Below, in pieces: positions 1 through 64,000 of a DNA stretch of 64,000 nucleotides (the stretch's first letter is position 1; each line of letters starts with the position of its first letter). Location of the stretch: contig CAVWLW010000068.1 in assembly GCA_963755715.1 (NCBI GenBank), positions 1 to 64,000 on the forward strand, given 5' to 3'. This DNA is from an uncultured delta proteobacterium (GTDB lineage: Bacteria; Desulfobacterota; Binatia; UBA9968). The translations under genes were made by a program, and so were the position numbers. Under the pieces are notes generated by a model. That model was not told the DNA's origin. It did no database searches and was given only the letters and a program-made list of their open reading frames with translations.

Positions 1-388
1 GGTGCCGAGAAGGATGAATTCGTCGATATCGACGATGACGCCGGTCTCGCGACTTACTCGCAAGCCGACGATCGAACTGCGCGAGCGCTCCGATCCGGCC
101 AGACCGTCGGGCTTGGCGTTTTGAAATACGGTAATCGGCCGCCTTGCGGCCGCCGCCGCCTTCCATACTTTCAGTAACAATAATTGCATTCCTAGGACAC
201 ATTTGAATTTATTTCAATAACGGGTTCTTCCTACCCGCAAGCCGACAACGCCGCCCGGATCGTTGTTGATAATCTTCAGCGTTTTGCCTTGATAAAAAAC
301 CGCTTGGGAAAAACCCTGAACCGGAAAGATCTCCGGCGACAAAAGAATAGCGGCAACTATTATTAGGAGCGGATATTTTGTTCCCATG
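1..388 (-). CDS. Bug/TctC-like tripartite tricarboxylate transporter substrate-binding protein, 5' part, heavily frameshifted; runs off the window
   Basis: Signal peptide then AVFYQGKTLKII..DPGG; downstream frames give MEGGGGRKAA..FQNAKPDGL and DIDEFILLGT, matching the paralogs at 23917 and 33863. Confidence 0.7.
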
Positions 389-455
389 AGCGTCTCCTCA
401 AATCCAAGCCATATAAACGCGCATATGGGAACAAGGGTCAAGTCCATTTTTGACA

Positions 456-543
<88 letters not shown>

Positions 544-572
544 TGCCGCGCCGTCGCGTAGAGCGCCCAGCT

Positions 573-812
573 TCAACCGCGGTTTTCTTGATGAGTATCT
601 AACGCGCTTTTTCCAACTCGGCCAAACGAGTCTTCGCCTGATTCGCGTAAGGCGAGCTGGAATATTCTTCGACGATCTGCCGATAAAGTTTTGTGGCGTG
701 CGGCTTGTTGAACTGCTTCTCTTTGAACTGCGCGGTATCGTATAAATCCTTTGCTTTATCGCCGCAGCCCACGAGCAGCAGAAGCAGGCAGGCCGAAAGA
801 AATCTGGCGCAT
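573..812 (-). CDS. Small lipoprotein with TPR-like helix pair (frameshift near the start; missing from the ORF track)
   Basis: GAGGAG RBS and ATG at 812; after a frameshift reads LLLLLVGC (lipobox) GDKAKDLYDTAQF..LYRQIVEEYSSSPYANQAKTRLAELEK to TGA at 573. Confidence 0.6.
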
Positions 813-866
813 GAAGATTCTCCTCAATGGTTGATGTCATGTTGGTTATAAATCTTCCGCGGCCTT

Positions 867-1417
867 TTAGCGGACGCTTGCTGGATCTTTGGCCTCGCGC
901 GGGAACCAGCCGCCGAGGCGGTGGTAGGCTTTCAGATAACTGATCTGCCCCTCGTTGGTCATGGCATTAACCAACACGCTTGACCAAGCGCACAGCTACC
1001 GTTGGCCGCGGATCATATTGCGGTTCGTCGAGCTCTCGCGCGAGCTCGTCGTCGGATAACGAGATTAGGTAGATTTTCATCCGCTCATACGTTCTATCGT
1101 GGTAGTCGAGGAGTTGCTGCGCGGAAGCGCGGAAAGAGTTGACTTGTTCGCGCTTGTGTCTGGGCCGATCGCCCATAATCCGCCGGTTCGGGGTGCATGG
1201 TGAACCGGGCAGCCCATCCTTCGCCGATCCACAGCTGCTCGCCGAAAGAAAGCCGGGCGACATTGGCGTCCATGACTCGACTGATGCGCCAGGCGAGCCA
1301 GCCGATCGACGGATGCGGCTCTTCGACCAGTTCCTCTGGGGCAACGTCGCCCAACGTGCGGTGCAGCGACTCGTGCACGCGTGTAAACGCGTCAAGCAGG
1401 ATATCGTTCGCGATCAT
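867..1417 (-). CDS. DinB/DUF664-like (mycothiol-transferase-like) protein, frameshifted
   Basis: SIGWLAW..QLWIGEGWAARF, then TVAVRLV and GQISYLK in successive frames. Confidence 0.7.
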
Positions 1418-1590
1418 GAAGGTCTCCTCCAGATATGGTGCATGGTATCAGGCCTTCGTATCGCATTATTGTAGTTGTTTGGCGAATGATCTTTTCTATC
1501 ACGGTTACGATTTCCGTAACTTCGCTTCGTCGATACCGATTGCAACGAACTGTTTACGGTGTTAGCGCTACAGCAATGAATTTCCAGAGT

Positions 1591-2427
1591 ATGAGCGACA
1601 GCAAAAGTTCCAGCGTCGAAATTCGTCTCGATCTACCCTATGGCGGCGGACCGGCCGGAGACCTTTGCGTCGACGTGTATCTGCCGACGAGCGCCGAGAT
1701 GCATCCGGCACTTCTTTGTTTGCACGGCGGCGCTCGGCTGCGCGGCTCTAAAGGACAGTACAAAAGTTGGGGACCATGGCTGGCAGAGCGCGGCTACGCT
1801 GTCGTCGCGGTGGACTACCGGCTGTCGAGCCAAGTCAGTCCCGCGTGGCCCGGCGTGTGGAAAAATATCTGCCGAGCATTAAATTGGCTGGTCGCAAACG
1901 CATCATCGCTGAACGTCGACCTGGCGCGCCTCGGCACCATCGGCGATTCGGTCGGCGGCCACATGGCGGCAATGCTTTCTCTGGATGAAACGACGGCCAA
2001 ACATATTCGTGCCATGGTGGGAGTCTACGGCATTTATGATCTCCCGGATTGGTGGCGCGTAACGCAACCGCCGAAACGCACCGACGATCCGGTGAAAAGG
2101 CTCATGAGCAAATCTTACCCGGAAGCGAAAGCGGATTACGAAAGCTTCTCACCGGTGCACCGGCTGCAGAACTTGCCGGGTGCTCCAACTGCCAGCTATC
2201 TGATCATTCACGGCGACCAAGACACGATCGTTCACCACAACCAATCGGACCGGCTGATTGGCGCGCTGCGCGATAAGGACGCCAAAGTCGAAGCGATGTT
2301 AATTCCCGGCTCCGGCCATCACTGGTTTACACTCGCGGACGACAATCCCGCGCGCAAGCGGGTCGATGAAGAGCCCAACGCTACGGTCGCCCCTGTGCTG
2401 CTACGCTTTCTTGAGCGCGAATTGTGA
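1591..2427 (+). CDS. Alpha/beta hydrolase (HSL/BD-FAE-like esterase)
   Basis: HGG oxyanion motif, GDSVGG nucleophile elbow, HGDQD Asp, GSGHHW His. Confidence 0.9.
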   Translation: MSDSKSSSVEIRLDLPYGGGPAGDLCVDVYLPTSAEMHPALLCLHGGARLRGSKGQYKSWGPWLAERGYAVVAVDYRLSSQVSPAWPGVWKNICRALNWLVANASSLNVDLARLGTIGDSVGGHMAAMLSLDETTAKHIRAMVGVYGIYDLPDWWRVTQPPKRTDDPVKRLMSKSYPEAKADYESFSPVHRLQNLPGAPTASYLIIHGDQDTIVHHNQSDRLIGALRDKDAKVEAMLIPGSGHHWFTLADDNPARKRVDEEPNATVAPVLLRFLEREL

Positions 2428-2527
2428 TCGACAGGTCTCCGAACGCGCGCTTTCTATGCTGACTGCGTCAAGGACATCAATTTCAGCGCGGAGTTGAATT
2501 CGTCTTAACACTTTCAAGGAGAATCAC

Positions 2528-3821
2528 ATGGCAGATTTATTCCGGTTATCGGCGAGTGAAGCTGCGGCGCGCATTCGCGAAGGCAAACTCACATCCGAAG
2601 CCTTGGTACGCTCCTGTCTCGAGCGGATCGATTCACGGGAATCAGAAGTCAAAGCATGGGTCCATTTGGACCGCGATTTTGCCCTGGCGCAGGCGCGGGA
2701 ATGCGACCGGAGCGCGAGCCGCGGTCCGATTCACGGAGTTCCATTCGCCGCCAAGGACATCATGGACACGGCCGACTTGCCCACGGAGTACGGATCTCCC
2801 ATCTACAAAGGCAACCGTCCCACGGCGGACGCCGCGTGCGTGGCACTGAGCCGCGCGGCCGGCGGGGTGCTATTGGGCAAGACGGTGACGACCGAGTTTG
2901 CCAGTCGATCTCCATTGGGAAACACGACGAATCCGCACAACCCCGCGCATACGCCCGGCGGTTCCTCCAGCGGCTCTGCCGCCGCGGTCGGTGATTCGAT
3001 GGTGCCGCTGGCCTTCGGCACCCAGACGGTCGGATCGGTGATTCGTCCGGCAGCGTTCTGCGGCTGCGTCGGCTACAAACCGAGCTTCGGCGAAGTGAGC
3101 ACGCAGGGCGTGAAGCAGAATACCGCGTCCTTCGACACCGTGGGGCTTTTCGCTCGCGCTGTCGAAGATCTCGCTCTGTTTCGCGCCGCGGTCACAGGAT
3201 TCGCACCGAAACCTCTGGCCGCCATTCCAGTGAATGAGCTCAAGATCGGCTTTTGCCGCTCCATGTTCTGGGACCGCGCGGAGGATTACACGAAAACCTT
3301 GCTCGAAGAGGCCGCAAGCGCGCTGGCGAAGGCCGGAGCGAAGGTCGCCGATTTCGCTCTCGGCAAGCCGTTCGAACAGTTCGAGGCCATGGGCCGGCGC
3401 ATCAATGATTACGAGTTCTCCCGTGGCCTCACCTGGGAACGGATGAATCACTGGAATCTTTTGAGCGAGTTCCAGCGCGACAAACTTCGCCGGCTGGCTC
3501 AATGTCTCCTACGACCAATACCGAGAGGCCGAAGCCGTGCTGGATCAGTGCCGCAGACATCTCGCCGACGCTATGAAGGATATCGATCTCCTGCTCACGC
3601 CCAGCGCTCTCGGAGAGGCTCCGGCAGGACTGACCAGTACGGGCGATACTTCGTTCAATATCCTCTCGACGTGGACCTATACTCCTTGCGTCACGCTGCC
3701 GGTGTTTACCGGACCGTCCGGTCTGCCAGTCGGCATTCAGCTCATCGGTCACCGAAACCAGGATCACCGTCTGTTGGAAGGAGCCCAGGCGGTTTACCGG
3801 GTGTTCTCGAAATCAACATGA
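2528..3821 (+). CDS. Amidase signature family protein, one frameshift near 3490
   Basis: KD, GGSSSGSAAAV and GTQTVGS signature; C-terminus GLPVGIQLIG in the second frame. Confidence 0.9.
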
Positions 3822-4002
3822 CCTTCACGGCGCCGACGATCGCCGTGAAGTGGTCGAAGGCGCGACGGCGCGAGGGCCAGCAGCGGGTTGCACGTCAGTT
3901 TCTCAAGGATTTATAGAAATGTCAGATGGCTACTGGATCGCGGGCTCGGCGGGCCGGTGGCACAAAACTAAAAACTCAATTGTTTTTTTTCGCCGCTCGG
4001 AG

Positions 4003-4494
4003 TTACTCGCCGATGAGGCGCAGGTTGTAGGCCGCTTTGAGGTCGGGAATCCAGTCGTCGAAGAAACGGATGCCGTGCGGCTCGCCAAGGCGATTCAGTT
4101 CGTCGAGCCCGATCGGCCCTTGGCGCAACCGCTCTCCGAAGTCCTTGAAGAAGAGCTCGAACCCACCTGGCGTGTACAGCTCGATGATGCGTGCGGGCTC
4201 GGGCCCCGCGTTCCACATGGTGTGTGGGATCCGGCGAGGCTTCAGCACCCAGCTACCGGGTGTCGCCTTGACGACCTCCTCGCCGACCCGAGCGTGCATC
4301 TCCCCCTCGAGCACGTAGAGCCAGACATCGTTCTCGTGCACGTGTGGCGGTAGGAGAAGACCCGGCTCGAACGGCTGCTCGATGATCGAGATGACCCCGT
4401 TCGTCTCCTCGCCGTAAAGCTTGATGATGACGCCGTTGGCGTCGTCACCCTCGTCCCTGGCGACCAGCGTCTTGCCCTTGATGCGTTCACGCAT
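4003..4494 (-). CDS. Cupin domain protein
   Basis: PPHVHE..YVLEG..PRRIPH; GAGG RBS. Confidence 0.85.
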   Translation of the reverse strand: MRERIKGKTLVARDEGDDANGVIIKLYGEETNGVISIIEQPFEPGLLLPPHVHENDVWLYVLEGEMHARVGEEVVKATPGSWVLKPRRIPHTMWNAGPEPARIIELYTPGGFELFFKDFGERLRQGPIGLDELNRLGEPHGIRFFDDWIPDLKAAYNLRLIGE

Positions 4495-4929
4495 GGCTCG
4501 CCTCCTTGGTAGTGGAGCACTCCATAATGATCTCGTCCTTGTGGTGTGTCGGTTCTTCTGGATTGAATTGTAGCTCCGGTATTTCAGCGCGCAATTCGCA
4601 AAACTTGCAGATGAAGTATGCGAATATGCGAAGGTCTTGCCTTCGGCGGTGGCGCGGCGGGTGCGCTGTATGCGCTCGCAAACTGGTTGGACGACAGTCC
4701 CGCCCGCGTGCCCCGGCTTGGCAGCGAAGTCTTTGACGCTTATCGCGCTAGAACTCTTGATGCACTACGCGATAGGCCATCCGCTGATTACGCGACCTCC
4801 CTTATGAGATGACAGACACCTGATTCTAAAGGATGACCGGCAATGGGTGACAAATGAACGCGTTTTGCCGAGATGCTCTTCCGTTTGGGCGAACCACGAA
4901 CACGAGCACGGCAGTTGCTGAGGCGGTTT

Positions 4930-6072
4930 TCACTTTTGCGGCAGAACCTCTTTGACCAACTTGAATATCGGCGTCAGGTCTTGGTACTCCGGTCTGGCCA
5001 GATCGAAATATTTCTTGCCTTCTTCCAGGCGGTTGTAGGGATCGACTTCGTCTTTTGGAATATCGATGCGGCGCGAATTGTGCGCGTCGGGCCGGCCGAA
5101 TTTCTGCAACGCAAGCTGCCCTTCCCGGGACAGCAGCCAGTTGACGAAAAGCTTCGCCGCATTGGGGTGGGGTGCGCGCGTCGGGATGCCGAGCGTGCCG
5201 CCGGCGGCACTGCTGCTGCCGCCCTCCTTCCAATCTTCGGCGTCGAGGTAACCGATCGGCAGCTTTTGCTGCACTGCCTTGCCTACTTCGCTGCCCGCGT
5301 TGCAGCGAATACATAGAGAGAATTTGCCCGCGGCAAGCCAGTCGGTCATTTGGCGCGGATCACGGCTCACGGTGATCTGCGTGTCGCCATAGAGTTTTTT
5401 GATAAATGGCGGGCCGAGGTCAGGATGATAGTAGAAAAACTGCAGCGTCGCTCCCATGCCGAAGGCCGTCGGGTCGAGCGACACCGTTTTCCCTTTCCAC
5501 TTGGGCTGCAATAGATCCCAGTAGGATTTGAACTCGCCGGGATTGGCCTGCTTCAAGTTATAAGCGACTTGGCCCGATAGAGAATTGGCGACAAAGGCAA
5601 AAATGTAGCGCTTGTCCGGATCGATGTAGCGGTGTTCGCCCTCATACCATTTTGTTTGATCCAAGACTTCGGGAAGGATGAGCGCGGGTTTGATCGGTTC
5701 GAGAATCTGCGCCTTGTAAAGCGCGTCGTGCAGCATGTTGGCCCCGGAGCTCACCACGTCCACGAGATATTTTTCACCGCGCCGTTCGGCCAGGATGCGC
5801 GATGCCAGCGAATTGCCGGCGACGGCAACGACGATGTTCGCTTTGATCTTAGGGTATTTTTTCCTGAATACTTCCAACACGCGGTCGTAATCGTAACAGC
5901 AACCATACAGCGTAAACTGCCCCTCGGCTTCGGCGGCGCGCAGCGTTTTTTCCCACTCCGCTTGCCAACTCGACTGGGCGGCAACGAACGGAACGGAGGA
6001 TACGATCCATAGAACGACACAGATCACCGTGCATGCGGCGAGATTCACAAAGCCGTGGTTACGCGAGATCAT
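4930..6072 (-). CDS. ABC-type extracellular solute-binding protein (AfuA/thiamine-like cluster)
   Basis: Signal peptide, YWDLLQPKWKGK, APHPNAAKLFVNWLLSREGQ. Confidence 0.9.
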   Translation of the reverse strand: MISRNHGFVNLAACTVICVVLWIVSSVPFVAAQSSWQAEWEKTLRAAEAEGQFTLYGCCYDYDRVLEVFRKKYPKIKANIVVAVAGNSLASRILAERRGEKYLVDVVSSGANMLHDALYKAQILEPIKPALILPEVLDQTKWYEGEHRYIDPDKRYIFAFVANSLSGQVAYNLKQANPGEFKSYWDLLQPKWKGKTVSLDPTAFGMGATLQFFYYHPDLGPPFIKKLYGDTQITVSRDPRQMTDWLAAGKFSLCIRCNAGSEVGKAVQQKLPIGYLDAEDWKEGGSSSAAGGTLGIPTRAPHPNAAKLFVNWLLSREGQLALQKFGRPDAHNSRRIDIPKDEVDPYNRLEEGKKYFDLARPEYQDLTPIFKLVKEVLPQK

Positions 6073-6426
6073 ATTCTCCCAGCATCATCAGGACAGAGAG
6101 ATGGTTTTATTTATCAAAGCATAGCGTGAACTGAGCTTGAGGATTCAATAAAGTTTGCGGAGATGCAATAACCGCGGCGCATTTCAAGCGCATGCAGGAC
6201 CACCGTCCGCGATCAACGCTGCTGACTGCTGTGTCTGACTCGAGCTTGCCTAACTCTACTAACTCTAAGTGCGCGGAGTTTTTGCTCCGTCTCCGTTTCA
6301 AATGATTTTTATCTGGCACCTTTGCGAATCACGTTTCGTTTTTCTATCATTATTGTAATCGAGAAAGGACATGTGGCAGGCCACTCGTCCCGCATTTGGA
6401 TTACTCTGGAGGATCCGAAAAACACG

Positions 6427-6732
6427 ATGAGTCTAAAAAAACAATATTTGAAAAAACCTCGCGTCTGTAAAGTTACCTTTTCTCTCCCAAAGGAAGCCGC
6501 CGGTTCTGCGGCCAATGTGAGTCTCGTGGGGGACTTTAATGAGTGGAGCAAAGAAACCGTCCCGATGAAGCGACTGAAAAACGGCACTTTCACGGCCACC
6601 GTCACGTTGGAACCGAGCAAGGAATATCACTTTCGCTACTTTGTCGATGGCCAGCGTTGGGAAAACGACTGGAATGCCGACAAGTACGTGCCCAATAGTC
6701 ACGGCAGCGACGACTCCGTCGTAGTGGTGTAA
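6427..6732 (+). CDS. Stand-alone glycogen-binding CBM48 / isoamylase early-set domain protein
   Basis: KVTFSLP..VSLVGDFNEW..YHFRYFVDGQRWENDW. Confidence 0.85.
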   Translation: MSLKKQYLKKPRVCKVTFSLPKEAAGSAANVSLVGDFNEWSKETVPMKRLKNGTFTATVTLEPSKEYHFRYFVDGQRWENDWNADKYVPNSHGSDDSVVVV

Positions 6733-6975
6733 CGCCGAAACACGGCGAACAACGAACCGGCGATTTCGATGGTGCCGGCTCTGTAGATCAGTCTCGTCTG
6801 GCTCTGGTTCTGTGACCAGCAGAGTGAGAGAAAAAAGGGCGATGTTTCAGATTTTTGAAACACCGCCCTCGTTTGTTGCTCACTGCTTCCGTTAACTTGT
6901 GCGGATTCTATCGCATCCTGATCATCCGATATGCAATTCAGAATACGCTACGGAACCCTCGGGGACATGCTAAAT

Positions 6976-7853
<878 letters not shown>

Positions 7854-8054
7854 GGGACATCCTACGCCTCGAGATCTTCCGCAAGGGACCGCCTGGTTTC
7901 CGGTGCAAGCTTTGCCTCAGCCCGGGCCAGGCCGGCGCCTCTCCATCACAATGTGCTCGTAGCCTGGTGACTCGGCACACACCCCGTCAACAGCAAAGCG
8001 CGGGCGAACCGCAGAGGGTAGCCCGCGCTTGCTGCAACGGTATTGGTAACGAAC

Positions 8055-10372
<2,318 letters not shown>

Positions 10373-10443
10373 TTACTGCTTCCATACCGAAATAATCTAC
10401 AACTGCGAACAGTGTTTGCCAATACATCTTTTAAATCTTTGTG

Positions 10444-10458
10444 ATAGCTTTCACCTAT
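10444..10458. promoter_or_regulatory. OxyR-type ATAG-N7-CTAT box in the katG/oxyR divergent spacer
   Basis: ATAGctttcacCTAT immediately before the oxyR ATG. Confidence 0.7.
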
Positions 10459-10459
10459 T

Positions 10460-11419
10460 ATGAATTTCAATCCTCATGCGTTTTCCCTTCGGCAGCTTCA
10501 ATACATTGTCGCGGTTGCCGATTTGCTGAGCTTCAATCGCGCCGCTGATGAGTGTCATGTGTCTCAACCGTCGCTGAGCTTACAAATTGCTGAGCTCGAG
10601 CGTGTGTTGGCCATCAAAATATTCGAGCGTGATGCCCATCGTGTTGCTTTGACAGCGGCGGGCCGGGATTTCGTCGAGAGCGCGCGTGTGGTATTGCACG
10701 CGGCCGACGCACTGCTAGAAACAGCCCGGCGTGGCATCGATCCGTTCTCCGGCACTCTACGCATCGGCGTCATTCCGACAATTTCGCCTTATTGGTTACC
10801 TGAGTTGGCATCGGCCCTGCGCAAGGCCTATCCGCATTTGACGGTGATTTGGGTGGAAGATAAAACCCATATGCTCGTGCACGCCCTTCAATCGGGTGCT
10901 ATCGATGCAGCTCTGCTGGCGCTGGAAGCGGAAATCGGCGACGTCGAGCGCGAGGTAATCGCGAAAGACCCATTTGTCTTGGTGGCGCCGGCGGGAAATC
11001 CGCTCGTCGCGAAAGGCGCACCCGCCAAAGCCGCCGAATTGCGCGGCGCAACCGTGATGGTGCTCGAAGACGAACATTGCTTTGGCAAGCAGGCTCTGGA
11101 GTTCTGCTTACATGCCAAAGCGCAACAGCATCAGTTCCGAGGAACGAGTCTCGCCACCGTCATCAGCATGGTCGCGGGCGGCGTCGGAGTGACGTTGTTG
11201 CCGACTCTCGCGGTGCGGAACGAGGTACGAATGCATAACCTGCGTGTGCGCCGTTTCGCTGACGCCGAGGCGGTTCGGACCATCGGTCTGGTGTGGCGCA
11301 AGAACTCTTTCCTGACACCGGCCTTACGGAAGTTAGCGACTAGCATGAGTCGCGCTTATCCGAAGATCCAAAAGTCCAACTTAAGGGGAAAAATCAATAA
11401 TGACTTTTCGAAGAGGTAA
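10460..11419 (+). CDS. oxyR: LysR-family peroxide sensor OxyR
   Basis: LysR HTH, GVIPTISPY, EHCFGKQALEFC (C199/C208 equivalents); divergent from katG. Confidence 0.9.
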   Translation: MNFNPHAFSLRQLQYIVAVADLLSFNRAADECHVSQPSLSLQIAELERVLAIKIFERDAHRVALTAAGRDFVESARVVLHAADALLETARRGIDPFSGTLRIGVIPTISPYWLPELASALRKAYPHLTVIWVEDKTHMLVHALQSGAIDAALLALEAEIGDVEREVIAKDPFVLVAPAGNPLVAKGAPAKAAELRGATVMVLEDEHCFGKQALEFCLHAKAQQHQFRGTSLATVISMVAGGVGVTLLPTLAVRNEVRMHNLRVRRFADAEAVRTIGLVWRKNSFLTPALRKLATSMSRAYPKIQKSNLRGKINNDFSKR

Positions 11420-11442
11420 TGCAGCAAAGCACTAATGATCGA

Positions 11443-13131
11443 TCAACATTGGCCGCGCGAGCTTTTGGAATCAATCGATCTGATCAACTCCTTGGTTGTC
11501 GGGATCAGCGGAGGGGAAACACTGAGCGCACGGAAGCCGAGTTCCAGTAGCGTTGGGATGACTTCCTCTCGGCCCGCCAGCTCGCCGCAGATCGTGACCG
11601 GCTTCCCCGAAGCTTCGGCAATGATGATGCCGAGCAACCGAATCATTGAGGGGTGGGTTTCCTCGTAGTAGTCGCTCACGGCGGCATTATCGCGGCCGGC
11701 GACGAGAGTGTACTGGGTAAGATCGTTTGTGCCCACGGAAAGAAAATCAGCGTGCCTGGCGATTTGCCCGACGGTCAGGGCCGCGGCCGGCGTTTCGATC
11801 ATGGCGCCGAGAGGCGGAAGCTTTTCGATCCCCATTTCGTGGGCGACCGCCGCGAGCAGCTCGCGCATCTGTCGCATGTCACGCTCGATGGTGACCATCG
11901 GCACGAGGATACGAATGTCTTGGGCCTGAGAGAGCCGCAGCAAGGTTCTAAGCTGCGTGCGCGCAAGCTGCGGATACGCGAGCAGCAGGCGCACCCCGCG
12001 TTGACCGAGAAGCGGGTTTGATTCGAAAGGAAGCCGCAGGGACGAAATCGCCTTATCTCCACCGACGTCCAGCAGGCGGATCGTCACCGGTTTCTCACGC
12101 AGAGGCGCGACGAGCTGTTGCAGTTCGCTGAAAAGCTCTTCTTCGGAGGGCAGCTCACGCCCGAAGTAGAGCTCCTCGATGCGCAGCAGACCGACACCGT
12201 CAGCGCCGTTTTCGATGACGGCTTCGACGCTGGCGTGCACGGCGAGATTCGCCTCGACAGACACCGTCTGGTGATCGCGCGTGATCGCCGGCCTGTGGCA
12301 CGTCCATTTGCAGGTCAACAGGCTGGCGCGATATTCTTCGAGCCGCCGGTCAAAGTCGTGACGTCTCTCGGGGTCGGGCGAAATGATCAGTGTCTCGCGA
12401 AAAGCATCGACCAGCGCCTCATCGCCGCTATGAATCCGGCTGAGCAGCCCGGGCAAACCCGCTAAGGTTGGAATGCCTTTTTCACGAGTGAGCAGAGCGG
12501 CGTGCGAGCCTTGCCCTAACGACTCGACGACGATCGCTGTCACGTCGCCAGGTGAGATGGCGACTACATCCGATGGCAGCAGCCGCTGGGTTACCAGCAC
12601 GCTGCCTGTCGGCATCGCGGCGAGTCCGAAAGCATCCGCGCCTTCCAGTTGGCGCAAAACTCGCCGGGCCAAATCGAGGATATCGTCGGCCCGCTGGCGC
12701 AGCGTCTCATCCTGGATCGCGGCGAACTTTGCTTCCCATTTGCGAAAGACGCTCTTGACTGCCTCTGCGGCACTCGTCAAGGACTCTCGCATTTCCGTTT
12801 CGAACTCGTTCGACGATAGGAGGTTCTCCAGCATTAACCGGTGCGCACGAAATATCCCGGCGAGGCTTGGATCGATCTGTTCACTGACGCGCCGCGCTGA
12901 TTCTTCCAACTCGGCTTCCACTTGTAGGACCGCGCGTCGAACCCGCTCCATCTCAGCGTCGACTTGGTGCGGCTCGATGCGCTGCGTTTCTGCGCTGCGG
13001 TCGAGCAGGTCACCTGCCACCCAAACTCTGCCGCTCGCCAGTCCTGCCGAGATTCGGGTTGCCTTGAGACTCAGTTCCGTGCGCGATGATTGGGGTAAAC
13101 TACTCGCGCCGGCTGTTGGTTGAGAATTCAT
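11443..13131 (-). CDS. ptsI: Phosphoenolpyruvate-protein phosphotransferase (PTS enzyme I)
   Basis: GSHAALL phospho-His, DVGGDK, MIETPAA, SVGTNDLTQY, ICGELAG. Confidence 0.9.
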   Translation of the reverse strand: MNSQPTAGASSLPQSSRTELSLKATRISAGLASGRVWVAGDLLDRSAETQRIEPHQVDAEMERVRRAVLQVEAELEESARRVSEQIDPSLAGIFRAHRLMLENLLSSNEFETEMRESLTSAAEAVKSVFRKWEAKFAAIQDETLRQRADDILDLARRVLRQLEGADAFGLAAMPTGSVLVTQRLLPSDVVAISPGDVTAIVVESLGQGSHAALLTREKGIPTLAGLPGLLSRIHSGDEALVDAFRETLIISPDPERRHDFDRRLEEYRASLLTCKWTCHRPAITRDHQTVSVEANLAVHASVEAVIENGADGVGLLRIEELYFGRELPSEEELFSELQQLVAPLREKPVTIRLLDVGGDKAISSLRLPFESNPLLGQRGVRLLLAYPQLARTQLRTLLRLSQAQDIRILVPMVTIERDMRQMRELLAAVAHEMGIEKLPPLGAMIETPAAALTVGQIARHADFLSVGTNDLTQYTLVAGRDNAAVSDYYEETHPSMIRLLGIIIAEASGKPVTICGELAGREEVIPTLLELGFRALSVSPPLIPTTKELIRSIDSKSSRGQC

Positions 13132-13315
13132 GGTCAAGCTTTAGCATTCCGGTCCGTCAAAGCGTAACTAACATCGAGCTGTTGGGCGTTCCGCGACCTG
13201 TCTTTCAGATCCGAAGATTTTGGACATGCAAGTCACACATCGTCACCGGGTCCAGTCATTCGACGTTCCCGATCAGTGTTGGCTTGTAGCGTTTTGCCGG
13301 CTCGTGGCCGGCATC

Positions 13316-13825
13316 TCACCTTGCCGCTTGCTGCTCTCGATAGAAGACCAGCGCATCTGTGACACCGGGATCGATGCCCGATTGATAGAGCAGGGTCGTA
13401 ACTTGTCCGCGATGGTGGGTTTGGTGATTGAACAAGTGAACGATCGCGGGTCCGAGCGGGTGGTTAAATTTCTCTCCGGCATAATTCTCGTAACTGAACG
13501 GAGTGTCGAGCCGCTCCGGCGCAATCCCGGCAAGGAACTCTTCGATCTCGCGGTCGGTCCTGTCACGCTCGCGGCGAAGTTCGGCAAAATTCGCATATAG
13601 CTCCTCGTCCAGCGAAGCGAACGGCCATGGCTTCCCGTGGAAACGCGCCATCCAGCCGCGGTCGGTCAGGAGCAGGTGGTTGAAAGTGCCGTGAATAGAT
13701 CGGAAGAAGGCCCTGCGGTCGCGCTTACGTTCTTCGTCGGATAATCCCTCGCACATACCGTAAAGCCGCTCGTTCATCCAACGATTGTATCCCGCCATCA
13801 TTCGCAAGCTTTCGAGCAAATCCAT
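13316..13825 (-). CDS. DinB family protein
   Basis: YNRWMN..SIHGTFNHLL..HLFNHQTHHRGQ. Confidence 0.9.
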   Translation of the reverse strand: MDLLESLRMMAGYNRWMNERLYGMCEGLSDEERKRDRRAFFRSIHGTFNHLLLTDRGWMARFHGKPWPFASLDEELYANFAELRRERDRTDREIEEFLAGIAPERLDTPFSYENYAGEKFNHPLGPAIVHLFNHQTHHRGQVTTLLYQSGIDPGVTDALVFYREQQAAR

Positions 13826-14004
13826 CGGTATCCTCCGTCGTCACACGCGCACAGTCAGCGACATTTTGGTTGGGCAGCCAAGCGCTCCCCAGCGAATTAT
13901 CGTACGCATTATCGTTTCAGACTTGCTTCACTCGACTAACTCGATACCGTGCGCACGGCGGATTGCTCGTGAGTTTTCTCGGGAACTTGTTCAATCCCCC
14001 AGCC

Positions 14005-15120
14005 TCATCGCTGCTCCAGACCTTTGACAATTTCCTTCGCCAGGTTGAGCACGGGCGTCATATCGGTAAACTCGTGGCGCGCTACGTCTAAATATTTTCT
14101 CCCTTCGACCAAGCGGTTTTCGGCGGGAAGCATATCCTTGGGAATGTCTATTCTACGAGAGTTTGGCGGTAGCTCGCCGTAAAGATCGTTGGACTTTTGC
14201 AAGGCAGTCTGTCCTTTGCGCGAGAGAAACCAGTTGATGAACACGCGCGCGGCGTTGGGATGGGGCGCGCCTTTGATCAGGCTGATCGAACCGCCGCCGG
14301 TGCTCAGCGGTTGCCCTTCTTTCCAATCCCCCGTGTCAAAATCCTCCACCGGCAATCCTTGACCGGAGGCCTTCTCGATTTGTCGGCAGCCGTGGCAGAT
14401 GGCGAATTTCCCCACCGCGAGCCAATCGGTGATCGTGCGCCGATCGCCGAACGTGACATCCATCGCGCTGAACGCGCGCTTGATAAACTCCGGTCCGAGC
14501 TCGGGCTGGTAGTAGTAGAACTGCAGGTTGACGCTGAGTCCGGTCTCGGTGGGCCGCTGCGAGGTGATTTTCCCTTTCCATTTTGGATTCGTCAGGTCCC
14601 AAAAGGATTTGAACTCTTTCGCGTTGACGAGCTTGGAATTGTAAGATAGGCCGCGGACGCCGGGCATCGCGACGTAGACGAAGATGAATTGGTCTTCGCT
14701 GTCCGTGAAGACATGCTTGCCGCCGTACCATTTGGACTCGTCGAGGACTTCGGGAAGGATGAACGCGGACTTGATCGAGTCGAGAATCTTGCCGCGGTAA
14801 AGCGAGCTATAACTCGAGTTGGGCCCGCCGCTATAAATGTCGGCAATGGTTTTTCCGGCGCGCGCCTCCGCGGCGATCCTGGTGGCGAGCTGATCGCCGG
14901 TGCCGTTGACCGAGACGATCTTGATCTCCGGATAGTCCTTTTTGAATTCGTCGAGCAGCGCCGCTTGTCCGTACCGGCCGACGTAAAGATTCAATCGCCC
15001 TTCTTTCTTGGCCGCCGCGACGGTTTGTTTCCAGTCGCTGCTCCAGTCGGCGTGCAAGTCCGCCGTCAGAAAAATGACTGAAAGGAGAAATAGCAGATTG
15101 ATGGCGACGCGGGTTTTCAT
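14005..15120 (-). CDS. ABC-type extracellular solute-binding protein, paralog of 4930-6072
   Basis: Signal peptide, FWDLTNPKWKGK, APHPNAARVFINWFLS. Confidence 0.9.
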   Translation of the reverse strand: MKTRVAINLLFLLSVIFLTADLHADWSSDWKQTVAAAKKEGRLNLYVGRYGQAALLDEFKKDYPEIKIVSVNGTGDQLATRIAAEARAGKTIADIYSGGPNSSYSSLYRGKILDSIKSAFILPEVLDESKWYGGKHVFTDSEDQFIFVYVAMPGVRGLSYNSKLVNAKEFKSFWDLTNPKWKGKITSQRPTETGLSVNLQFYYYQPELGPEFIKRAFSAMDVTFGDRRTITDWLAVGKFAICHGCRQIEKASGQGLPVEDFDTGDWKEGQPLSTGGGSISLIKGAPHPNAARVFINWFLSRKGQTALQKSNDLYGELPPNSRRIDIPKDMLPAENRLVEGRKYLDVARHEFTDMTPVLNLAKEIVKGLEQR

Positions 15121-15364
15121 AAGAGGGTCTCCTTGAAATCCATACGCCAAAGGACCGTGGTTGCATGGGTCCGGCCTTGGTTTCTTGATAATCATTACGG
15201 CGCGCTGCGCGCTCATGAACTTTCGATCGACGCACCCCGCACTCAATCCAGCCGGTGCGACTGCGCTGCTAGCAATGCAAATACTCCCTTGTACTTCTTT
15301 AGCATCAGGCATGAGTATTTGACTAACACGCATTCCTAACGTCGTTAGCTATGCTCCGGATCAT

Positions 15365-15499
15365 TCACCAACACGAAAGGCAGCAGGCGACTGCGGACTT
15401 TTTCGCAATGCTCCGCCACGCAGGAACAAAAAGCAAAATTCCCAAGGCGCCGATAAGCTGCGCAGATCCGACTATGCTTTTCGTTGCGAGATTGTCCAT
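15365..15499 (-). pseudogene. Internally deleted remnant resembling an isoprenylcysteine carboxyl methyltransferase-family membrane protein
   Basis: MDNLATKSIVGSAQLIGALGILLFVPAW joined to a frame reading EHCEKVRSRLLPFV; family assignment from recall of typical termini. Confidence 0.4.
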
Positions 15500-15700
15500 G
15501 GGTTTAGCCTAGCACTTTGAATAGCGACACAAACGCGGCGGTCAATTTTTCGATTTACTCGGGGTAATCGGCTGTGTTACGGGTGGTTTTTTTGACGGCG
15601 CATCGTCTCCGTCGAAGACAAACGAAAGAGAACGAATCGTCCGCCGATATCATAAATTGCTTTGCCTCGAACCGTGACCCTTCTGTCAGGGAGATTATTT

Positions 15701-16681
15701 ATGCGGCAATCCGCGTATGTCCTCGCGTTCGCACTGTTGGTTGGCATCCCTTTCGGCGTCCACGCCGCGGAAAAAGAAACCCAGGTAGTGGCCTACGTCT
15801 CGGGGCAGGCGGAGCGCTGGCAAAGATTGAATCAAGCGTTTCAAAGCAAACATCCGTCCATCGAAGTAAAGAGCATTCGCGGCAACTATGAGCGCACACG
15901 CAATCGCGTCGCGACCGAAGCCCTCGCCGGTTCTCATCTCGTCGATGTCATTCACATGGATCCATTCAATGGTTGGTTGCTGGTGCAGCGCGGCTTGTTT
16001 CAGCCTTATCTTTCGAAGGAAGCGGCGGCCTTCCCCGATCGTTTTCGCGATCCAGCGAATCTGCTGGTTTGCTGCCTGCAAGGGATTCCCAATATTATCT
16101 CGTACAACACCAACATGGTGTCGAAGGAAGCGGCGCCGAAAAATTACGACGACTTGCTCAATCCTCGGTGGAAAGATCAGTTGGGGATGGACGAGGACGA
16201 ATCCGAATGGTTTGCGGCTCTGATCGCGATCTGGGGTAAGGATAAGGCAACCAATTTCCTTCGAGGTTTGAATAAGCAAGCGCCGAGCTTACGGCGCGGC
16301 CATACCTTGCTGGCTCAGCTTAACGGAGCCGGTGAATTTGCCGTCGCGGTCAACGTTTTCGGTTACGAAGTATTGATTATGAAAGGCCAGGGAGCTCCGA
16401 TCGAACCGGTCTTGGCCTTTCCGGTGGTGGTCCGCCCTTCGTACCTGGCCATAGCTAAGCATGCGCCCCACCCCAATGCCGCCAAGCTCTACCTCGACTT
16501 TGCGATCTCCGCCGAAGGACAGCAATTGTGGGCCAACTTCGGCGCGCCCGTGCTGCGCTCCGGGATCAAACTTAGATTTCCCGAGCTGCTCAACAATCCG
16601 AATGTTCGTCCGGTCACGCTGGAAATGGCGAAGGACTACCCCCAGGTCAGCAAGCTCTTCTATTCGATCATCGGCAAATAA
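15701..16681 (+). CDS. ABC-type extracellular solute-binding protein (Fe3+/thiamine-like)
   Basis: Signal peptide, YDDLLNPRWK, APHPNAAKLYLDF. Confidence 0.88.
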   Translation: MRQSAYVLAFALLVGIPFGVHAAEKETQVVAYVSGQAERWQRLNQAFQSKHPSIEVKSIRGNYERTRNRVATEALAGSHLVDVIHMDPFNGWLLVQRGLFQPYLSKEAAAFPDRFRDPANLLVCCLQGIPNIISYNTNMVSKEAAPKNYDDLLNPRWKDQLGMDEDESEWFAALIAIWGKDKATNFLRGLNKQAPSLRRGHTLLAQLNGAGEFAVAVNVFGYEVLIMKGQGAPIEPVLAFPVVVRPSYLAIAKHAPHPNAAKLYLDFAISAEGQQLWANFGAPVLRSGIKLRFPELLNNPNVRPVTLEMAKDYPQVSKLFYSIIGK

Positions 16682-16724
16682 TGGATCGCAATTCTTGCCC
16701 GGTGCGGCGGAAAGATTCGGCTCA

Positions 16725-18882
16725 ATGAAACGAGAAACCGCGCACTGGAAAGCCGACCTCGATGCTCTATTCAAGCCGGCCTCGATTGCCGTCGTGGGCG
16801 CTTCGGATAGCGGCCGCGGCGCCAGAGTGATCGACAATCTTAGGCTCGTTGGCTATCCGGGAAAAATCTATCCGATCAATCCGAAGCATGCGTCGGTCCA
16901 TGGCCTGCGCTGTTACGCCGATGTCTTAGCGATCGATGACGCGATCGATTGTGTGACGATTCAGGTCCCGGCGACTGCGGTGCCCGGCGTCGTCAGCCAG
17001 TGCGCCGAAAAGAAAGTTAAAGCAGTCGTGATCAATAGCGCCGGTTTCGCGGAAACCCGCACGAGCGAAGGCCGTAGCTTGCAGAGCCAACTGACCCAGA
17101 CCGCCGAGCAGGCGAACATCGCCGTGTGCGGACCCAATTGTCAGGGCTTATTTTCGATCTCCAACCGTACCCCGCTTTATTTCGTCGATCTGAAATCGAT
17201 CGTGAAAGATCCGACGGCGGGTTCAGCGGCGGTTATTTCTCAAAGCGGCTCCATGCTAACCACACTGTTTCGCGCCGGGACCACTTATGGCCTGACTTTC
17301 AGTCATGTCATTTCGAGCGGCAACGAGGCCGTTTTGGATGTGTCCAATTATCTGGAGTATTTGCTGGATGAGCCGCAAACCAAGGTCGTGGGTCTCGTCC
17401 TGGAAGGAATTCGTGACGCGGATAACATCCGCAGGGTGGCGGCAAAGGCGCTCCGGTGCGGAAAGGTTATTGTGGTTCTCAAGATCGGCCGGTCCGAAAA
17501 GGGCAAGGAGAGTGTTCTCGCCCATACCAGCGCGCTCGCAGGATCCGATGACGTGCAGGATGCCTTCTTTAAACAATATGGTTGGATCCGCGTCGGCGAT
17601 CTGGATCAACTTCTGACGACCCTGGCGGCTTTTCTCTGCGGGCGTTTGCCGAAAGGGCGACGACTCGCGGTGGTCGGATTTTCCGGCGGCACGACCAGCC
17701 TGTCCGCCGATCTCTGCGAAGAGATGAAATTGGCGCTGCCCTCTTTGCCGGAACAGACTGCGGCTGCGCTTAGGGCGGAATTGCGCGGCTTTCTGTCGGC
17801 AAAAAACCCGCTCGATTTAGGCGGACCAAACCCCCGTTGGGTGGAAAGCGTGCAACGCTGCATCGGTCTTCTTGGCGAAAGCGGCCTGTTCGACATGGCC
17901 GTGCTGGTTTCGGCTCGAGGCGAAGAAAGCTATGTGCCGGTCTTGGCGGCGGCGGCAAAAGCCGCCTACGAGAAAGACCTCGCGTTTGCGCACGTGCTAT
18001 CGGTTTCCGGGCCTGTGGCAGAGGGCCTAAAAAATAAAGCGCGCGAAATAAACGTCCCATTGCTGCAGGACATCCGCAGGGGTTTTCAAAGTATTCGCCA
18101 CCTGGTCGAGTACGGCGAACTAAAGAACCGCTCCCGGTCAAGAGAAGCAGTGACCGAAAGAAGAAGCACGCCGCTCAAGGTCGTGGACAGGTTTAGAGGA
18201 AAAACGGTTTTGGGAGAAAGGGAGGCTAAAGAGCTGCTTTCGAGTTATGGCATTCCGGTAACCAAAGAAAGATTAGCCGTCGATCTACAAGATGCGCTAC
18301 GCACAGCGGCCGAGATCGGTTACCCGGTTGCGGTAAAGATCGATTCGCCGGATATCCTGCACAAGACGGAAGTGGGCGGAGATTTATCTGGGCGCGCGCG
18401 ACTCCCATGAACTCGCGGCGGCGTACAAACAAGTCACCGAAAGCGTTGCTTTGAAAGCTCCCGACGCAAAGGTCAACGGCATTTTGATTCAGGAGATGGT
18501 TAACGACGGCATCGAGCTGATCGTTGGCATGCATCGAGACCGGCAATTCGGGCCGGTGATTTTGGTCGGCCTTGGCGGTGTCTTGGCCGAGCTCTTGAAC
18601 GATGTGTCGCTGCGACTTTGTCCTGTGGATTCTGCCGATGTCGAAGACATGCTGTCGGAGCTCAAGGGCGCGCGCTTGCTCCGAGACTTTCGCGGCGGCG
18701 TGGCGCGAGACTTGAAAGCAGTAGGCGATGCGCTCGTAAGGTTGTCGGAGTTGGCGGGCGATTTCCTCGATGAAATTGAATCGATCGATATCAATCCCCT
18801 TGCCGTCTTCGCTGAAGGTCGGGGAGTCAAAGCAGTCGATGCTCTGGTTGTCCTGCGCCAGTCGACGGGAGAAGCGCGCTAG
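16725..18882 (+). CDS. ADP-forming acyl-CoA synthetase (acetate-CoA ligase family), frameshift near 18380-18410
   Basis: SIAVVGAS, GPNCQG, SQSGS, SSGNEA, HTSALAG, HKTEVGG and ATP-grasp C-terminus with DINPL. Confidence 0.9.
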
Positions 18883-18969
18883 CAATGTCCGGTTGGGCCG
18901 TGACACGGCCCAGTTAAATCTCGGTCATGCTTAATAACGGCGATTGAAGAAATTTTGTCGGGAGGTTCG

Positions 18970-20121
18970 ATGGATTTTGCATTACCCGAAGAGTTGCAGA
19001 TGGTTAAAGAAACCGTCAGGCGGTTTGTCGACAAGGAACTTATTCCAATCGAAATGCATAGCCAGGAAGACAACAAATTGAAGCCCGAGATTCGCGAAAG
19101 GCTGGAAAAAATAACCAAGCAGATGGGGCTTTGGTTGATCGATGTCCCCGAGGAGTATGGCGGCGCGGAGCTGGGGCTGCTCTCGCGCGTTGTTATCTGG
19201 GAAGAAATGGGCAGGACGATAGCTCTGCCGTCGCGGGAACGCGGCTTGTTCGGTCCCGAGATCAAGCCAATTCTGTATAACCTCAACGAGGAGCAAAAGC
19301 AGCGCTATTTTTATCCGGTCTTGCGCGGCGAGAAAACTTGCGGACTGGCGCAAACCGAGCCCGATGCGGGTTCGGATCCAGGGTCGATGAAGACCCGCGC
19401 GGTCAGGCAAGGAGACCACTACGTTATTAACGGCGTTAAGCGCTTTATCACTCATGCCGATGCGGATTTTCTCCAGGTCTTGGCGGTGACCGACCCAAGC
19501 AAAGGCGCCCACGGCGGGATTTCCTGCTTTCTGGTCGATCAGGGCACACCCGGATTTCAAATTACCGGCAGGTTCGAAACCATGATGGGCGAACGGCCTT
19601 ATCAAATCGTCTTTGACGATTGTAAAGTTCCGGTGGCGAACTTGGTGGGGAAAGAGGGCGAAGGATTTAAGCTGGGGCAAAAACATCTCGGCGTGGGGCG
19701 GTTGAGACATGGCGCAAGGGGTATTGGTGTGGCGGAACGCTGCCTCGAGATGGGTGTCAGTTATGCAAAACAAAGAGTGACCTTTGGCAAACCGTTGGCC
19801 GAGCGGCAAGCGATTCAATGGAAGCTGGCAGACTCTTTCGTCGAGCTTCATGCCTCTCGATTGATGGTGTATCAGGCGGCTTGGAAGGCTGACCAAGGCG
19901 AGGATATTCGAAATGAAGCTTACATGGTCAAACTGTTCGTCGACGAGATGTCGTTTCGCGTCGTCGATCGGGTGTTGCAGATCCACGGCGGCATCGGCCT
20001 GACTCTGGATCTCCCTCTGGCAAAATGGTTCGTCGATCAGCGCAGCCGATTGATTACCGAAGGCGCTTCCGAAGTCATGCGCATGGTCATAGCCCGCCAC
20101 GTTCTAAAAAAATACGGTTGA
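18970..20121 (+). CDS. Acyl-CoA dehydrogenase
   Basis: TEPDAGSD, NGVKRFIT, QIHGGIG, EGASEV. Confidence 0.95.
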   Translation: MDFALPEELQMVKETVRRFVDKELIPIEMHSQEDNKLKPEIRERLEKITKQMGLWLIDVPEEYGGAELGLLSRVVIWEEMGRTIALPSRERGLFGPEIKPILYNLNEEQKQRYFYPVLRGEKTCGLAQTEPDAGSDPGSMKTRAVRQGDHYVINGVKRFITHADADFLQVLAVTDPSKGAHGGISCFLVDQGTPGFQITGRFETMMGERPYQIVFDDCKVPVANLVGKEGEGFKLGQKHLGVGRLRHGARGIGVAERCLEMGVSYAKQRVTFGKPLAERQAIQWKLADSFVELHASRLMVYQAAWKADQGEDIRNEAYMVKLFVDEMSFRVVDRVLQIHGGIGLTLDLPLAKWFVDQRSRLITEGASEVMRMVIARHVLKKYG

Positions 20122-20148
20122 GCAGGGCGGCAAGCTATTTCCAACCCG

Positions 20149-20257
20149 ATCCCTGCGCCAATTTTTTACCCTGTCTTTTTTATAAGCCGGGAGCGCTGGT
20201 TAAAACTCAAAACATGGCGCCGAAGAAAATTTCCGTACCCTGAGCACCGCGCCGCGG
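20149..20257 (+). repeat. Copy 1 of the FAD-oxidoreductase promoter plus first ~9-14 codons
   Basis: gtctttttataagc..gcgctggttaaaactcaaaacATGGCGCCGAAGAAAATTTCCGT matches about 26020-26110. Confidence 0.85.
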
Positions 20258-20335
20258 AGAACTTGCGCGGTTTAGGTGACAGAGATAAAAATGGCGGAGA
20301 ATCACCGAGTCAGCTCGAAACCGGAGGCGAGGTCC

Positions 20336-21400
20336 ATGACGATTCCCGAGACCATGAACGCGGTGGTACTCCATGGCGCCGACGATATGCAAGTGGAGCG
20401 GCGGCCGGTGCCACAACCCGGGCCCGGCGAGGTCGTCCTGAAGGTGGAGGTTGCTTCCATCTGCGGCACCGACGTCAAGGTTCTACACCGCACGCTCCAG
20501 GGACAGCCCGCCGGGGAATTTATCATGGGCCATGAATATGCCGGCACCGTCGCGGCGCTGGGACCGGGCGTCGATGAGTTCCAGATCGGCGACCGCGTCG
20601 CCGTCGAGGTACACAAGGGGTGCGAGCGCTGCGAGAACTGCATCAAAGGTTGGTACACCTCGTGCCTGAATTACGGCAATCTCGAAAAAGGGCATCGCGC
20701 GAAAGGTCTTACCTGCGACGGCGGCTTCGCCGAATACACCGTCAATCACATCAACACGCTCTACCGCCTGCCCGATAACCTCACATTCGAGCAGGCCTGC
20801 ATGGTGACCACCGCCGCCTCACCGCTCTGGGCCATCGATCTCATGGGCGGCTACGTCGCCGGCGAAACGGTGCTCGTCCTCGGGCCCGGACCCATCGGCC
20901 TCATCGCGGTCCAGCTCTGCAAGGCCCTCGGCGCGGAGCGCGTCATCTTGACCGGCACTCGCGATTCGCGCCTGGCGATCGGCAAGCGCTTGGGCGCCGA
21001 CTTTACGATCAACGTGCGCCAAGAAAACCTCGCCGATCGCGTCCGCGAGATCACGTCCGGGAAAGGCGCAGATTCCGTGCTCGAGTGCGCCGGCGGCGCG
21101 ACCTCGATGCAGGACGCGCTCGAGAACGTCAAGCGCGGCGGTCGCATCGGTGTGGTGGCGTGGTACACGGGGCCCGTGCAGATGGACATGAATCTCGCGG
21201 TGCGCAGCAATGTGCGGATCTACGCGGCGCGGGGCGAGGGCGGCATGAACTCCGGCCGCTCGCTGGCGCTCATGAGCGCGGGGAAGATTCTGGCCGATCC
21301 CATCATCACCCATCACTTCAAGCTCGATCAGATCCACGAGGCGTTTCGGACCTATGTCGAGCGGATCGATAACGCACTGAAGGTCGCCATCCACATTTAA
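20336..21400 (+). CDS. Zn-dependent alcohol dehydrogenase (MDR; threonine/sorbitol dehydrogenase-like)
   Basis: ICGTD, GHE, CERCENC..C, GPGPIG. Confidence 0.93.
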   Translation: MTIPETMNAVVLHGADDMQVERRPVPQPGPGEVVLKVEVASICGTDVKVLHRTLQGQPAGEFIMGHEYAGTVAALGPGVDEFQIGDRVAVEVHKGCERCENCIKGWYTSCLNYGNLEKGHRAKGLTCDGGFAEYTVNHINTLYRLPDNLTFEQACMVTTAASPLWAIDLMGGYVAGETVLVLGPGPIGLIAVQLCKALGAERVILTGTRDSRLAIGKRLGADFTINVRQENLADRVREITSGKGADSVLECAGGATSMQDALENVKRGGRIGVVAWYTGPVQMDMNLAVRSNVRIYAARGEGGMNSGRSLALMSAGKILADPIITHHFKLDQIHEAFRTYVERIDNALKVAIHI

Positions 21401-21415
21401 GCCGGGAGACACAAT

Positions 21416-22434
21416 ATGCGAACGCGTTGGGTAGCCGTGGCGTTGGTCATCCTTGCCGTTATGGCGGTGGCGGATACCGCCCGGGCGCAGGCTCCGCGGC
21501 GGACGCTGACGATTGGCATGCCGGTCACGCCGCCGAATCTGCCGCACCTCGGCGTCTACGTCGCAAAGGAGCTCGGCTACTTCGAAGAAGAGGGAATCAA
21601 CCTTGACTTGGCCTCATTTGAATCCGGCCTGCAGTCGCTGCGCGGTGGCGTGGCAGGCAGCGTGGATCTCCTGGGAGCCAGCGCCGAGCCGGTAATCAGT
21701 GCCATCAGCCGGGGCGCGAAAATCCGCAGCGTCTTCAGCTATGCTCACAAGCTCACGGTGGTCATGGTGGCTCAGAAGAGCATCCAGAAGTCCGCTGAGC
21801 TGCGCGGCAAAAATCTCGGCATCCAGGAGGTTGGCGCCTTCCGCGAAGTGATGACGCGGGCGGTCCTGCAAACTGCCGGCCTCACCGCGCAGGATGTGAA
21901 TTACATCCCGGTTTCAAGCGCCGGCTATATTACCGCTCTCCTCGGCAACAAGATCGACACGGCGATCCTGCACATCGACCAAGCGTACATGGCGCGGACC
22001 AAGGAGGCTTCCCTCCACGTCCTGGTTCCCCTTTGGGAGATTATGCCGAGCTACTGGTATGGAACGTTTAGCACCACGGAGGATTTCCTGCGCAAGGAGC
22101 CGGATCTCTTGGCCCGCGCGGTCGGCGCCATCATCAAGGCCCACCGTTTCATGTACCGCAATAAGGACCGCACGCTCGAGCTGGCGAGCAAGCACACGGG
22201 CTATCCGAAGGAAGTTCTGAGCCCGGCCTATGATGCGCTGGCGGCCGCGAAGGTCTGGCCGGTCAATGATGGAATGCCGGCGGAGATGGTGAACACGACC
22301 ATCAACAAGATGGTGGAAATCGGCATGCTGAAGGAAACCGAAAAACCGAAGGCCGAGCAGGTGGTGGATCGGGGGCCGGCGAACGCCGCTGTGGCCAAGC
22401 TGGGACGGTGGACAGACGATCCTGCTGGAAATAG
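21416..22434 (+). CDS. NMT1/SsuA-type solute-binding protein; true stop probably TAG at 22432-22434 after a 1-bp indel
   Basis: Signal peptide, VAKELGYFEEEG, LRGKNLG; the ORF-track tail runs into duplicated DNA. Confidence 0.85.
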
Positions 22435-22469
22435 TCCCGCATCCACAAACAAGCCTCCCGCAAACATGC

Positions 22470-22580
22470 CGCCACGCGCTACGAGCACGAATACGCCAAT
22501 CACCAACTTACCGTTTTGTCGTCGGAAGCGAACAAGTTGTTTCAATTCACCAACCTGTCGATGATCAGCTTTCGCTAACA
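22470..22580 (+). repeat. Diverged copy of the last ~37 codons of the isochorismatase-fold gene at 28594-29214
   Basis: cgctacga.ca.gaatacgcca.tcaccaa..gcgaacaagttgtttcaattcaccaa.ctgtcgatgatcagctttcgc, also at about 29100-29205. Confidence 0.9.
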
Positions 22581-22597
22581 ACGGAACTTCGAAGTGA

Positions 22598-23004
22598 TTA
22601 TTTTGTTAACCAACGGATTTTGATGAGCGATTCGACGGATTCAAATTCCGGATCGTTGGTTAGAACCACTGCGTCGAGCCGCTGGGCGGTGGCGACGCAG
22701 AAGGCATCGGCGTAGGAGAGCGCGTGTTCACTCTTTATCTCGGCTGCGGCCCGGACCGCAGTTGGTCGATCGGATAAAGTTCGATTGGAAGTTGTTCGAG
22801 CAGGTGGAGCGCGTCTGTTGTCTTGCCAGCGCCGACACGTCGTTTGACGATATAGAAAAACTCGCCCCAATTGATCCAATTTAGAACTGCGCGCGTCTGT
22901 GCCTTATCTTGATCGTAGAGAGCCTTTTGAACCACCCGCCAGCCGGGCTCCCGGTGGTAAAGACTCAGGAGAGCAAAGCTATCGAGGACGAGCTTTTCGC
23001 TCAC
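22598..23004 (-). CDS. vapC: VapC PIN-domain toxin, frameshift near 22760
   Basis: VLDSFA..NWGEF..LSYADAF..LTNDPEF. Confidence 0.88.
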
Positions 23005-23230
23005 GTCGAGCCTCGTTGCGATGCTCCCGGCGGAGATCTTGAGTCAAGGAGAACTTGCCCTTTAAGAATCCCGTGGCGGCTTCGATCGGATCGGCAGGGA
23101 CCGGTGTGAGAATGAGTCGTCCGTCATCCTCGGCCATGTGAACTTTGCCACCTGGCTTGAGGCCTAGCTTCCGTCTTAGATTCTTGGGTACCAAAATCTG
23201 TCCCTTTGGCGTAAGTTGGGTTACTGACAT
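22979..23230 (-). CDS. AbrB/MazE/SpoVT-family antitoxin
   Basis: TPKGQILVPKNLRRKLGLKPG; overlaps the vapC start. Confidence 0.9.
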   Translation of the reverse strand: MSVTQLTPKGQILVPKNLRRKLGLKPGGKVHMAEDDGRLILTPVPADPIEAATGFLKGKFSLTQDLRREHRNEARRERKARPR

Positions 23231-23376
23231 ATAAAATGTCTCCCTTTTCTAAAAAAGTGTAACATCGGCTTGCAAGGTGCGCAAACACGATAAACTTTAG
23301 TTTTGTCGCTGCCCAGATCCTCGTCTCGGTTCACACATTCGACGGATTGCCTATACATTCACGCGGCGCGCTCCTA

Positions 23377-23690
23377 TCCCAGCCAATTCTCTTATCCCGT
23401 CTTTTCTGATAAGCCCGCGCTCGTTAAACTTAAACCATGGCGCCTGAGAAAATTTCCGTGCGCTGCTGCATCGCCGCCGGCGGTCCGGCCGGCATTATGT
23501 TGCGGTATCTGTATTTACTGGCGCGCGGCGGTGTCAAAGTCTTGGTGCTGGAAAAGCACGGCGATTTCCCGCGCGATTTTCGCGGCGATACCATTCCATC
23601 CTTCGACTCTAGGAAGTGATGCACGAGCTCGGCTTGCTCGACGAGTTGCTCAAACTGGCGCATCAGAAGGTCTACGAGCTTGCAAGGTCG
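23377..23690 (+). pseudogene. Copy 2: promoter plus ~250 bp degenerate 5' end of the FAD-oxidoreductase gene
   Basis: MAPEKISVRCCIAAGGPAG..VLEKHGDFPRDFRGDTI..MHELGLLDELLKLAHQKVYEL with indels. Confidence 0.92.
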
Positions 23691-23916
23691 TTAGTTAGAG
23701 CTTTAAAGCTTTTAGGGGTCAGATCTGGGGTTGACTAATTGACGACCGTTTCGGATCCGCAACCGCTGATGGCCAACGACGTTTCGATGAAAATCCGATT
23801 TCGTCGATAGAACCGCCGCTGCTTTTTGCTCCGAGCATTCCCTTGACACCTTCGCTACGCCCGCCCTATGATCCGCGGGTGTTTTCCGTCTAAACCCAGG
23901 CAGTCCGGAGGGTGCG

Positions 23917-24945
23917 ATGAAACGCTTCGCGTGCGCGCTGTTGTTTCTGCTGGCGTCGGTAACGAACCTGCAAGCTCAGGCGCCCTTCTATCAAGGAAAA
24001 ACCATCCGGATCATCGTCGGCAATCTTGCCGGCGACGCCTACGATCTTTGGGCGAGAATCTTCGCCCAGCACATGGGCAAGTACATACCGGGAAATCCCA
24101 CCTTCATCGTGCAGAACATGACCGGAGCGGGAGGAGTCGTCGCGGCCAACTACGTTTATACCGTGGCGAAGCCGGACGGTCTGACCCTCGGCACATTCGG
24201 GCCGTCGATGTACTTCGACCAACTGGCCAGGCGCCCGGAAGTCCAGTTCGACTGGGCGAAATTCACCTGGATCGGCAACCCGGAGCAAACCGAATTTATC
24301 CTGATCATGAGGACGGACAATCCGTACCAATCGATCGAGGACGTGCGCAAGGCCGCGCAGCCGCCCAAGTGCGGCGCCACGGGCACGAGCACTTCCGGTT
24401 ATTACATGCCGAAATTTTTGGACGACGGGCTGGGGATTAAATTCAACATCGTGACCGGCTATCCCGGCGGCGGCGAGATCGACCTCGGCATCGAGCGCGG
24501 CGAGCTGCACTGCCGCAATTTGACGATCAGCACCTACTTCGCCCGCGAGCCGTTTCTGACCTGGCACAAGAAAGGGTTTGTCCGGCCGATCCTGCAAACG
24601 GGGAAAAAAAGAGATCCTCTAGTCGCCGACGTTCCGTCCATCTATGAATTGATGGACCAATACAAAACGCCGGAGGCGACCCGGCGGGTGGCCACGGTGC
24701 TGCTCGCCCCCGCGGTCTTCGGCCGGCCGATGGTGGCGACGCCGGGCGTGCCGCCCGATCGAGTGAAAATCTTGCGCGACGCCTACCAACGGTCGCTCAA
24801 AGATCCCGCGCTGCTGGAAGAGTTGAAGAAGCGGCGCTGGTCGGTGGATGCGATCAGCGGCGAGGAGTTGGCGAAGCTGGCGAAAGAAGTGGTCTCGCAG
24901 CCGCCGGATGTCGTCGATCGGATGATGAAACTGTTGGGCAATTAA
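23917..24945 (+). CDS. Bug/TctC-like substrate-binding protein
   Basis: APFYQGKTIRIIVG, IPGNPTFIVQNM.GAGG, KPDGLT, TGYPGG. Confidence 0.9.
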   Translation: MKRFACALLFLLASVTNLQAQAPFYQGKTIRIIVGNLAGDAYDLWARIFAQHMGKYIPGNPTFIVQNMTGAGGVVAANYVYTVAKPDGLTLGTFGPSMYFDQLARRPEVQFDWAKFTWIGNPEQTEFILIMRTDNPYQSIEDVRKAAQPPKCGATGTSTSGYYMPKFLDDGLGIKFNIVTGYPGGGEIDLGIERGELHCRNLTISTYFAREPFLTWHKKGFVRPILQTGKKRDPLVADVPSIYELMDQYKTPEATRRVATVLLAPAVFGRPMVATPGVPPDRVKILRDAYQRSLKDPALLEELKKRRWSVDAISGEELAKLAKEVVSQPPDVVDRMMKLLGN

Positions 24946-24954
24946 CGCAGAGGG

Positions 24955-25003
24955 GTTCAAATCGTTCAAAACGTTCAACCGCTTCGCTCCGTTCAAGACG
25001 TTT
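24955..25003 (+). repeat. GTTCAA ~9-nt-period intergenic repeat
   Basis: gttcaaatc gttcaaaac gttcaaccgcttcgctcc gttcaagac gttt. Confidence 0.8.
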
Positions 25004-25197
25004 GGGACTTTCAGGATTTCAACCCATGCAGCAATTGGGTTTCACTTTATCTTATCTATCCGTAGCGCGTTCGCGCCAGTAATTAGGTCTACGCTTTCCG
25101 TGGGCGACAGCGAGGGGTGGCAATTGTGGGGTTGGGACTCTTTGATTCTTAATTTATCTCTACGGCAGCCGGTAAAACTGGGCTCGATTTATCTTCC

Positions 25198-25547
25198 TCA
25201 TCCTAATAACGATTCGGCTGGTATGGATAACTGCTTGTGCAAAGCGCGCATCATTTCCACACTAAGATTTCTCTTCTTATTCAGCACTTCCGAGGCCGGT
25301 TTCGCCCGCCGAGGATTTTCGCGAGATCGGACGCTTTGAGCCCGAGTCGATCCATTCGGAATTTGATTGCCTCGACGGGATCCGGGGGCGCGATAGGGTA
25401 TCGCCTCTGCTCGTATGCCTCCACCAATGTAACCAAAACGTCGAGCCGGTCTCCCGCTGCCGTACCCGGTTTCGCACCCCAGAGTTTGTCGATTTCCTTG
25501 AGAGCTTTCTGTCGATCGCGTTCGGTTTTGATTGGCTTGATTGTCAC
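25198..25547 (-). CDS. higA: HigA-type HTH antitoxin, frameshift near 25293
   Basis: IKPIKTE..DRLDVLVTLVEAYE..PDPVEAIKFRM then SEVLNKKRNLSVEMMRALH. Confidence 0.88.
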
Positions 25548-25548
25548 G

Positions 25549-25842
25549 TCAAACCTCCTCTGCATTGACTCTGTCGTAGGCCGCGTGTGTCCCGATAAAC
25601 CTGATATACACGATTTGAAAGTCGTACTTGATAGCCACGATGAGGCGGTAACTATTGCCCATGATATTGAATACGATCCGATTGTTTCGAATAAAGCTAG
25701 CCGTCCGGTAAGCGTTCTTAATATCCTGCGGGGATCGCCAATTGGCCCGTCTAGCTTCTGTATACCACGCTCTGAGTGCGCCCTCTGCGTCAGGATGCCT
25801 TTCCCAAAAAGCTTTGAGCGTCTTTACCGCGATTACTCGCAT
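25549..25842 (-). CDS. higB: HigB (RelE-superfamily) toxin
   Basis: MRVIA..FWERHPDA..RIVFNIMGNSYRLIV..RFIGTHAAYD; toxin upstream of antitoxin. Confidence 0.92.
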   Translation of the reverse strand: MRVIAVKTLKAFWERHPDAEGALRAWYTEARRANWRSPQDIKNAYRTASFIRNNRIVFNIMGNSYRLIVAIKYDFQIVYIRFIGTHAAYDRVNAEEV

Positions 25843-25857
25843 TGGATACTTTACTAC

Positions 25858-25874
25858 GTTCCCATATTGGGAAC
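25858..25874. promoter_or_regulatory. Probable HigA operator palindrome
   Basis: GTTCCCA-TAT-TGGGAAC about 15 bp upstream of higB. Confidence 0.6.
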
Positions 25875-26069
25875 AAGAAACATCCGTTGTAAGGTCGCAA
25901 ACATTGAAGTCGAGGCTGAATGTTGGCTTATTCTTATACGGCATCTTCAGGCGATCGGCAGGGCAACGGGGTACCCTAGGTTAATTGGACGCTACGGCGG
26001 GGCGAAGCAATCCTTGGGCGATTCTCTTACTCCGTCTTTTTGATAAGCAGCGCTCGTTAAACTCAAACC

Positions 26070-27296
26070 ATGGCACCTGACAAAATTTCCGTGCGCTGCT
26101 GCATCGCGGGCGGCGGGCCGGCCGGCATGATGCTGGGGTATCTGCTGGCGCGCGCCGGCGTCGAAGTCTTGGTGCTGGAAAAGCACGGCGATTTCCTGCG
26201 CGATTTTCGCGGCGATACGATTCATCCCTCGACTCTCGAAGTGATGCACGAGCTGGGATTGCTCGACGAGTTTCTCAAACTGCCGCATCAGAAGGTTTAC
26301 GAGCTCAACGCGCAAGTCGGCGAGATGCGGCTCACCATCGCGGACTTCCGCCACCTGCCGACCCGCTGCGGCTTTGTCGCCTTCATGCCGCAGTGGGATT
26401 TTCTCAACTTCCTCGCCGAAAAAGCGGCGCGCTATCCAAATTTCAATTTAACGATGCAAGCCGAGGTGACCGGCCTGATCGAAGAATCGGGCCGCGTGGT
26501 CGGCGTGCGCGCGAAGACTGCCAACGGAGAAATTGAAGTGCGCGCCGATCTCGTCGTCGGCGCCGACGGCCGGAGCTCGATCGTGCGCGAAAAGGCCGGT
26601 TTGAAAGTGAAGGAATTCGGCGCGCCGATGGACGTGCTCTGGTTTCGGCTCCGTCGAACTGCGACAGATCCCGTGGCGACCATGGGCAGGTTCGATAGCG
26701 GCAGGATTTTTATCGCGCTCAATCGCGGCGACTATTGGCAGTGCGGCTACGTCATCGCCAAGGGACAATTCGAAGAGATGCGCCGGCAGCCATTCGAAAC
26801 TTTTCGCGCGGCGATCGTGAAGCTCGCGCCCTACGCGAGAGACAGCGTGCAGGAGCTGCGCGGCTGGGACGATGTCAAGCTTTTAACGGTCCGCGTGGAC
26901 CGATTGTTAGAATGGTTTCGGCCGGGTCTCTTGTGCATCGGCGACTCGGCGCACGCCATGTCTCCGGTCGGCGGCGTCGGCATCAATCTCGCGATTCAGG
27001 ACGCCGTGGCGGCGGCCAACGTTCTCTTCGAACCGCTGCGCGAAGGACAGCTCGCGATCGATCACCTGCGCCGGATCCAGAAGCGCCGCGAGTTGCCCAC
27101 GCGCGTGACGCAAGGGTTGCAGGTCGCCGTGCAGCGCCGGATCATTGCCCGCGTGTTGGTCGAGACCGGACCGCTCAAGCCGCCGCTCGCGGTGCGCTTG
27201 CTGGCAAAAATTCCATTCCTCCGGCGCATCCCGGCCCGCATCGTCGGTCTCGGCATCCGCCCGGAACATGTCGACCCTGCGCTAGCGCAAGAATGA
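26070..27296 (+). CDS. FAD-dependent oxidoreductase/monooxygenase (UbiH-like), intact copy 3
   Basis: GGGPAG, GADG, GDSAHAMSPVGGVGINLAIQD. Confidence 0.93.
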   Translation: MAPDKISVRCCIAGGGPAGMMLGYLLARAGVEVLVLEKHGDFLRDFRGDTIHPSTLEVMHELGLLDEFLKLPHQKVYELNAQVGEMRLTIADFRHLPTRCGFVAFMPQWDFLNFLAEKAARYPNFNLTMQAEVTGLIEESGRVVGVRAKTANGEIEVRADLVVGADGRSSIVREKAGLKVKEFGAPMDVLWFRLRRTATDPVATMGRFDSGRIFIALNRGDYWQCGYVIAKGQFEEMRRQPFETFRAAIVKLAPYARDSVQELRGWDDVKLLTVRVDRLLEWFRPGLLCIGDSAHAMSPVGGVGINLAIQDAVAAANVLFEPLREGQLAIDHLRRIQKRRELPTRVTQGLQVAVQRRIIARVLVETGPLKPPLAVRLLAKIPFLRRIPARIVGLGIRPEHVDPALAQE

Positions 27297-27464
27297 GGAT
27301 CGCAATCTTTACATCGTGGTACCGCCGACGCGGCTATGCGGAAACAACCGAAAGTACCTGTGCATGTGCAACTTCGACTCTAGCCACGACGCCGCGAGTT
27401 TGCTATGAGCATGGCCAATCATCGAGTGAGTTGAATCCCACTGCGCAGCCGGAGGAATATTGCC

Positions 27465-28500
27465 GTGCCGCTGATCACGCGTTTGCCTAGAACATTAAGA
27501 AGTCTCGCCCTGTCGTTGCCTGTGCTCATGCACAGCATCCTGCCCGCCCAAGGACAGGACAAAGCGCTCGTCGAAGCCGCCCGCAAGGAAGGAAAGGTCA
27601 CTATTTTCGGATCTCTTCAAGAGGAAGTGATGAAGGCGATTCTGGAGAGCTTCGACAGGAAGTATCCGGGCGTCAAGAGCGTGTATTGGCGTGCGTCGAC
27701 CACGGCGGTCATGGATCGGGCGATCAACGAATTCCGCACGGGAAAAGTGTCCTGGGACATCTTCTTCACCGGGGTCGACGCCATGGAAATTATGCGAGCC
27801 GAAGGAATGTTTCTCAAATATCAAACACCGGCGAGCAAGAACTTCGACAAGGAGTATCATCACGCGTTCTACAGCCCAAACTATCGGAGCTCGATCATCG
27901 GTTTCGTCTACAACACCCGCTACATCAAGCCGGCGGAGGCGCCGAAATCCTATTGGGATTATGCCGATCCGAAGTGGGACGGCAAAACCACCATGTCCGA
28001 TCCGACGGCGCACACGTCGATGGCTAAGTGGCTCTCCAGCCTGCACCTCGTGCTAGGCGACAAAAGTAAGGAAGACGAATATGCCCAGCGTTTGGCCGCG
28101 AGCAGCCCCGCTGTTGCACCGCTCGCTGACGCCGGCTGTGGAAAGCATTGCCAATGGTGAAAGGCCTTTGGGGATCGCGTACATCAAGTATGTTTGCGAT
28201 ATGGGCAAAGTCGGCGCGCCGTTGGACTACGTGCGCTTGCCCGCCTACCTGGGCGAAGGCAATTACATCGCCATCGGTTCCAAGTCAGCGAACGTCAACG
28301 CCGCCAAACTATGGATCGACCATTGGTATAGCAAGGAGAGCATGACGGCGCTGGCGAACGACTGCGAGTTCGTCAATCTGCGCGGCGTTCATCCGCCGCT
28401 GAAAGACGCCGGTAAAATCAAGTTCGTCGAAGAAATTCAGCGCAGCGAAACCGACTATAAGCAGCTCGGCGAAAAATACGGCAAATTTTTTAAAAAATAG
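27465..28500 (+). CDS. ABC-type extracellular solute-binding protein, frameshift near 28110
   Basis: ALVEAARKEGKV, YWDYADPKWDGK, NAAKLWID. Confidence 0.85.
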
Positions 28501-28593
28501 TATGCCACGCCCAGCCCGACGGGGCTCGCTCATTGGGGTTCGTCGTGCCGACGCTGGAATAAGCTGCGCACTTAACGGAAGGAGAATATCGTC

Positions 28594-29214
28594 ATGAAAA
28601 TCCGATCCGCTCTTCTTTTTCTTTGGCTCATGCTGTCGGCCGCGGGCGCTTGGGCGCAAGAAGGTCCGAACCGGCCCGAGCCAAAGCCAATTACGCTCGA
28701 CAGCAAGAGCACCGCGATCTTGGTGCTCGACCTCAACGCCCGCTGCGATGATCCCAAGCAAGTCTGCTCGAAAATCACCGCGCCACTGGGAGATTTCCTG
28801 GACAAGGCGAGGGCCGCCGCCGTGCCGATCATCTACAGCGTGTCGGCGACGGCTAAAGGAAAGCCGATCGGCGAGCTGGCGGCGCCGCTGCGGCGAAAAG
28901 AGAGTGAGACCGTCATTTATCCCGACGCCTTCGATAAGTTTTACGGCGGCGAGCTTCAGGCTTTTCTCAAGGACAAGGGCGCCAAAACTTTGATCATCAC
29001 CGGCTCGGCAACCAATAATGCCGTTCTTTATACCGCGACGACCGCGGCGCGCATGCATCGCTACAGCATCGTGATCCCCATGGACGGCGTGAACGCCAGC
29101 TCGCGCTACGAACAGGAATACGCCATTCACCAATTTACCGTCTTGCCGTCGGAGGCGAACAAGTTGTTTCAATTCACCAATCTGTCGATGATCAGCTTTC
29201 GCCAGCAACCCTAA
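28594..29214 (+). CDS. Secreted isochorismatase/cysteine-hydrolase-fold protein lacking the catalytic Cys
   Basis: Signal peptide AWA-Q; TAILVLD; LIITGSATNNAVLYTA. Confidence 0.85.
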   Translation: MKIRSALLFLWLMLSAAGAWAQEGPNRPEPKPITLDSKSTAILVLDLNARCDDPKQVCSKITAPLGDFLDKARAAAVPIIYSVSATAKGKPIGELAAPLRRKESETVIYPDAFDKFYGGELQAFLKDKGAKTLIITGSATNNAVLYTATTAARMHRYSIVIPMDGVNASSRYEQEYAIHQFTVLPSEANKLFQFTNLSMISFRQQP

Positions 29215-29236
29215 GAGAGAGCGGAGCATTGAAAAA

Positions 29237-29267
29237 GTTCCCGTCGTTCCAACGCCTCCATCGCTGC
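29237..29267 (+). repeat. Degenerate GTTC repeat copy
   Basis: gttcccgtc gttccaac gcctccatcgctgc. Confidence 0.45.
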
Positions 29268-29589
29268 TTGGGTTAATCACGAATTTGCCAGCTCGGTAGC
29301 AATGTAGACCGCGCCAACCTGAAATCGATCCTATGTTCTTGATAATAAGTTCTGCTGGCGCGTGAGCGGCTAACACACCTAGTTGTGGCTTAAAGCCTCA
29401 CACGCGATCACCCGTTCGATTCGTGGAATTAAATCGCAGAACAGGAGTGGTAAAGACTTGAACCGCCGTTTCGGCGAGGTAGCATTTTATCTAGATGAAG
29501 GCCCGAGCCGGACACTCGAAGAAAGCGCTCCATGTCGTACAATTTCTTGAATGCGAAACACGGCAAGTCACCCGAAAGGAGAACTAATC

Positions 29590-30174
29590 ATGGCGTGGAT
29601 CAGGACGTTCGAGGAGAACGAAGCACGAGGACTTTTGACTTGGGTTTATCGGGTAGCGCGCTGGACGCAGGGTCGAATTCCCAACATCGTTAAGCTCTCG
29701 AGTCTCAACCCGCGCGTTCTAGTTGCGCTGGGTCCCCTCTATCGCACGCTTATGGAGGGTCCGTCGCCGTTGAGCTGCGCGCAGCGCAAGATGGTCGCTA
29801 TCGTCGCCTCTAAAGTGAATAACTGTTTCTACTGAACCGAGGCTAACGGAGAGTTTCTCCGTGAGGAATTGGACGACGTCGAATTGACCGATGCGCTCAT
29901 GGATGATTACCGCAAAGCGCCGCTCGAGCCAGAGATGAAGCAGCTATTATCCTTTGCCGAAAAGGTGGCACGCGACGCCGGCGAGATGACTCCAGATGAT
30001 ATTGCGAAGCTCCGTTCGGCTGGTTTCTCTGACCGAGCGTTGTTAGATGCTGCCCACGTTGCCGGCTTCTTCAGCTATATGAATCGGGTCGTGCAGGCGC
30101 TCGGCGCCGATGGCAAGGCAAGCATCGGCGCGACGCACGCGCTGCAGCCGGCAAAAATCAGCCACTCGATTTAG
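29590..30174 (+). CDS. AhpD/CMD-like peroxidase-related protein with in-frame TGA (probable selenocysteine, CxxU)
   Basis: ..SKVNNCFY-TGA(29833)-TEANGEFLREELDDV.. continues in frame into ORF 29869-30174 (FAEKV..GFFSYMNRVVQALG). Confidence 0.8.
29843..29865 (+). promoter_or_regulatory. Candidate bacterial SECIS hairpin
   Basis: ACGGAGA-GTT-TCTCCGT 7-bp stem; G-initiated loop 17 nt after the UGA. Confidence 0.65.
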
Positions 30175-30447
30175 CGAGATTTGAGTTTTCACGCCAAGCA
30201 GTTCGCGCTGCTCTAGTCGCCCTTCTGAGCGTCAAGCCGTTCATCGCGGTCGCGGCTTGCAGCACGACATGGTGTTATGGATCTGGCCCGATCGGATTGT
30301 TCGCACTTGATTTCTTGCCACCGAGCCATAGTTGAACTCCCAGTATGTTGGTAAACTCTTTGTTGAGCACGCCATTGGTTATTTAATCGCGGCAGCTCGT
30401 TTTAGTTAGGTACCGCTAGTCGACGTGACCGTTGGCAAAGGGACCCA

Positions 30448-30732
30448 ATGAAATCAGACGTCGAAAAAACTATCGAACCCAGAGTCGCAGCCGCGTTCGA
30501 AGATATCCTTGCCGAGACCAGGAGTGACGCCCGCCATAAAATTCTCCAGGGCGCTCGGGACATGGTGAAAGCTGTATGGATGGGTAAGATTTATGCCGCC
30601 TTGCCGAAGGATAAGACAACGATTCCCGAATACTTCCTCGACGCAGAGCTTGAGCAATTTTTAAACGAAGCCATTGAAGAATGTCATGCGCGGATAAGCT
30701 CGATAGCGGAGCGGGCGAAAGAGATATCGTAG
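30448..30732 (+). CDS. Hypothetical protein
   Basis: 94-aa ORF with AAGGGA RBS; no recognised motif. Confidence 0.5.
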   Translation: MKSDVEKTIEPRVAAAFEDILAETRSDARHKILQGARDMVKAVWMGKIYAALPKDKTTIPEYFLDAELEQFLNEAIEECHARISSIAERAKEIS

Positions 30733-30756
30733 CCCTGTGCTCCATGAGCCCAACCG

Positions 30757-30796
30757 GTTCCAGTCGTTCCACATGTTCTTCGCTCGCGTTCCAATT
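30757..30796 (+). repeat. Degenerate GTTC repeat copy
   Basis: gttccagtc gttccacat gttcttcgctcgc gttccaatt. Confidence 0.55.
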
Positions 30797-30903
30797 GGCG
30801 CGCGAAAGCGGACTTCTTGTTTGTGCTTTCCGTTGAGTGCTAGAACGAACTTCGGACCCGATGCTTAGAGAGCGCATCTCTGCAGGGCGCGCCAAGCTCT
30901 ACA

Positions 30904-31909
30904 ATGTCATCGCAACATATTTTCTTTTTCTTCGCCAAATCAGCCGCGCTTCTTACTCTCGCAGCGTTCATGCTCGCTCATAATTGCGCGATGGTTTGGG
31001 GCGCGGAAACTCTCCAGTTTGGATTTTCGGGAGCGACCGCTACTCAATTGGCGGGTTCTCTGGCTGTCGAGCACAAGTTGTTCGACATTTACGGGGTGAA
31101 CGTCGAATTTACTCAATCGGCGGGAACGACCATGATACGCGCTCTCGATTCCGGCAGCTTGCAGGTCGCTATCGTGGGCGGCGGTCAGGCGTTGAGCGCC
31201 TACTTGAAGGGCGTCGACGTTCGCATCATCAGCGGGCTCGTGAACATTGTTCCTTTTCAACTTTGGGCGAAGCCGGAGATTTCTCAGCTGAAAGATCTCA
31301 AGGGAAAGCTGATCGCCAACACTCCACCGGGCACGTCGCTCAATTTAGCCAATCAGATTTTACTCATGCGCGCCGGGCTCGATCCGCTGAGAGAGGTAAA
31401 GCTGGTGGCGTTCGGCCGGTTGGGGCTCGTCTCACAGGCGCTGTTCACCGGCGTGGTCGACGCCGCGCTTTTGTCGCCGCCGGATACCATCGAAGCGCGA
31501 AGATCCGGACTGCGCATGTTGCTGGACCTGGCGACGGCGCGGATTCCTTGCCCGTTCACTTCGGTGGTCACCACCAAGGCAGTGCTGGAAAAATCTCCGG
31601 CGCCGCTGGATCGATTTCTACGAGGGATACTTCACGGGATCAAACTTGCGTTGACCAATCCGGATATGGCAAAAAAGACCATAGGCCGAAACATGCGGCT
31701 CACCAACCCCGAAGCGGTCGAAGAAGTTTATCAGCGAGCGATCTTAGCATACGAGCGTGTACCGATGGTTCCTAAAGAAGCGATCGAGACGGTGGTCAAG
31801 CTTTCAACGGTTCCATGCTAATCGAAACCCGTTCGGCGTGTTGGATATGACTATCCTCGATCGCATCGATAAGGAAGGATTTGTCAGATCGCTCTATTCG
31901 ATGAAATAG
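30904..31909 (+). CDS. NMT1/SsuA-type solute-binding protein; C-terminal frameshift near 31820
   Basis: AKPEISQLKDLKGK, AGLDP; tail VLDMTILDRIDKEGFVRSLY in the next frame. Confidence 0.85.
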
Positions 31910-31926
31910 GAAATTTTTTCAGGAGG

Positions 31927-32781
31927 TTGTCATGGCAAGATATCCGAGGAGTTGGAAAAAAGATCACCTACAGCGAGGACAATCCGATCAGCGCGGAGAT
32001 CGAAGCACTGCGCAAAAGCCGCGATGATATCAAGCGGCCGCCCAAAGACGACGAGGAGCGCGAACGTTTGGCGCGCTGGCTCGCGCACCGCGGCCGCGAC
32101 GAGCTCGAAGTCACGGTCGGCACGGCGTGTTACGCCATGGCGCACTTCGAAATGGATTCCGAATGGCGTTATTTTCTCGCCGAGCATGCCGGCACCGAAG
32201 CGGGCCACGGCTGGGGTTATATACGCCAGGCCAACGCCATCGACCCAAGCCGCGATCACTCCAAACCCGATCCTGAGTTTGAGCGCAAGTACGGCCTTAC
32301 CCCGCGCATCGAGCACCACCAGATCATGAAGCGCGATTTTTTGAGCTACATTTTTTCCGGCAACTTGTGGCCCTACGGCCACGTCACCGCGGCGAGCATC
32401 CAGAGCATTCAGATCACGACGCCGAAGCTGCTCGATTTCGAAGAACGCGTGGTGCACGCCGAAGAGCGCAGCCATCACGACGCGATTTTGCAAAAACTCC
32501 ACGACTACGTCTGGGAGCAGATCGAGATTTGGGGCGAAGCGCCGATTCGCCGGCGTATCGGCGAGATCGAGAAGCAGGCGCTCAACAGCCGTCCGCGCAC
32601 GGTCTTCGATCCGCCGCGACGGGAGTTCCTGCGCAAATACTTCAACGTCCCGGTGGAGAATGTGCGGAAATTCCCCGCCTGGAGAGAGTATCTTTATCTC
32701 AATGTCCTCGGCTTTCCGCCGGAGCCGGTTTACATCGAGAACTGGCCCGCGGAAATTCCCCAGCCCAAGGCGGGATTATAA
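31927..32781 (+). CDS. Ferritin-like (diiron-carboxylate) domain protein of unknown function
   Basis: Helical pattern with E (RDELE), ExxH (TEAGHG) and ExxH (EERSHH); AGGAGG RBS. Confidence 0.65.
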   Translation: MSWQDIRGVGKKITYSEDNPISAEIEALRKSRDDIKRPPKDDEERERLARWLAHRGRDELEVTVGTACYAMAHFEMDSEWRYFLAEHAGTEAGHGWGYIRQANAIDPSRDHSKPDPEFERKYGLTPRIEHHQIMKRDFLSYIFSGNLWPYGHVTAASIQSIQITTPKLLDFEERVVHAEERSHHDAILQKLHDYVWEQIEIWGEAPIRRRIGEIEKQALNSRPRTVFDPPRREFLRKYFNVPVENVRKFPAWREYLYLNVLGFPPEPVYIENWPAEIPQPKAGL

Positions 32782-32845
32782 GACGCGTTTGCGCCTTGAA
32801 GGGAGATTAGCTGCTGGCGACTGAGCGACGAGTGATATTCTGAGT

Positions 32846-33847
32846 TTAACGGTAGAGCCCATCGATATAGCCGGAACGATCGAGCTCTTCGAGAAATCGA
32901 GTGTCGACGAAATCCCTCGGGTCGGCGGTTTTCGCCGCGGGAATTTGTTCGGCCAGCTCGGCGAAAACCATCTTGAAGCCATCGAGAGTCGGGTAGGGCT
33001 TTCGCGGCATGAAGCCGCGCAGGATCTGATAGGCATCGTCGAGATCCCGTTCCTGCTGCAGACGCATATGTTTGCGAAACGCGCGCTTGGCGACCTCCGG
33101 ATTGACGGTCGCGAGTTGAATTCCTTCGACGAACGACTTCATGACCCGGCGCGCGATGTCCGGTGACTTTGCCAGGTGCGCGCGCGTCGTTACCAGACCG
33201 GTGTGCTGGAAGGGGATGCCCATTTCCTCCATGTTGGCCAATACTCTCATGCCTGCTTCCTGCGCCTTCTTGTGATCCGGTGGCTCGACAATGGTCGCAT
33301 CGATGGAATTGGCGGCCAATGCCGCCAACCTTGTCGGCGCGCCACCGACCTGTACAAGCACGACGTCTTTTTCCGGATTGAAACCGAGCTTCGTCAATAA
33401 AAATCTCGTCGCCCGATCCGCGCCGGCGCCGAAGCGAGACACGGCCACCCGTTTGCCCTTCAAATCGGCGATTGTTTTGATTTCCGGCCGCGCGACCAGG
33501 CGGTAGATAAGCTGATTCAAAAAGCCGGCGACCATGGCCAGATCGGCGCCTTGCAGCTTTGGCGCCGCCATCAACGAGCCGGTCATCTCGCCGTAAATTA
33601 TATTGCCGGCAATCAGCGCCCGCTGCACAAGGGCGCTCTCCAAATAAAGCACCTCGACGTCCAAGCCGTTCTTCTCGAACACTTTGCCTTCTTTGGTGAT
33701 CCACAGCACCGCCATCGCGACCGATGGCGCGCCGTAGCCGATCCGCAGTTTGTCACGGCGGCCGCGTGCCGGCGGGTGCGTAGGACGCATAGGACGAAGA
33801 AAGCGCATAACCCAGCCGCTGAACGCAGCCCGTTGCTTTTGGCCATA
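32846..33847 (-). CDS. NMT1/SsuA-type solute-binding protein; frameshift in the signal region
   Basis: KLRIGYG, FEKNGLDVE, DLKGKRVAVSRFG, FVDTRFLEELDRSG. Confidence 0.9.
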   Translation of the reverse strand, partial: YGQKQRAAFSGWVMRFLRPMRPTHPPARGRRDKLRIGYGAPSVAMAVLWITKEGKVFEKNGLDVEVLYLESALVQRALIAGNIIYGEMTGSLMAAPKLQGADLAMVAGFLNQLIYRLVARPEIKTIADLKGKRVAVSRFGAGADRATRFLLTKLGFNPEKDVVLVQVGGAPTRLAALAANSIDATIVEPPDHKKAQEAGMRVLANMEEMGIPFQHTGLVTTRAHLAKSPDIARRVMKSFVEGIQLATVNPEVAKRAFRKHMRLQQERDLDDAYQILRGFMPRKPYPTLDGFKMVFAELAEQIPAAKTADPRDFVDTRFLEELDRSGYIDGLYR

Positions 33848-33862
33848 AGTTCATTGACTCGA

Positions 33863-34939
33863 TTACGGTGCTGACAGTTTTTTTAGGATATTCGCCGATT
33901 CTTTGGGCGCTTTGAGAATCGACGCAGCGATGTTGCCGGCTTCTTCGCCGGGCACCAAGCGCGGCAACGTGCCCTGGCTCTTGGTCCATTCGGCGAGAAA
34001 CGTTTGATCTTTACCCATCGCATTGAAAGCCTGGCGCAGCTCAGTAACCAGCGCCGTTGGTGTCTTCGGCGCGACCGCGAGCAGCCGCGTCAGCGAGTAA
34101 CCGCCAATCACGGCTTTCTCCGCATCCCACGCGGGACCGCTTGGCTCTTTGCCGGTGATGGCGCGAAAGACTTCGGCGAGCGAGGGCGTGTCAATGCCGA
34201 GATCCTTCCACACGGGATCTTTGACTACGTTGCCTTTGCCGTCCAAGAATCCGACCTGGTAAAGCATTGTCGTCCAGCCTTCACGCACCCAAGGCAGCAC
34301 GGAGCGGGAAATGCCAACCGCGGTCTCTTGGGTGAAATTTATTTCCGCGCGCTCGAAGGCGAGGCGAATCGGACCGGCGCCGCCATAGCCGGTGACATAG
34401 TTCGGGCTCTTGACGCCGAGCAGATTCATCGCCGCCAGCATCGAAACGTCTTTGATCGACCCGTAACCGGAGCCGCCGATAACGATGGGACCCTTCGGAT
34501 TCAACAAATCTCGCGCCGACTTCACGCCGGTTTTGTCGTTCCGAATGAAAGCCGCAACGGACTCGGAGCTGCCCCCAACGATCGGCATTTTTGTGATGTC
34601 GAACTCGATGCCGGACAGCTCGATCAATTGATTGATCGGTGTGCCGGTGGCAAACAGGGCGGTAAGTCCATCAGGCTTAGCTTTGCCATACACGTAGTTC
34701 GTGCCGATGATCTCGCCGCCGCCGGGCATATTTTCAACAACGATCGTTGGGCTCCCAGGAATATGACGCGACAAATGTCGCATCATCAAGCGCGCGACGA
34801 TGTCGCTGCCGCCGCCGGCCGCCGAAGCGACGACGACGCGGAGTGTCTTGCCCTGGTAGAAGGGCTCCGCGGCGAAAGCACCGGGCGAAATAACGAGAAG
34901 AACCGTTATCAAAAGAATCGATTTTAGAAAAATACACAT
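33863..34939 (-). CDS. Bug/TctC-like substrate-binding protein
   Basis: EPFYQGKTLRVVV..GGGSD, IPGSPTIVVENMPGGG, KPDGLT. Confidence 0.88.
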   Translation of the reverse strand: MCIFLKSILLITVLLVISPGAFAAEPFYQGKTLRVVVASAAGGGSDIVARLMMRHLSRHIPGSPTIVVENMPGGGEIIGTNYVYGKAKPDGLTALFATGTPINQLIELSGIEFDITKMPIVGGSSESVAAFIRNDKTGVKSARDLLNPKGPIVIGGSGYGSIKDVSMLAAMNLLGVKSPNYVTGYGGAGPIRLAFERAEINFTQETAVGISRSVLPWVREGWTTMLYQVGFLDGKGNVVKDPVWKDLGIDTPSLAEVFRAITGKEPSGPAWDAEKAVIGGYSLTRLLAVAPKTPTALVTELRQAFNAMGKDQTFLAEWTKSQGTLPRLVPGEEAGNIAASILKAPKESANILKKLSAP

Positions 34940-35000
34940 AGAACGATGAAGCTTAGGTCTTGTGACCGATTAAAGTTTTCACCCTCTTCCAGTGAAATTG

Positions 35001-35108
35001 TGTCGCAATGTCATTCTGAGCCGCAGGCAAAGAATCTGTTTTACGCACTGATCAGATTAGTTCGCTATCGCTAAGGATGACATCCAGACAACTCAGCACA
35101 TTGCGACA
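35001..35108. repeat. Nested palindromic REP/MITE-like element
   Basis: Outer inverted repeat TGTCGCAATGT/ACATTGCGACA; inner TGTCATTCTGAGC..AGAATCT / AGATT..GCTAAGGATGACA. Confidence 0.65.
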
Positions 35109-35177
35109 GAGTTCTCTGAGAGTGGAAGAAATATAGATCCGAGCCGTCAATGCTTCTCACTAATATTTAAGGACGCG

Positions 35178-36581
35178 TTAAGCGGTTAACAACTGGGCAA
35201 GCACCGCGACATCGTCTACTTCTTCCAACCGCAGCGCGAGCGCGAGCGCGTCATCGATCTTTGCTACGCTCAGCGGTTTAGCCGCATAGCTCGCCATGCC
35301 GCGAAAGGCGCTGACGAGTTCTTCGGAGGTCACCGGGTTGTTCGGATTGCCTTTCGGATAGACGACTTTCTCGCTGAAGACCTTGCCGTCGCGCATGACG
35401 ATTTCTACCGCCTGCGGTTTGACGTCCATCGGTCCATGATCGAATTCTGGGGTGAGAACGGTTTTCACCCGTGCCGCGAGATCGAGGATTTCTTCGCCGC
35501 GCAATTTCGCATCGGTAAATTCTTCCAGCGACAGCCCGCCGCTGACGAGCGTGGCCGCAACCGTATAAGGAATGCTGAACTGTGCATCGACCACCCCTTC
35601 GGGGTGATGCTTTTTCTTTTTTTCGTCTTCGCTCCAGCCGCCCACCGAGCGCATATCGCGCTCGCCGATCTGAACCCGTATTTCCTGAATGTCATGCGCT
35701 TTGATCGAATACTTGTGGAGCAGACTCAAACAAGCGGTGACGGCGCAATGGGTATAGCGGCAAGACGGAAAGGGCTTCGGTCCAACCAGAACGATTTCAA
35801 AACGGCTGCCGAGTTGATCGAGCAGCTGGGCATAATCACCTTCCTGCTGATAAAAGGTTTGGAAGAAACCGGCAGACCCCTGAAAAACTTCACCAGCAGC
35901 GGGAAAATCTGCCCTCGCGAGCAACGCGGCAATCACGCCGCTCTGCGCCGCGAAACCGACGCCCAATCTTTTGGTCAAGGACGGCGCCACCGTGCTGTTG
36001 CCCGCAACTGTGGAACGGCAAAAGGCGATGCCGAGAGCATTGTGCAAGCCATTCTCGTCCAAGCCGAGAATTTTGCCGCACGCGGCGGCAGCCGCGAAGG
36101 GCCCCAACGCGATAGCGCGCGCATGCACCGGTTTCGGATTAGTCGCGAGTCCCAAGCGAATACCGAGATCGACGCCGAGGCAAACAGCCGTGATGAAATC
36201 TTTGCCTGAAATTTTCCCGACTTTTTCGGCGACGGCTAATGCTGCCGGGATAACCGTGATGCTCGACTTGTAAGCGATGCGATCGTCATTGATGTCGAGC
36301 TCGCGGCTGTGCCCCATGGTCGCGTTGACCAACGCGGCGAAGGCCGCCGGAAGCTTATCTCCGGTCACGAGTACCGTACTTTCCTGACTTGCGCCGCTCA
36401 AAGCGCGCGCGCCGGCGAGCGCCTGCTTGATTCCCGGCGCGCTCGATCCGGCGAGAATAGTCCCAAGCGTATAAAGAATATGTTCCTTGGTCGCGCGCAG
36501 CGCATCGTCATCGAGCGCATCAAATCCGGTGCGCGCCAGATAGCCGGCGATTTCTTTTGTCAGTGTGCCGCTGCCGATCAT
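35178..36581 (-). CDS. MmgE/PrpD family protein
   Basis: AALVNATMGHSRELD, KPFPSCRYTH, AQFSIPY, PKGNPNNP. Confidence 0.92.
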   Translation of the reverse strand: MIGSGTLTKEIAGYLARTGFDALDDDALRATKEHILYTLGTILAGSSAPGIKQALAGARALSGASQESTVLVTGDKLPAAFAALVNATMGHSRELDINDDRIAYKSSITVIPAALAVAEKVGKISGKDFITAVCLGVDLGIRLGLATNPKPVHARAIALGPFAAAAACGKILGLDENGLHNALGIAFCRSTVAGNSTVAPSLTKRLGVGFAAQSGVIAALLARADFPAAGEVFQGSAGFFQTFYQQEGDYAQLLDQLGSRFEIVLVGPKPFPSCRYTHCAVTACLSLLHKYSIKAHDIQEIRVQIGERDMRSVGGWSEDEKKKKHHPEGVVDAQFSIPYTVAATLVSGGLSLEEFTDAKLRGEEILDLAARVKTVLTPEFDHGPMDVKPQAVEIVMRDGKVFSEKVVYPKGNPNNPVTSEELVSAFRGMASYAAKPLSVAKIDDALALALRLEEVDDVAVLAQLLTA

Positions 36582-36742
36582 TTGTTTTCCTTCGTCAATG
36601 AATAGGAACGGCCCGTGACTTAGAGTCGAAGCGCCGCCACTACTTTGTGACCGCTTTTCGCAACTGTCAGTATATTGCGGGCCGGACGAGGAGTGTGCTT
36701 TCTGCGCCATTAACGTCAACGGCCGGTAATAAAAGAGTCGAG

Positions 36743-38062
36743 CTATGCATACCGCGACATGGTGACCGGCTCATGCTCGTCAGGCGCCTGAGTCACAACT
36801 AGTTGTGGTTCTATACCATACAGCCGGCGCGCATTGGCGCCGAGCATCTTTTCTTGAACTTCTCGCGGTACTTGCCATTTGTCCATGTGATCGATCGCCT
36901 CCCAAACATCGGAAGCATCGAGATGCGGCATGTCCGAAGACCACAGACCAATGTTTTCGTACAGATCCCACAATCGAAACGTCATTTCTTCGTCGCTCTC
37001 AAAAGCAATGTAGCAACTCTTATTAAAAACCTCGCGCGGATCGCCTATCTTCTCTCCTAGATGGCGGTACAACTCGAGATAGGTCTCGGCTTTCTCCAAC
37101 ACCAATGGCAGCCAGCTTGAGTTGGACTCTAGAATCGCCACCTTGAGCCGCGGGAACTTTTCGAGCCAACCGGTCATTAAAACAACTCCGGTCCAGGTCA
37201 TCGCCTCGGCGATGAACCCGTACGCTTGGTCCCCGGCTTGCCTGGAGCCCATGATTTGCATGATGTTCGCTATAAACTGCCCCGGTGAATAAACGAGCAC
37301 GTCCTCGTCCGCGAACAAGCGATTCCGCTCAGCTCCCATGCGTTTTCCCAATCCAGGCGACAAAGCCTCGCCCCGCGCTGGGAACGTATGCATTCCCAGC
37401 ACCAGGCCGAGTTCTTCGAACTCCCGCCACAGGGGATCGAATTCCGGAAATGTGGGGTACTTATTCTGCGCAATAATGGGACGAACAAGCGCGGATTTAA
37501 ACCCTCGCCTTGCTACGCGCCGCAGTTCCTCTATCGCATAGTCCACGTTCTGTATTGGGAGAACCGCTGCAGGGAACAGTCTCTTTGGATCCGCGCTGCA
37601 ATAGTCATAGACCCAGTCGTTGTAAGCTCTCGCGCAGATCTGTGCTGCCTCGGCATTGTCGACTAGCGGCAGATAGACGTAGGTAGACGGAAAGATCATG
37701 ACTTGGTCGATACCAGCAGCGTTCATGTCCTTCAGCCGCACACGAGGGTCTCTCCCGCTGGCATTTCTACCAATCTTTTCATCCCATTCTTTCGTCCCTG
37801 GCTGTGTGGCACCAATGATCTTTTTGGTCAGTCCGGGATGCCAAGTTTCCGCGGCATATTTACACTTGTCCGGATCTCGAAAGCTGATTTTTGAGTTACG
37901 AACCAAGATCAGGCGGTCCGCGTCTCTGTAAAAATGAGTTTTGGCGAAATGTTGCTGGTTCTTAGGAATGTATTTGTCCCAGATCTCTGGAGGTTCGTAA
38001 ATGTGGCTATCGCAATCGAAAACAGAAAAAGCCTTGTTTCTGCCCTTAGCGTTGTATGCCAT
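36743..38062 (-). CDS. Amidohydrolase_2 family metalloenzyme
   Basis: FDCDSHIYEP, ARAYNDW, LESNSSW, SSDMPHLD, GANARRLY. Confidence 0.92.
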   Translation of the reverse strand: MAYNAKGRNKAFSVFDCDSHIYEPPEIWDKYIPKNQQHFAKTHFYRDADRLILVRNSKISFRDPDKCKYAAETWHPGLTKKIIGATQPGTKEWDEKIGRNASGRDPRVRLKDMNAAGIDQVMIFPSTYVYLPLVDNAEAAQICARAYNDWVYDYCSADPKRLFPAAVLPIQNVDYAIEELRRVARRGFKSALVRPIIAQNKYPTFPEFDPLWREFEELGLVLGMHTFPARGEALSPGLGKRMGAERNRLFADEDVLVYSPGQFIANIMQIMGSRQAGDQAYGFIAEAMTWTGVVLMTGWLEKFPRLKVAILESNSSWLPLVLEKAETYLELYRHLGEKIGDPREVFNKSCYIAFESDEEMTFRLWDLYENIGLWSSDMPHLDASDVWEAIDHMDKWQVPREVQEKMLGANARRLYGIEPQLVVTQAPDEHEPVTMSRYA

Positions 38063-38101
38063 GACTATCTCCTTAGATATGCAACGCTGAACGAGTTCGA
38101 G

Positions 38102-39497
38102 TTATTGCCTCGTCACGCAGCCCTTGAGCCCTTCATTAAACCCTCGGTCCCACGCTTCTTCGTAATCCGGCAACTCATTAAGCAGAAGGATGTCGTCGTA
38201 AGTGCCGTGGCCGGAGCCGATGCGCCGTTCGGGGTGGACGCACTCGCGGCGCGGCATGGGCAGATTGTATTTCTTCCAGCTGTTGTAATAGTTGCCCATC
38301 AACTGAAGATAATATTCCAGCGGGATCGGCGGCTGCTCGTGCTGTGAGCCAAGGTTCGAGCCCGGCTCGCGGCGCCATTGGTTGAAGCGCGGGATGATGC
38401 CGTGGCTCATCATGAAGTCCACCCCATCCGATGTCGACTTCACGGCTTCGCCGACTGTCTCGAAACCGTAGGGTTTCGCCATCTCGACGCCGCCAACGAA
38501 ATTGGGCCGCACGTTGCCTTCGCCGAAAACATCCACCTCGTCGATCATGCTTCTCACCCAACCATCCCAACCTACGCGCCGGTTTTTCCCCGGGTTGATC
38601 CACTCGAACAGCCGTTTGTCCCACACCTCCATATTCGAGTGGTGACAATCCACACCCGCGGCACGGTAATGCTTCATGGTTTCTTTACCCTGCGCGTTGG
38701 TCTGCAGATTCACGAAGCGCCGCCGCCCGCCCCACTTGAGCGCCGAGACGTATTCGGAATAGAAACTCAGCTCGTCTTTGCCGTGCAGGGTTTTCAAAAT
38801 CGTCCCGCCGGTGATCAGAAAATCCATCGGCGGCGCGAAGCCGACTTCTTCGGTGGCGTCCTGCTCGATGGAGCGCGCGACTTCCACCATGTAGGCGACC
38901 GGCTTTACCGGGGCGTTGAAAGTAAAGTCTTTGGACTCCTTCATCTGGCGCGCGTTAATATTGATATCGCAGAAGCGGCATTCTTCGTCGGGACCCCAAT
39001 ACTGGCAGTTGCGAAAAACGGTCACGAAATAGCCGAAGGCGATGATCTCGTGATAGGCCGTGCCGTCGTCGAACTTGCGCGTGTAGTATTTCATCGGCTT
39101 GGGAAAGTAGACTTCGCAGATCTCTTTGCCGTTGAGCAATAGCTTGGGCTGGCCGTCGACCGACATCGATGACGTAAGGCGAATTCGAATCGAGCGTCGT
39201 CTGGATGCTCACCGGTCTCAGTCCGTACAGGCCGCGGCGAATCGTAAACCACTCGGGAATCTTGCGGTGCTCTTTGCGCTTCATGTCCTTCATCGCCATG
39301 AGATCGTAGGAAAACAGGCGGTAGGATTTCACCAGCGCTTGGGAAGCGAGTTCGAGCGCAGCGTCGGTGAACCAGTGGCCGACGCGCAGTAGATCGTGCT
39401 TCAAGATAATTTCTCGCGGCAGATCGCCATAGCTCGAAAAATAATTTTCGAGTTGACCCAAGGTTCGCGCACTTGTCGCCTCTGCGATTGCTTCCAT
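38102..39497 (-). CDS. Radical SAM protein with CX8CX2C motif, frameshift near 39165
   Basis: RNCQYWGPDEECRFCDIN, ITGG, NMEVWD; N- and C-terminal ORFs join at YVIDV/VDGQP. Confidence 0.8.
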
Positions 39498-39701
39498 CTT
39501 AATGATTTCCTTTCCGCAAAAGGTTCATTTTCAAGCCGGCTCAAGGAGACCGCGATCGGTTCGACGATGCAAATCAGTTGTCTTTCATCGACAACTCATC
39601 TAATGGAAGGTTTAGGCGTCTGTCAATATGTCGAAAGCTAAGCGAATAGCCTTGGAATCATCCACAACAAATTCTCGGTTGATCTTGCAGGAGGTATTGC
39701 G

Positions 39702-40778
39702 ATGCCAACGATCGACGGCGATGCCCACGTGATGGAAGGCCCTCAGACTTGGGAATATTGCGATCCGTCAGAGCGCAAGTTCATGCCGGTGTTAATTGAT
39801 CCGGGCGCCAACTCCGACCGGCAGTTCTGGCTGGTCGATGGCAAGATCCGCGGCCACGTGCGCCACGTGATCAAGCCAAAGGATTTTCAAGCGCTGGCCG
39901 AGGCCAGCGGCCGCGACATGGTCGTGCCATCGGAGGCGCAGCATCTCGAAGACGTCCAGGCGCGCATTCGCCATATGGACGAGATGGGCATCGATTTTCA
40001 GGTGATGTATCCGACGATCTTCATCCAGCAGGTCACCGACAAGCCCGAATTCGAAGTGCCGATCTGCAAAGCCTACAACCGCTGGATGGCCGATGTCTGG
40101 AAACAGGGGAAAGGCCGGTTGCGCTGGGTCTGCGTGTTGCCGCTCTTGAGCATGCAGGACTCCATCGACGTGCTGCCGTGGTGCAAGGAGAACGGCGCGG
40201 TGGCGGTGTTGATGCGCCCGTTCGAGGGCGATCGCTTGATCCAAGATCCTTATTTTTATCCACTCTACGAAGCGATGACGGAACTCGATCTGCCGGTGGG
40301 CATGCATATCGGCAACGCCAACCCCAATATCATCGACACGACCCGCCAGCGCATCGGTTACGGCGCCGGCTTCTGGAGCATGTCGGCGAACACCGCCGGT
40401 GCATGCCACGCGGTGATTACCAGCAAGCTGCCTGAAATCTTCCCCAAGCTGCGCTTCGGCTTCATCGAAGCATCGGCGCAATGGATTCCCTGGGTGTTCA
40501 AGGACATCAAGCGGCGCGCCGAAGGGCGCAAGCTGCCGGATAATTTTTTCGAGACCTACCGGCTTTATGTGTCCTGCTACAGCAGCACCGACGACATCGA
40601 ATACATCGCGCAGTATTCCACCGAGAATGTACTGATGACCGGCACCGACTACGGCCATGTCGATATGTCGGTCGAGATCGACGCCTTACGGACGCTGGAA
40701 AAGAACGGCAAAGTACGGCCGGAGCTGGCGCGGAAAATCTTGTACGACAATCCGGCGCGGTTCTACGGAATTCAATAA
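39702..40778 (+). CDS. Amidohydrolase_2 family metalloenzyme
   Basis: IDGDAHVME, AYNRW, MH, GTDYGHVD, DNPARFY. Confidence 0.92.
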   Translation: MPTIDGDAHVMEGPQTWEYCDPSERKFMPVLIDPGANSDRQFWLVDGKIRGHVRHVIKPKDFQALAEASGRDMVVPSEAQHLEDVQARIRHMDEMGIDFQVMYPTIFIQQVTDKPEFEVPICKAYNRWMADVWKQGKGRLRWVCVLPLLSMQDSIDVLPWCKENGAVAVLMRPFEGDRLIQDPYFYPLYEAMTELDLPVGMHIGNANPNIIDTTRQRIGYGAGFWSMSANTAGACHAVITSKLPEIFPKLRFGFIEASAQWIPWVFKDIKRRAEGRKLPDNFFETYRLYVSCYSSTDDIEYIAQYSTENVLMTGTDYGHVDMSVEIDALRTLEKNGKVRPELARKILYDNPARFYGIQ

Positions 40779-40782
40779 TACA

Positions 40783-40829
40783 GTTCCGAAGGTCCCAATC
40801 GTTCAAAACGTTTCAAGCCGTTAAAACCG
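40783..40829 (+). repeat. GTTC ~9-nt-period repeat copy
   Basis: gttccgaag gtcccaatc gttcaaaac gtttcaagcc gttaaaacc. Confidence 0.7.
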
Positions 40830-40844
40830 GAATACCCGAAAGAA

Positions 40845-41834
40845 ATGCACATAGCATTGATTCGTATCGCGGCTTCATTTGTTTGCGCTGCGCTATTTTT
40901 CGAAGCTCAAGCGTTCGCGCAGCTCACCAAGCTCAACGTCGGGTATGTCGGCATCACTTCGGACAACGCGGCGGCGTTCATCGCGCGCGACACCGGTATT
41001 TATGCGAGAAACGGCCTGGACGTGCAGCTGATCTATTTCAACAGCGGCACTACCGCGGTGACCGCGCTGATCACCGGCGAGACACCGATCTCGCAAACCG
41101 CCGGGCCCGGCGTCATCAATGCGACGATGAATGGCTCCGACACCGTCATGATCGCCGGCGGCAACGTGACCTTGGATTACTGGATGCTCAGCCGTCCGGA
41201 AATCAAGACGCCGGAACAGCTCAAGGGCGGCGCGGTCGCGATCAGCCGCTTCGGCTCCGCGTCCGACTTCATCGTCCGCTACGCCTTGCAGCGGCTAGGA
41301 TTAACTCCCGTGAAGGATGTCGCGATACTTCAGGTAGGCTCGCTGACCGAACGCCTTGCGGCGATGGAAACCAAGCGCGTGCAGGCCACCGTGCTGGCGC
41401 CGCCGGCGATGTATCAAGCGCAAACGCGCGGCTTCAATATGCTGGTCGACATCGCTGCGCTCGGTCTGCCGTATCAGGCAACCGGCGTCGCGACGACGCG
41501 AAAATTCATTCGTGAGCGGACAGATACTGTGCGCCGCTACATCAAAGCTCATATCGAGGCCGTGCACCGCTTCAAGACCGACCGCGAAACCTCGATGAGA
41601 GTGCTGGCCAAGTCCTTAGCTCTGTCCGACAAGCAGTTGCTCGAAAGAACTTATGACGGCGCGATCGCCGAGCACAAACTGCCGGCGAAGCAGTACCCGA
41701 CATTAGAGGGATTGAAAACAATTTTAGCGAGCGACCCAAAAGCAAAGGCTGCAAAAGCTGAAGACTTTGTCGATCTCCGTTTCATCAAAGAGCTCGACGA
41801 CAGCGGCTATATCGATAATCTCTATAAGAGATAG
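40845..41834 (+). CDS. NMT1/SsuA-type solute-binding protein
   Basis: RNGLDVQL, LKGGAVAISRFGS, FVDLRFIKELDDSG. Confidence 0.9.
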   Translation: MHIALIRIAASFVCAALFFEAQAFAQLTKLNVGYVGITSDNAAAFIARDTGIYARNGLDVQLIYFNSGTTAVTALITGETPISQTAGPGVINATMNGSDTVMIAGGNVTLDYWMLSRPEIKTPEQLKGGAVAISRFGSASDFIVRYALQRLGLTPVKDVAILQVGSLTERLAAMETKRVQATVLAPPAMYQAQTRGFNMLVDIAALGLPYQATGVATTRKFIRERTDTVRRYIKAHIEAVHRFKTDRETSMRVLAKSLALSDKQLLERTYDGAIAEHKLPAKQYPTLEGLKTILASDPKAKAAKAEDFVDLRFIKELDDSGYIDNLYKR

Positions 41835-41956
41835 TTTTCTCACACGCTCGGCGTAATGAACGCGAAACCAAATTCGGATTTCGTCTCTTCGCCGGCCCAT
41901 CGATTTTAATTTGCCCTCAAGCTGTCGGAAACGACGGTTTGATCGGCGCCGCACTT

Positions 41957-42964
41957 TCATGCAACCGTCAATTTAAAAACTGCTTTGGCATTGTCCTCGA
42001 AGATCTTCTTGCGGTCCGCCGCGCTTAGCCACTCGATGTTCTCGATCATCGGTTTCACGTTGTCCATGGAACGGCCGGTTGCCGGATCGACGGAAGAGCC
42101 AACCCCCGGGCACTCGGTGCCGAAGAGGCAACGGTCGACGCCCACGGTCTTGATCAGCAGGCGGAGCGCGTCCTCGGTGTACAACACGGTGTCGTAATAG
42201 AGCTTGCGCAGGCCGTCGGAAAATCGCCCGCCGGTGCCGCGCCGCAGCGACGGCGCTTCGAAACGGCCGAGCTGGTAGGGAATCGCACCGCCGCCGTGGC
42301 TGAGAACGATTTTAAGATTGGGGAAATCGTTCAAGACGTTGGAGTTGACCAGACCGAATACCGCAATGGATTCTTCATTGATGAAGTGCACCGAATACGG
42401 GCTCCGCTCCGAGCGCGAGCCGGTCCCATGGATGTGCGCGGGTACGTCGAGCTCGCAGAGTTTTTCATAGAGCGGATACCAGTAACGGTCGCCGAGGGGC
42501 GGCGCTTCGGTGCCGCTGTTTTCGTACGGGTCCGGATTCAACAGACAACCGACAAAGCCCAGCTTCACGCAGCGTTCGAGCTCCGGAATCGCCTGCTGAA
42601 TTGGATCGCCCGCGGTCTGCGGCAGGGCGCAGACACCGATCCATTTGCCGGGAAAAAGTTTCATCTGGCGGTGGATGATGTTGTTGCATTCTTCGGTAAA
42701 CCAATGGACGAGTTTGGTCGGCTTTTCCGACTGCATCAACTGAAACGGCCGCGGTGAAATGAGCTGGACGTCGGTGCCGTGGTCGCGCATGTAATCGAGA
42801 TGGCCCTTGGCCCAGTTTTCCTTGCGATTGGCCGCCGCGCGGATCTCGTCGTCCGAGACGTTGACGCCGCCGCGCCCGTGCGCGCCGCGGGCTGATAATA
42901 AACCTGCCTTGTACGCCCATAACTCCGTCGGGGCCGAAACATGGCCGTGTATATCGATAATCAT
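41957..42964 (-). CDS. LigJ-like amidohydrolase (4-oxalomesaconate hydratase-like)
   Basis: MIIDIHGH, ISPRP, LPQ, NPDP, YWYPLYEKLCELDVPA, HGGGAIPY, FGTECPG. Confidence 0.8.
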   Translation of the reverse strand: MIIDIHGHVSAPTELWAYKAGLLSARGAHGRGGVNVSDDEIRAAANRKENWAKGHLDYMRDHGTDVQLISPRPFQLMQSEKPTKLVHWFTEECNNIIHRQMKLFPGKWIGVCALPQTAGDPIQQAIPELERCVKLGFVGCLLNPDPYENSGTEAPPLGDRYWYPLYEKLCELDVPAHIHGTGSRSERSPYSVHFINEESIAVFGLVNSNVLNDFPNLKIVLSHGGGAIPYQLGRFEAPSLRRGTGGRFSDGLRKLYYDTVLYTEDALRLLIKTVGVDRCLFGTECPGVGSSVDPATGRSMDNVKPMIENIEWLSAADRKKIFEDNAKAVFKLTVA

Positions 42965-44208
42965 CGCTTGGGTTCCTCCCTTTCTTCGAAAACCTTTCGC
43001 CAAGAAACGCTGTCAGGCAAATAGGCAACGTCGCAGCGGATGCGCGAAAAGTCGGCTTGCGCCGCATCGTAAACCAGACCCGGTGGCGGTTTGCCCGTTT
43101 GCAAATCTTTTACGGCCTTGAGCAAAAACCGGCGCACTTGAATGACGTATGAGTCGCTCGCGCCGAGGTGCTCTTTGGTTCTGTCCGCGATCGGACCCAT
43201 ACTCTCCGTGGCGCAGGCGTCCTGATTCAAGAATTCTTCTATGCCGGTGAAATTGACGGTCTTCTGAACCTGCCGGTCCTGGAGATAGTTGTTGCGCATG
43301 TTGCGCAGCTTGCGGTAGTCGGCGTCGACGAAATCGCGCTTTGACGAATCTTCCTTCGTCATCGGCTTGGACCATTTGAAAAAAAAATCGTACCTCCAGG
43401 TGTTATGGTCGTCGGCGGGAACCTGGTAGACGGCTTTGAAGCCGTCGAGTTTGCCGTCGACCTCGCGGCCCACCGGAACACAGCCGATAAACGGCATGAC
43501 AAATTGTGAGATGCGAACGTAACGCTTGTCAGGCGCGATTTTCCTGATCGCGGCGACTCGGAAACCGAAGTCCATTTCGTCGATTTCGAAAGCCGGCGAT
43601 TGATCTTCGTGCGTGAGAAAATTATGCCGCCCGTCAGGCTTGAATACTTTATGCAGGTAATTCAAGTGAGAGGAATCGCAGTCGCCGTCCAAAGCTTGAA
43701 GATAGTTACACTCCAAAAGACTCTTGGCGATGTAAATTTGCTGCTGCGGCACGCCGAGCCAGGCGTAGGTTGGGAACACCGGCTTTTCTTCTTTGACTCC
43801 CATGAAAGTGAATACCACTCCGCCTGCCTCGATACAGGGATACGCCGTATGATGAACTTTGTTTTTTAACTGGCTGCCGGCAGGCTCCGCCGGCGTTTCG
43901 AGCACATTGCCTTCGATGTCGTACTTCCAACCGTGATAGATGCACCGCAGGCCGCAATCTTCGTTGCGGCCGAAAAACAGTGAGGTGCCGCGATGGGCAC
44001 AGTGTTCGTCGAGCAGGCCGATCCTTCCCTGAGTGTCGCGAAAAGCGACGAGATCTTCGCCGAGCAGGCGCACGCGCACAGGAGGACCATCGGGCTCGGG
44101 AATTTCTTCCGAGAGCAGAGCGGGAATCCAATAGCGCCGCAATAGTCGTCCCATCGACGTGCCGGGATGCACTCGGGTCAACAGCTCGTTTTCTTCTTTC
44201 GAGAGCAT
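42961..44208 (-). CDS. Rieske non-heme iron oxygenase, phthalate 4,5-dioxygenase/LigX-like
   Basis: CAHRG..CIYHGW Rieske motif, DSSHLNYLH Fe site, QD..ATESMGPI.DRTKEHLG. Confidence 0.9.
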   Translation of the reverse strand: MLSKEENELLTRVHPGTSMGRLLRRYWIPALLSEEIPEPDGPPVRVRLLGEDLVAFRDTQGRIGLLDEHCAHRGTSLFFGRNEDCGLRCIYHGWKYDIEGNVLETPAEPAGSQLKNKVHHTAYPCIEAGGVVFTFMGVKEEKPVFPTYAWLGVPQQQIYIAKSLLECNYLQALDGDCDSSHLNYLHKVFKPDGRHNFLTHEDQSPAFEIDEMDFGFRVAAIRKIAPDKRYVRISQFVMPFIGCVPVGREVDGKLDGFKAVYQVPADDHNTWRYDFFFKWSKPMTKEDSSKRDFVDADYRKLRNMRNNYLQDRQVQKTVNFTGIEEFLNQDACATESMGPIADRTKEHLGASDSYVIQVRRFLLKAVKDLQTGKPPPGLVYDAAQADFSRIRCDVAYLPDSVSWRKVFEEREEPKR

Positions 44209-44220
44209 GATTTCTCTTTC

Positions 44221-45372
44221 CTACGGTCGCTTCGCGAGAATCGTTTTGAGCAGCTTGGTCGCTTCGGCGGTTTCCTGATCCACGTTCGGCCCGTTTTCCC
44301 AGAAAACTGCGTCGTCCTTCAAGCGGTATTCGGGCGCGATGACGTCCTTGGCGATATCGGTGCGGCGAGAGTTGGCGTTGCGCTGGCCGGACTTCACCGA
44401 CTGCTCCTGGAACAAGCTTTGTCCTTCACGCGAAAGAAACCAATTGAGAAAGATTTGTGCCGCATGGGGGTGAGGAGCCGGAGTGATCAAGCTGATCACG
44501 CCTTGGCCGCCGGCGATATAGTCGCCTTCTTTCAGGGTCTGGCTTGCCGACTCCACGGGAAGCCGCTGCTCTTTGGCACTCGCCAATTCCGCGTCGTCGC
44601 AGGGAACGCAGACGGCCGCCTTCCCTGCGGCCAACCAATCGACGAGCTGGCGATGATCACGACTCAAAGTCAATTGCATATCGCCGTACAACTTGCTGAT
44701 GAATTCCGGACCCAGGGCCTTATTCATATAGAGATACCATAGAACATTGCGGGCCACTCCGGCGATGGTCGGGTCGTAGCCGATGATTTTTCCTTTCCAC
44801 TTCGGGTTGATGAGATCCCACCACGACTTGATTTCATCCGCCTTCCCTTGCTGGCTGTTTGTGGAGATGTAAAGGCCGCGATGCCCTTGAAAGACAAACG
44901 AGTGACGCGTTTCAGGATCGACAAACCGATGCTTGCCTTTGAACCATTTCGACTCGTCTTTCACCTCGGGCAAGATAAAGGCGGGCGGCATGGGAGCCAG
45001 AGCTTTCGCCGGATACAAAATCGAAACGTGAGTCCCTTGTCCGGCGATATAGAGATCGGCTTGATATTTTCCCGCTCTTCGCTCGGCCATCAGTCGAGAG
45101 GCAAGGGCGGGGCCGCTTGGCCCGTCTACCTGGTTGAGCCTGATCTTGGGAAAAGCTTTCTGAAACTGGCTGACAGTGAACCTGGGATAGTCGACGACAT
45201 AGACGGCGACCTCGCCCTCTGTCTCCGCCGACTTAAGCGTTTTGTCCCACTCGCTTTGCCTCGACTCTGCCGCTCCGCCAGCCTGGCTCGCGACAGCGAG
45301 AAGCAAGGTGACGGTCAAACTAATAAGGAATAGTCGTCTTGTACTCAAACTAACCATCGATCTGTCCGTCAT
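44221..45372 (-). CDS. ABC-type extracellular solute-binding protein, paralog of 4930 and 14005
   Basis: WWDLINPKWKGK, APHPHAAQIFLNWFLSREGQ. Confidence 0.9.
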   Translation of the reverse strand: MTDRSMVSLSTRRLFLISLTVTLLLAVASQAGGAAESRQSEWDKTLKSAETEGEVAVYVVDYPRFTVSQFQKAFPKIRLNQVDGPSGPALASRLMAERRAGKYQADLYIAGQGTHVSILYPAKALAPMPPAFILPEVKDESKWFKGKHRFVDPETRHSFVFQGHRGLYISTNSQQGKADEIKSWWDLINPKWKGKIIGYDPTIAGVARNVLWYLYMNKALGPEFISKLYGDMQLTLSRDHRQLVDWLAAGKAAVCVPCDDAELASAKEQRLPVESASQTLKEGDYIAGGQGVISLITPAPHPHAAQIFLNWFLSREGQSLFQEQSVKSGQRNANSRRTDIAKDVIAPEYRLKDDAVFWENGPNVDQETAEATKLLKTILAKRP

Positions 45373-45434
45373 GGCCGCATGGCAAATCCTTTACATCAAA
45401 TGCCGCGGAAGAAGGAAAGAACCCTGGCTTGGAG

Positions 45435-45508
45435 GTCCCAATCGTCCCAAAAGCCTGTCCTGAGTCCCATCGAAGGGTTCAACCGCTGCGCTCCGTTTCA
45501 AATCGTTG
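45435..45508 (+). repeat. GTTC repeat copy with a CCTGTCCTGAG..TCGAAGG insert
   Basis: gtcccaatc gtcccaaaa gcctgtcctgagtcccatcgaagg gttcaaccgctgcgctccgtttcaaatcgtt. Confidence 0.7.
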
Positions 45509-45530
45509 AGGATTTTTAGTATCGGCAGAT

Positions 45531-46511
45531 TTACCGAGGCAGCGCTTTTCTGGCTTCTTCAAGATAGCTGGAATCGACGATGTCCTCCGGTTTGGGCAAA
45601 GGTTTTTTCAGCGCGCCTTCCTCGGCGATCAGATTGAGCACCGTTTGTACGCCTTTTAGGTTGACCTCGCCGTTGCGCGGCCAGATCTGTGTCTGCGTGT
45701 AAGTCTCCCAGGACTTGGCAATATACTTCGGGTCGAGCTTGGTGATGCCAGGAAGAATTTTGATCGCTTCTTCCCGATTGTCGTGCAGCCATCGGTAAGT
45801 GGACACCAGCGCTTTTGAGTACCGCACCACGATACTGCGATTTTTCTGTGCCCAGCCTTCGCGCGCGCCGATCGCCGAGAGCTGGTAGTCGGGCATGAGC
45901 TTATAGGCATCCCCTAAATTGCTAAGACCCTGCTCGACGGCCATGATACTCAGCGGCTGCGCCAGCAAAGCGGCGTCGACCTGGCCGCTCTGCAAGGCCG
46001 TGAACTGCGGCGTCGAACCGCCGATCGACAATAGACTGTAATCCCTTGGATAAAGGACGCCGCGCTCCTTGAGCATCTGTTTCATCATCAACGCGGCGGC
46101 AGAGGTAATGCCGGACATAGCCAATTTGGTCCCGCCTTTAAGATCCTCCATTTTTTTGTACTTGGGCAAGGCGATGAGCGAATAGGTAGTGCCGTTGAAC
46201 GAACCGGCGATCAGCTTAATGTCACGGTTGCCTTGCTGCAGAAGTACGGCCAGCAAGTTCGGCGGCACGTTGCCGAACTGAAGCGAATCGGAGATCAGAG
46301 CCTGAACGATTTGCTCGTTCCGACTGATGATGACGATCTCGGGGTAGAGACCTTCGCGCTTGAAAAAGCCTTTTTCTTTCGCGACGAAAACCGGCGCGTA
46401 GCCAAACGTTGCGGCGATGATGCCGATGCGAATGACATCGTCGGCCTTGATCAGCTGGGGACAAATAAAAACCAGAGATAGCGCGAACAAACCCAGTTGT
46501 ATGTGTCTCAT
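45531..46511 (-). CDS. NMT1/SsuA-type solute-binding protein
   Basis: VAKEKGFFKREGL, ALQSGQVDA, IVDSSYLEEA. Confidence 0.9.
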   Translation of the reverse strand: MRHIQLGLFALSLVFICPQLIKADDVIRIGIIAATFGYAPVFVAKEKGFFKREGLYPEIVIISRNEQIVQALISDSLQFGNVPPNLLAVLLQQGNRDIKLIAGSFNGTTYSLIALPKYKKMEDLKGGTKLAMSGITSAAALMMKQMLKERGVLYPRDYSLLSIGGSTPQFTALQSGQVDAALLAQPLSIMAVEQGLSNLGDAYKLMPDYQLSAIGAREGWAQKNRSIVVRYSKALVSTYRWLHDNREEAIKILPGITKLDPKYIAKSWETYTQTQIWPRNGEVNLKGVQTVLNLIAEEGALKKPLPKPEDIVDSSYLEEARKALPR

Positions 46512-46852
46512 CGGTCATCGATCCGCTACTCCCTTCAAAATAGCCCAATCCATTACCCGCACTCTGCACGCAAGGAGTGAAACGGTCAAGTTGTGACACA
46601 ACGACATGGCAGCCCCTCGTTGGATTAATCAATTTTGCCCCCGCGGCGGTGCAGAGTTCGCTGAGATTTAAGGAAAAGAGTTCGGCGGGTTGGGTCCCTT
46701 TCCACCGGTCCAAAGCTGATGCCCGACCGATTTTCCGATTGCCGTGCAGAAATAAAAGCTTACTTTAATTGATCCCTTGTTTCATCTTCACGTCAGAAGA
46801 AATAGAATCGTGCTAACCGCATCCTGATCCAGTTTATCGCCGGGTGACCGTA

Positions 46853-48472
46853 ATGAATGTCTTGATGCTTTACCCGAAATTCCCTGAGCAGACTTTTTGG
46901 AATACCGCGCGTTCGGTGAAACTTCTCTGGGGCCGCAAGGCGATCATGCCGCCGCTGGGGCTCCTCACCATCGCTAGTTATCTGCCGGAAGATTTTTCTC
47001 TGCGCCTGATCGATCGCAACGTCGCCGCAGAATCGGATTCCGACTGGGCGTGGGCAGATGTTGTTTTTCTGAGCGTCATGATGGCGCAGCGGGACGATTA
47101 CCGCGAATGCGTGGCCAATGCCAAAATGCGCGGCAAGCCGATTGCGGTCGGGGGTCCTTTTACCCATGCGCTGCCGGAGGACGCCTGCGCCGATGCCGAT
47201 TGGGTCTGCTTCGGTGAAGCGGAAGATATCATGGAGCAGTTGGTGAGCGACTTGCGCGCCGACCGCCGCGGGCAAAGGTATCAAGGCGGAGCGGGTACGA
47301 ACATGGAGCGCGTCAAGATTCCGCGCTTCGAGCTTTTACCCGACGTGAATGACTACGCCACGATGGCGCTGCAATTCTCGCGCGGCTGTCCTTTCAAGTG
47401 TGAGTTCTGCGACATCATCGAGATTTACGGCCGCGTGCCGCGGACGAAAACCCCTTCGCAGGTCTGCGCCGAGCTGGCGGAGGTCGAACGGCTGGGCTTT
47501 CAAGGTTACATTTTTTTGGTCGATGACAATTTCATCGGCAACAAGAGAAAAGCCAAAGAAATGCTCGCCGAGCTGGCAACGTGGAATCGCGAACATCATT
47601 ATCCGTTTCGCTATTACACCGAAGCTTCGATCAATCTGGCCGACGATGACGAGCTCCTCGAGCGCATGCGCCAAGCCGGTTTCTTCCACGTTTTCATCGG
47701 CATCGAGACGCCGGACCCCAAGCTGCTGAAAACCACGCAGAAGATGCAGAATATTCCCGGCAGTCCGTTGGCGAAGCTGGCGCGCGTTCGCCGACAGGGT
47801 CTCCACGTCACCGCGGGTTTTATCGTTGGCTTCGACGGCGAAGAGCGCGGCGTTTTCGAGGCACAACGCCAATTCATCCAAGCTTCCGGTATCGGCGTGG
47901 CCATGGTCGGCTTGCTGCAGGCCATTCCTCACACCCAGCTTTCACGGCGCTTGAAAGCGGAAGGGCGTTTATTGGAAACACTCAGCTCGACCGGCAATCA
48001 TACGGTGGAGGGAATCAATTTTATCCCGAAGGGCGAGATGACCAAACGCGAGTATCTGGAAAGCTATCGCGAACTCGTGCGCGATATCTTTCAACCGCGG
48101 GCCTATTTCGCGCGAACCGTGCCTGCTTTGCTGGAGCTACAGGCAAGAGCGCCGCTCGGCGCGGTGCGCCGCCATGGGGCGCAATTGTTTCGGGTTCTTC
48201 TGAAGGAATCCTATTATTTTGGTCTGCGCGCACAGGCAATCCGGTCTTATTTTTGGCAGGCTCTTTGGCAAATACTGTGGAAGCGGCCGGCCGCGCTCGA
48301 GTCGTTCGTCTTCGACTGTGCGGTTTTTCACCATCTGCATGAGCACGCCGATTACATCCAGCGCGAGCTTGCCCAGTACCTTGCCACGCCTCATCCGGAT
48401 GACGTGCTCGACGCCGTCATCGACCCGAATGATGCGCCGGCTTCGCACCGGATGGGTGCGGTCGGCAGTTAG
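46853..48472 (+). CDS. B12-binding radical SAM protein (DUF4070-type)
   Basis: PPLGLLTIA, SRGCPFKCEFC, FLVDDNFIGN, GFIVGFD. Confidence 0.92.
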   Translation: MNVLMLYPKFPEQTFWNTARSVKLLWGRKAIMPPLGLLTIASYLPEDFSLRLIDRNVAAESDSDWAWADVVFLSVMMAQRDDYRECVANAKMRGKPIAVGGPFTHALPEDACADADWVCFGEAEDIMEQLVSDLRADRRGQRYQGGAGTNMERVKIPRFELLPDVNDYATMALQFSRGCPFKCEFCDIIEIYGRVPRTKTPSQVCAELAEVERLGFQGYIFLVDDNFIGNKRKAKEMLAELATWNREHHYPFRYYTEASINLADDDELLERMRQAGFFHVFIGIETPDPKLLKTTQKMQNIPGSPLAKLARVRRQGLHVTAGFIVGFDGEERGVFEAQRQFIQASGIGVAMVGLLQAIPHTQLSRRLKAEGRLLETLSSTGNHTVEGINFIPKGEMTKREYLESYRELVRDIFQPRAYFARTVPALLELQARAPLGAVRRHGAQLFRVLLKESYYFGLRAQAIRSYFWQALWQILWKRPAALESFVFDCAVFHHLHEHADYIQRELAQYLATPHPDDVLDAVIDPNDAPASHRMGAVGS

Positions 48473-48547
48473 AATTCCCGATTCTTGCCAGTGCAAAAGC
48501 GCGGGGCTCGCTGAGGAAAATCGTAACAAATTCACTCATGGCGCGGC

Positions 48548-49510
48548 TTACTTGCCGCCTTTTTTATCCAGCTCCGCGACAAAGCGCATATCCAGGAAAT
48601 CGTCCGCCTTGGCAGTTTTCGCCGCCGGGTCGGGGATCTCTGCGAGCACGGCCTCCATCCCTTTGCGGCTCACGTAAGGCGGATACTCTAAATAATCGCG
48701 AAACTGATTATAAGTATCTTCCTGGATTTCCGGCTCTTTCACCTTTAATTGATTCTGGATCATTTTGAGCGCGGCGCTTTTGTTGGTCTTAAACATTTGC
48801 ACGCCTTCGGCGTAAGCGCGCACCACGCGCCGCACCGTGTCTTCATTAGCCTTGATATAGTTCCGGCTGCTTCCGACGGCGACGGAAACGAATTCCGGAC
48901 CTTCCTTGGCGACGTTCATCAACTCGACGAAACCGGCCTTTTTCGCGCGCGCGTTGGTCGGCGGTGACATGACGCCGGCGTCGATTTGGCCGGCCGCCAG
49001 CGCGGTGAAGATGTTCGGCACCTCCATCAAAGGCAAAATCTGATAATCCGACGGCTTCAAGCCAGCCGAACCGAGCGCGTAAAGCGCCGACGTATGAGTC
49101 GACGAGCCCACTCGGGTAATGCCGATCTTTTTACCTTTTAAATCCGCGATCCTTTTTATTTCCGGTTTTGCCATCAGCGAAAAGACCTGGCGATTGGTGG
49201 CGCCGGCAACCAGGGCCAAGTTCGCTCCTTTTAAGTTTGCCTGTGCGGCGTTTACACCATCCATAAACGAGAAAGCGATTTCACCGGCAAGAATGGCCTG
49301 GATGCCGCGCGAGCTCGACGGAATATGCAGCAGCTCGACCTCCAAGCCGTTTTTCTTAAATAGGCTTTCCTGCTGCGCCATGAACATGCCGCTTTGCGCG
49401 CCGGTGACCGCGGTCCAATTGAAGCGCACCGGGTTTTGCGCCGCTGCCTTATCGGACAGCAAAAAACTCAATGCCGCTACGGTCACTAGGTGCCAAATTC
49501 TAAGTTTCAT
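48548..49510 (-). CDS. NMT1/SsuA-type solute-binding protein
   Basis: FKKNGLEVE, DLKGKKIGITRVGS, FLDMRFVAELD. Confidence 0.9.
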   Translation of the reverse strand: MKLRIWHLVTVAALSFLLSDKAAAQNPVRFNWTAVTGAQSGMFMAQQESLFKKNGLEVELLHIPSSSRGIQAILAGEIAFSFMDGVNAAQANLKGANLALVAGATNRQVFSLMAKPEIKRIADLKGKKIGITRVGSSTHTSALYALGSAGLKPSDYQILPLMEVPNIFTALAAGQIDAGVMSPPTNARAKKAGFVELMNVAKEGPEFVSVAVGSSRNYIKANEDTVRRVVRAYAEGVQMFKTNKSAALKMIQNQLKVKEPEIQEDTYNQFRDYLEYPPYVSRKGMEAVLAEIPDPAAKTAKADDFLDMRFVAELDKKGGK

Positions 49511-49632
49511 TATCGCTTCTTGAGCTCCCTTCGACTTTAAGCCAACTCTTGGAAATATCAGCACAAGCGTAACAATTCGCGCGGCTAATGCAACTGTTTG
49601 GTTTGGCCCTGGAAGCGTGGTAATTAGCCCTC

Positions 49633-50592
49633 ATGAGCAGGAAGATTCACCTCACCTTGGCGACCGGCGACTACGAAAGCATCCGCGCATTGAAAGAAGG
49701 AACGGTTAAACCCGACGGCATCGAGCTTACTGTCCTCACCGACATGAATTCCGATATCCGCCACTGGCGCATGTTGCGCAATCGCGAATTCGACGTCGCC
49801 GAGCTGTCGATGTCGAATTATTTGATGGCCAAGTATACCGACTTGCCCTTTGTCGCGATCCCGGTATTTCTCCATCGCCGTTTTCGCCACGGCTTTATTT
49901 TTCTCAACGCCGCCAAAGGCATCACCAAACCCAAGGATTTGATCGGCAAGAAAGTCGGGCTGCGCAACTTTCAAGCGACTGCCAATCTTTGGATTCGCGG
50001 CGTCTTGGAGCACGAGCACGGCGTGCCGCATCGCAGCATCGACTGGTTCAAGCAGGATGACGAAGAAGTCGATTGGACACCGCCGGGGGATTTAAAAATT
50101 CAGCGCACGGGCAAGAGCGTTGAGAAAATGTTGCTCGAAGGCGAACTAGACGCGCTGATCCACCCGGAAGTGATCCAGCCGATTCTCGATAAAGATAAGC
50201 GAGTGACGCGTTTGTTCCCCAATTATCGCGATTTGGAAATGGATTACTTCAAACGCACCGGCATTTTTCCGATTATGCACACCACCGCGATCAAGCAGGA
50301 GATCGTCGACAAATATCCCTGGATACCGATTAACCTGATGCAAGCATTCGAGGAATCCAAAAAGATTGCTTACAAGCGCATGGAAAATCCGCGCATCGTG
50401 CCTTTGGCTTGGTTCCGCCACTTTCTCGAAGAACAGGAAGAAATCCTCGGCCAAGACCCTTGGGTTTACGGCCTTGGCGAGATCAACAAAAAAACTTTGG
50501 AGACGCTGATGCAATATTCACAGGAGCAGGGTCTTTTGGGCCGGAAAATGTCGCTCGACGAATTGTTTGTCGGCAGCGAAGCTCATTCATAA
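49633..50592 (+). CDS. 4,5-dihydroxyphthalate decarboxylase-like protein
   Basis: LTLATGDY..DGIEL, FDVAELSMS, IPVFLHRRFRH, TGIFPIMH, DPWVYG; no signal peptide. Confidence 0.8.
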   Translation: MSRKIHLTLATGDYESIRALKEGTVKPDGIELTVLTDMNSDIRHWRMLRNREFDVAELSMSNYLMAKYTDLPFVAIPVFLHRRFRHGFIFLNAAKGITKPKDLIGKKVGLRNFQATANLWIRGVLEHEHGVPHRSIDWFKQDDEEVDWTPPGDLKIQRTGKSVEKMLLEGELDALIHPEVIQPILDKDKRVTRLFPNYRDLEMDYFKRTGIFPIMHTTAIKQEIVDKYPWIPINLMQAFEESKKIAYKRMENPRIVPLAWFRHFLEEQEEILGQDPWVYGLGEINKKTLETLMQYSQEQGLLGRKMSLDELFVGSEAHS

Positions 50593-50594
50593 AT

Positions 50595-51302
50595 ATGGAA
50601 GCTGCCATCATCGCCGGCGTTGGACCGGGAACTGGAGCGGCGCTCGCGCGCGCGTTCGCCAAAGAAGGCTATGCGATCGGCTTGCTATCACGGCACGTGG
50701 AATCCAGTCAGCCAGTGGCTGACGAGATTCGCGCGCGCGGCGGCAAAGCGCTGGTTGTGCCGACCGATGTCACCGTCCGTCAGAGCGCACAAACCGCGGT
50801 CGCAGAAATTCGTAACCATTTCGGACCGATCACGGCATTGGCCCATAACGCCAGCGGTTACGGCCGCGCCAGTTTTCTGGAAATGGATCCTGAGCAAGTG
50901 CGCCAATCCTTTGACGCGAACGTGATGGGCGCTGTTTATTTAGCACAGGCTGTGATCCCCGACATGCTCAAGGCCGGGCATGGCTTCATCTCGCTCACCG
51001 GCGCCACCGCCGCGCTGCGTGGCCGCGCCGGCTTCGCGCCCTTGGCCATCGGCAAGTCGGGATTGCGCATGCTCGGCCAAGCGCTCGCGCGCGAGTTTCA
51101 CCCGAAAGGAATACACGTCGTGCATGTGATCGTCGACGGGCAAATCGACAACCCCAGGCTCCGTGCCAGGGAGCCAAATCGGCCGGTCGAAACCGTCATT
51201 CCGCCAAGCGCGATCGCCGACGCAATCATCGCCTGCCTGAGACAACCGCGCACCGCATGGTCTCAAGAAATCGACATTCGGCCCGCCGGCGAATCTTTTT
51301 AA
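50595..51302 (+). CDS. Short-chain dehydrogenase/reductase
   Basis: GVGPGTG, TGATAALRG, KGIHVVHVIVDGQI. Confidence 0.9.
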   Translation: MEAAIIAGVGPGTGAALARAFAKEGYAIGLLSRHVESSQPVADEIRARGGKALVVPTDVTVRQSAQTAVAEIRNHFGPITALAHNASGYGRASFLEMDPEQVRQSFDANVMGAVYLAQAVIPDMLKAGHGFISLTGATAALRGRAGFAPLAIGKSGLRMLGQALAREFHPKGIHVVHVIVDGQIDNPRLRAREPNRPVETVIPPSAIADAIIACLRQPRTAWSQEIDIRPAGESF

Positions 51303-51417
51303 CCGTTACTTCGGCGAGTTAAATCCGACATTGATCTTCGCCTTGTATTGGCGTAGATTTTCCACCTGTTAGATTTGTTTACACCAACTCGCGTGTAGCT
51401 TCGGAAAAGGAGGATTT

Positions 51418-51780
51418 ATGTTCGGCAAGGGAGTGTTTCAAGAAGAAGAGAACGTGCTCAGGAACATTATCCGCAGTATCGATAAGCGAGTCGATTATAG
51501 CGCAAAAGAGGGTGAAGGCTCGCGCTTCACGGTCCATGTCAAACTGCGCAATCGCGAAGCCGATGTCATACTCGATTTGGAGGATTTAAAAGCCGCCAAG
51601 TTAGATATGGTCAGACGGCACCAAATTCGCCAGAAAATCAAAGCTCGCTGCGATCACCTCGACAAATCGCGCTATGCTGACGATATTCTGGGGCTCAAAC
51701 CAGCACGAATTCTAAAAGCCGCGCCGAAGCCCGAACCGATGGCGCTGCGGGGCGGTTTCGGGCGTGGGCCGAGACGATAA
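51418..51780 (+). CDS. Hypothetical protein
   Basis: AGGAGG RBS; 120-aa ORF. Confidence 0.65.
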   Translation: MFGKGVFQEEENVLRNIIRSIDKRVDYSAKEGEGSRFTVHVKLRNREADVILDLEDLKAAKLDMVRRHQIRQKIKARCDHLDKSRYADDILGLKPARILKAAPKPEPMALRGGFGRGPRR

Positions 51781-51828
51781 ACTGCCAGCTTGTTATCTCG
51801 TGCATGAGCAAATTGACAGGACGGATTC

Positions 51829-52692
51829 TTGAGTAAAGGGCAATTGATACGCCAGGCACTGCACGCGCAAGGTCAGTTGATCATGCCCGGTGTCTACGAT
51901 GCGCTGAGCGCAAAGATCGCTGCGCGCGCTGGTTTCGAAGTAATCTTCATTACCGGTTACAGCCTCTCGGCGACGTTGCTGGGCGAGCCCGACTTCGGCC
52001 TGCTGACCCAAAGCGAAGTGGTCGGCGCCGCGCAGAGGATCTGCGCCGTGGTCGACACGCCGGTGATCGTCGACGCGGATACAGGATATGGCAACGCAAT
52101 CAACGTCATGAGAACAGTTCAAGATCTGATCCGCGCCGGCGCCGCAGGTATGTTTCTCGAGGATCAAGTCTGGCCCAAGCGCTGCGGCCACATGAAAGGC
52201 AAGCAGGTCATCGCGCTCGATGAACAACTAAAGAAATTGCGAGCCGCCGTAGAAGCAACGCAGGGAAGCGAATTCTTTATTGTCGCTCGCACCGACTCGC
52301 GCCAAGCGCTGGGTCTCACGGAGGCGATTACGCGCGGCTTAGCTTTTAAAGAAGCCGGCGCTGACGCGGTTTTTATCGAAGCGCCTGAATCAAAAGAAGA
52401 GATGAAGGAGATAGCGCATCAAGTACCGGGGCCGTTGGTGGCGAATATGCTCGAACGCGGTGTGACACCGCTGATGGGACCCAAAGAATTAAAAGAGCTG
52501 GGTTTTGACTTGATAGTTTGGCCGCTGGCGCCGCTTTATTCTGCCGCCCAGTCGCTGACCGAAGTTTACACGACCTTGCGCCGGGATGGCTCAACTCTCG
52601 CCATTTTGGATCGCTTGATGCCGTTCGATGACTTTAACCGCATCGTCGGGCTTGAGGAAAAATACGCGCTCGACGCCAAGTACCGAGGTTAG
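51829..52692 (+). CDS. Isocitrate lyase/PEP mutase family (PrpB/oxaloacetate decarboxylase-like)
   Basis: DADTGYG, EDQVWPKRCGH, ARTDS. Confidence 0.9.
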   Translation: MSKGQLIRQALHAQGQLIMPGVYDALSAKIAARAGFEVIFITGYSLSATLLGEPDFGLLTQSEVVGAAQRICAVVDTPVIVDADTGYGNAINVMRTVQDLIRAGAAGMFLEDQVWPKRCGHMKGKQVIALDEQLKKLRAAVEATQGSEFFIVARTDSRQALGLTEAITRGLAFKEAGADAVFIEAPESKEEMKEIAHQVPGPLVANMLERGVTPLMGPKELKELGFDLIVWPLAPLYSAAQSLTEVYTTLRRDGSTLAILDRLMPFDDFNRIVGLEEKYALDAKYRG

Positions 52693-52739
52693 TGCGCAAC
52701 TGCGAGATTTGACGGGCAGTTAAGAATTCGTGCCGAATT

Positions 52740-53846
52740 TTACAATCGCATCGGCATCAACACATAAAGGTAGTTATCGACTCCGGCTTTGCGAATCACG
52801 CTTGGACTCAGTTCGTCTTTAAGCTCGATATCGATTTCGCCGTCCCCGCCGAGCACACCCAACACGTCGATCAAATAACGCGCATTAAAACCGATCGACA
52901 GAGTTTTGCCCTTATATTCGGCCTCGATTTCTTCGACCGCTTCCCCTAGATCGGGATTGTTCGCCGAAATCGAAACCTTGTCGTCGGAAAACTCCATGCG
53001 GATTCCTTTGTAACGCTCGCTTGAAAGAATCGACACCCGACGCAACGCTTGCAGCAGCTCGTCATGTTCGAGCTTGGCGATATTTGGGTTACCTTTCGGG
53101 ATCACCTTGGTATAATCCGGGAAATCGCCGTCAATCAGTCGCATGAAAAGCTCTATTTTATCTTTTATGACAAGGCCCATGTTTTCTTTGAAACCTAACG
53201 AAACGACTCCTTCGGTGCCGGCTTCGAGTAACTTCTTAAGCTCCGCCAAGCCTTTGCGCGGCAGTATGACGCCTTTCGATAATCCCAAACTTCCGACCGT
53301 CTTTTCTTCAAAGGCCAGTCGATGACCGTCGGTCGCAACCATTCTTATCTTGCCACCGTCCCCTTCTTCGACAAACACGCCATTCAAGCTATAACGCGTT
53401 TCGTCCATCGAAACCGAAAATATCGTCCGCTCGATCATTTCATGAACTGTCGCCGCCGGCGTCGAAGACAGAGACTTGGCATCGAATTTAGGAAACTGGG
53501 GAAACTCCTTCGCATCCATGCCGACGATTTTAAACACCGATTTGCCGCTGCGGATCTCAACCCAGTCGTTGTCCAGTCGTTTTAGCTGCACCTGCTCGTT
53601 GGGAACTTCTCGGATTATCTCGTAAATCTTTTTCGCGTTGACGGTGACGGTGCCTTCTTTGACGACTTCGGCGTCAACTGATCCTCTGACCCCGACTTCC
53701 AAGTCCGTAGCGGTAACCCGAACCGAACCTTTTTGTGCTTCAATCAAGACGTTGCCGAGTATCGGCATCGTGTTGCGCCGTTCGACAATACTTTGAGTCC
53801 AATAAAGCGTTGCGAGAAGCTCATCCCGCTTGGCCTTAATTTCCAT
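52740..53846 (-). CDS. dnaN: DNA polymerase III beta clamp
   Basis: TMPILGNV, ATDLE, ATDGHRL, GFNARYL, LMPMRL. Confidence 0.97.
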   Translation of the reverse strand: MEIKAKRDELLATLYWTQSIVERRNTMPILGNVLIEAQKGSVRVTATDLEVGVRGSVDAEVVKEGTVTVNAKKIYEIIREVPNEQVQLKRLDNDWVEIRSGKSVFKIVGMDAKEFPQFPKFDAKSLSSTPAATVHEMIERTIFSVSMDETRYSLNGVFVEEGDGGKIRMVATDGHRLAFEEKTVGSLGLSKGVILPRKGLAELKKLLEAGTEGVVSLGFKENMGLVIKDKIELFMRLIDGDFPDYTKVIPKGNPNIAKLEHDELLQALRRVSILSSERYKGIRMEFSDDKVSISANNPDLGEAVEEIEAEYKGKTLSIGFNARYLIDVLGVLGGDGEIDIELKDELSPSVIRKAGVDNYLYVLMPMRL

Positions 53847-53867
53847 ACATCCTCCGCTCACTCCTGT

Positions 53868-54070
53868 TTCTATCTATATATATAAATTTCAGAAGTAATA
53901 GTAGGGGCTGTGAACAAAGTGGAAAAGGGCAATTTACTGAAAGAAATTGGGGATGTGAGCTGTGGTCTATTCAGCGGCGATAAGCCGCTTTTCAACCGAT
54001 TTACGTCGTCGAACGCGTTGCCGCAAAGTCATCCACAGCGCTGTCATCGGTTGATCACAGCTTATTCACA
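53868..54070. other. oriC unwinding sub-region: AT run, DnaA-trios, GC spacer, tandem DnaA boxes
   Basis: TATCTATATATATAAATTT-CAGAAGTAATAGTAG-GGGC-TGTGAACAA-AGTGGAAAA; further boxes TCATCCACA and TTATTCACA. Confidence 0.85.
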
Positions 54071-55406
54071 ACCTTTTGCGAATATTCAGATTGCGCTCGA
54101 GTTTTTCGATCGTCGTTTGCATGTGCGGGTCTTCTTTGATCTTGCGCTCAATGGTTTTCGACGCGTGGATGACCGTGGAGTGATCGCGCCCGCCGAATTT
54201 ATCGCCGATCGCTGGAAAGGAGGTCTCGGTATATTTGCGGCAGAGATACATCGCCACCTGGCGCGGCATGGCGATGTTCTGAGTGCGCCTCTTTGCTTTT
54301 AAGTCGCCGATTTTGAGGTTGAAATAATCGCAGATCGTCTTTTGAATATTTTCCACCGTGATTTCTCTCTGGGCGCTCTTCAAGGTGTTACGAAGGACAT
54401 CCTTGGCAAGATCGACGGTTATCGTCGCTTTGGTCAAAGAAGCAAAGGCGCCAAGACGAGTCAGCGAGCCTTCGAGCTCGCGCACGTTCGAGTCGATATT
54501 CGAGGCCAGGAAAAATCCCACCTCCTGAGGTAGCTTGACCCCCTCTTCTTCAGCTTTCTTTTGTAAGATCGCCACTCGCGTCTCCATGTCCGGCGGCTGG
54601 ATGTCGGCAATCAATCCCCACTCGAAACGATTGCGCAGGCGGTCCTCGATTCCCGGAATTTCTTTGGGAAATTTGTCCGATGTGATGACGATCTGTTTGT
54701 GCGATTCGTAGAGGGAATTGAAGGTGTGAAAAAACTCCTCTTGGGTTCGTTCTTTCCCAGCGATGAACTGGACATCATCCAGGATCAGAATGTCGACGTT
54801 TCTGAATTTCTTTTTAAACTCGTCCATCTTGTCTCTTCGGAGTGATGCAATCAGTTCGTTCATGAAGGACTCAGAACTGAGATAGACGACTTTCAAGGCG
54901 GGTCTTTGGGCCACGGCTTGATGCCCGATGGCGTTTACCAGATGAGTCTTGCCGAGACCGACCCCGCCATAGATGAATAGAGGATTGTAGTGATCGCCGG
55001 GCTGGTTGGCGACGGCAACGCAGGCGGCGTGGGCGAATTGATTGCTTGCGCCCACAACGAAGTTTTGAAACGTATATTTGGCAACTAGATTATTATTTCG
55101 CTGGGGTTTTTCGCGCTCTTTTTCATCTTTTTTCAGCGGTTTTTCAATGTTCGATTGGCCAGCCAATTTGTCATTGATCTCGAAAACAACTTTCACGTCT
55201 TGCTTGGCCAAGGATCTCAGGGTGGTCTCGATTTCCGCTAGGTAATGCTCCATCAACCATTCACGGAAAAATTTACTCGGCACATCGAGAAGAATCTCGT
55301 TTTTGTTTCTCGAGACAAAGGAAATCGGCTTTATCCAAGTCTCGAAGTTTTGCTTACCAATCCGCTCTTTTATTTCTGCTACAGCCGTGGTCCACAGCTC
55401 GGGCAT
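54066..55406 (-). CDS. dnaA: Chromosomal replication initiator DnaA
   Basis: YNPLFIYGGVGLGKTHL, DDVQF, RELEG, GGRDHSTV. Confidence 0.98.
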   Translation of the reverse strand: MPELWTTAVAEIKERIGKQNFETWIKPISFVSRNKNEILLDVPSKFFREWLMEHYLAEIETTLRSLAKQDVKVVFEINDKLAGQSNIEKPLKKDEKEREKPQRNNNLVAKYTFQNFVVGASNQFAHAACVAVANQPGDHYNPLFIYGGVGLGKTHLVNAIGHQAVAQRPALKVVYLSSESFMNELIASLRRDKMDEFKKKFRNVDILILDDVQFIAGKERTQEEFFHTFNSLYESHKQIVITSDKFPKEIPGIEDRLRNRFEWGLIADIQPPDMETRVAILQKKAEEEGVKLPQEVGFFLASNIDSNVRELEGSLTRLGAFASLTKATITVDLAKDVLRNTLKSAQREITVENIQKTICDYFNLKIGDLKAKRRTQNIAMPRQVAMYLCRKYTETSFPAIGDKFGGRDHSTVIHASKTIERKIKEDPHMQTTIEKLERNLNIRKRL

Positions 55407-55453
55407 AATAACACCGCTATCTAGTTGAAAGGTTGAGATAAACGTGAAAATAG

Positions 55454-55760
55454 TTACACACAAAGTTATCCACAGCTGTGGATAACTTGATGAGGGCGCG
55501 ATTTTTCTGGTTTGAGTAAAAAAGTAATCAAGACGAAAACACTCAATCAATAAGACGGCCGGTCATCATCGCGACGCTCGCTGAAAAAAATCATTGGCTA
55601 ATCGATAATGGATAAGCATTTTTTCTCGCCGTATCGGAGAAAAATCGCAGTGAAAAAGATGCGTCGAATATTCGAGAAAATTTTTAATAGTCCTTTTCAA
55701 ATTTCTTTGCAAGAAAAAAGAAATAATAAAATATTTTTCTGAGCTTTGATTCACCTTGAC
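55454..55760. other. oriC upstream sub-region / dnaA promoter with DnaA boxes and AT-rich tract
   Basis: TTACACACA at 55454, perfect TTATCCACA at 55466 and TGTGGATAA at 55477; AT-rich 55670-55745. Confidence 0.85.
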
Positions 55761-55799
55761 AGGTTAGCGTCGTGGTGTTAGCACCATTCACCCGTTGTC

Positions 55800-57086
55800 G
55801 TGATAGCCTCGAAACAACTTTTTCGCCGCGCCATCACCAAGATTCCTGGTGGCGTGAATAGCCCTGTGCGTGCGTGGAATTCGGTTGGCGGCACGCCGCT
55901 TTTTATCGCGCGCGGGCGGGGCAGCTCTATTTTCGATGTCGAGGGCAGGCGGTATATCGATTTTGTCGGATCCTGGGGCCCGTTGATTCTCGGCCACGCG
56001 CATCCAAAGATCGTGCAGGTTCTGCAGCGGCGAGCAGCGAGCGGTTTTACCTTCGGTGCGCCAACGAAGTTGGAGCTGGAGCTGGCCGAGCTGGTTGAAA
56101 AGCTAGTTCCGTCTATCGAAAAGCTCCGTCTCGTCAGCTCCGGCACCGAGGCGACCATGAGCGCAATCCGACTGGCGCGCGCCTACACCGGTCGAAGAAA
56201 AATAGTCAAGTTCGACGGCTGTTACCACGGTCATTCCGATGGTTTGCTGGTTAAAGCGGGTTCCGGCGTCGCCACGTTAGGGCTGCCGGACAGCCCTGGT
56301 GTGCCGCCCGGTTTTACTCGCGAAACCTTGACGGCTAAATACAACGATGCCAATTCACTGAAAAAAGCTTTTGACCGCTACGGTAAAGATATTGCGGCTG
56401 TCATCGTCGAACCGATCTGCGGCAATCTCGGCGTCATCAAACCCCAGCCAGGTTTTCTCGAGGCTTTAAAAGAGATGACGCGGCGGAATGATTCCCTGCT
56501 GATCTTCGACGAGGTGATTAGTGGTTTTCGCGTGGCTCTCGGCGGCGCGCAGGCAATTTTTAAGATTGAACCCGACTTGACTTGTTTAGGGAAAATCTTA
56601 GGTGGCGGATTGCCGTTGGCAGCGTTTGGCGGCCGTAGAGAAATTATGGATTTACTTGCGCCGGTTGGGCCGGTCTATCAAGCCGGCACGCTTTCCGGTA
56701 ACCCGCTCGCGGTTTCGGCCGGCATCGCAACGTTGAAACTGTTGAGTCGTCAAGGTGTTTACGATCGGTTGGAGGCAAAGAGTAAATATCTCGAGGATGG
56801 TATTTCAGCTGTGCTCCATCAATGCCGCCTGCGCGCAGTTATCAACCGAGTCGGCTCGATGATGACGCTATTTTTTGGCGTCGATCAGGTGACCAGTCCG
56901 GATCACGCGCGAAAATGTGATCAAAAACAGTTCAGTAGCTTTTTCCACGCCATGCTCGAGCGCGGCGTCTATTTACCGCCCTCACCATTTGAGGCCATGT
57001 TCGTTTCCCTTGCCCATTCAACCGCTGATTTAAAAAAGACAATTTCAGCTTTTTCTCAATGGGCCCAAGCCGCTATGCGTGGTTGA
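55800..57086 (+). CDS. hemL: Glutamate-1-semialdehyde 2,1-aminomutase
   Basis: PGGVNSPVRA, SSGTEATMSAIR, GCYHGHSD, FDEVISGFR, LGKILGGG. Confidence 0.97.
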   Translation: MIASKQLFRRAITKIPGGVNSPVRAWNSVGGTPLFIARGRGSSIFDVEGRRYIDFVGSWGPLILGHAHPKIVQVLQRRAASGFTFGAPTKLELELAELVEKLVPSIEKLRLVSSGTEATMSAIRLARAYTGRRKIVKFDGCYHGHSDGLLVKAGSGVATLGLPDSPGVPPGFTRETLTAKYNDANSLKKAFDRYGKDIAAVIVEPICGNLGVIKPQPGFLEALKEMTRRNDSLLIFDEVISGFRVALGGAQAIFKIEPDLTCLGKILGGGLPLAAFGGRREIMDLLAPVGPVYQAGTLSGNPLAVSAGIATLKLLSRQGVYDRLEAKSKYLEDGISAVLHQCRLRAVINRVGSMMTLFFGVDQVTSPDHARKCDQKQFSSFFHAMLERGVYLPPSPFEAMFVSLAHSTADLKKTISAFSQWAQAAMRG

Positions 57087-57101
57087 CCCCTTGGGATAGG
57101 C

Positions 57102-57407
57102 ATGCTAGAAAATCTGCCCAGTGGGAAAAATTGGCGGCCGCCCCAAGGCCGGCTCGATAATCAACCTCCCTTCCTGCGACGGGCAGGCTTATATTTAGGA
57201 GTCGCATTTGAGCTGCCAGGTACCATCCTTGGCGGTCTGGTATTGGGATATTTTCTTGACGCTTACCTCGGCACGTCTCCATGGCTGCTGCTCGCGCTGA
57301 CCGCGCTCGCTTTCGTCGCCGCCTTCGTGAGACTGATGAAATGGGTAAGGTTTTTTGCCAAAGAGCGTAATGGAAGCCGCGGCGAGAAAGATGATCCTGA
57401 GAATTGA
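57102..57407 (+). CDS. AtpZ/AtpI-family small membrane protein
   Basis: GYFLD..GTSPW with two TM helices, upstream of atpB. Confidence 0.8.
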   Translation: MLENLPSGKNWRPPQGRLDNQPPFLRRAGLYLGVAFELPGTILGGLVLGYFLDAYLGTSPWLLLALTALAFVAAFVRLMKWVRFFAKERNGSRGEKDDPEN

Positions 57408-57768
57408 GCTGTGGCACGTGATCTTGCTTGCGGCGCTGTTGGCGACGCTCGGCCAAAGCAGATTTTTGGACCCGACGGCACTAGTCGCCGGCGGCATTTT
57501 CATGGGCGTCAATTTTCTCCTGTTGGCGTATGGCATCGCCTGGATATTGAGGCCGCTAGCTGGAAAAGGGCGAGTCAAAACAGGTGTCAGTTTACTGATT
57601 TTGAAGATTGCTATTTTTTTGGGACTGTTATCGACGTTGTTTTTTCGTTTTAATCTTGACGCGGTCTCGTTTGCCGCAGGCTTTTCGACCTTGATCATCG
57701 CGATTATTCTGGAAACGCTTCGCACGGCCGTAAAGGTAGGGACATCGAGCAATGGAACATCCGTTTAG
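57391..57768 (+). CDS. atpI: ATP synthase I chain
   Basis: Four TM helices, G..NF motif, immediately upstream of atpB. Confidence 0.75.
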   Translation: MILRIELWHVILLAALLATLGQSRFLDPTALVAGGIFMGVNFLLLAYGIAWILRPLAGKGRVKTGVSLLILKIAIFLGLLSTLFFRFNLDAVSFAAGFSTLIIAIILETLRTAVKVGTSSNGTSV

Positions 57769-58537
57769 TTGGCATAACTTGCTGCCGGAGGGATGGCAGC
57801 ATTCGATCGGCGATCACACTTTCTTCGCGATCGTATCAGCAATTCTATTGATCCTCTTCGCACTTAAAGCTCGTGGCGCTTTGGCCAAAGCCAGCGATCC
57901 GGTGATTCCGCCGGCAGAGCTCGGCACGCAGAACATCGCTGAGCTGTTGGTTCAACTGGTGGTCAGCCAAAGCGATCAAATCATCGGCAAGCAGGGGCGA
58001 AAATACGTTCCGTTCTTCGCGACCTTTTTCTTTTTCATTCTGTTCAGCAACTTGATGGGACTTCTGCCCGGCTTTGCCGCGCCCACAGGCAATCTCAACA
58101 CCACCATCGGATTGGCGCTCTGCTCTTTCATTGGCTACAACGTTATTGGAATACGCGAACAAGGGGCGAGCTACTTCAAGCACTTCGTCGGTCCGATGAC
58201 CAGTCTGCCCGGTAGCAGCTTGATCGCTAAATTGGCTTTCGTGCCGGTGCTGTTAATTTCCGTCTGCTTTTTTCTAATCTTAGAGCTTTTCTCTCATGGA
58301 TTTCGGCCGGTTTCTCTGTCATTGCGTCTATTCGGCAACATGATGGGCGACCATGAGGTTATCGGAGCGTTCATTGGCTTGACCAAACTGGTGATCCCAG
58401 TGGCGTTTTACGCCATGGGAACATTGGTTTCGATAATTCAGGCCTTTGTTTTTACATTGCTGAGCATGATCTACGTCGCCCTGGCGATCAGCCACGGCCA
58501 CGACGAAGAACCCGGACACGAAGCGCATCAATCTTAA
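57752..58537 (+). CDS. atpB: F0 subunit a
   Basis: FSNLMGLLPG, RPVSLSLRLFGNM, IQAFVFTLLS. Confidence 0.96.
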   Translation: MEHPFSWHNLLPEGWQHSIGDHTFFAIVSAILLILFALKARGALAKASDPVIPPAELGTQNIAELLVQLVVSQSDQIIGKQGRKYVPFFATFFFFILFSNLMGLLPGFAAPTGNLNTTIGLALCSFIGYNVIGIREQGASYFKHFVGPMTSLPGSSLIAKLAFVPVLLISVCFFLILELFSHGFRPVSLSLRLFGNMMGDHEVIGAFIGLTKLVIPVAFYAMGTLVSIIQAFVFTLLSMIYVALAISHGHDEEPGHEAHQS

Positions 58538-58632
58538 CATGCACATCAAGCACATCATTAAGCGATGGGCCGCCGTTGCGAGGATGAGGATAGAGGAGTG
58601 GCAGGCATAAGTCGCTGGAAAGGAGGAAGGAA

Positions 58633-58959
58633 ATGAAAAAGCTGTTTTCGCTCTTGAGCTCTTTTGGCATAACCCTTCTCAGTGTTGGGGTAGCCGTGGC
58701 GGCTGAAGGCGCAACTGCCGGGGGTGGTGATTCCACCAAGGCGGCCATTGCCCTTGCCGCTGGGCTTGGCGTTGCCATCGCCGCATTCGGCGCGGCGCTC
58801 GGTCAGGGTCGCGTCGGCGCGGCCGCGATGGAAAGCATCGGGCGCAATCCCAATGCCGCCGATCGGCTGTTTCTGCCGCTGGTTCTGAGCCTTGCGCTCC
58901 TTGAAGCGTTGGCGCTTTACGGCTTCGTTATCGCGATTATCTTGACCGGTAAGATTTAA
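58633..58959 (+). CDS. atpE: F0 subunit c with N-terminal signal-like extension
   Basis: GRNPNA loop, LALLEALALY. Confidence 0.95.
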   Translation: MKKLFSLLSSFGITLLSVGVAVAAEGATAGGGDSTKAAIALAAGLGVAIAAFGAALGQGRVGAAAMESIGRNPNAADRLFLPLVLSLALLEALALYGFVIAIILTGKI

Positions 58960-58979
58960 CGGGCTGTTTAAAGACTGCA

Positions 58980-59016
58980 AAAAGGGCGGGAAGAGAATTC
59001 TTTCCGCCCTTTTCTT
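58980..59016. terminator. Bidirectional intrinsic terminator
   Basis: AAAAGGGCGGGAAGA-GAAT-TCTTTCCGCCCTTTT between convergent genes. Confidence 0.85.
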
Positions 59017-59477
59017 TATCTTCCCGGCAATTCTACTTTGTGCAGATGTACCTGGGTGTAACGGAGCAATTCCTCCAGAGTGGGCAACTTATAGGGCTTC
59101 TCGTAGTAAATCTCTTTGATGCCCGTGTTGACCAAAACTTTGAGGCAGTGGATGCAAGGCGTGTGGGTGATGTAGATCGCGCCGTCTTTGATGCTGGCGC
59201 CGTTCTTCGCCGCCTGAGCGATGGCGTTCATCTCCGCATGAATGGTGCGAAAACAGTTTTGCTCCGTATCGCCGTTAGGCGTTTTTGATTCGTAAACGAG
59301 ACAGCCGACATCGGTGCAATGGGGCATTCCCGCCGGCGCGCCATTGTAACCGGTGGCGAGGATATTTTTATCGCGCACGATGACCGCGCCGACCTTCGCC
59401 CGGCTACAAGTGGAGCGCTCGGCCACCTGTTGGGTGATGGTCATGAAGTATTGGTCCCAGCTCAACCGTTCACTCAT
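59016..59477 (-). CDS. dCMP deaminase (ComEB-like)
   Basis: TGYNG, HAEMNA, PCIHC. Confidence 0.92.
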   Translation of the reverse strand: MSERLSWDQYFMTITQQVAERSTCSRAKVGAVIVRDKNILATGYNGAPAGMPHCTDVGCLVYESKTPNGDTEQNCFRTIHAEMNAIAQAAKNGASIKDGAIYITHTPCIHCLKVLVNTGIKEIYYEKPYKLPTLEELLRYTQVHLHKVELPGR

Positions 59478-59494
59478 GCATAACCTCCGCGACA

Positions 59495-60278
59495 CTACGC
59501 ATCCGCGCTCAATATAACCTTGTCACCGACTTTAACACCGCAGTTTTGCTGCGCGTTTCCTTTGTAAGCGGCGATCTCCAACATGCCCCAGCTGTTCACC
59601 AAGGCAGCCAGCTCGTTGGTTTTTACCGAGTCGTAGCTCGGTGCCAAACCGTGGATTACGCGCGCCCCGACGCCGATAGTTAATTTACCCAGCGGCAGTC
59701 CTGTCAAATCATGCTCATCGATGTTTGTAAACAGGTTGCCGTAGCCGTCGACGTATACAACCTCGCCTTCCAATCGGTTATGACTTTGCATGACTTTGGG
59801 CATTCTGAAGCCTAGTAAATGAAGCCAATTTGCCGCCAAAGGCGGACGGCGTAACACCCAAAGAAAGGTGCGCCGCCGCTGGCGCGAAGATATCCCGACC
59901 GTGGAAAGTCGCGCTGGTCGGCTCGAGACGATAATCCGGATTACTCAACTCAAAAACTTGCAGCGATTCCGCGGCTGCTGTAGCCAAGCTGAGCACGCCG
60001 TTATCAGGCCCGATGAAATAGTTTCCAGCCGATTCGATCAGGAGCGGGCGGCGCGAGCCACCGACGCCGGGGTCGACCACCACGACGTGAATAGAGTCTC
60101 GCGGAAAGTACGCGACGGAATGGCGTAGAGCCAACGCCGCCGCCATGACGTCCTGCGGCGGAATGCCGTGTGTTAAATCAATCACCTGCGCTTTTGGATT
60201 GATCCCGGCAATGACCCCTTTCATGATCCCGACGAAGGGATCGCGATGGCCGAAGTCTGTGGTGAGCGTAATCAGCAT
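59495..60278 (-). CDS. SAM hydroxide adenosyltransferase (DUF62 family), frameshift near 59815
   Basis: ITLTTDFG, VVDPGVG, GPDNG, TFHGRDIFAP, VDGYGNLFTN. Confidence 0.9.
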
Positions 60279-60333
60279 AAAACCGCGTTCAAGGCAGGAA
60301 TCATCTAACCAGAAAAGGTTTTGCGCGTAAAGA

Positions 60334-61686
60334 ATGCCCGGGCGACCTGTAGCCATGCCGCCCTTTCCACCGCCGGCCGGAAGGGCTATAAGAAGTGTTG
60401 CTTCCCCTCCAGTTCTGCTTCTGAGGAGTTTTCTAATTCACGTCCTACAACCATTACGCCATAAAAACTACGCTCTTTTTGGCAGCAGCGATTTTATCGC
60501 TTCGATCGGCCAGTTAGTTAGAGAGATCGCACTCTACTGGCTGGCGTACGAGATAACCGGCTCGGCCATGGCGCTCGGAATCCTCGCGCTCTGCGAAGCG
60601 ACGCCCCGCCTTGTCCTAAGCGTCCTTGGCGGCGTCATCGTCGATCGCTATGACCGATTGCGTCTTCTTACCGTGATTCAATTCCTCTGCGCGGTACCGG
60701 TTTTTGCGATGGTTGTGCTCTACTTTCTCGGCGTATTGCGGTTTTGGCACATCGCCGTACTGGAAACCCTATTATCGATCATTCGCAGCATGAACCCGAC
60801 TGCGAGCCAATCGTTGCTGCATGACTTGGTGCCGCAAGACGAGCTGATGAATACCGTCGCGCTGTATTCGTTGGGGTTTAATTTCGCGCGCATCGTTGGC
60901 CCATCCCTTGGCGGTGTTCTGGTTCTTTGGATTGGCGTGGGCGGCTGTCTTATTTTTTACGGCGTGGCGCTGTTGATTTCAGGATTTGAATTACTGCCTA
61001 TCCGGCTTTCGGTCGAAACCAAGATAAGACCTTCATCAAACTGGGTTCACGAGATTAGAGAAGGGCTGGATTTCATCCGATCTTCTCCGCTGGTGCTGGC
61101 CAGCACGTTGGCGGCTTACGCACTCAGTGCATTCGTCGGAACCTACCAGCGGTTTTTGCCCATTTTTGCCAAAGATATTCTAAAAACCGGTCCGGCAGGT
61201 TTGGGCGCGCTTACGGCGGCGTCTGGTATCGGCGCCGTTCTGTCGCTGGTTTTTTTGGACGCTGTGGGGCGGCGTTGGCGGCGTGAGACACTCCTTTGGT
61301 TTAGCTCTAAAGTGACTCCTTTGCTCCTCGTTCTTTTTTGTCTGTCGCGCAGTTTGTGGTTTTCGGTTCTCTTGATGGGATTGCTGGGCGCCGCGCAGAT
61401 CCTTTTTCGCACGGTCAGTCGGTTGATTATACAAGTGGAAGCGCCGCGTGAATTAATCGGACGGGTTATGAGCGTCTTCTTGATGGATCAAGGCATGCGT
61501 TCAATTGGATCGATGATCATGGGCGCCTTTGCAACGATCTTCGGTGCTGCGTTGGGGCTTTCTTTATGTTCGGTTGTCTCTATCGGGTTTACCACCTTGA
61601 CCTTCTATCGCTTAATCGGTTGGCCGAATTGGCTGAACTTGAAAATCGTGAATGAGCCCGGATCAAATCGTCAGCGAACGTTATAA
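60334..61686 (+). CDS. MFS transporter (start codon uncertain)
   Basis: About 12 TM helices, GGVIVDRYDRLR motif A, NFARIVGP. Confidence 0.88.
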   Translation: MPGRPVAMPPFPPPAGRAIRSVASPPVLLLRSFLIHVLQPLRHKNYALFGSSDFIASIGQLVREIALYWLAYEITGSAMALGILALCEATPRLVLSVLGGVIVDRYDRLRLLTVIQFLCAVPVFAMVVLYFLGVLRFWHIAVLETLLSIIRSMNPTASQSLLHDLVPQDELMNTVALYSLGFNFARIVGPSLGGVLVLWIGVGGCLIFYGVALLISGFELLPIRLSVETKIRPSSNWVHEIREGLDFIRSSPLVLASTLAAYALSAFVGTYQRFLPIFAKDILKTGPAGLGALTAASGIGAVLSLVFLDAVGRRWRRETLLWFSSKVTPLLLVLFCLSRSLWFSVLLMGLLGAAQILFRTVSRLIIQVEAPRELIGRVMSVFLMDQGMRSIGSMIMGAFATIFGAALGLSLCSVVSIGFTTLTFYRLIGWPNWLNLKIVNEPGSNRQRTL

Positions 61687-62628
61687 TTCCTCCAATATCG
61701 CCGCAAACAACAGCGGCACCATGATTTCCATGTGACCGGTCAACTGGTACCCCTTGCCGCTTTGCATCGTCGGGCGATTGACGACATTGGTCAACGGCCG
61801 GTAATGCTGAAGAAAGTCAAGATTCACCGTCATGAGGTTCTGCACGGGATGACCCAAATTGCGCGCCAAGCTCACGGCTTTCAGAAAAACTTCGGGTAAA
61901 ACCACCGCCGAGCCGAAATTCAAATAAACCCCCCGATCCAAAGTCGCAACCACGGACGTGAGTGTGCGAAAATCACGCAAGCTGCAATCGCCGAGCGCTT
62001 TGCCGTCGGCCTTCGGGTGCATGTGAATAATGTCCGTACCGATGGCGACATGACAGGTAACCGGGATCCCCAATCGCGCCGCCGTAGCGAGAATGCTTAG
62101 CTTACGATGCGGCAGGCGATTTTTTACAATCGCTTGTCCGACGGCGGCGCCGATGCCGAGCTGATTCTTCGACCCTTCGCTGATCGCTTGATTGATAAAC
62201 GCGCCGGTCTCTTCGCCCATGCCGAAGCTCCCGTCCTTCAGCGTCGCTGCGACATCTTCGGACGTCTCGCCCATGAAAGCGAGTTCGAAATCGTGAATCA
62301 CGCCGGCGCCGTTGAGCGCCAAGGCGTGAATAATACCGCGCTCCATGAAATCGATGATCAACGGACTCAGCCCGACTTTGACCGGATGGGCGCCCATCCC
62401 CAGCAAAACGGTTCTGTTCTTGCGGTGGCATTCGGCAATCTTAGCAGCGATGATTTTGAGATTCTCCGCGGCAAGAATGTCCGGCAAGCCGCGTATGAAA
62501 GCGCCGAGGCTAGCGCCCTTCTTAAGGCGTTTGCCGAGCAGCGAAGTTTGAACTTTACTGAATCTTTTTGTGACCGGATAAGTGCGGACTTTGGCGAAAT
62601 CGAGAGGTTTAAATTGTTTGTGCGCCAT
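61681..62628 (-). CDS. Conserved protein with deoxyhypusine-synthase-like fold
   Basis: GAHPVKVGL, NGAGVIHD, HVAIGTDIIH, GSAVVLPEVFLK. Confidence 0.7.
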   Translation of the reverse strand: MAHKQFKPLDFAKVRTYPVTKRFSKVQTSLLGKRLKKGASLGAFIRGLPDILAAENLKIIAAKIAECHRKNRTVLLGMGAHPVKVGLSPLIIDFMERGIIHALALNGAGVIHDFELAFMGETSEDVAATLKDGSFGMGEETGAFINQAISEGSKNQLGIGAAVGQAIVKNRLPHRKLSILATAARLGIPVTCHVAIGTDIIHMHPKADGKALGDCSLRDFRTLTSVVATLDRGVYLNFGSAVVLPEVFLKAVSLARNLGHPVQNLMTVNLDFLQHYRPLTNVVNRPTMQSGKGYQLTGHMEIMVPLLFAAILEEL

Positions 62629-62645
62629 GCTGCGAATCAAGGTAG

Positions 62646-63222
<577 letters not shown>

Positions 63223-63226
<4 letters not shown>

Positions 63227-64000
63227 GACGCCTTCTCGTAGTGTCTGGCCATCTGGCTTTGCAAGCCGCGCTGCGCCAACGCCTCTTCGAACCATTGGCG
63301 CACGATCGGTTCTTCGTCGCCGTATTCGATCTGCGCGCCGCCTTTTTTGCGGTCGACGGCGCCCTGATAGCGTGGGCGGACGCCCTGGTATTTCTTGCTG
63401 CCGAAGGCGCGCAGCGCCAGATAGCGCGCCGGTTTGGCGCCGGCGTTGAAATGCTGATGCCACCAGTTTTCCGGCGGCACGACCATGCTGCCTTCATGCC
63501 ACTCGTATTTTTTAAGCGGCGCGCCGTCGGGCCAGATTAGCGAGTAACCCTCGCCGCCGAGGATAATCACATGGGCACCGGCGCCATGGCGATGGGCCTT
63601 TTTATAGGTTCCGACGGGGAATTCTGAAATATGGCAAGCCGTGGTGTTTTCCGATAGCTCGAATTTAATGTTGCTGCCGCCGGCGCCACGTTCGTTGTAG
63701 TCCAGCAATTTGAAACCGCGGGCGTCAGGAACAAAATTTGTCTCCCAGACATTGCCCGCGAACTTGAACCCTTTGTAGTCGCCGGCGTACAGAATACCCT
63801 CGCCGTTGAAATAACTCTGGCGCGCGTCGAAGCGGTCGGCAAAGGCGAAATCGTTGTGGAAAATGAAATCCAAGTTATGCAGCAGATTGATCATTGTCGG
63901 CGCGGTGGTGACGGCGAGGTAACGCGCCGGCTCGCTGCCGCTGCCGTTGAAAAGCTGGTGCCAAGTATTGAGCGGCGGTGAAAAGAGCGAGCCTGCTTGC
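63223..64000 (-). CDS. Bicupin-like protein, 5' end outside the window
   Basis: LFSPPLNTWHQLFN and YKKAHRHGAGA..PPENWWHQHFN. Confidence 0.8.

Follow-up and report, generated by a model that had tools for sequence, protein, structure and literature searches.

The window analysed here, a stretch of 64,000 nt, is part of the 117-kb contig C68 of a 7.4-Mb genome. It contains an intact gene for an FAD-dependent oxidoreductase (FAD gene) that is preceded by two truncated copies of its own 5' end, each separated from the next copy by other genes. The features of this array and its flanks were as follows.

18955-20121, + strand: acyl-CoA dehydrogenase (ACAD) gene, left flank (Pfam Acyl-CoA_dh_N/M/1; 97% DNA identity to contig C18 of genome G045 until 20127)
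20149-20251, + strand: rem1, upstream region of the FAD gene (from about -65) and ~13 first codons (blastn, alignment, translation)
20299-22462, + strand: module of ZnADH and an NMT1/SsuA-type SBP (Pfam, NCBIfam; 85% DNA identity to G012:C153)
22475-22582, + strand: 3' remnant (108 nt) of an isochorismatase-family gene, matching the terminal part of the intact gene (29102-29209) at 90.7% identity
22598-23264, - strand: vapBC-type cassette; AbrB/MazE antitoxin 22979-23230 (PF04014, TIGR01439), PIN toxin 22598-23004 (PF01850)
23386-23690, + strand: rem2, upstream region of the FAD gene and ~80 codons, a pseudogene (blastn, alignment, translation)
23714-25002, + strand: TctC (Bug) SBP module; gene 23917-24945 (PF03401), promoter-like site 23843-23872, GTTCAA 9-bp array 24955-24996
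25040-25115 (approximate), - strand: 3' remnant of a RelE/ParE-type toxin gene; reverse-strand translation ending ...LAVAHGKRRPNYW
25197-25944, - strand: higBA cassette; HigB about 25549-25842 (PF09907, E 5.6e-32), partner about 25199-25565
26010-27296, + strand: intact FAD-dependent oxidoreductase gene (PRK06185 type; 26070-27296) with its native ~60-nt upstream region (PF01494, E 8e-59; NF004834, 664 bits)
27465-28500, + strand: SBP_bac_1-type binding-protein gene, split in the present assembly (Pfam)
28594-29214, + strand: intact isochorismatase-family gene (PF00857, E 8.8e-16), of the type from which the 22475-22582 remnant derives

Self-blastn of the 17- to 32-kb region matched 23386-23680 to 26021-26305 (88.5%, 295 nt, E 2e-102), 20149-20251 to 26010-26108 (76.0%, 104 nt, E 7.6e-13) and 20157-20242 to 23382-23465 (79.5%, 88 nt, E 2.6e-12). 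All of these matches were direct repeats and the same families were recovered by a separate repeat search, confirming the description, in an earlier note on this DNA, of diverged and truncated repeats of the FAD 5' end at two upstream sites. No further copy of the gene start was detected by blastn in the whole 7.4-Mb assembly. The intact copy lies on the right and the truncated copies lie leftward in the same orientation. Translation of rem1 reached a stop after 9 codons and that of rem2 after 60. Three insertions, one of 6 nt and two of 1 nt, were also present in rem2, and its GxGxxG motif was altered by a G-to-A change. The outer edges of all three copies fell at about -50 to -70, matching the limit of cross-species homology: the FAD upstream region could be aligned as far as 26010-26021 in 6 of 10 relatives' loci and beyond this point in none. 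This coincidence is expected if the upstream context differed for each copy. The inner ends were scattered, at about +40 in rem1, +236 in rem2 and +156 in an independent FAD 5' remnant of a relative (G044). Comparison of these three remnants detected no shared crossover core, for which the earlier note had advised a search.

Both intervals were mosaics, and Pfam and NCBIfam matches bore out the gene content first assigned to them: a Zn-ADH, an SBP (of NMT1/SsuA type) and a minus-strand abrB-vapC in interval 1 (rem1 to rem2), and a Bug SBP and a minus-strand higBA in interval 2 (rem2 to the FAD gene). In interval 1, the ZnADH-SBP module is followed by the isochorismatase scrap, overlooked in the earlier note, and by vapBC. 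The G012:C153 match covered exactly 20299-22462 and had flanks there unlike those of the present locus; comparison with G012 suggested that the NMT1 gene, which starts at 21416, probably ends at the TAG at 22431-22433. The ZnADH ORF was listed from 20276. Cassettes with 76 to 78% identity to vapBC were present in G018:C16, G015:C12 and G012:C22 between unrelated flanks. Interval 2 consists of the TctC module with its own promoter-like site (TTGACA-18-TATGAT, 11/12 in a promoter scan), the relE/parE scrap and higBA; the scrap and the promoter-like site had also been missed previously. The TctC module was 93 to 95% identical in G045:C87, G045:C57, G018:C13 and G044:C8, and the contexts differed. 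The family name of the relE/parE scrap was assigned from its motif by eye and not by a profile match; a longer homologue lies directly 5' of FAD in G045:C18. The higBA cassette matched PADLOC PD-Lambda-2_A, plus PD-Lambda-2_B over its first 87 positions, and 70 to 71% matches to 25197-25878 were detected in G018:C46 and G020:C45. HigB was the sole PF09907 match in the whole genome.

Examination of relatives detected the variable content upstream of the FAD gene that the earlier note had anticipated, together with the second, independent remnant in G044. In G045:C18, ACAD (97%) is separated from FAD only by a scrap of FAD and then one of relE, representing an "empty" ACAD-FAD site; the FAD scrap is an internal piece matching 26294-26332. 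In G045:C87, TctC (95%) directly abuts FAD and higBA is absent. G004 has GST then FAD, whereas in G020 a vapBC-like pair, a luciferase-like gene and TctC lie, in this order, between GST and FAD. On the 3' side, the SBP_bac_1-type gene also follows FAD in G045:C18 and is missing in G042:C67, where an isochorismatase gene lies immediately 3' of FAD. Each interval module was found elsewhere in other contexts; no donor or intermediate of the array was found among the genomes searched. The G044 remnant matched the G018 gene at 190 of 193 positions and its own intact copy at 187 of 194, a weak hint that stub and intact copy may derive from different lineages. A GACTCT motif was common to rem2 and the intact FAD gene of the present genome, with GACCCT in the other aligned sequences, and could reflect a within-genome origin or gene conversion. 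Bootstrap values in a tree of FAD 5' ends were 19 to 69 at the relevant nodes.

Similar structures were present elsewhere in this one long-read assembly, from which the genome-wide scars were read. Among 17 other local direct-repeat loci, hand-picked from 57 candidate pairs and hence not a random sample, 15 were gene-end stubs, of which 13 represented the 3' end and 2 the 5' end of a gene; several terminated within a few bases of the stop codon. No integrase, transposase or toxin-antitoxin (TA) gene was detected at the 17 loci (Pfam, 141 ORFs, E <= 1e-5). Contig C4, for example, carries an MTase gene, an aaRS stub (-64 to +270), GT87 and aaRS, with counterparts of MTase-aaRS in G006 and G011 and of GT87-aaRS in G015; on gene order, this locus reads as two contexts merged. 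The 15 loci were counted as support, and the scar process is general in the present genome. Pfam scans of the window ORFs likewise found no integrase or transposase, as the earlier note had reported, and six-frame family searches extended this result to the whole of contig C68, which held none of the genome's matches to PF00589 (0/13), PF01797 (0/9), PF00665 (0/1) or PF01609 (0/2). PF00239 had no match anywhere in the genome. Transposases are scarce in this genome, which also encodes three Ku homologues; both features were taken to favour the explanation preferred below.

The anatomy of the array, its mosaic modules, the missing recombinase gene and the presence of like structures in relatives and at other loci of the genome are best read as recombination scars, the product of integrase-free accretion and not of an integron-like platform. 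Specifically, we favour, with a probability of roughly 0.55, sequential displacement through homology-anchored illegitimate recombination between alleles residing in different contexts. We infer the following route and direction of transfer. The FAD gene sits behind differing upstream neighbours in related soil bacteria, whose records are titled delta proteobacterium or Candidatus Binatia, and, at least twice, a gene start with its foreign upstream context would have been joined into the resident FAD locus. One crossover would be homologous, within the shared FAD gene, and the other join illegitimate, in or just past the resident copy, achieved either by single-crossover integration of a circularised fragment or by homology-facilitated illegitimate recombination. 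The intact gene would come to lie on the right, the old promoter and first codons would become a dead upstream stub and the imported neighbours would lie between them. The TA pairs may act by killing cells that lose the insert via repeat recombination, which would lengthen the survival of inserts carrying them. The anatomy is consistent with the earlier suggestion that incoming DNA with its own gene start displaced the old one upstream. As the textbook form of homology-facilitated illegitimate recombination replaces recipient DNA and does not duplicate the anchor, an extra assumption would be needed, either a circular intermediate or sister-chromosome exchange.

Campbell-type insertion-duplication is a known homologous-recombination route of a related sort. 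Like it, transformation-triggered merodiploidy, which involves alternative pairing and sister-chromatid exchange (Johnston et al. 2013, PMC3784515), yields a partial duplication by homologous recombination alone, with one intact and one altered copy; those duplications, however, are 100 to 900 kb with IS-derived repeat borders, whereas the present units are 2.6 to 3.2 kb and the repeat is a gene start. The proposed process would best be regarded as of a known kind, by analogy with Rhs C-terminal displacement (Jackson et al. 2009, as cited in PMC5361080) and with T6SS effector-immunity arrays of Vibrio cholerae, a precedent for sequential displacement (Kirchberger et al. 2017, PMC5361080). As the latter article describes them, these arrays also accrete at one gene without an integrase: homology to a conserved gene part anchors one end of the incoming DNA, the opposite end is joined illegitimately and the old variable part is displaced and retained, so that rounds build an array; its authors liken them to integrons, noting that integrase is uninvolved. 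There, 3' ends and immunity genes are moved downstream at toxin loci, where retaining old immunity genes brings an obvious benefit, whereas the present array has the promoter and 5' end of a metabolic gene moved upstream, with genes for binding proteins and a dehydrogenase as cargo.

An unlikely alternative to sequential displacement is that an ancestral unit (FAD, isochorismatase and perhaps a divergent TA pair) was duplicated or triplicated in tandem and that its redundant copies were then deleted and overwritten by other genes, in which case the stubs would be deletion leftovers and nothing would have been imported alongside a gene start. Tandem duplication is the most frequent spontaneous bacterial rearrangement. 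The isochorismatase 3' remnant in interval 1, given the native FAD-isochorismatase pair in G042:C67, and the FAD scrap beside ACAD in G045:C18 would be explained no less well by an older duplication of FAD-isochorismatase in tandem, which counts against our preferred explanation. As the G045:C18 scrap is internal, the first copy would once have been longer and have been cut by deletion at an AGG microhomology. Furthermore, TctC and FAD are native neighbours in G045:C87, as they are at the paralogue level in G003 and G020. However, intervals 1 and 2 had no detectable homology to each other, nor did the regions upstream of the copies past about -70, and several extra replacements ending exactly at the promoter edge would be required. 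The stubs elsewhere stop at stop codons, unlike deletion endpoints, and the C4 locus would need an ancestral MTase-GT87-aaRS order, which was absent from the matches in the 31 genomes searched.

A recombinase-free but dedicated platform, with the FAD 5' end as docking site, displaced promoters driving captured genes and TA pairs locking inserts, was judged improbable. In its favour, the present locus records two events in succession, G044 shows a third that arose independently, G045:C18 retains a relic, and stub and cargo are co-directional in 3 of 3 inserts. Toxins were also concentrated at the array: 2 of the 15 PIN/ParE/HigB matches of the genome, plus the relE scrap, lie within 3.3 kb, where by our arithmetic ~0.01 such matches are expected per 6 kb. 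This enrichment is real within the present genome and is not general. The earlier claim that a TA pair caps each insert held for both intervals here, but no TA pair was found in the G044 insert or at the 17 other loci. The idea that the old promoter drives new cargo is possible for rem1 and ZnADH, which starts ~80 nt past rem1 and for which the promoter scan found no promoter-like site of its own, but it fails for interval 2, as TctC brings its own. Similar scars lie mostly at the 3' ends of unrelated genes, so nothing about them is particular to the FAD promoter, and 11 of the 14 genomes with any match in the genus search had just one. Integron and superintegron cassette arrays include TA cassettes, and the array resembles them as a serial structure by a fixed point, with additions adjoining a functional gene and TA modules inside; it differs in lacking IntI, attI, attC and cassette borders of a uniform kind, in that one or more cargo genes bring their own promoter, and in that the repeats are gene pieces, not recombination sites. 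With no core common to the stub ends, no attC-like structures found at the array and like scars at 15 of 17 other loci, an integron-like hotspot in the sense of a dedicated system was not supported. Overall, the earlier model was partly supported: the array, the missing recombinase and the variable upstream content were borne out, whereas the integron-like system, the promoter role in interval 2 and the generality of TA pairs were not.

Slightly less probable again are decayed tandem islets, integrated site-specifically at an att site in the FAD 5' end and since deprived of their integrase genes. Tyrosine recombinases insert genomic islands in tandem at att sites in gene ends, integrative elements are classically recognised by the gene-end direct repeats that flank them, and TA pairs are frequent island cargo. 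As in such islands, each insert here is bordered by gene-end direct repeats with the gene intact on one side, and all 13 tyrosine-recombinase matches (PF00589) of the genome lie off contig C68. That contig, however, held no integrase match or fragment in six frames, and the window has no tRNA gene. The repeats, of 100 to 300 nt, have inner ends up to 200 nt apart with no common core, and the small inserts (2.6 to 3.2 kb) carry ordinary metabolic genes found as separate modules elsewhere.

The three-copy layout was also checked against short-read Logan contigs. ACAD-rem1-ZnADH was bridged by X1 record 2 and X2 record 17, the stretch from the isochorismatase remnant through vapBC to the edge of rem2 by X2 record 22, and TctC-higBA-FAD by X4 record 32 and X1 record 8. 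These bridging contigs came from three soil studies; the whole array, for which the earlier note had sought spanning long reads, was spanned by no single record. Comparison with these contigs revealed many 1-nt indels in the assembly, and the frameshifts that break vapC and higA (the latter near 25281-25300) may therefore be sequencing errors. Concatenation of strain variants of a single locus during long-read metagenome assembly is highly improbable: the genome is a metagenome bin (76 contigs, 4.2% contamination) with many such indels and many split genes, but the three stretches named above were bridged, the stubs are not alternative functional alleles because they are 12 to 24% diverged, truncated and indel-bearing, and related structures occur in the separate G044 and G045 assemblies.

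Self-comparison of positions 17 to 32 kb by blastn, a repeat search that returned the same families and a three-way alignment confirmed the repeat structure described in the earlier note, in which the start of the intact FAD-dependent oxidoreductase gene (26070-27296, plus strand) and two truncated upstream copies of it, rem1 and rem2, form three direct copies in register. rem2 matched the FAD gene at 88.5% over 295 nt (23386-23680 versus 26021-26305; E = 2e-102), rem1 matched it at 76.0% over 104 nt (20149-20251 versus 26010-26108; E = 7.6e-13), and rem1 matched rem2 at 79.5% over 88 nt (20157-20242 versus 23382-23465; E = 2.6e-12). No other copy of the gene start was detected in the whole 7.4-Mb assembly. 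This arrangement, truncated direct copies of a conserved gene part beside a single intact gene, is that expected of a displacement array.

The intact gene was of the PRK06185 type (PF01494, E = 8e-59; NF004834, 664 bits). rem2 is a dead gene copy: its GxGxxG motif was altered, its frame was closed after codon 60 and it contained a 6-nt insertion and two 1-nt insertions. The reading frame of rem1 ran for nine codons to a stop. The numbers of synonymous and nonsynonymous codon changes in rem2 (11 versus 9) were within the spread seen among orthologues (for example, 10 versus 7 and 19 versus 13) and were rejected as proof of relaxed constraint, which is instead proven by the indels and the stop. 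An older age of rem1 than of rem2, as suggested by the gradient of divergence, was dropped because rem1 is mostly promoter sequence, which diverges rapidly between orthologues too, and because a stub may have differed from the intact copy at the outset. A GACTCT motif was common to rem2 and its own intact gene, the other aligned sequences having GACCCT. Inspection of positions 26040-26072 and of the relatives detected a conserved TAAACT 6 to 8 nt 5' of the FAD ATG and no visible Shine-Dalgarno-like sequence, and the mRNA of this gene may be leaderless. Within the conserved upstream region, 4 to 5 nt kept by both stubs and by most relatives were missing from the intact copy.

Interval 1, from rem1 to rem2, and interval 2, from rem2 to the FAD gene, contained the following features.

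20299-22462, interval 1: ZnADH and NMT1/SsuA-type binding-protein module, 85% identical to contig C153 of the related genome G012 over exactly that span, with different flanks there
22475-22582, interval 1: isochorismatase 3' remnant of 108 nt, sharing 90.7% identity with the terminal part of the intact copy at 28594-29214
22598-23264, minus strand, interval 1: vapBC cassette (PF04014 and PF01850), with 76 to 78% identical cassettes in unrelated flanks in G018, G015 and G012
23714-25002, interval 2, about 33 nt after rem2: TctC (Bug) binding-protein module, also present at 93 to 95% identity in at least four contexts elsewhere
23843-23872: promoter-like site of TctC, TTGACA-18-TATGAT (consensus scan)
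about 25040-25115, minus strand, interval 2: 3' scrap of a toxin gene of the RelE/ParE type (family name from motif reading)
about 25197-25944, minus strand, interval 2: higBA (PF09907), with PADLOC matches to PD-Lambda-2_A and to the first 87 positions of PD-Lambda-2_B

Matches to Pfam, NCBIfam and PADLOC showed that the gene list first given for the intervals was right. Each interval is a mosaic, and the inserted modules have histories of their own, with ZnADH-NMT1 found elsewhere in one context (the G012 contig), vapBC in three genomes, TctC in at least four contexts and higBA in two. Comparison with G012 placed the true end of the binding-protein gene at a TAG at 22431-22433, an indel producing the longer frame of the window. 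The GC content was 0.48 to 0.56 in the toxin-antitoxin cassettes and 0.63 to 0.68 in ZnADH, a heterogeneous profile that does not decide origin. The HigB gene was the only PF09907 gene of the genome and the one matching component A of the PADLOC anti-phage system PD-Lambda-2, its neighbor matched the first 87 of 402 positions of component B, and the pair could be either a plain higBA or a cut-down defense system. A 94-amino-acid higA-like open reading frame (ORF) gave no meaningful match to solved structures.

The layout was examined using Logan short-read contigs from three soil studies; the assembly may itself derive from one of the runs. Roughly 14 soil runs contained over half of the locus. 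The junctions of the left-flank acyl-CoA dehydrogenase gene (ACAD; 18955-20121), rem1 and ZnADH were bridged by two contigs (run X1 record 2, 20100-20641; run X2 record 17, 19800-20254), the segment from the isochorismatase scrap through vapBC to the rem2 edge by one (X2 record 22, 22547-23395) and that from TctC through higBA to the FAD gene by two (run X4 record 32, 24947-26064; X1 record 8, 25142-26104). No single record spanned the whole array. One X2 contig joined a FAD-like end at 26305 to position 23714 with 9 other letters between, a variant of the rem2-TctC junction. Overall, an artifact of layout is unlikely.

Loose contig ends at 24955-25003 were considered as recombination breakpoints and rejected, being attributed to a dispersed GTTCAA repeat that breaks short-read assemblies. 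The units of this short repeat occur at 9-bp spacing (24955-24996 in the window) in intergenic DNA. In the whole genome, two units 2 to 5 nt apart were counted 174 times, compared to a median count of 2 and a highest count of 22 when the six letters were placed in other orders. The GTTCAA array that follows TctC was also present after the FAD gene of G044, and on contig C13 of G018 a copy lay at a distance of 3 kb from TctC.

One frameshift each was present in vapC and in the higB partner in this assembly. These were taken as possible sequencing errors because many 1-nt indels separated the assembly from the short-read contigs (for example, at 20255, 23892 and 25141), because other genes were also split and because the near relatives are long-read bins with the same FAD gene split. 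The genes found in two frames encoded a CoA ligase/ATP-grasp protein (16461-18882), an SBP_bac_1 protein (27465-28500), a peroxidase-related CMD protein (29551-30174) and an SAM hydroxide adenosyltransferase (59495-60356), and such splits probably reflect errors of the long-read consensus rather than gene decay.

The FAD protein was detected in 12 of the 41 genomes searched, including its own. A genus-level search with the first 306 bases of the gene gave matches in 14 of 31 genomes, with one match in 11 of them, three in the genome of the array, two in G044, separated by 1.84 kb of the same contig, and two on different contigs in G045. In 6 of 10 loci from relatives, approximately 60 bases 5' of the ATG were conserved as far as 26010-26021 and not beyond, and the remaining four aligned only from 26065-26083; G005, an unpublished genome among the six, supports no claim by itself. 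The outer boundary of the repeats is therefore where homology ends between alleles in different contexts, and the copies within the genome begin at the same place. Beyond it the content was variable, as the earlier note had anticipated, and consisted of a GST gene (G004); a TctC paralogue and a luciferase-like gene (G003); GST, a vapBC-like pair, a luciferase-like gene and TctC (G020); a divergent MFS gene (G011 and G016); a low-complexity protein gene (G012 and G017); or ORFs with no assigned identity (G018 and G005). NCBIfam and PADLOC searches of the small upstream ORFs of G044 and G018 returned no matches.

Several relatives had states bearing directly on the array. Contig C18 of G045 carried, in order, ACAD (97% identical to the window up to 20127), a 39-nt FAD scrap (26294-26332), a longer relE scrap and the FAD gene, and it is a nearly empty site still with relics. 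In contig C87 of the same bin, higBA was absent, and TctC (95%) was joined to the FAD gene at a point 17 bases 5' of its ATG. G044 had a stub of its own (-61 to +156), followed by 1.6 kb encoding a small PEP-CTERM protein, with no recognizable toxin-antitoxin pair, and then the intact gene. This stub was identical to the G018 gene at 190 of 193 positions and to its own intact copy at 187 of 194, a small difference that hints weakly at separate lineages for stub and intact copy. A tree of FAD 5' ends was discarded as a guide to the donor, since bootstrap values of 19 to 69 on the relevant nodes gave none. The G045 bin contained two full FAD-SBP loci (L041 and L042, on C18 and C87) with ACAD or NMT1-TctC upstream; either two strains were binned together or the second copy is genuine.

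Scars of the same kind were sought across the genome by self-comparison, which detected 224 pairs of neighboring direct repeats (length of ≥80 nt, identity of ≥75%, spacing of ≤12 kb), 57 of them 80 to 700 nt long and at least 85% identical. From these 57, a nonrandom sample of 17 loci (L069-L085) was chosen by eye on contigs C1, C4, C12, C32, C33, C35, C36, C43, C54, C56, C59, C69 and C76, and 141 ORFs were annotated. Fifteen of the 17 loci, as read from the assembly, consisted of the end of a long gene and a same-orientation stub a few kilobases away with ordinary genes between. In 13 of these the stub was a 3' end lying downstream (examples were NrfA, ThyX, two amidohydrolases, a MetE-like gene, EamA and asparaginase), several such stubs terminating only a few bases from the stop codon, and in two it was a 5'-proximal piece lying upstream. 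No integrase, transposase or toxin-antitoxin gene was detected in the 141 ORFs by Pfam at an E value of ≤1e-5. The clearest 5' case, on C4, had a methyltransferase gene, an aaRS stub (-64 to +270), a GT87 glycosyltransferase gene and an intact aaRS gene. Relatives had either methyltransferase and aaRS directly adjacent (G006 and G011) or GT87 and aaRS (G015), and the combined order was not among the matches of the 31 genomes searched, so this locus looks like a merger of the two contexts.

The best fit to these observations is sequential displacement. DNA from a relative would carry the shared gene behind different neighbors, pair with the resident gene by homology and be joined at its other end, illegitimately, inside the resident copy; a circularized fragment integrating by a single crossover would be an equivalent route. 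The outcome would be one intact gene with imported neighbors and with the resident gene start displaced outward as a stub. We infer this route, and the direction of transfer, from the anatomy and the states in relatives. Sequential displacement would account for the truncated-left, intact-right topology and the varied inner ends, for an outer boundary at the point where alleles of differing context lose homology (the promoter edge here and stop codons at the 3' scars), and for mosaic module histories with no recombinase. The inner ends differed, with homology to the FAD gene stopping at about 26108 in rem1, at 26305-26315 in rem2 and at 26226 (query position 222) in the G044 stub, and no common short crossover core of the kind sought on the basis of the earlier note was present among these three. 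Three Ku homologues and few transposases were detected in the genome, and end joining is therefore available. Against the displacement reading, classical homology-facilitated illegitimate recombination replaces recipient DNA and the anchor is not duplicated. The GACTCT motif that rem2 has in common with its own intact gene, the low bootstrap values in the tree of gene starts, and the isochorismatase and internal FAD scraps discussed below also count against it.

The locus does not reveal a new machine and is probably a well-preserved case of known displacement scars, unusual in affecting a metabolic gene at its 5' end, in recording two events and in being rich in toxin-antitoxin modules. The account of T6SS effector-immunity arrays by Kirchberger et al. 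(2017, PMC5361080) includes a proposal of homology-facilitated illegitimate recombination, cites the same idea for 3' displacement at Rhs and draws the integron comparison, with the absence of an integrase noted; partial duplications can also be created by homologous exchange alone, as shown by Johnston et al. (2013, PMC3784515). The displacement scars documented at Rhs and T6SS are at toxin loci; here the same logic would apply to a gene of ordinary metabolism, at its promoter end. A limited literature search for Campbell-type islands without an integrase found nothing relevant, and 5'-end displacement at metabolic genes is not claimed to be absent from print. If displacement is the true origin, the array is a natural record of gene gain without a mobile-element enzyme, with two successive events and with empty and intermediate states in relatives, and the many gene-end stubs in the same genome suggest how the number of such events might be estimated in uncultured bacteria.

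An origin by tandem duplication would be consistent with the isochorismatase scrap and with the internal FAD scrap on C18 of G045, since contig C67 of G042 has an isochorismatase gene directly after the FAD gene and both scraps are compatible with an older duplication of FAD and isochorismatase in tandem. The chief difficulty is a lack of homology: blastn and tblastx detected none from one interval to the other, nor among the sequences 5' of about -70; the DNA after each stub does not copy the DNA before it, and several replacements ending exactly at functional edges would be needed. We consider this origin unlikely. Less probable still is a broader proposal, that gene-end insertion-duplication anchored by homology could be a main route by which these soil bacteria, poor in transposases and rich in Ku, gain genes and would leave a readable trail of stubs, with the array a true accretion site at which displaced promoter stubs would express captured genes and a toxin-antitoxin pair would block repeat-mediated loss until the repeats diverge.

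The integron-like platform with toxin-antitoxin caps proposed in the earlier note is not supported, although its core idea of integrase-free accretion by DNA bringing a replacement gene start holds in outline. The absence of integrases and transposases was borne out: Pfam scans detected none in the window ORFs, and six-frame searches of the whole genome placed none of the 13 PF00589, nine PF01797, one PF00665 or two PF01609 matches on the contig of the array (CAVWLW010000068.1), while PF00239 had no match anywhere. By the same searches, neither an IntI-type tyrosine recombinase beside the array nor an integrase gene or remnant in the inserts was present on this contig. No attC-like hairpins were found at the module borders, the 18- to 30-kb region giving 15 weak inverted pairs, in all of which 962 nt or more separated the arms. 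There was no Rfam match at gathering level in 19 to 30 kb and no tRNA gene in the window. Nor was there one common promoter reading promoterless cassettes, as TctC has its own promoter-like site and the toxin-antitoxin pairs face the opposite way. This site would make promoter re-use unnecessary in interval 2, contrary to the suggestion that the old promoter drives the new cargo. ZnADH starts about 80 nt past the rem1 ATG with no promoter-like site of its own, and re-use is therefore possible in interval 1. RNA contigs of run X15 covered ZnADH-NMT1 and 23380-23530 and did not cover rem1; such contigs cannot show transcript starts.

vapBC and higBA each consist of adjacent small putative antitoxin and toxin genes of matching families. 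The genome contained 12 PIN, two ParE and one HigB toxin matches in 7.4 Mb, and two of these together with the relE scrap lay within 3.3 kb at the array, each adjoining a gene-start copy. By simple arithmetic approximately 0.01 toxin genes would be expected in a 6-kb stretch, and this concentration is thus not due to chance. Toxin-antitoxin genes next to scars are not a rule. None were recognized in the G044 insert or, by the Pfam scan, in the 17 other loci, and the capping of each insert by such a pair holds at this array only. Among the relatives, toxin-antitoxin sequence near the FAD gene was limited to the C18 scrap of G045 and a pair that lay 2.5 kb upstream in G020. The relE scrap under higBA indicated that one toxin-antitoxin module had replaced another at the same spot. 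A stabilizing role, in which the pairs would kill cells that lose an insert through recombination between the repeats, is reasonable, and the co-occurrence gives a testable idea, that these pairs lengthen the life of repeat-flanked inserts.

The downstream side of the FAD gene is as variable as the upstream side. Compared to contig C67 of G042, the window had about 12 kb of extra DNA (30770-42980) encoding amidohydrolases, a PrpD-like protein and NMT1-type binding proteins, and two smaller extra blocks at 27278-28545 and 29222-30278. Genes for dnaN and dnaA were located at 52740-55550, about 26 kb from the array, which therefore lies near the likely replication origin.
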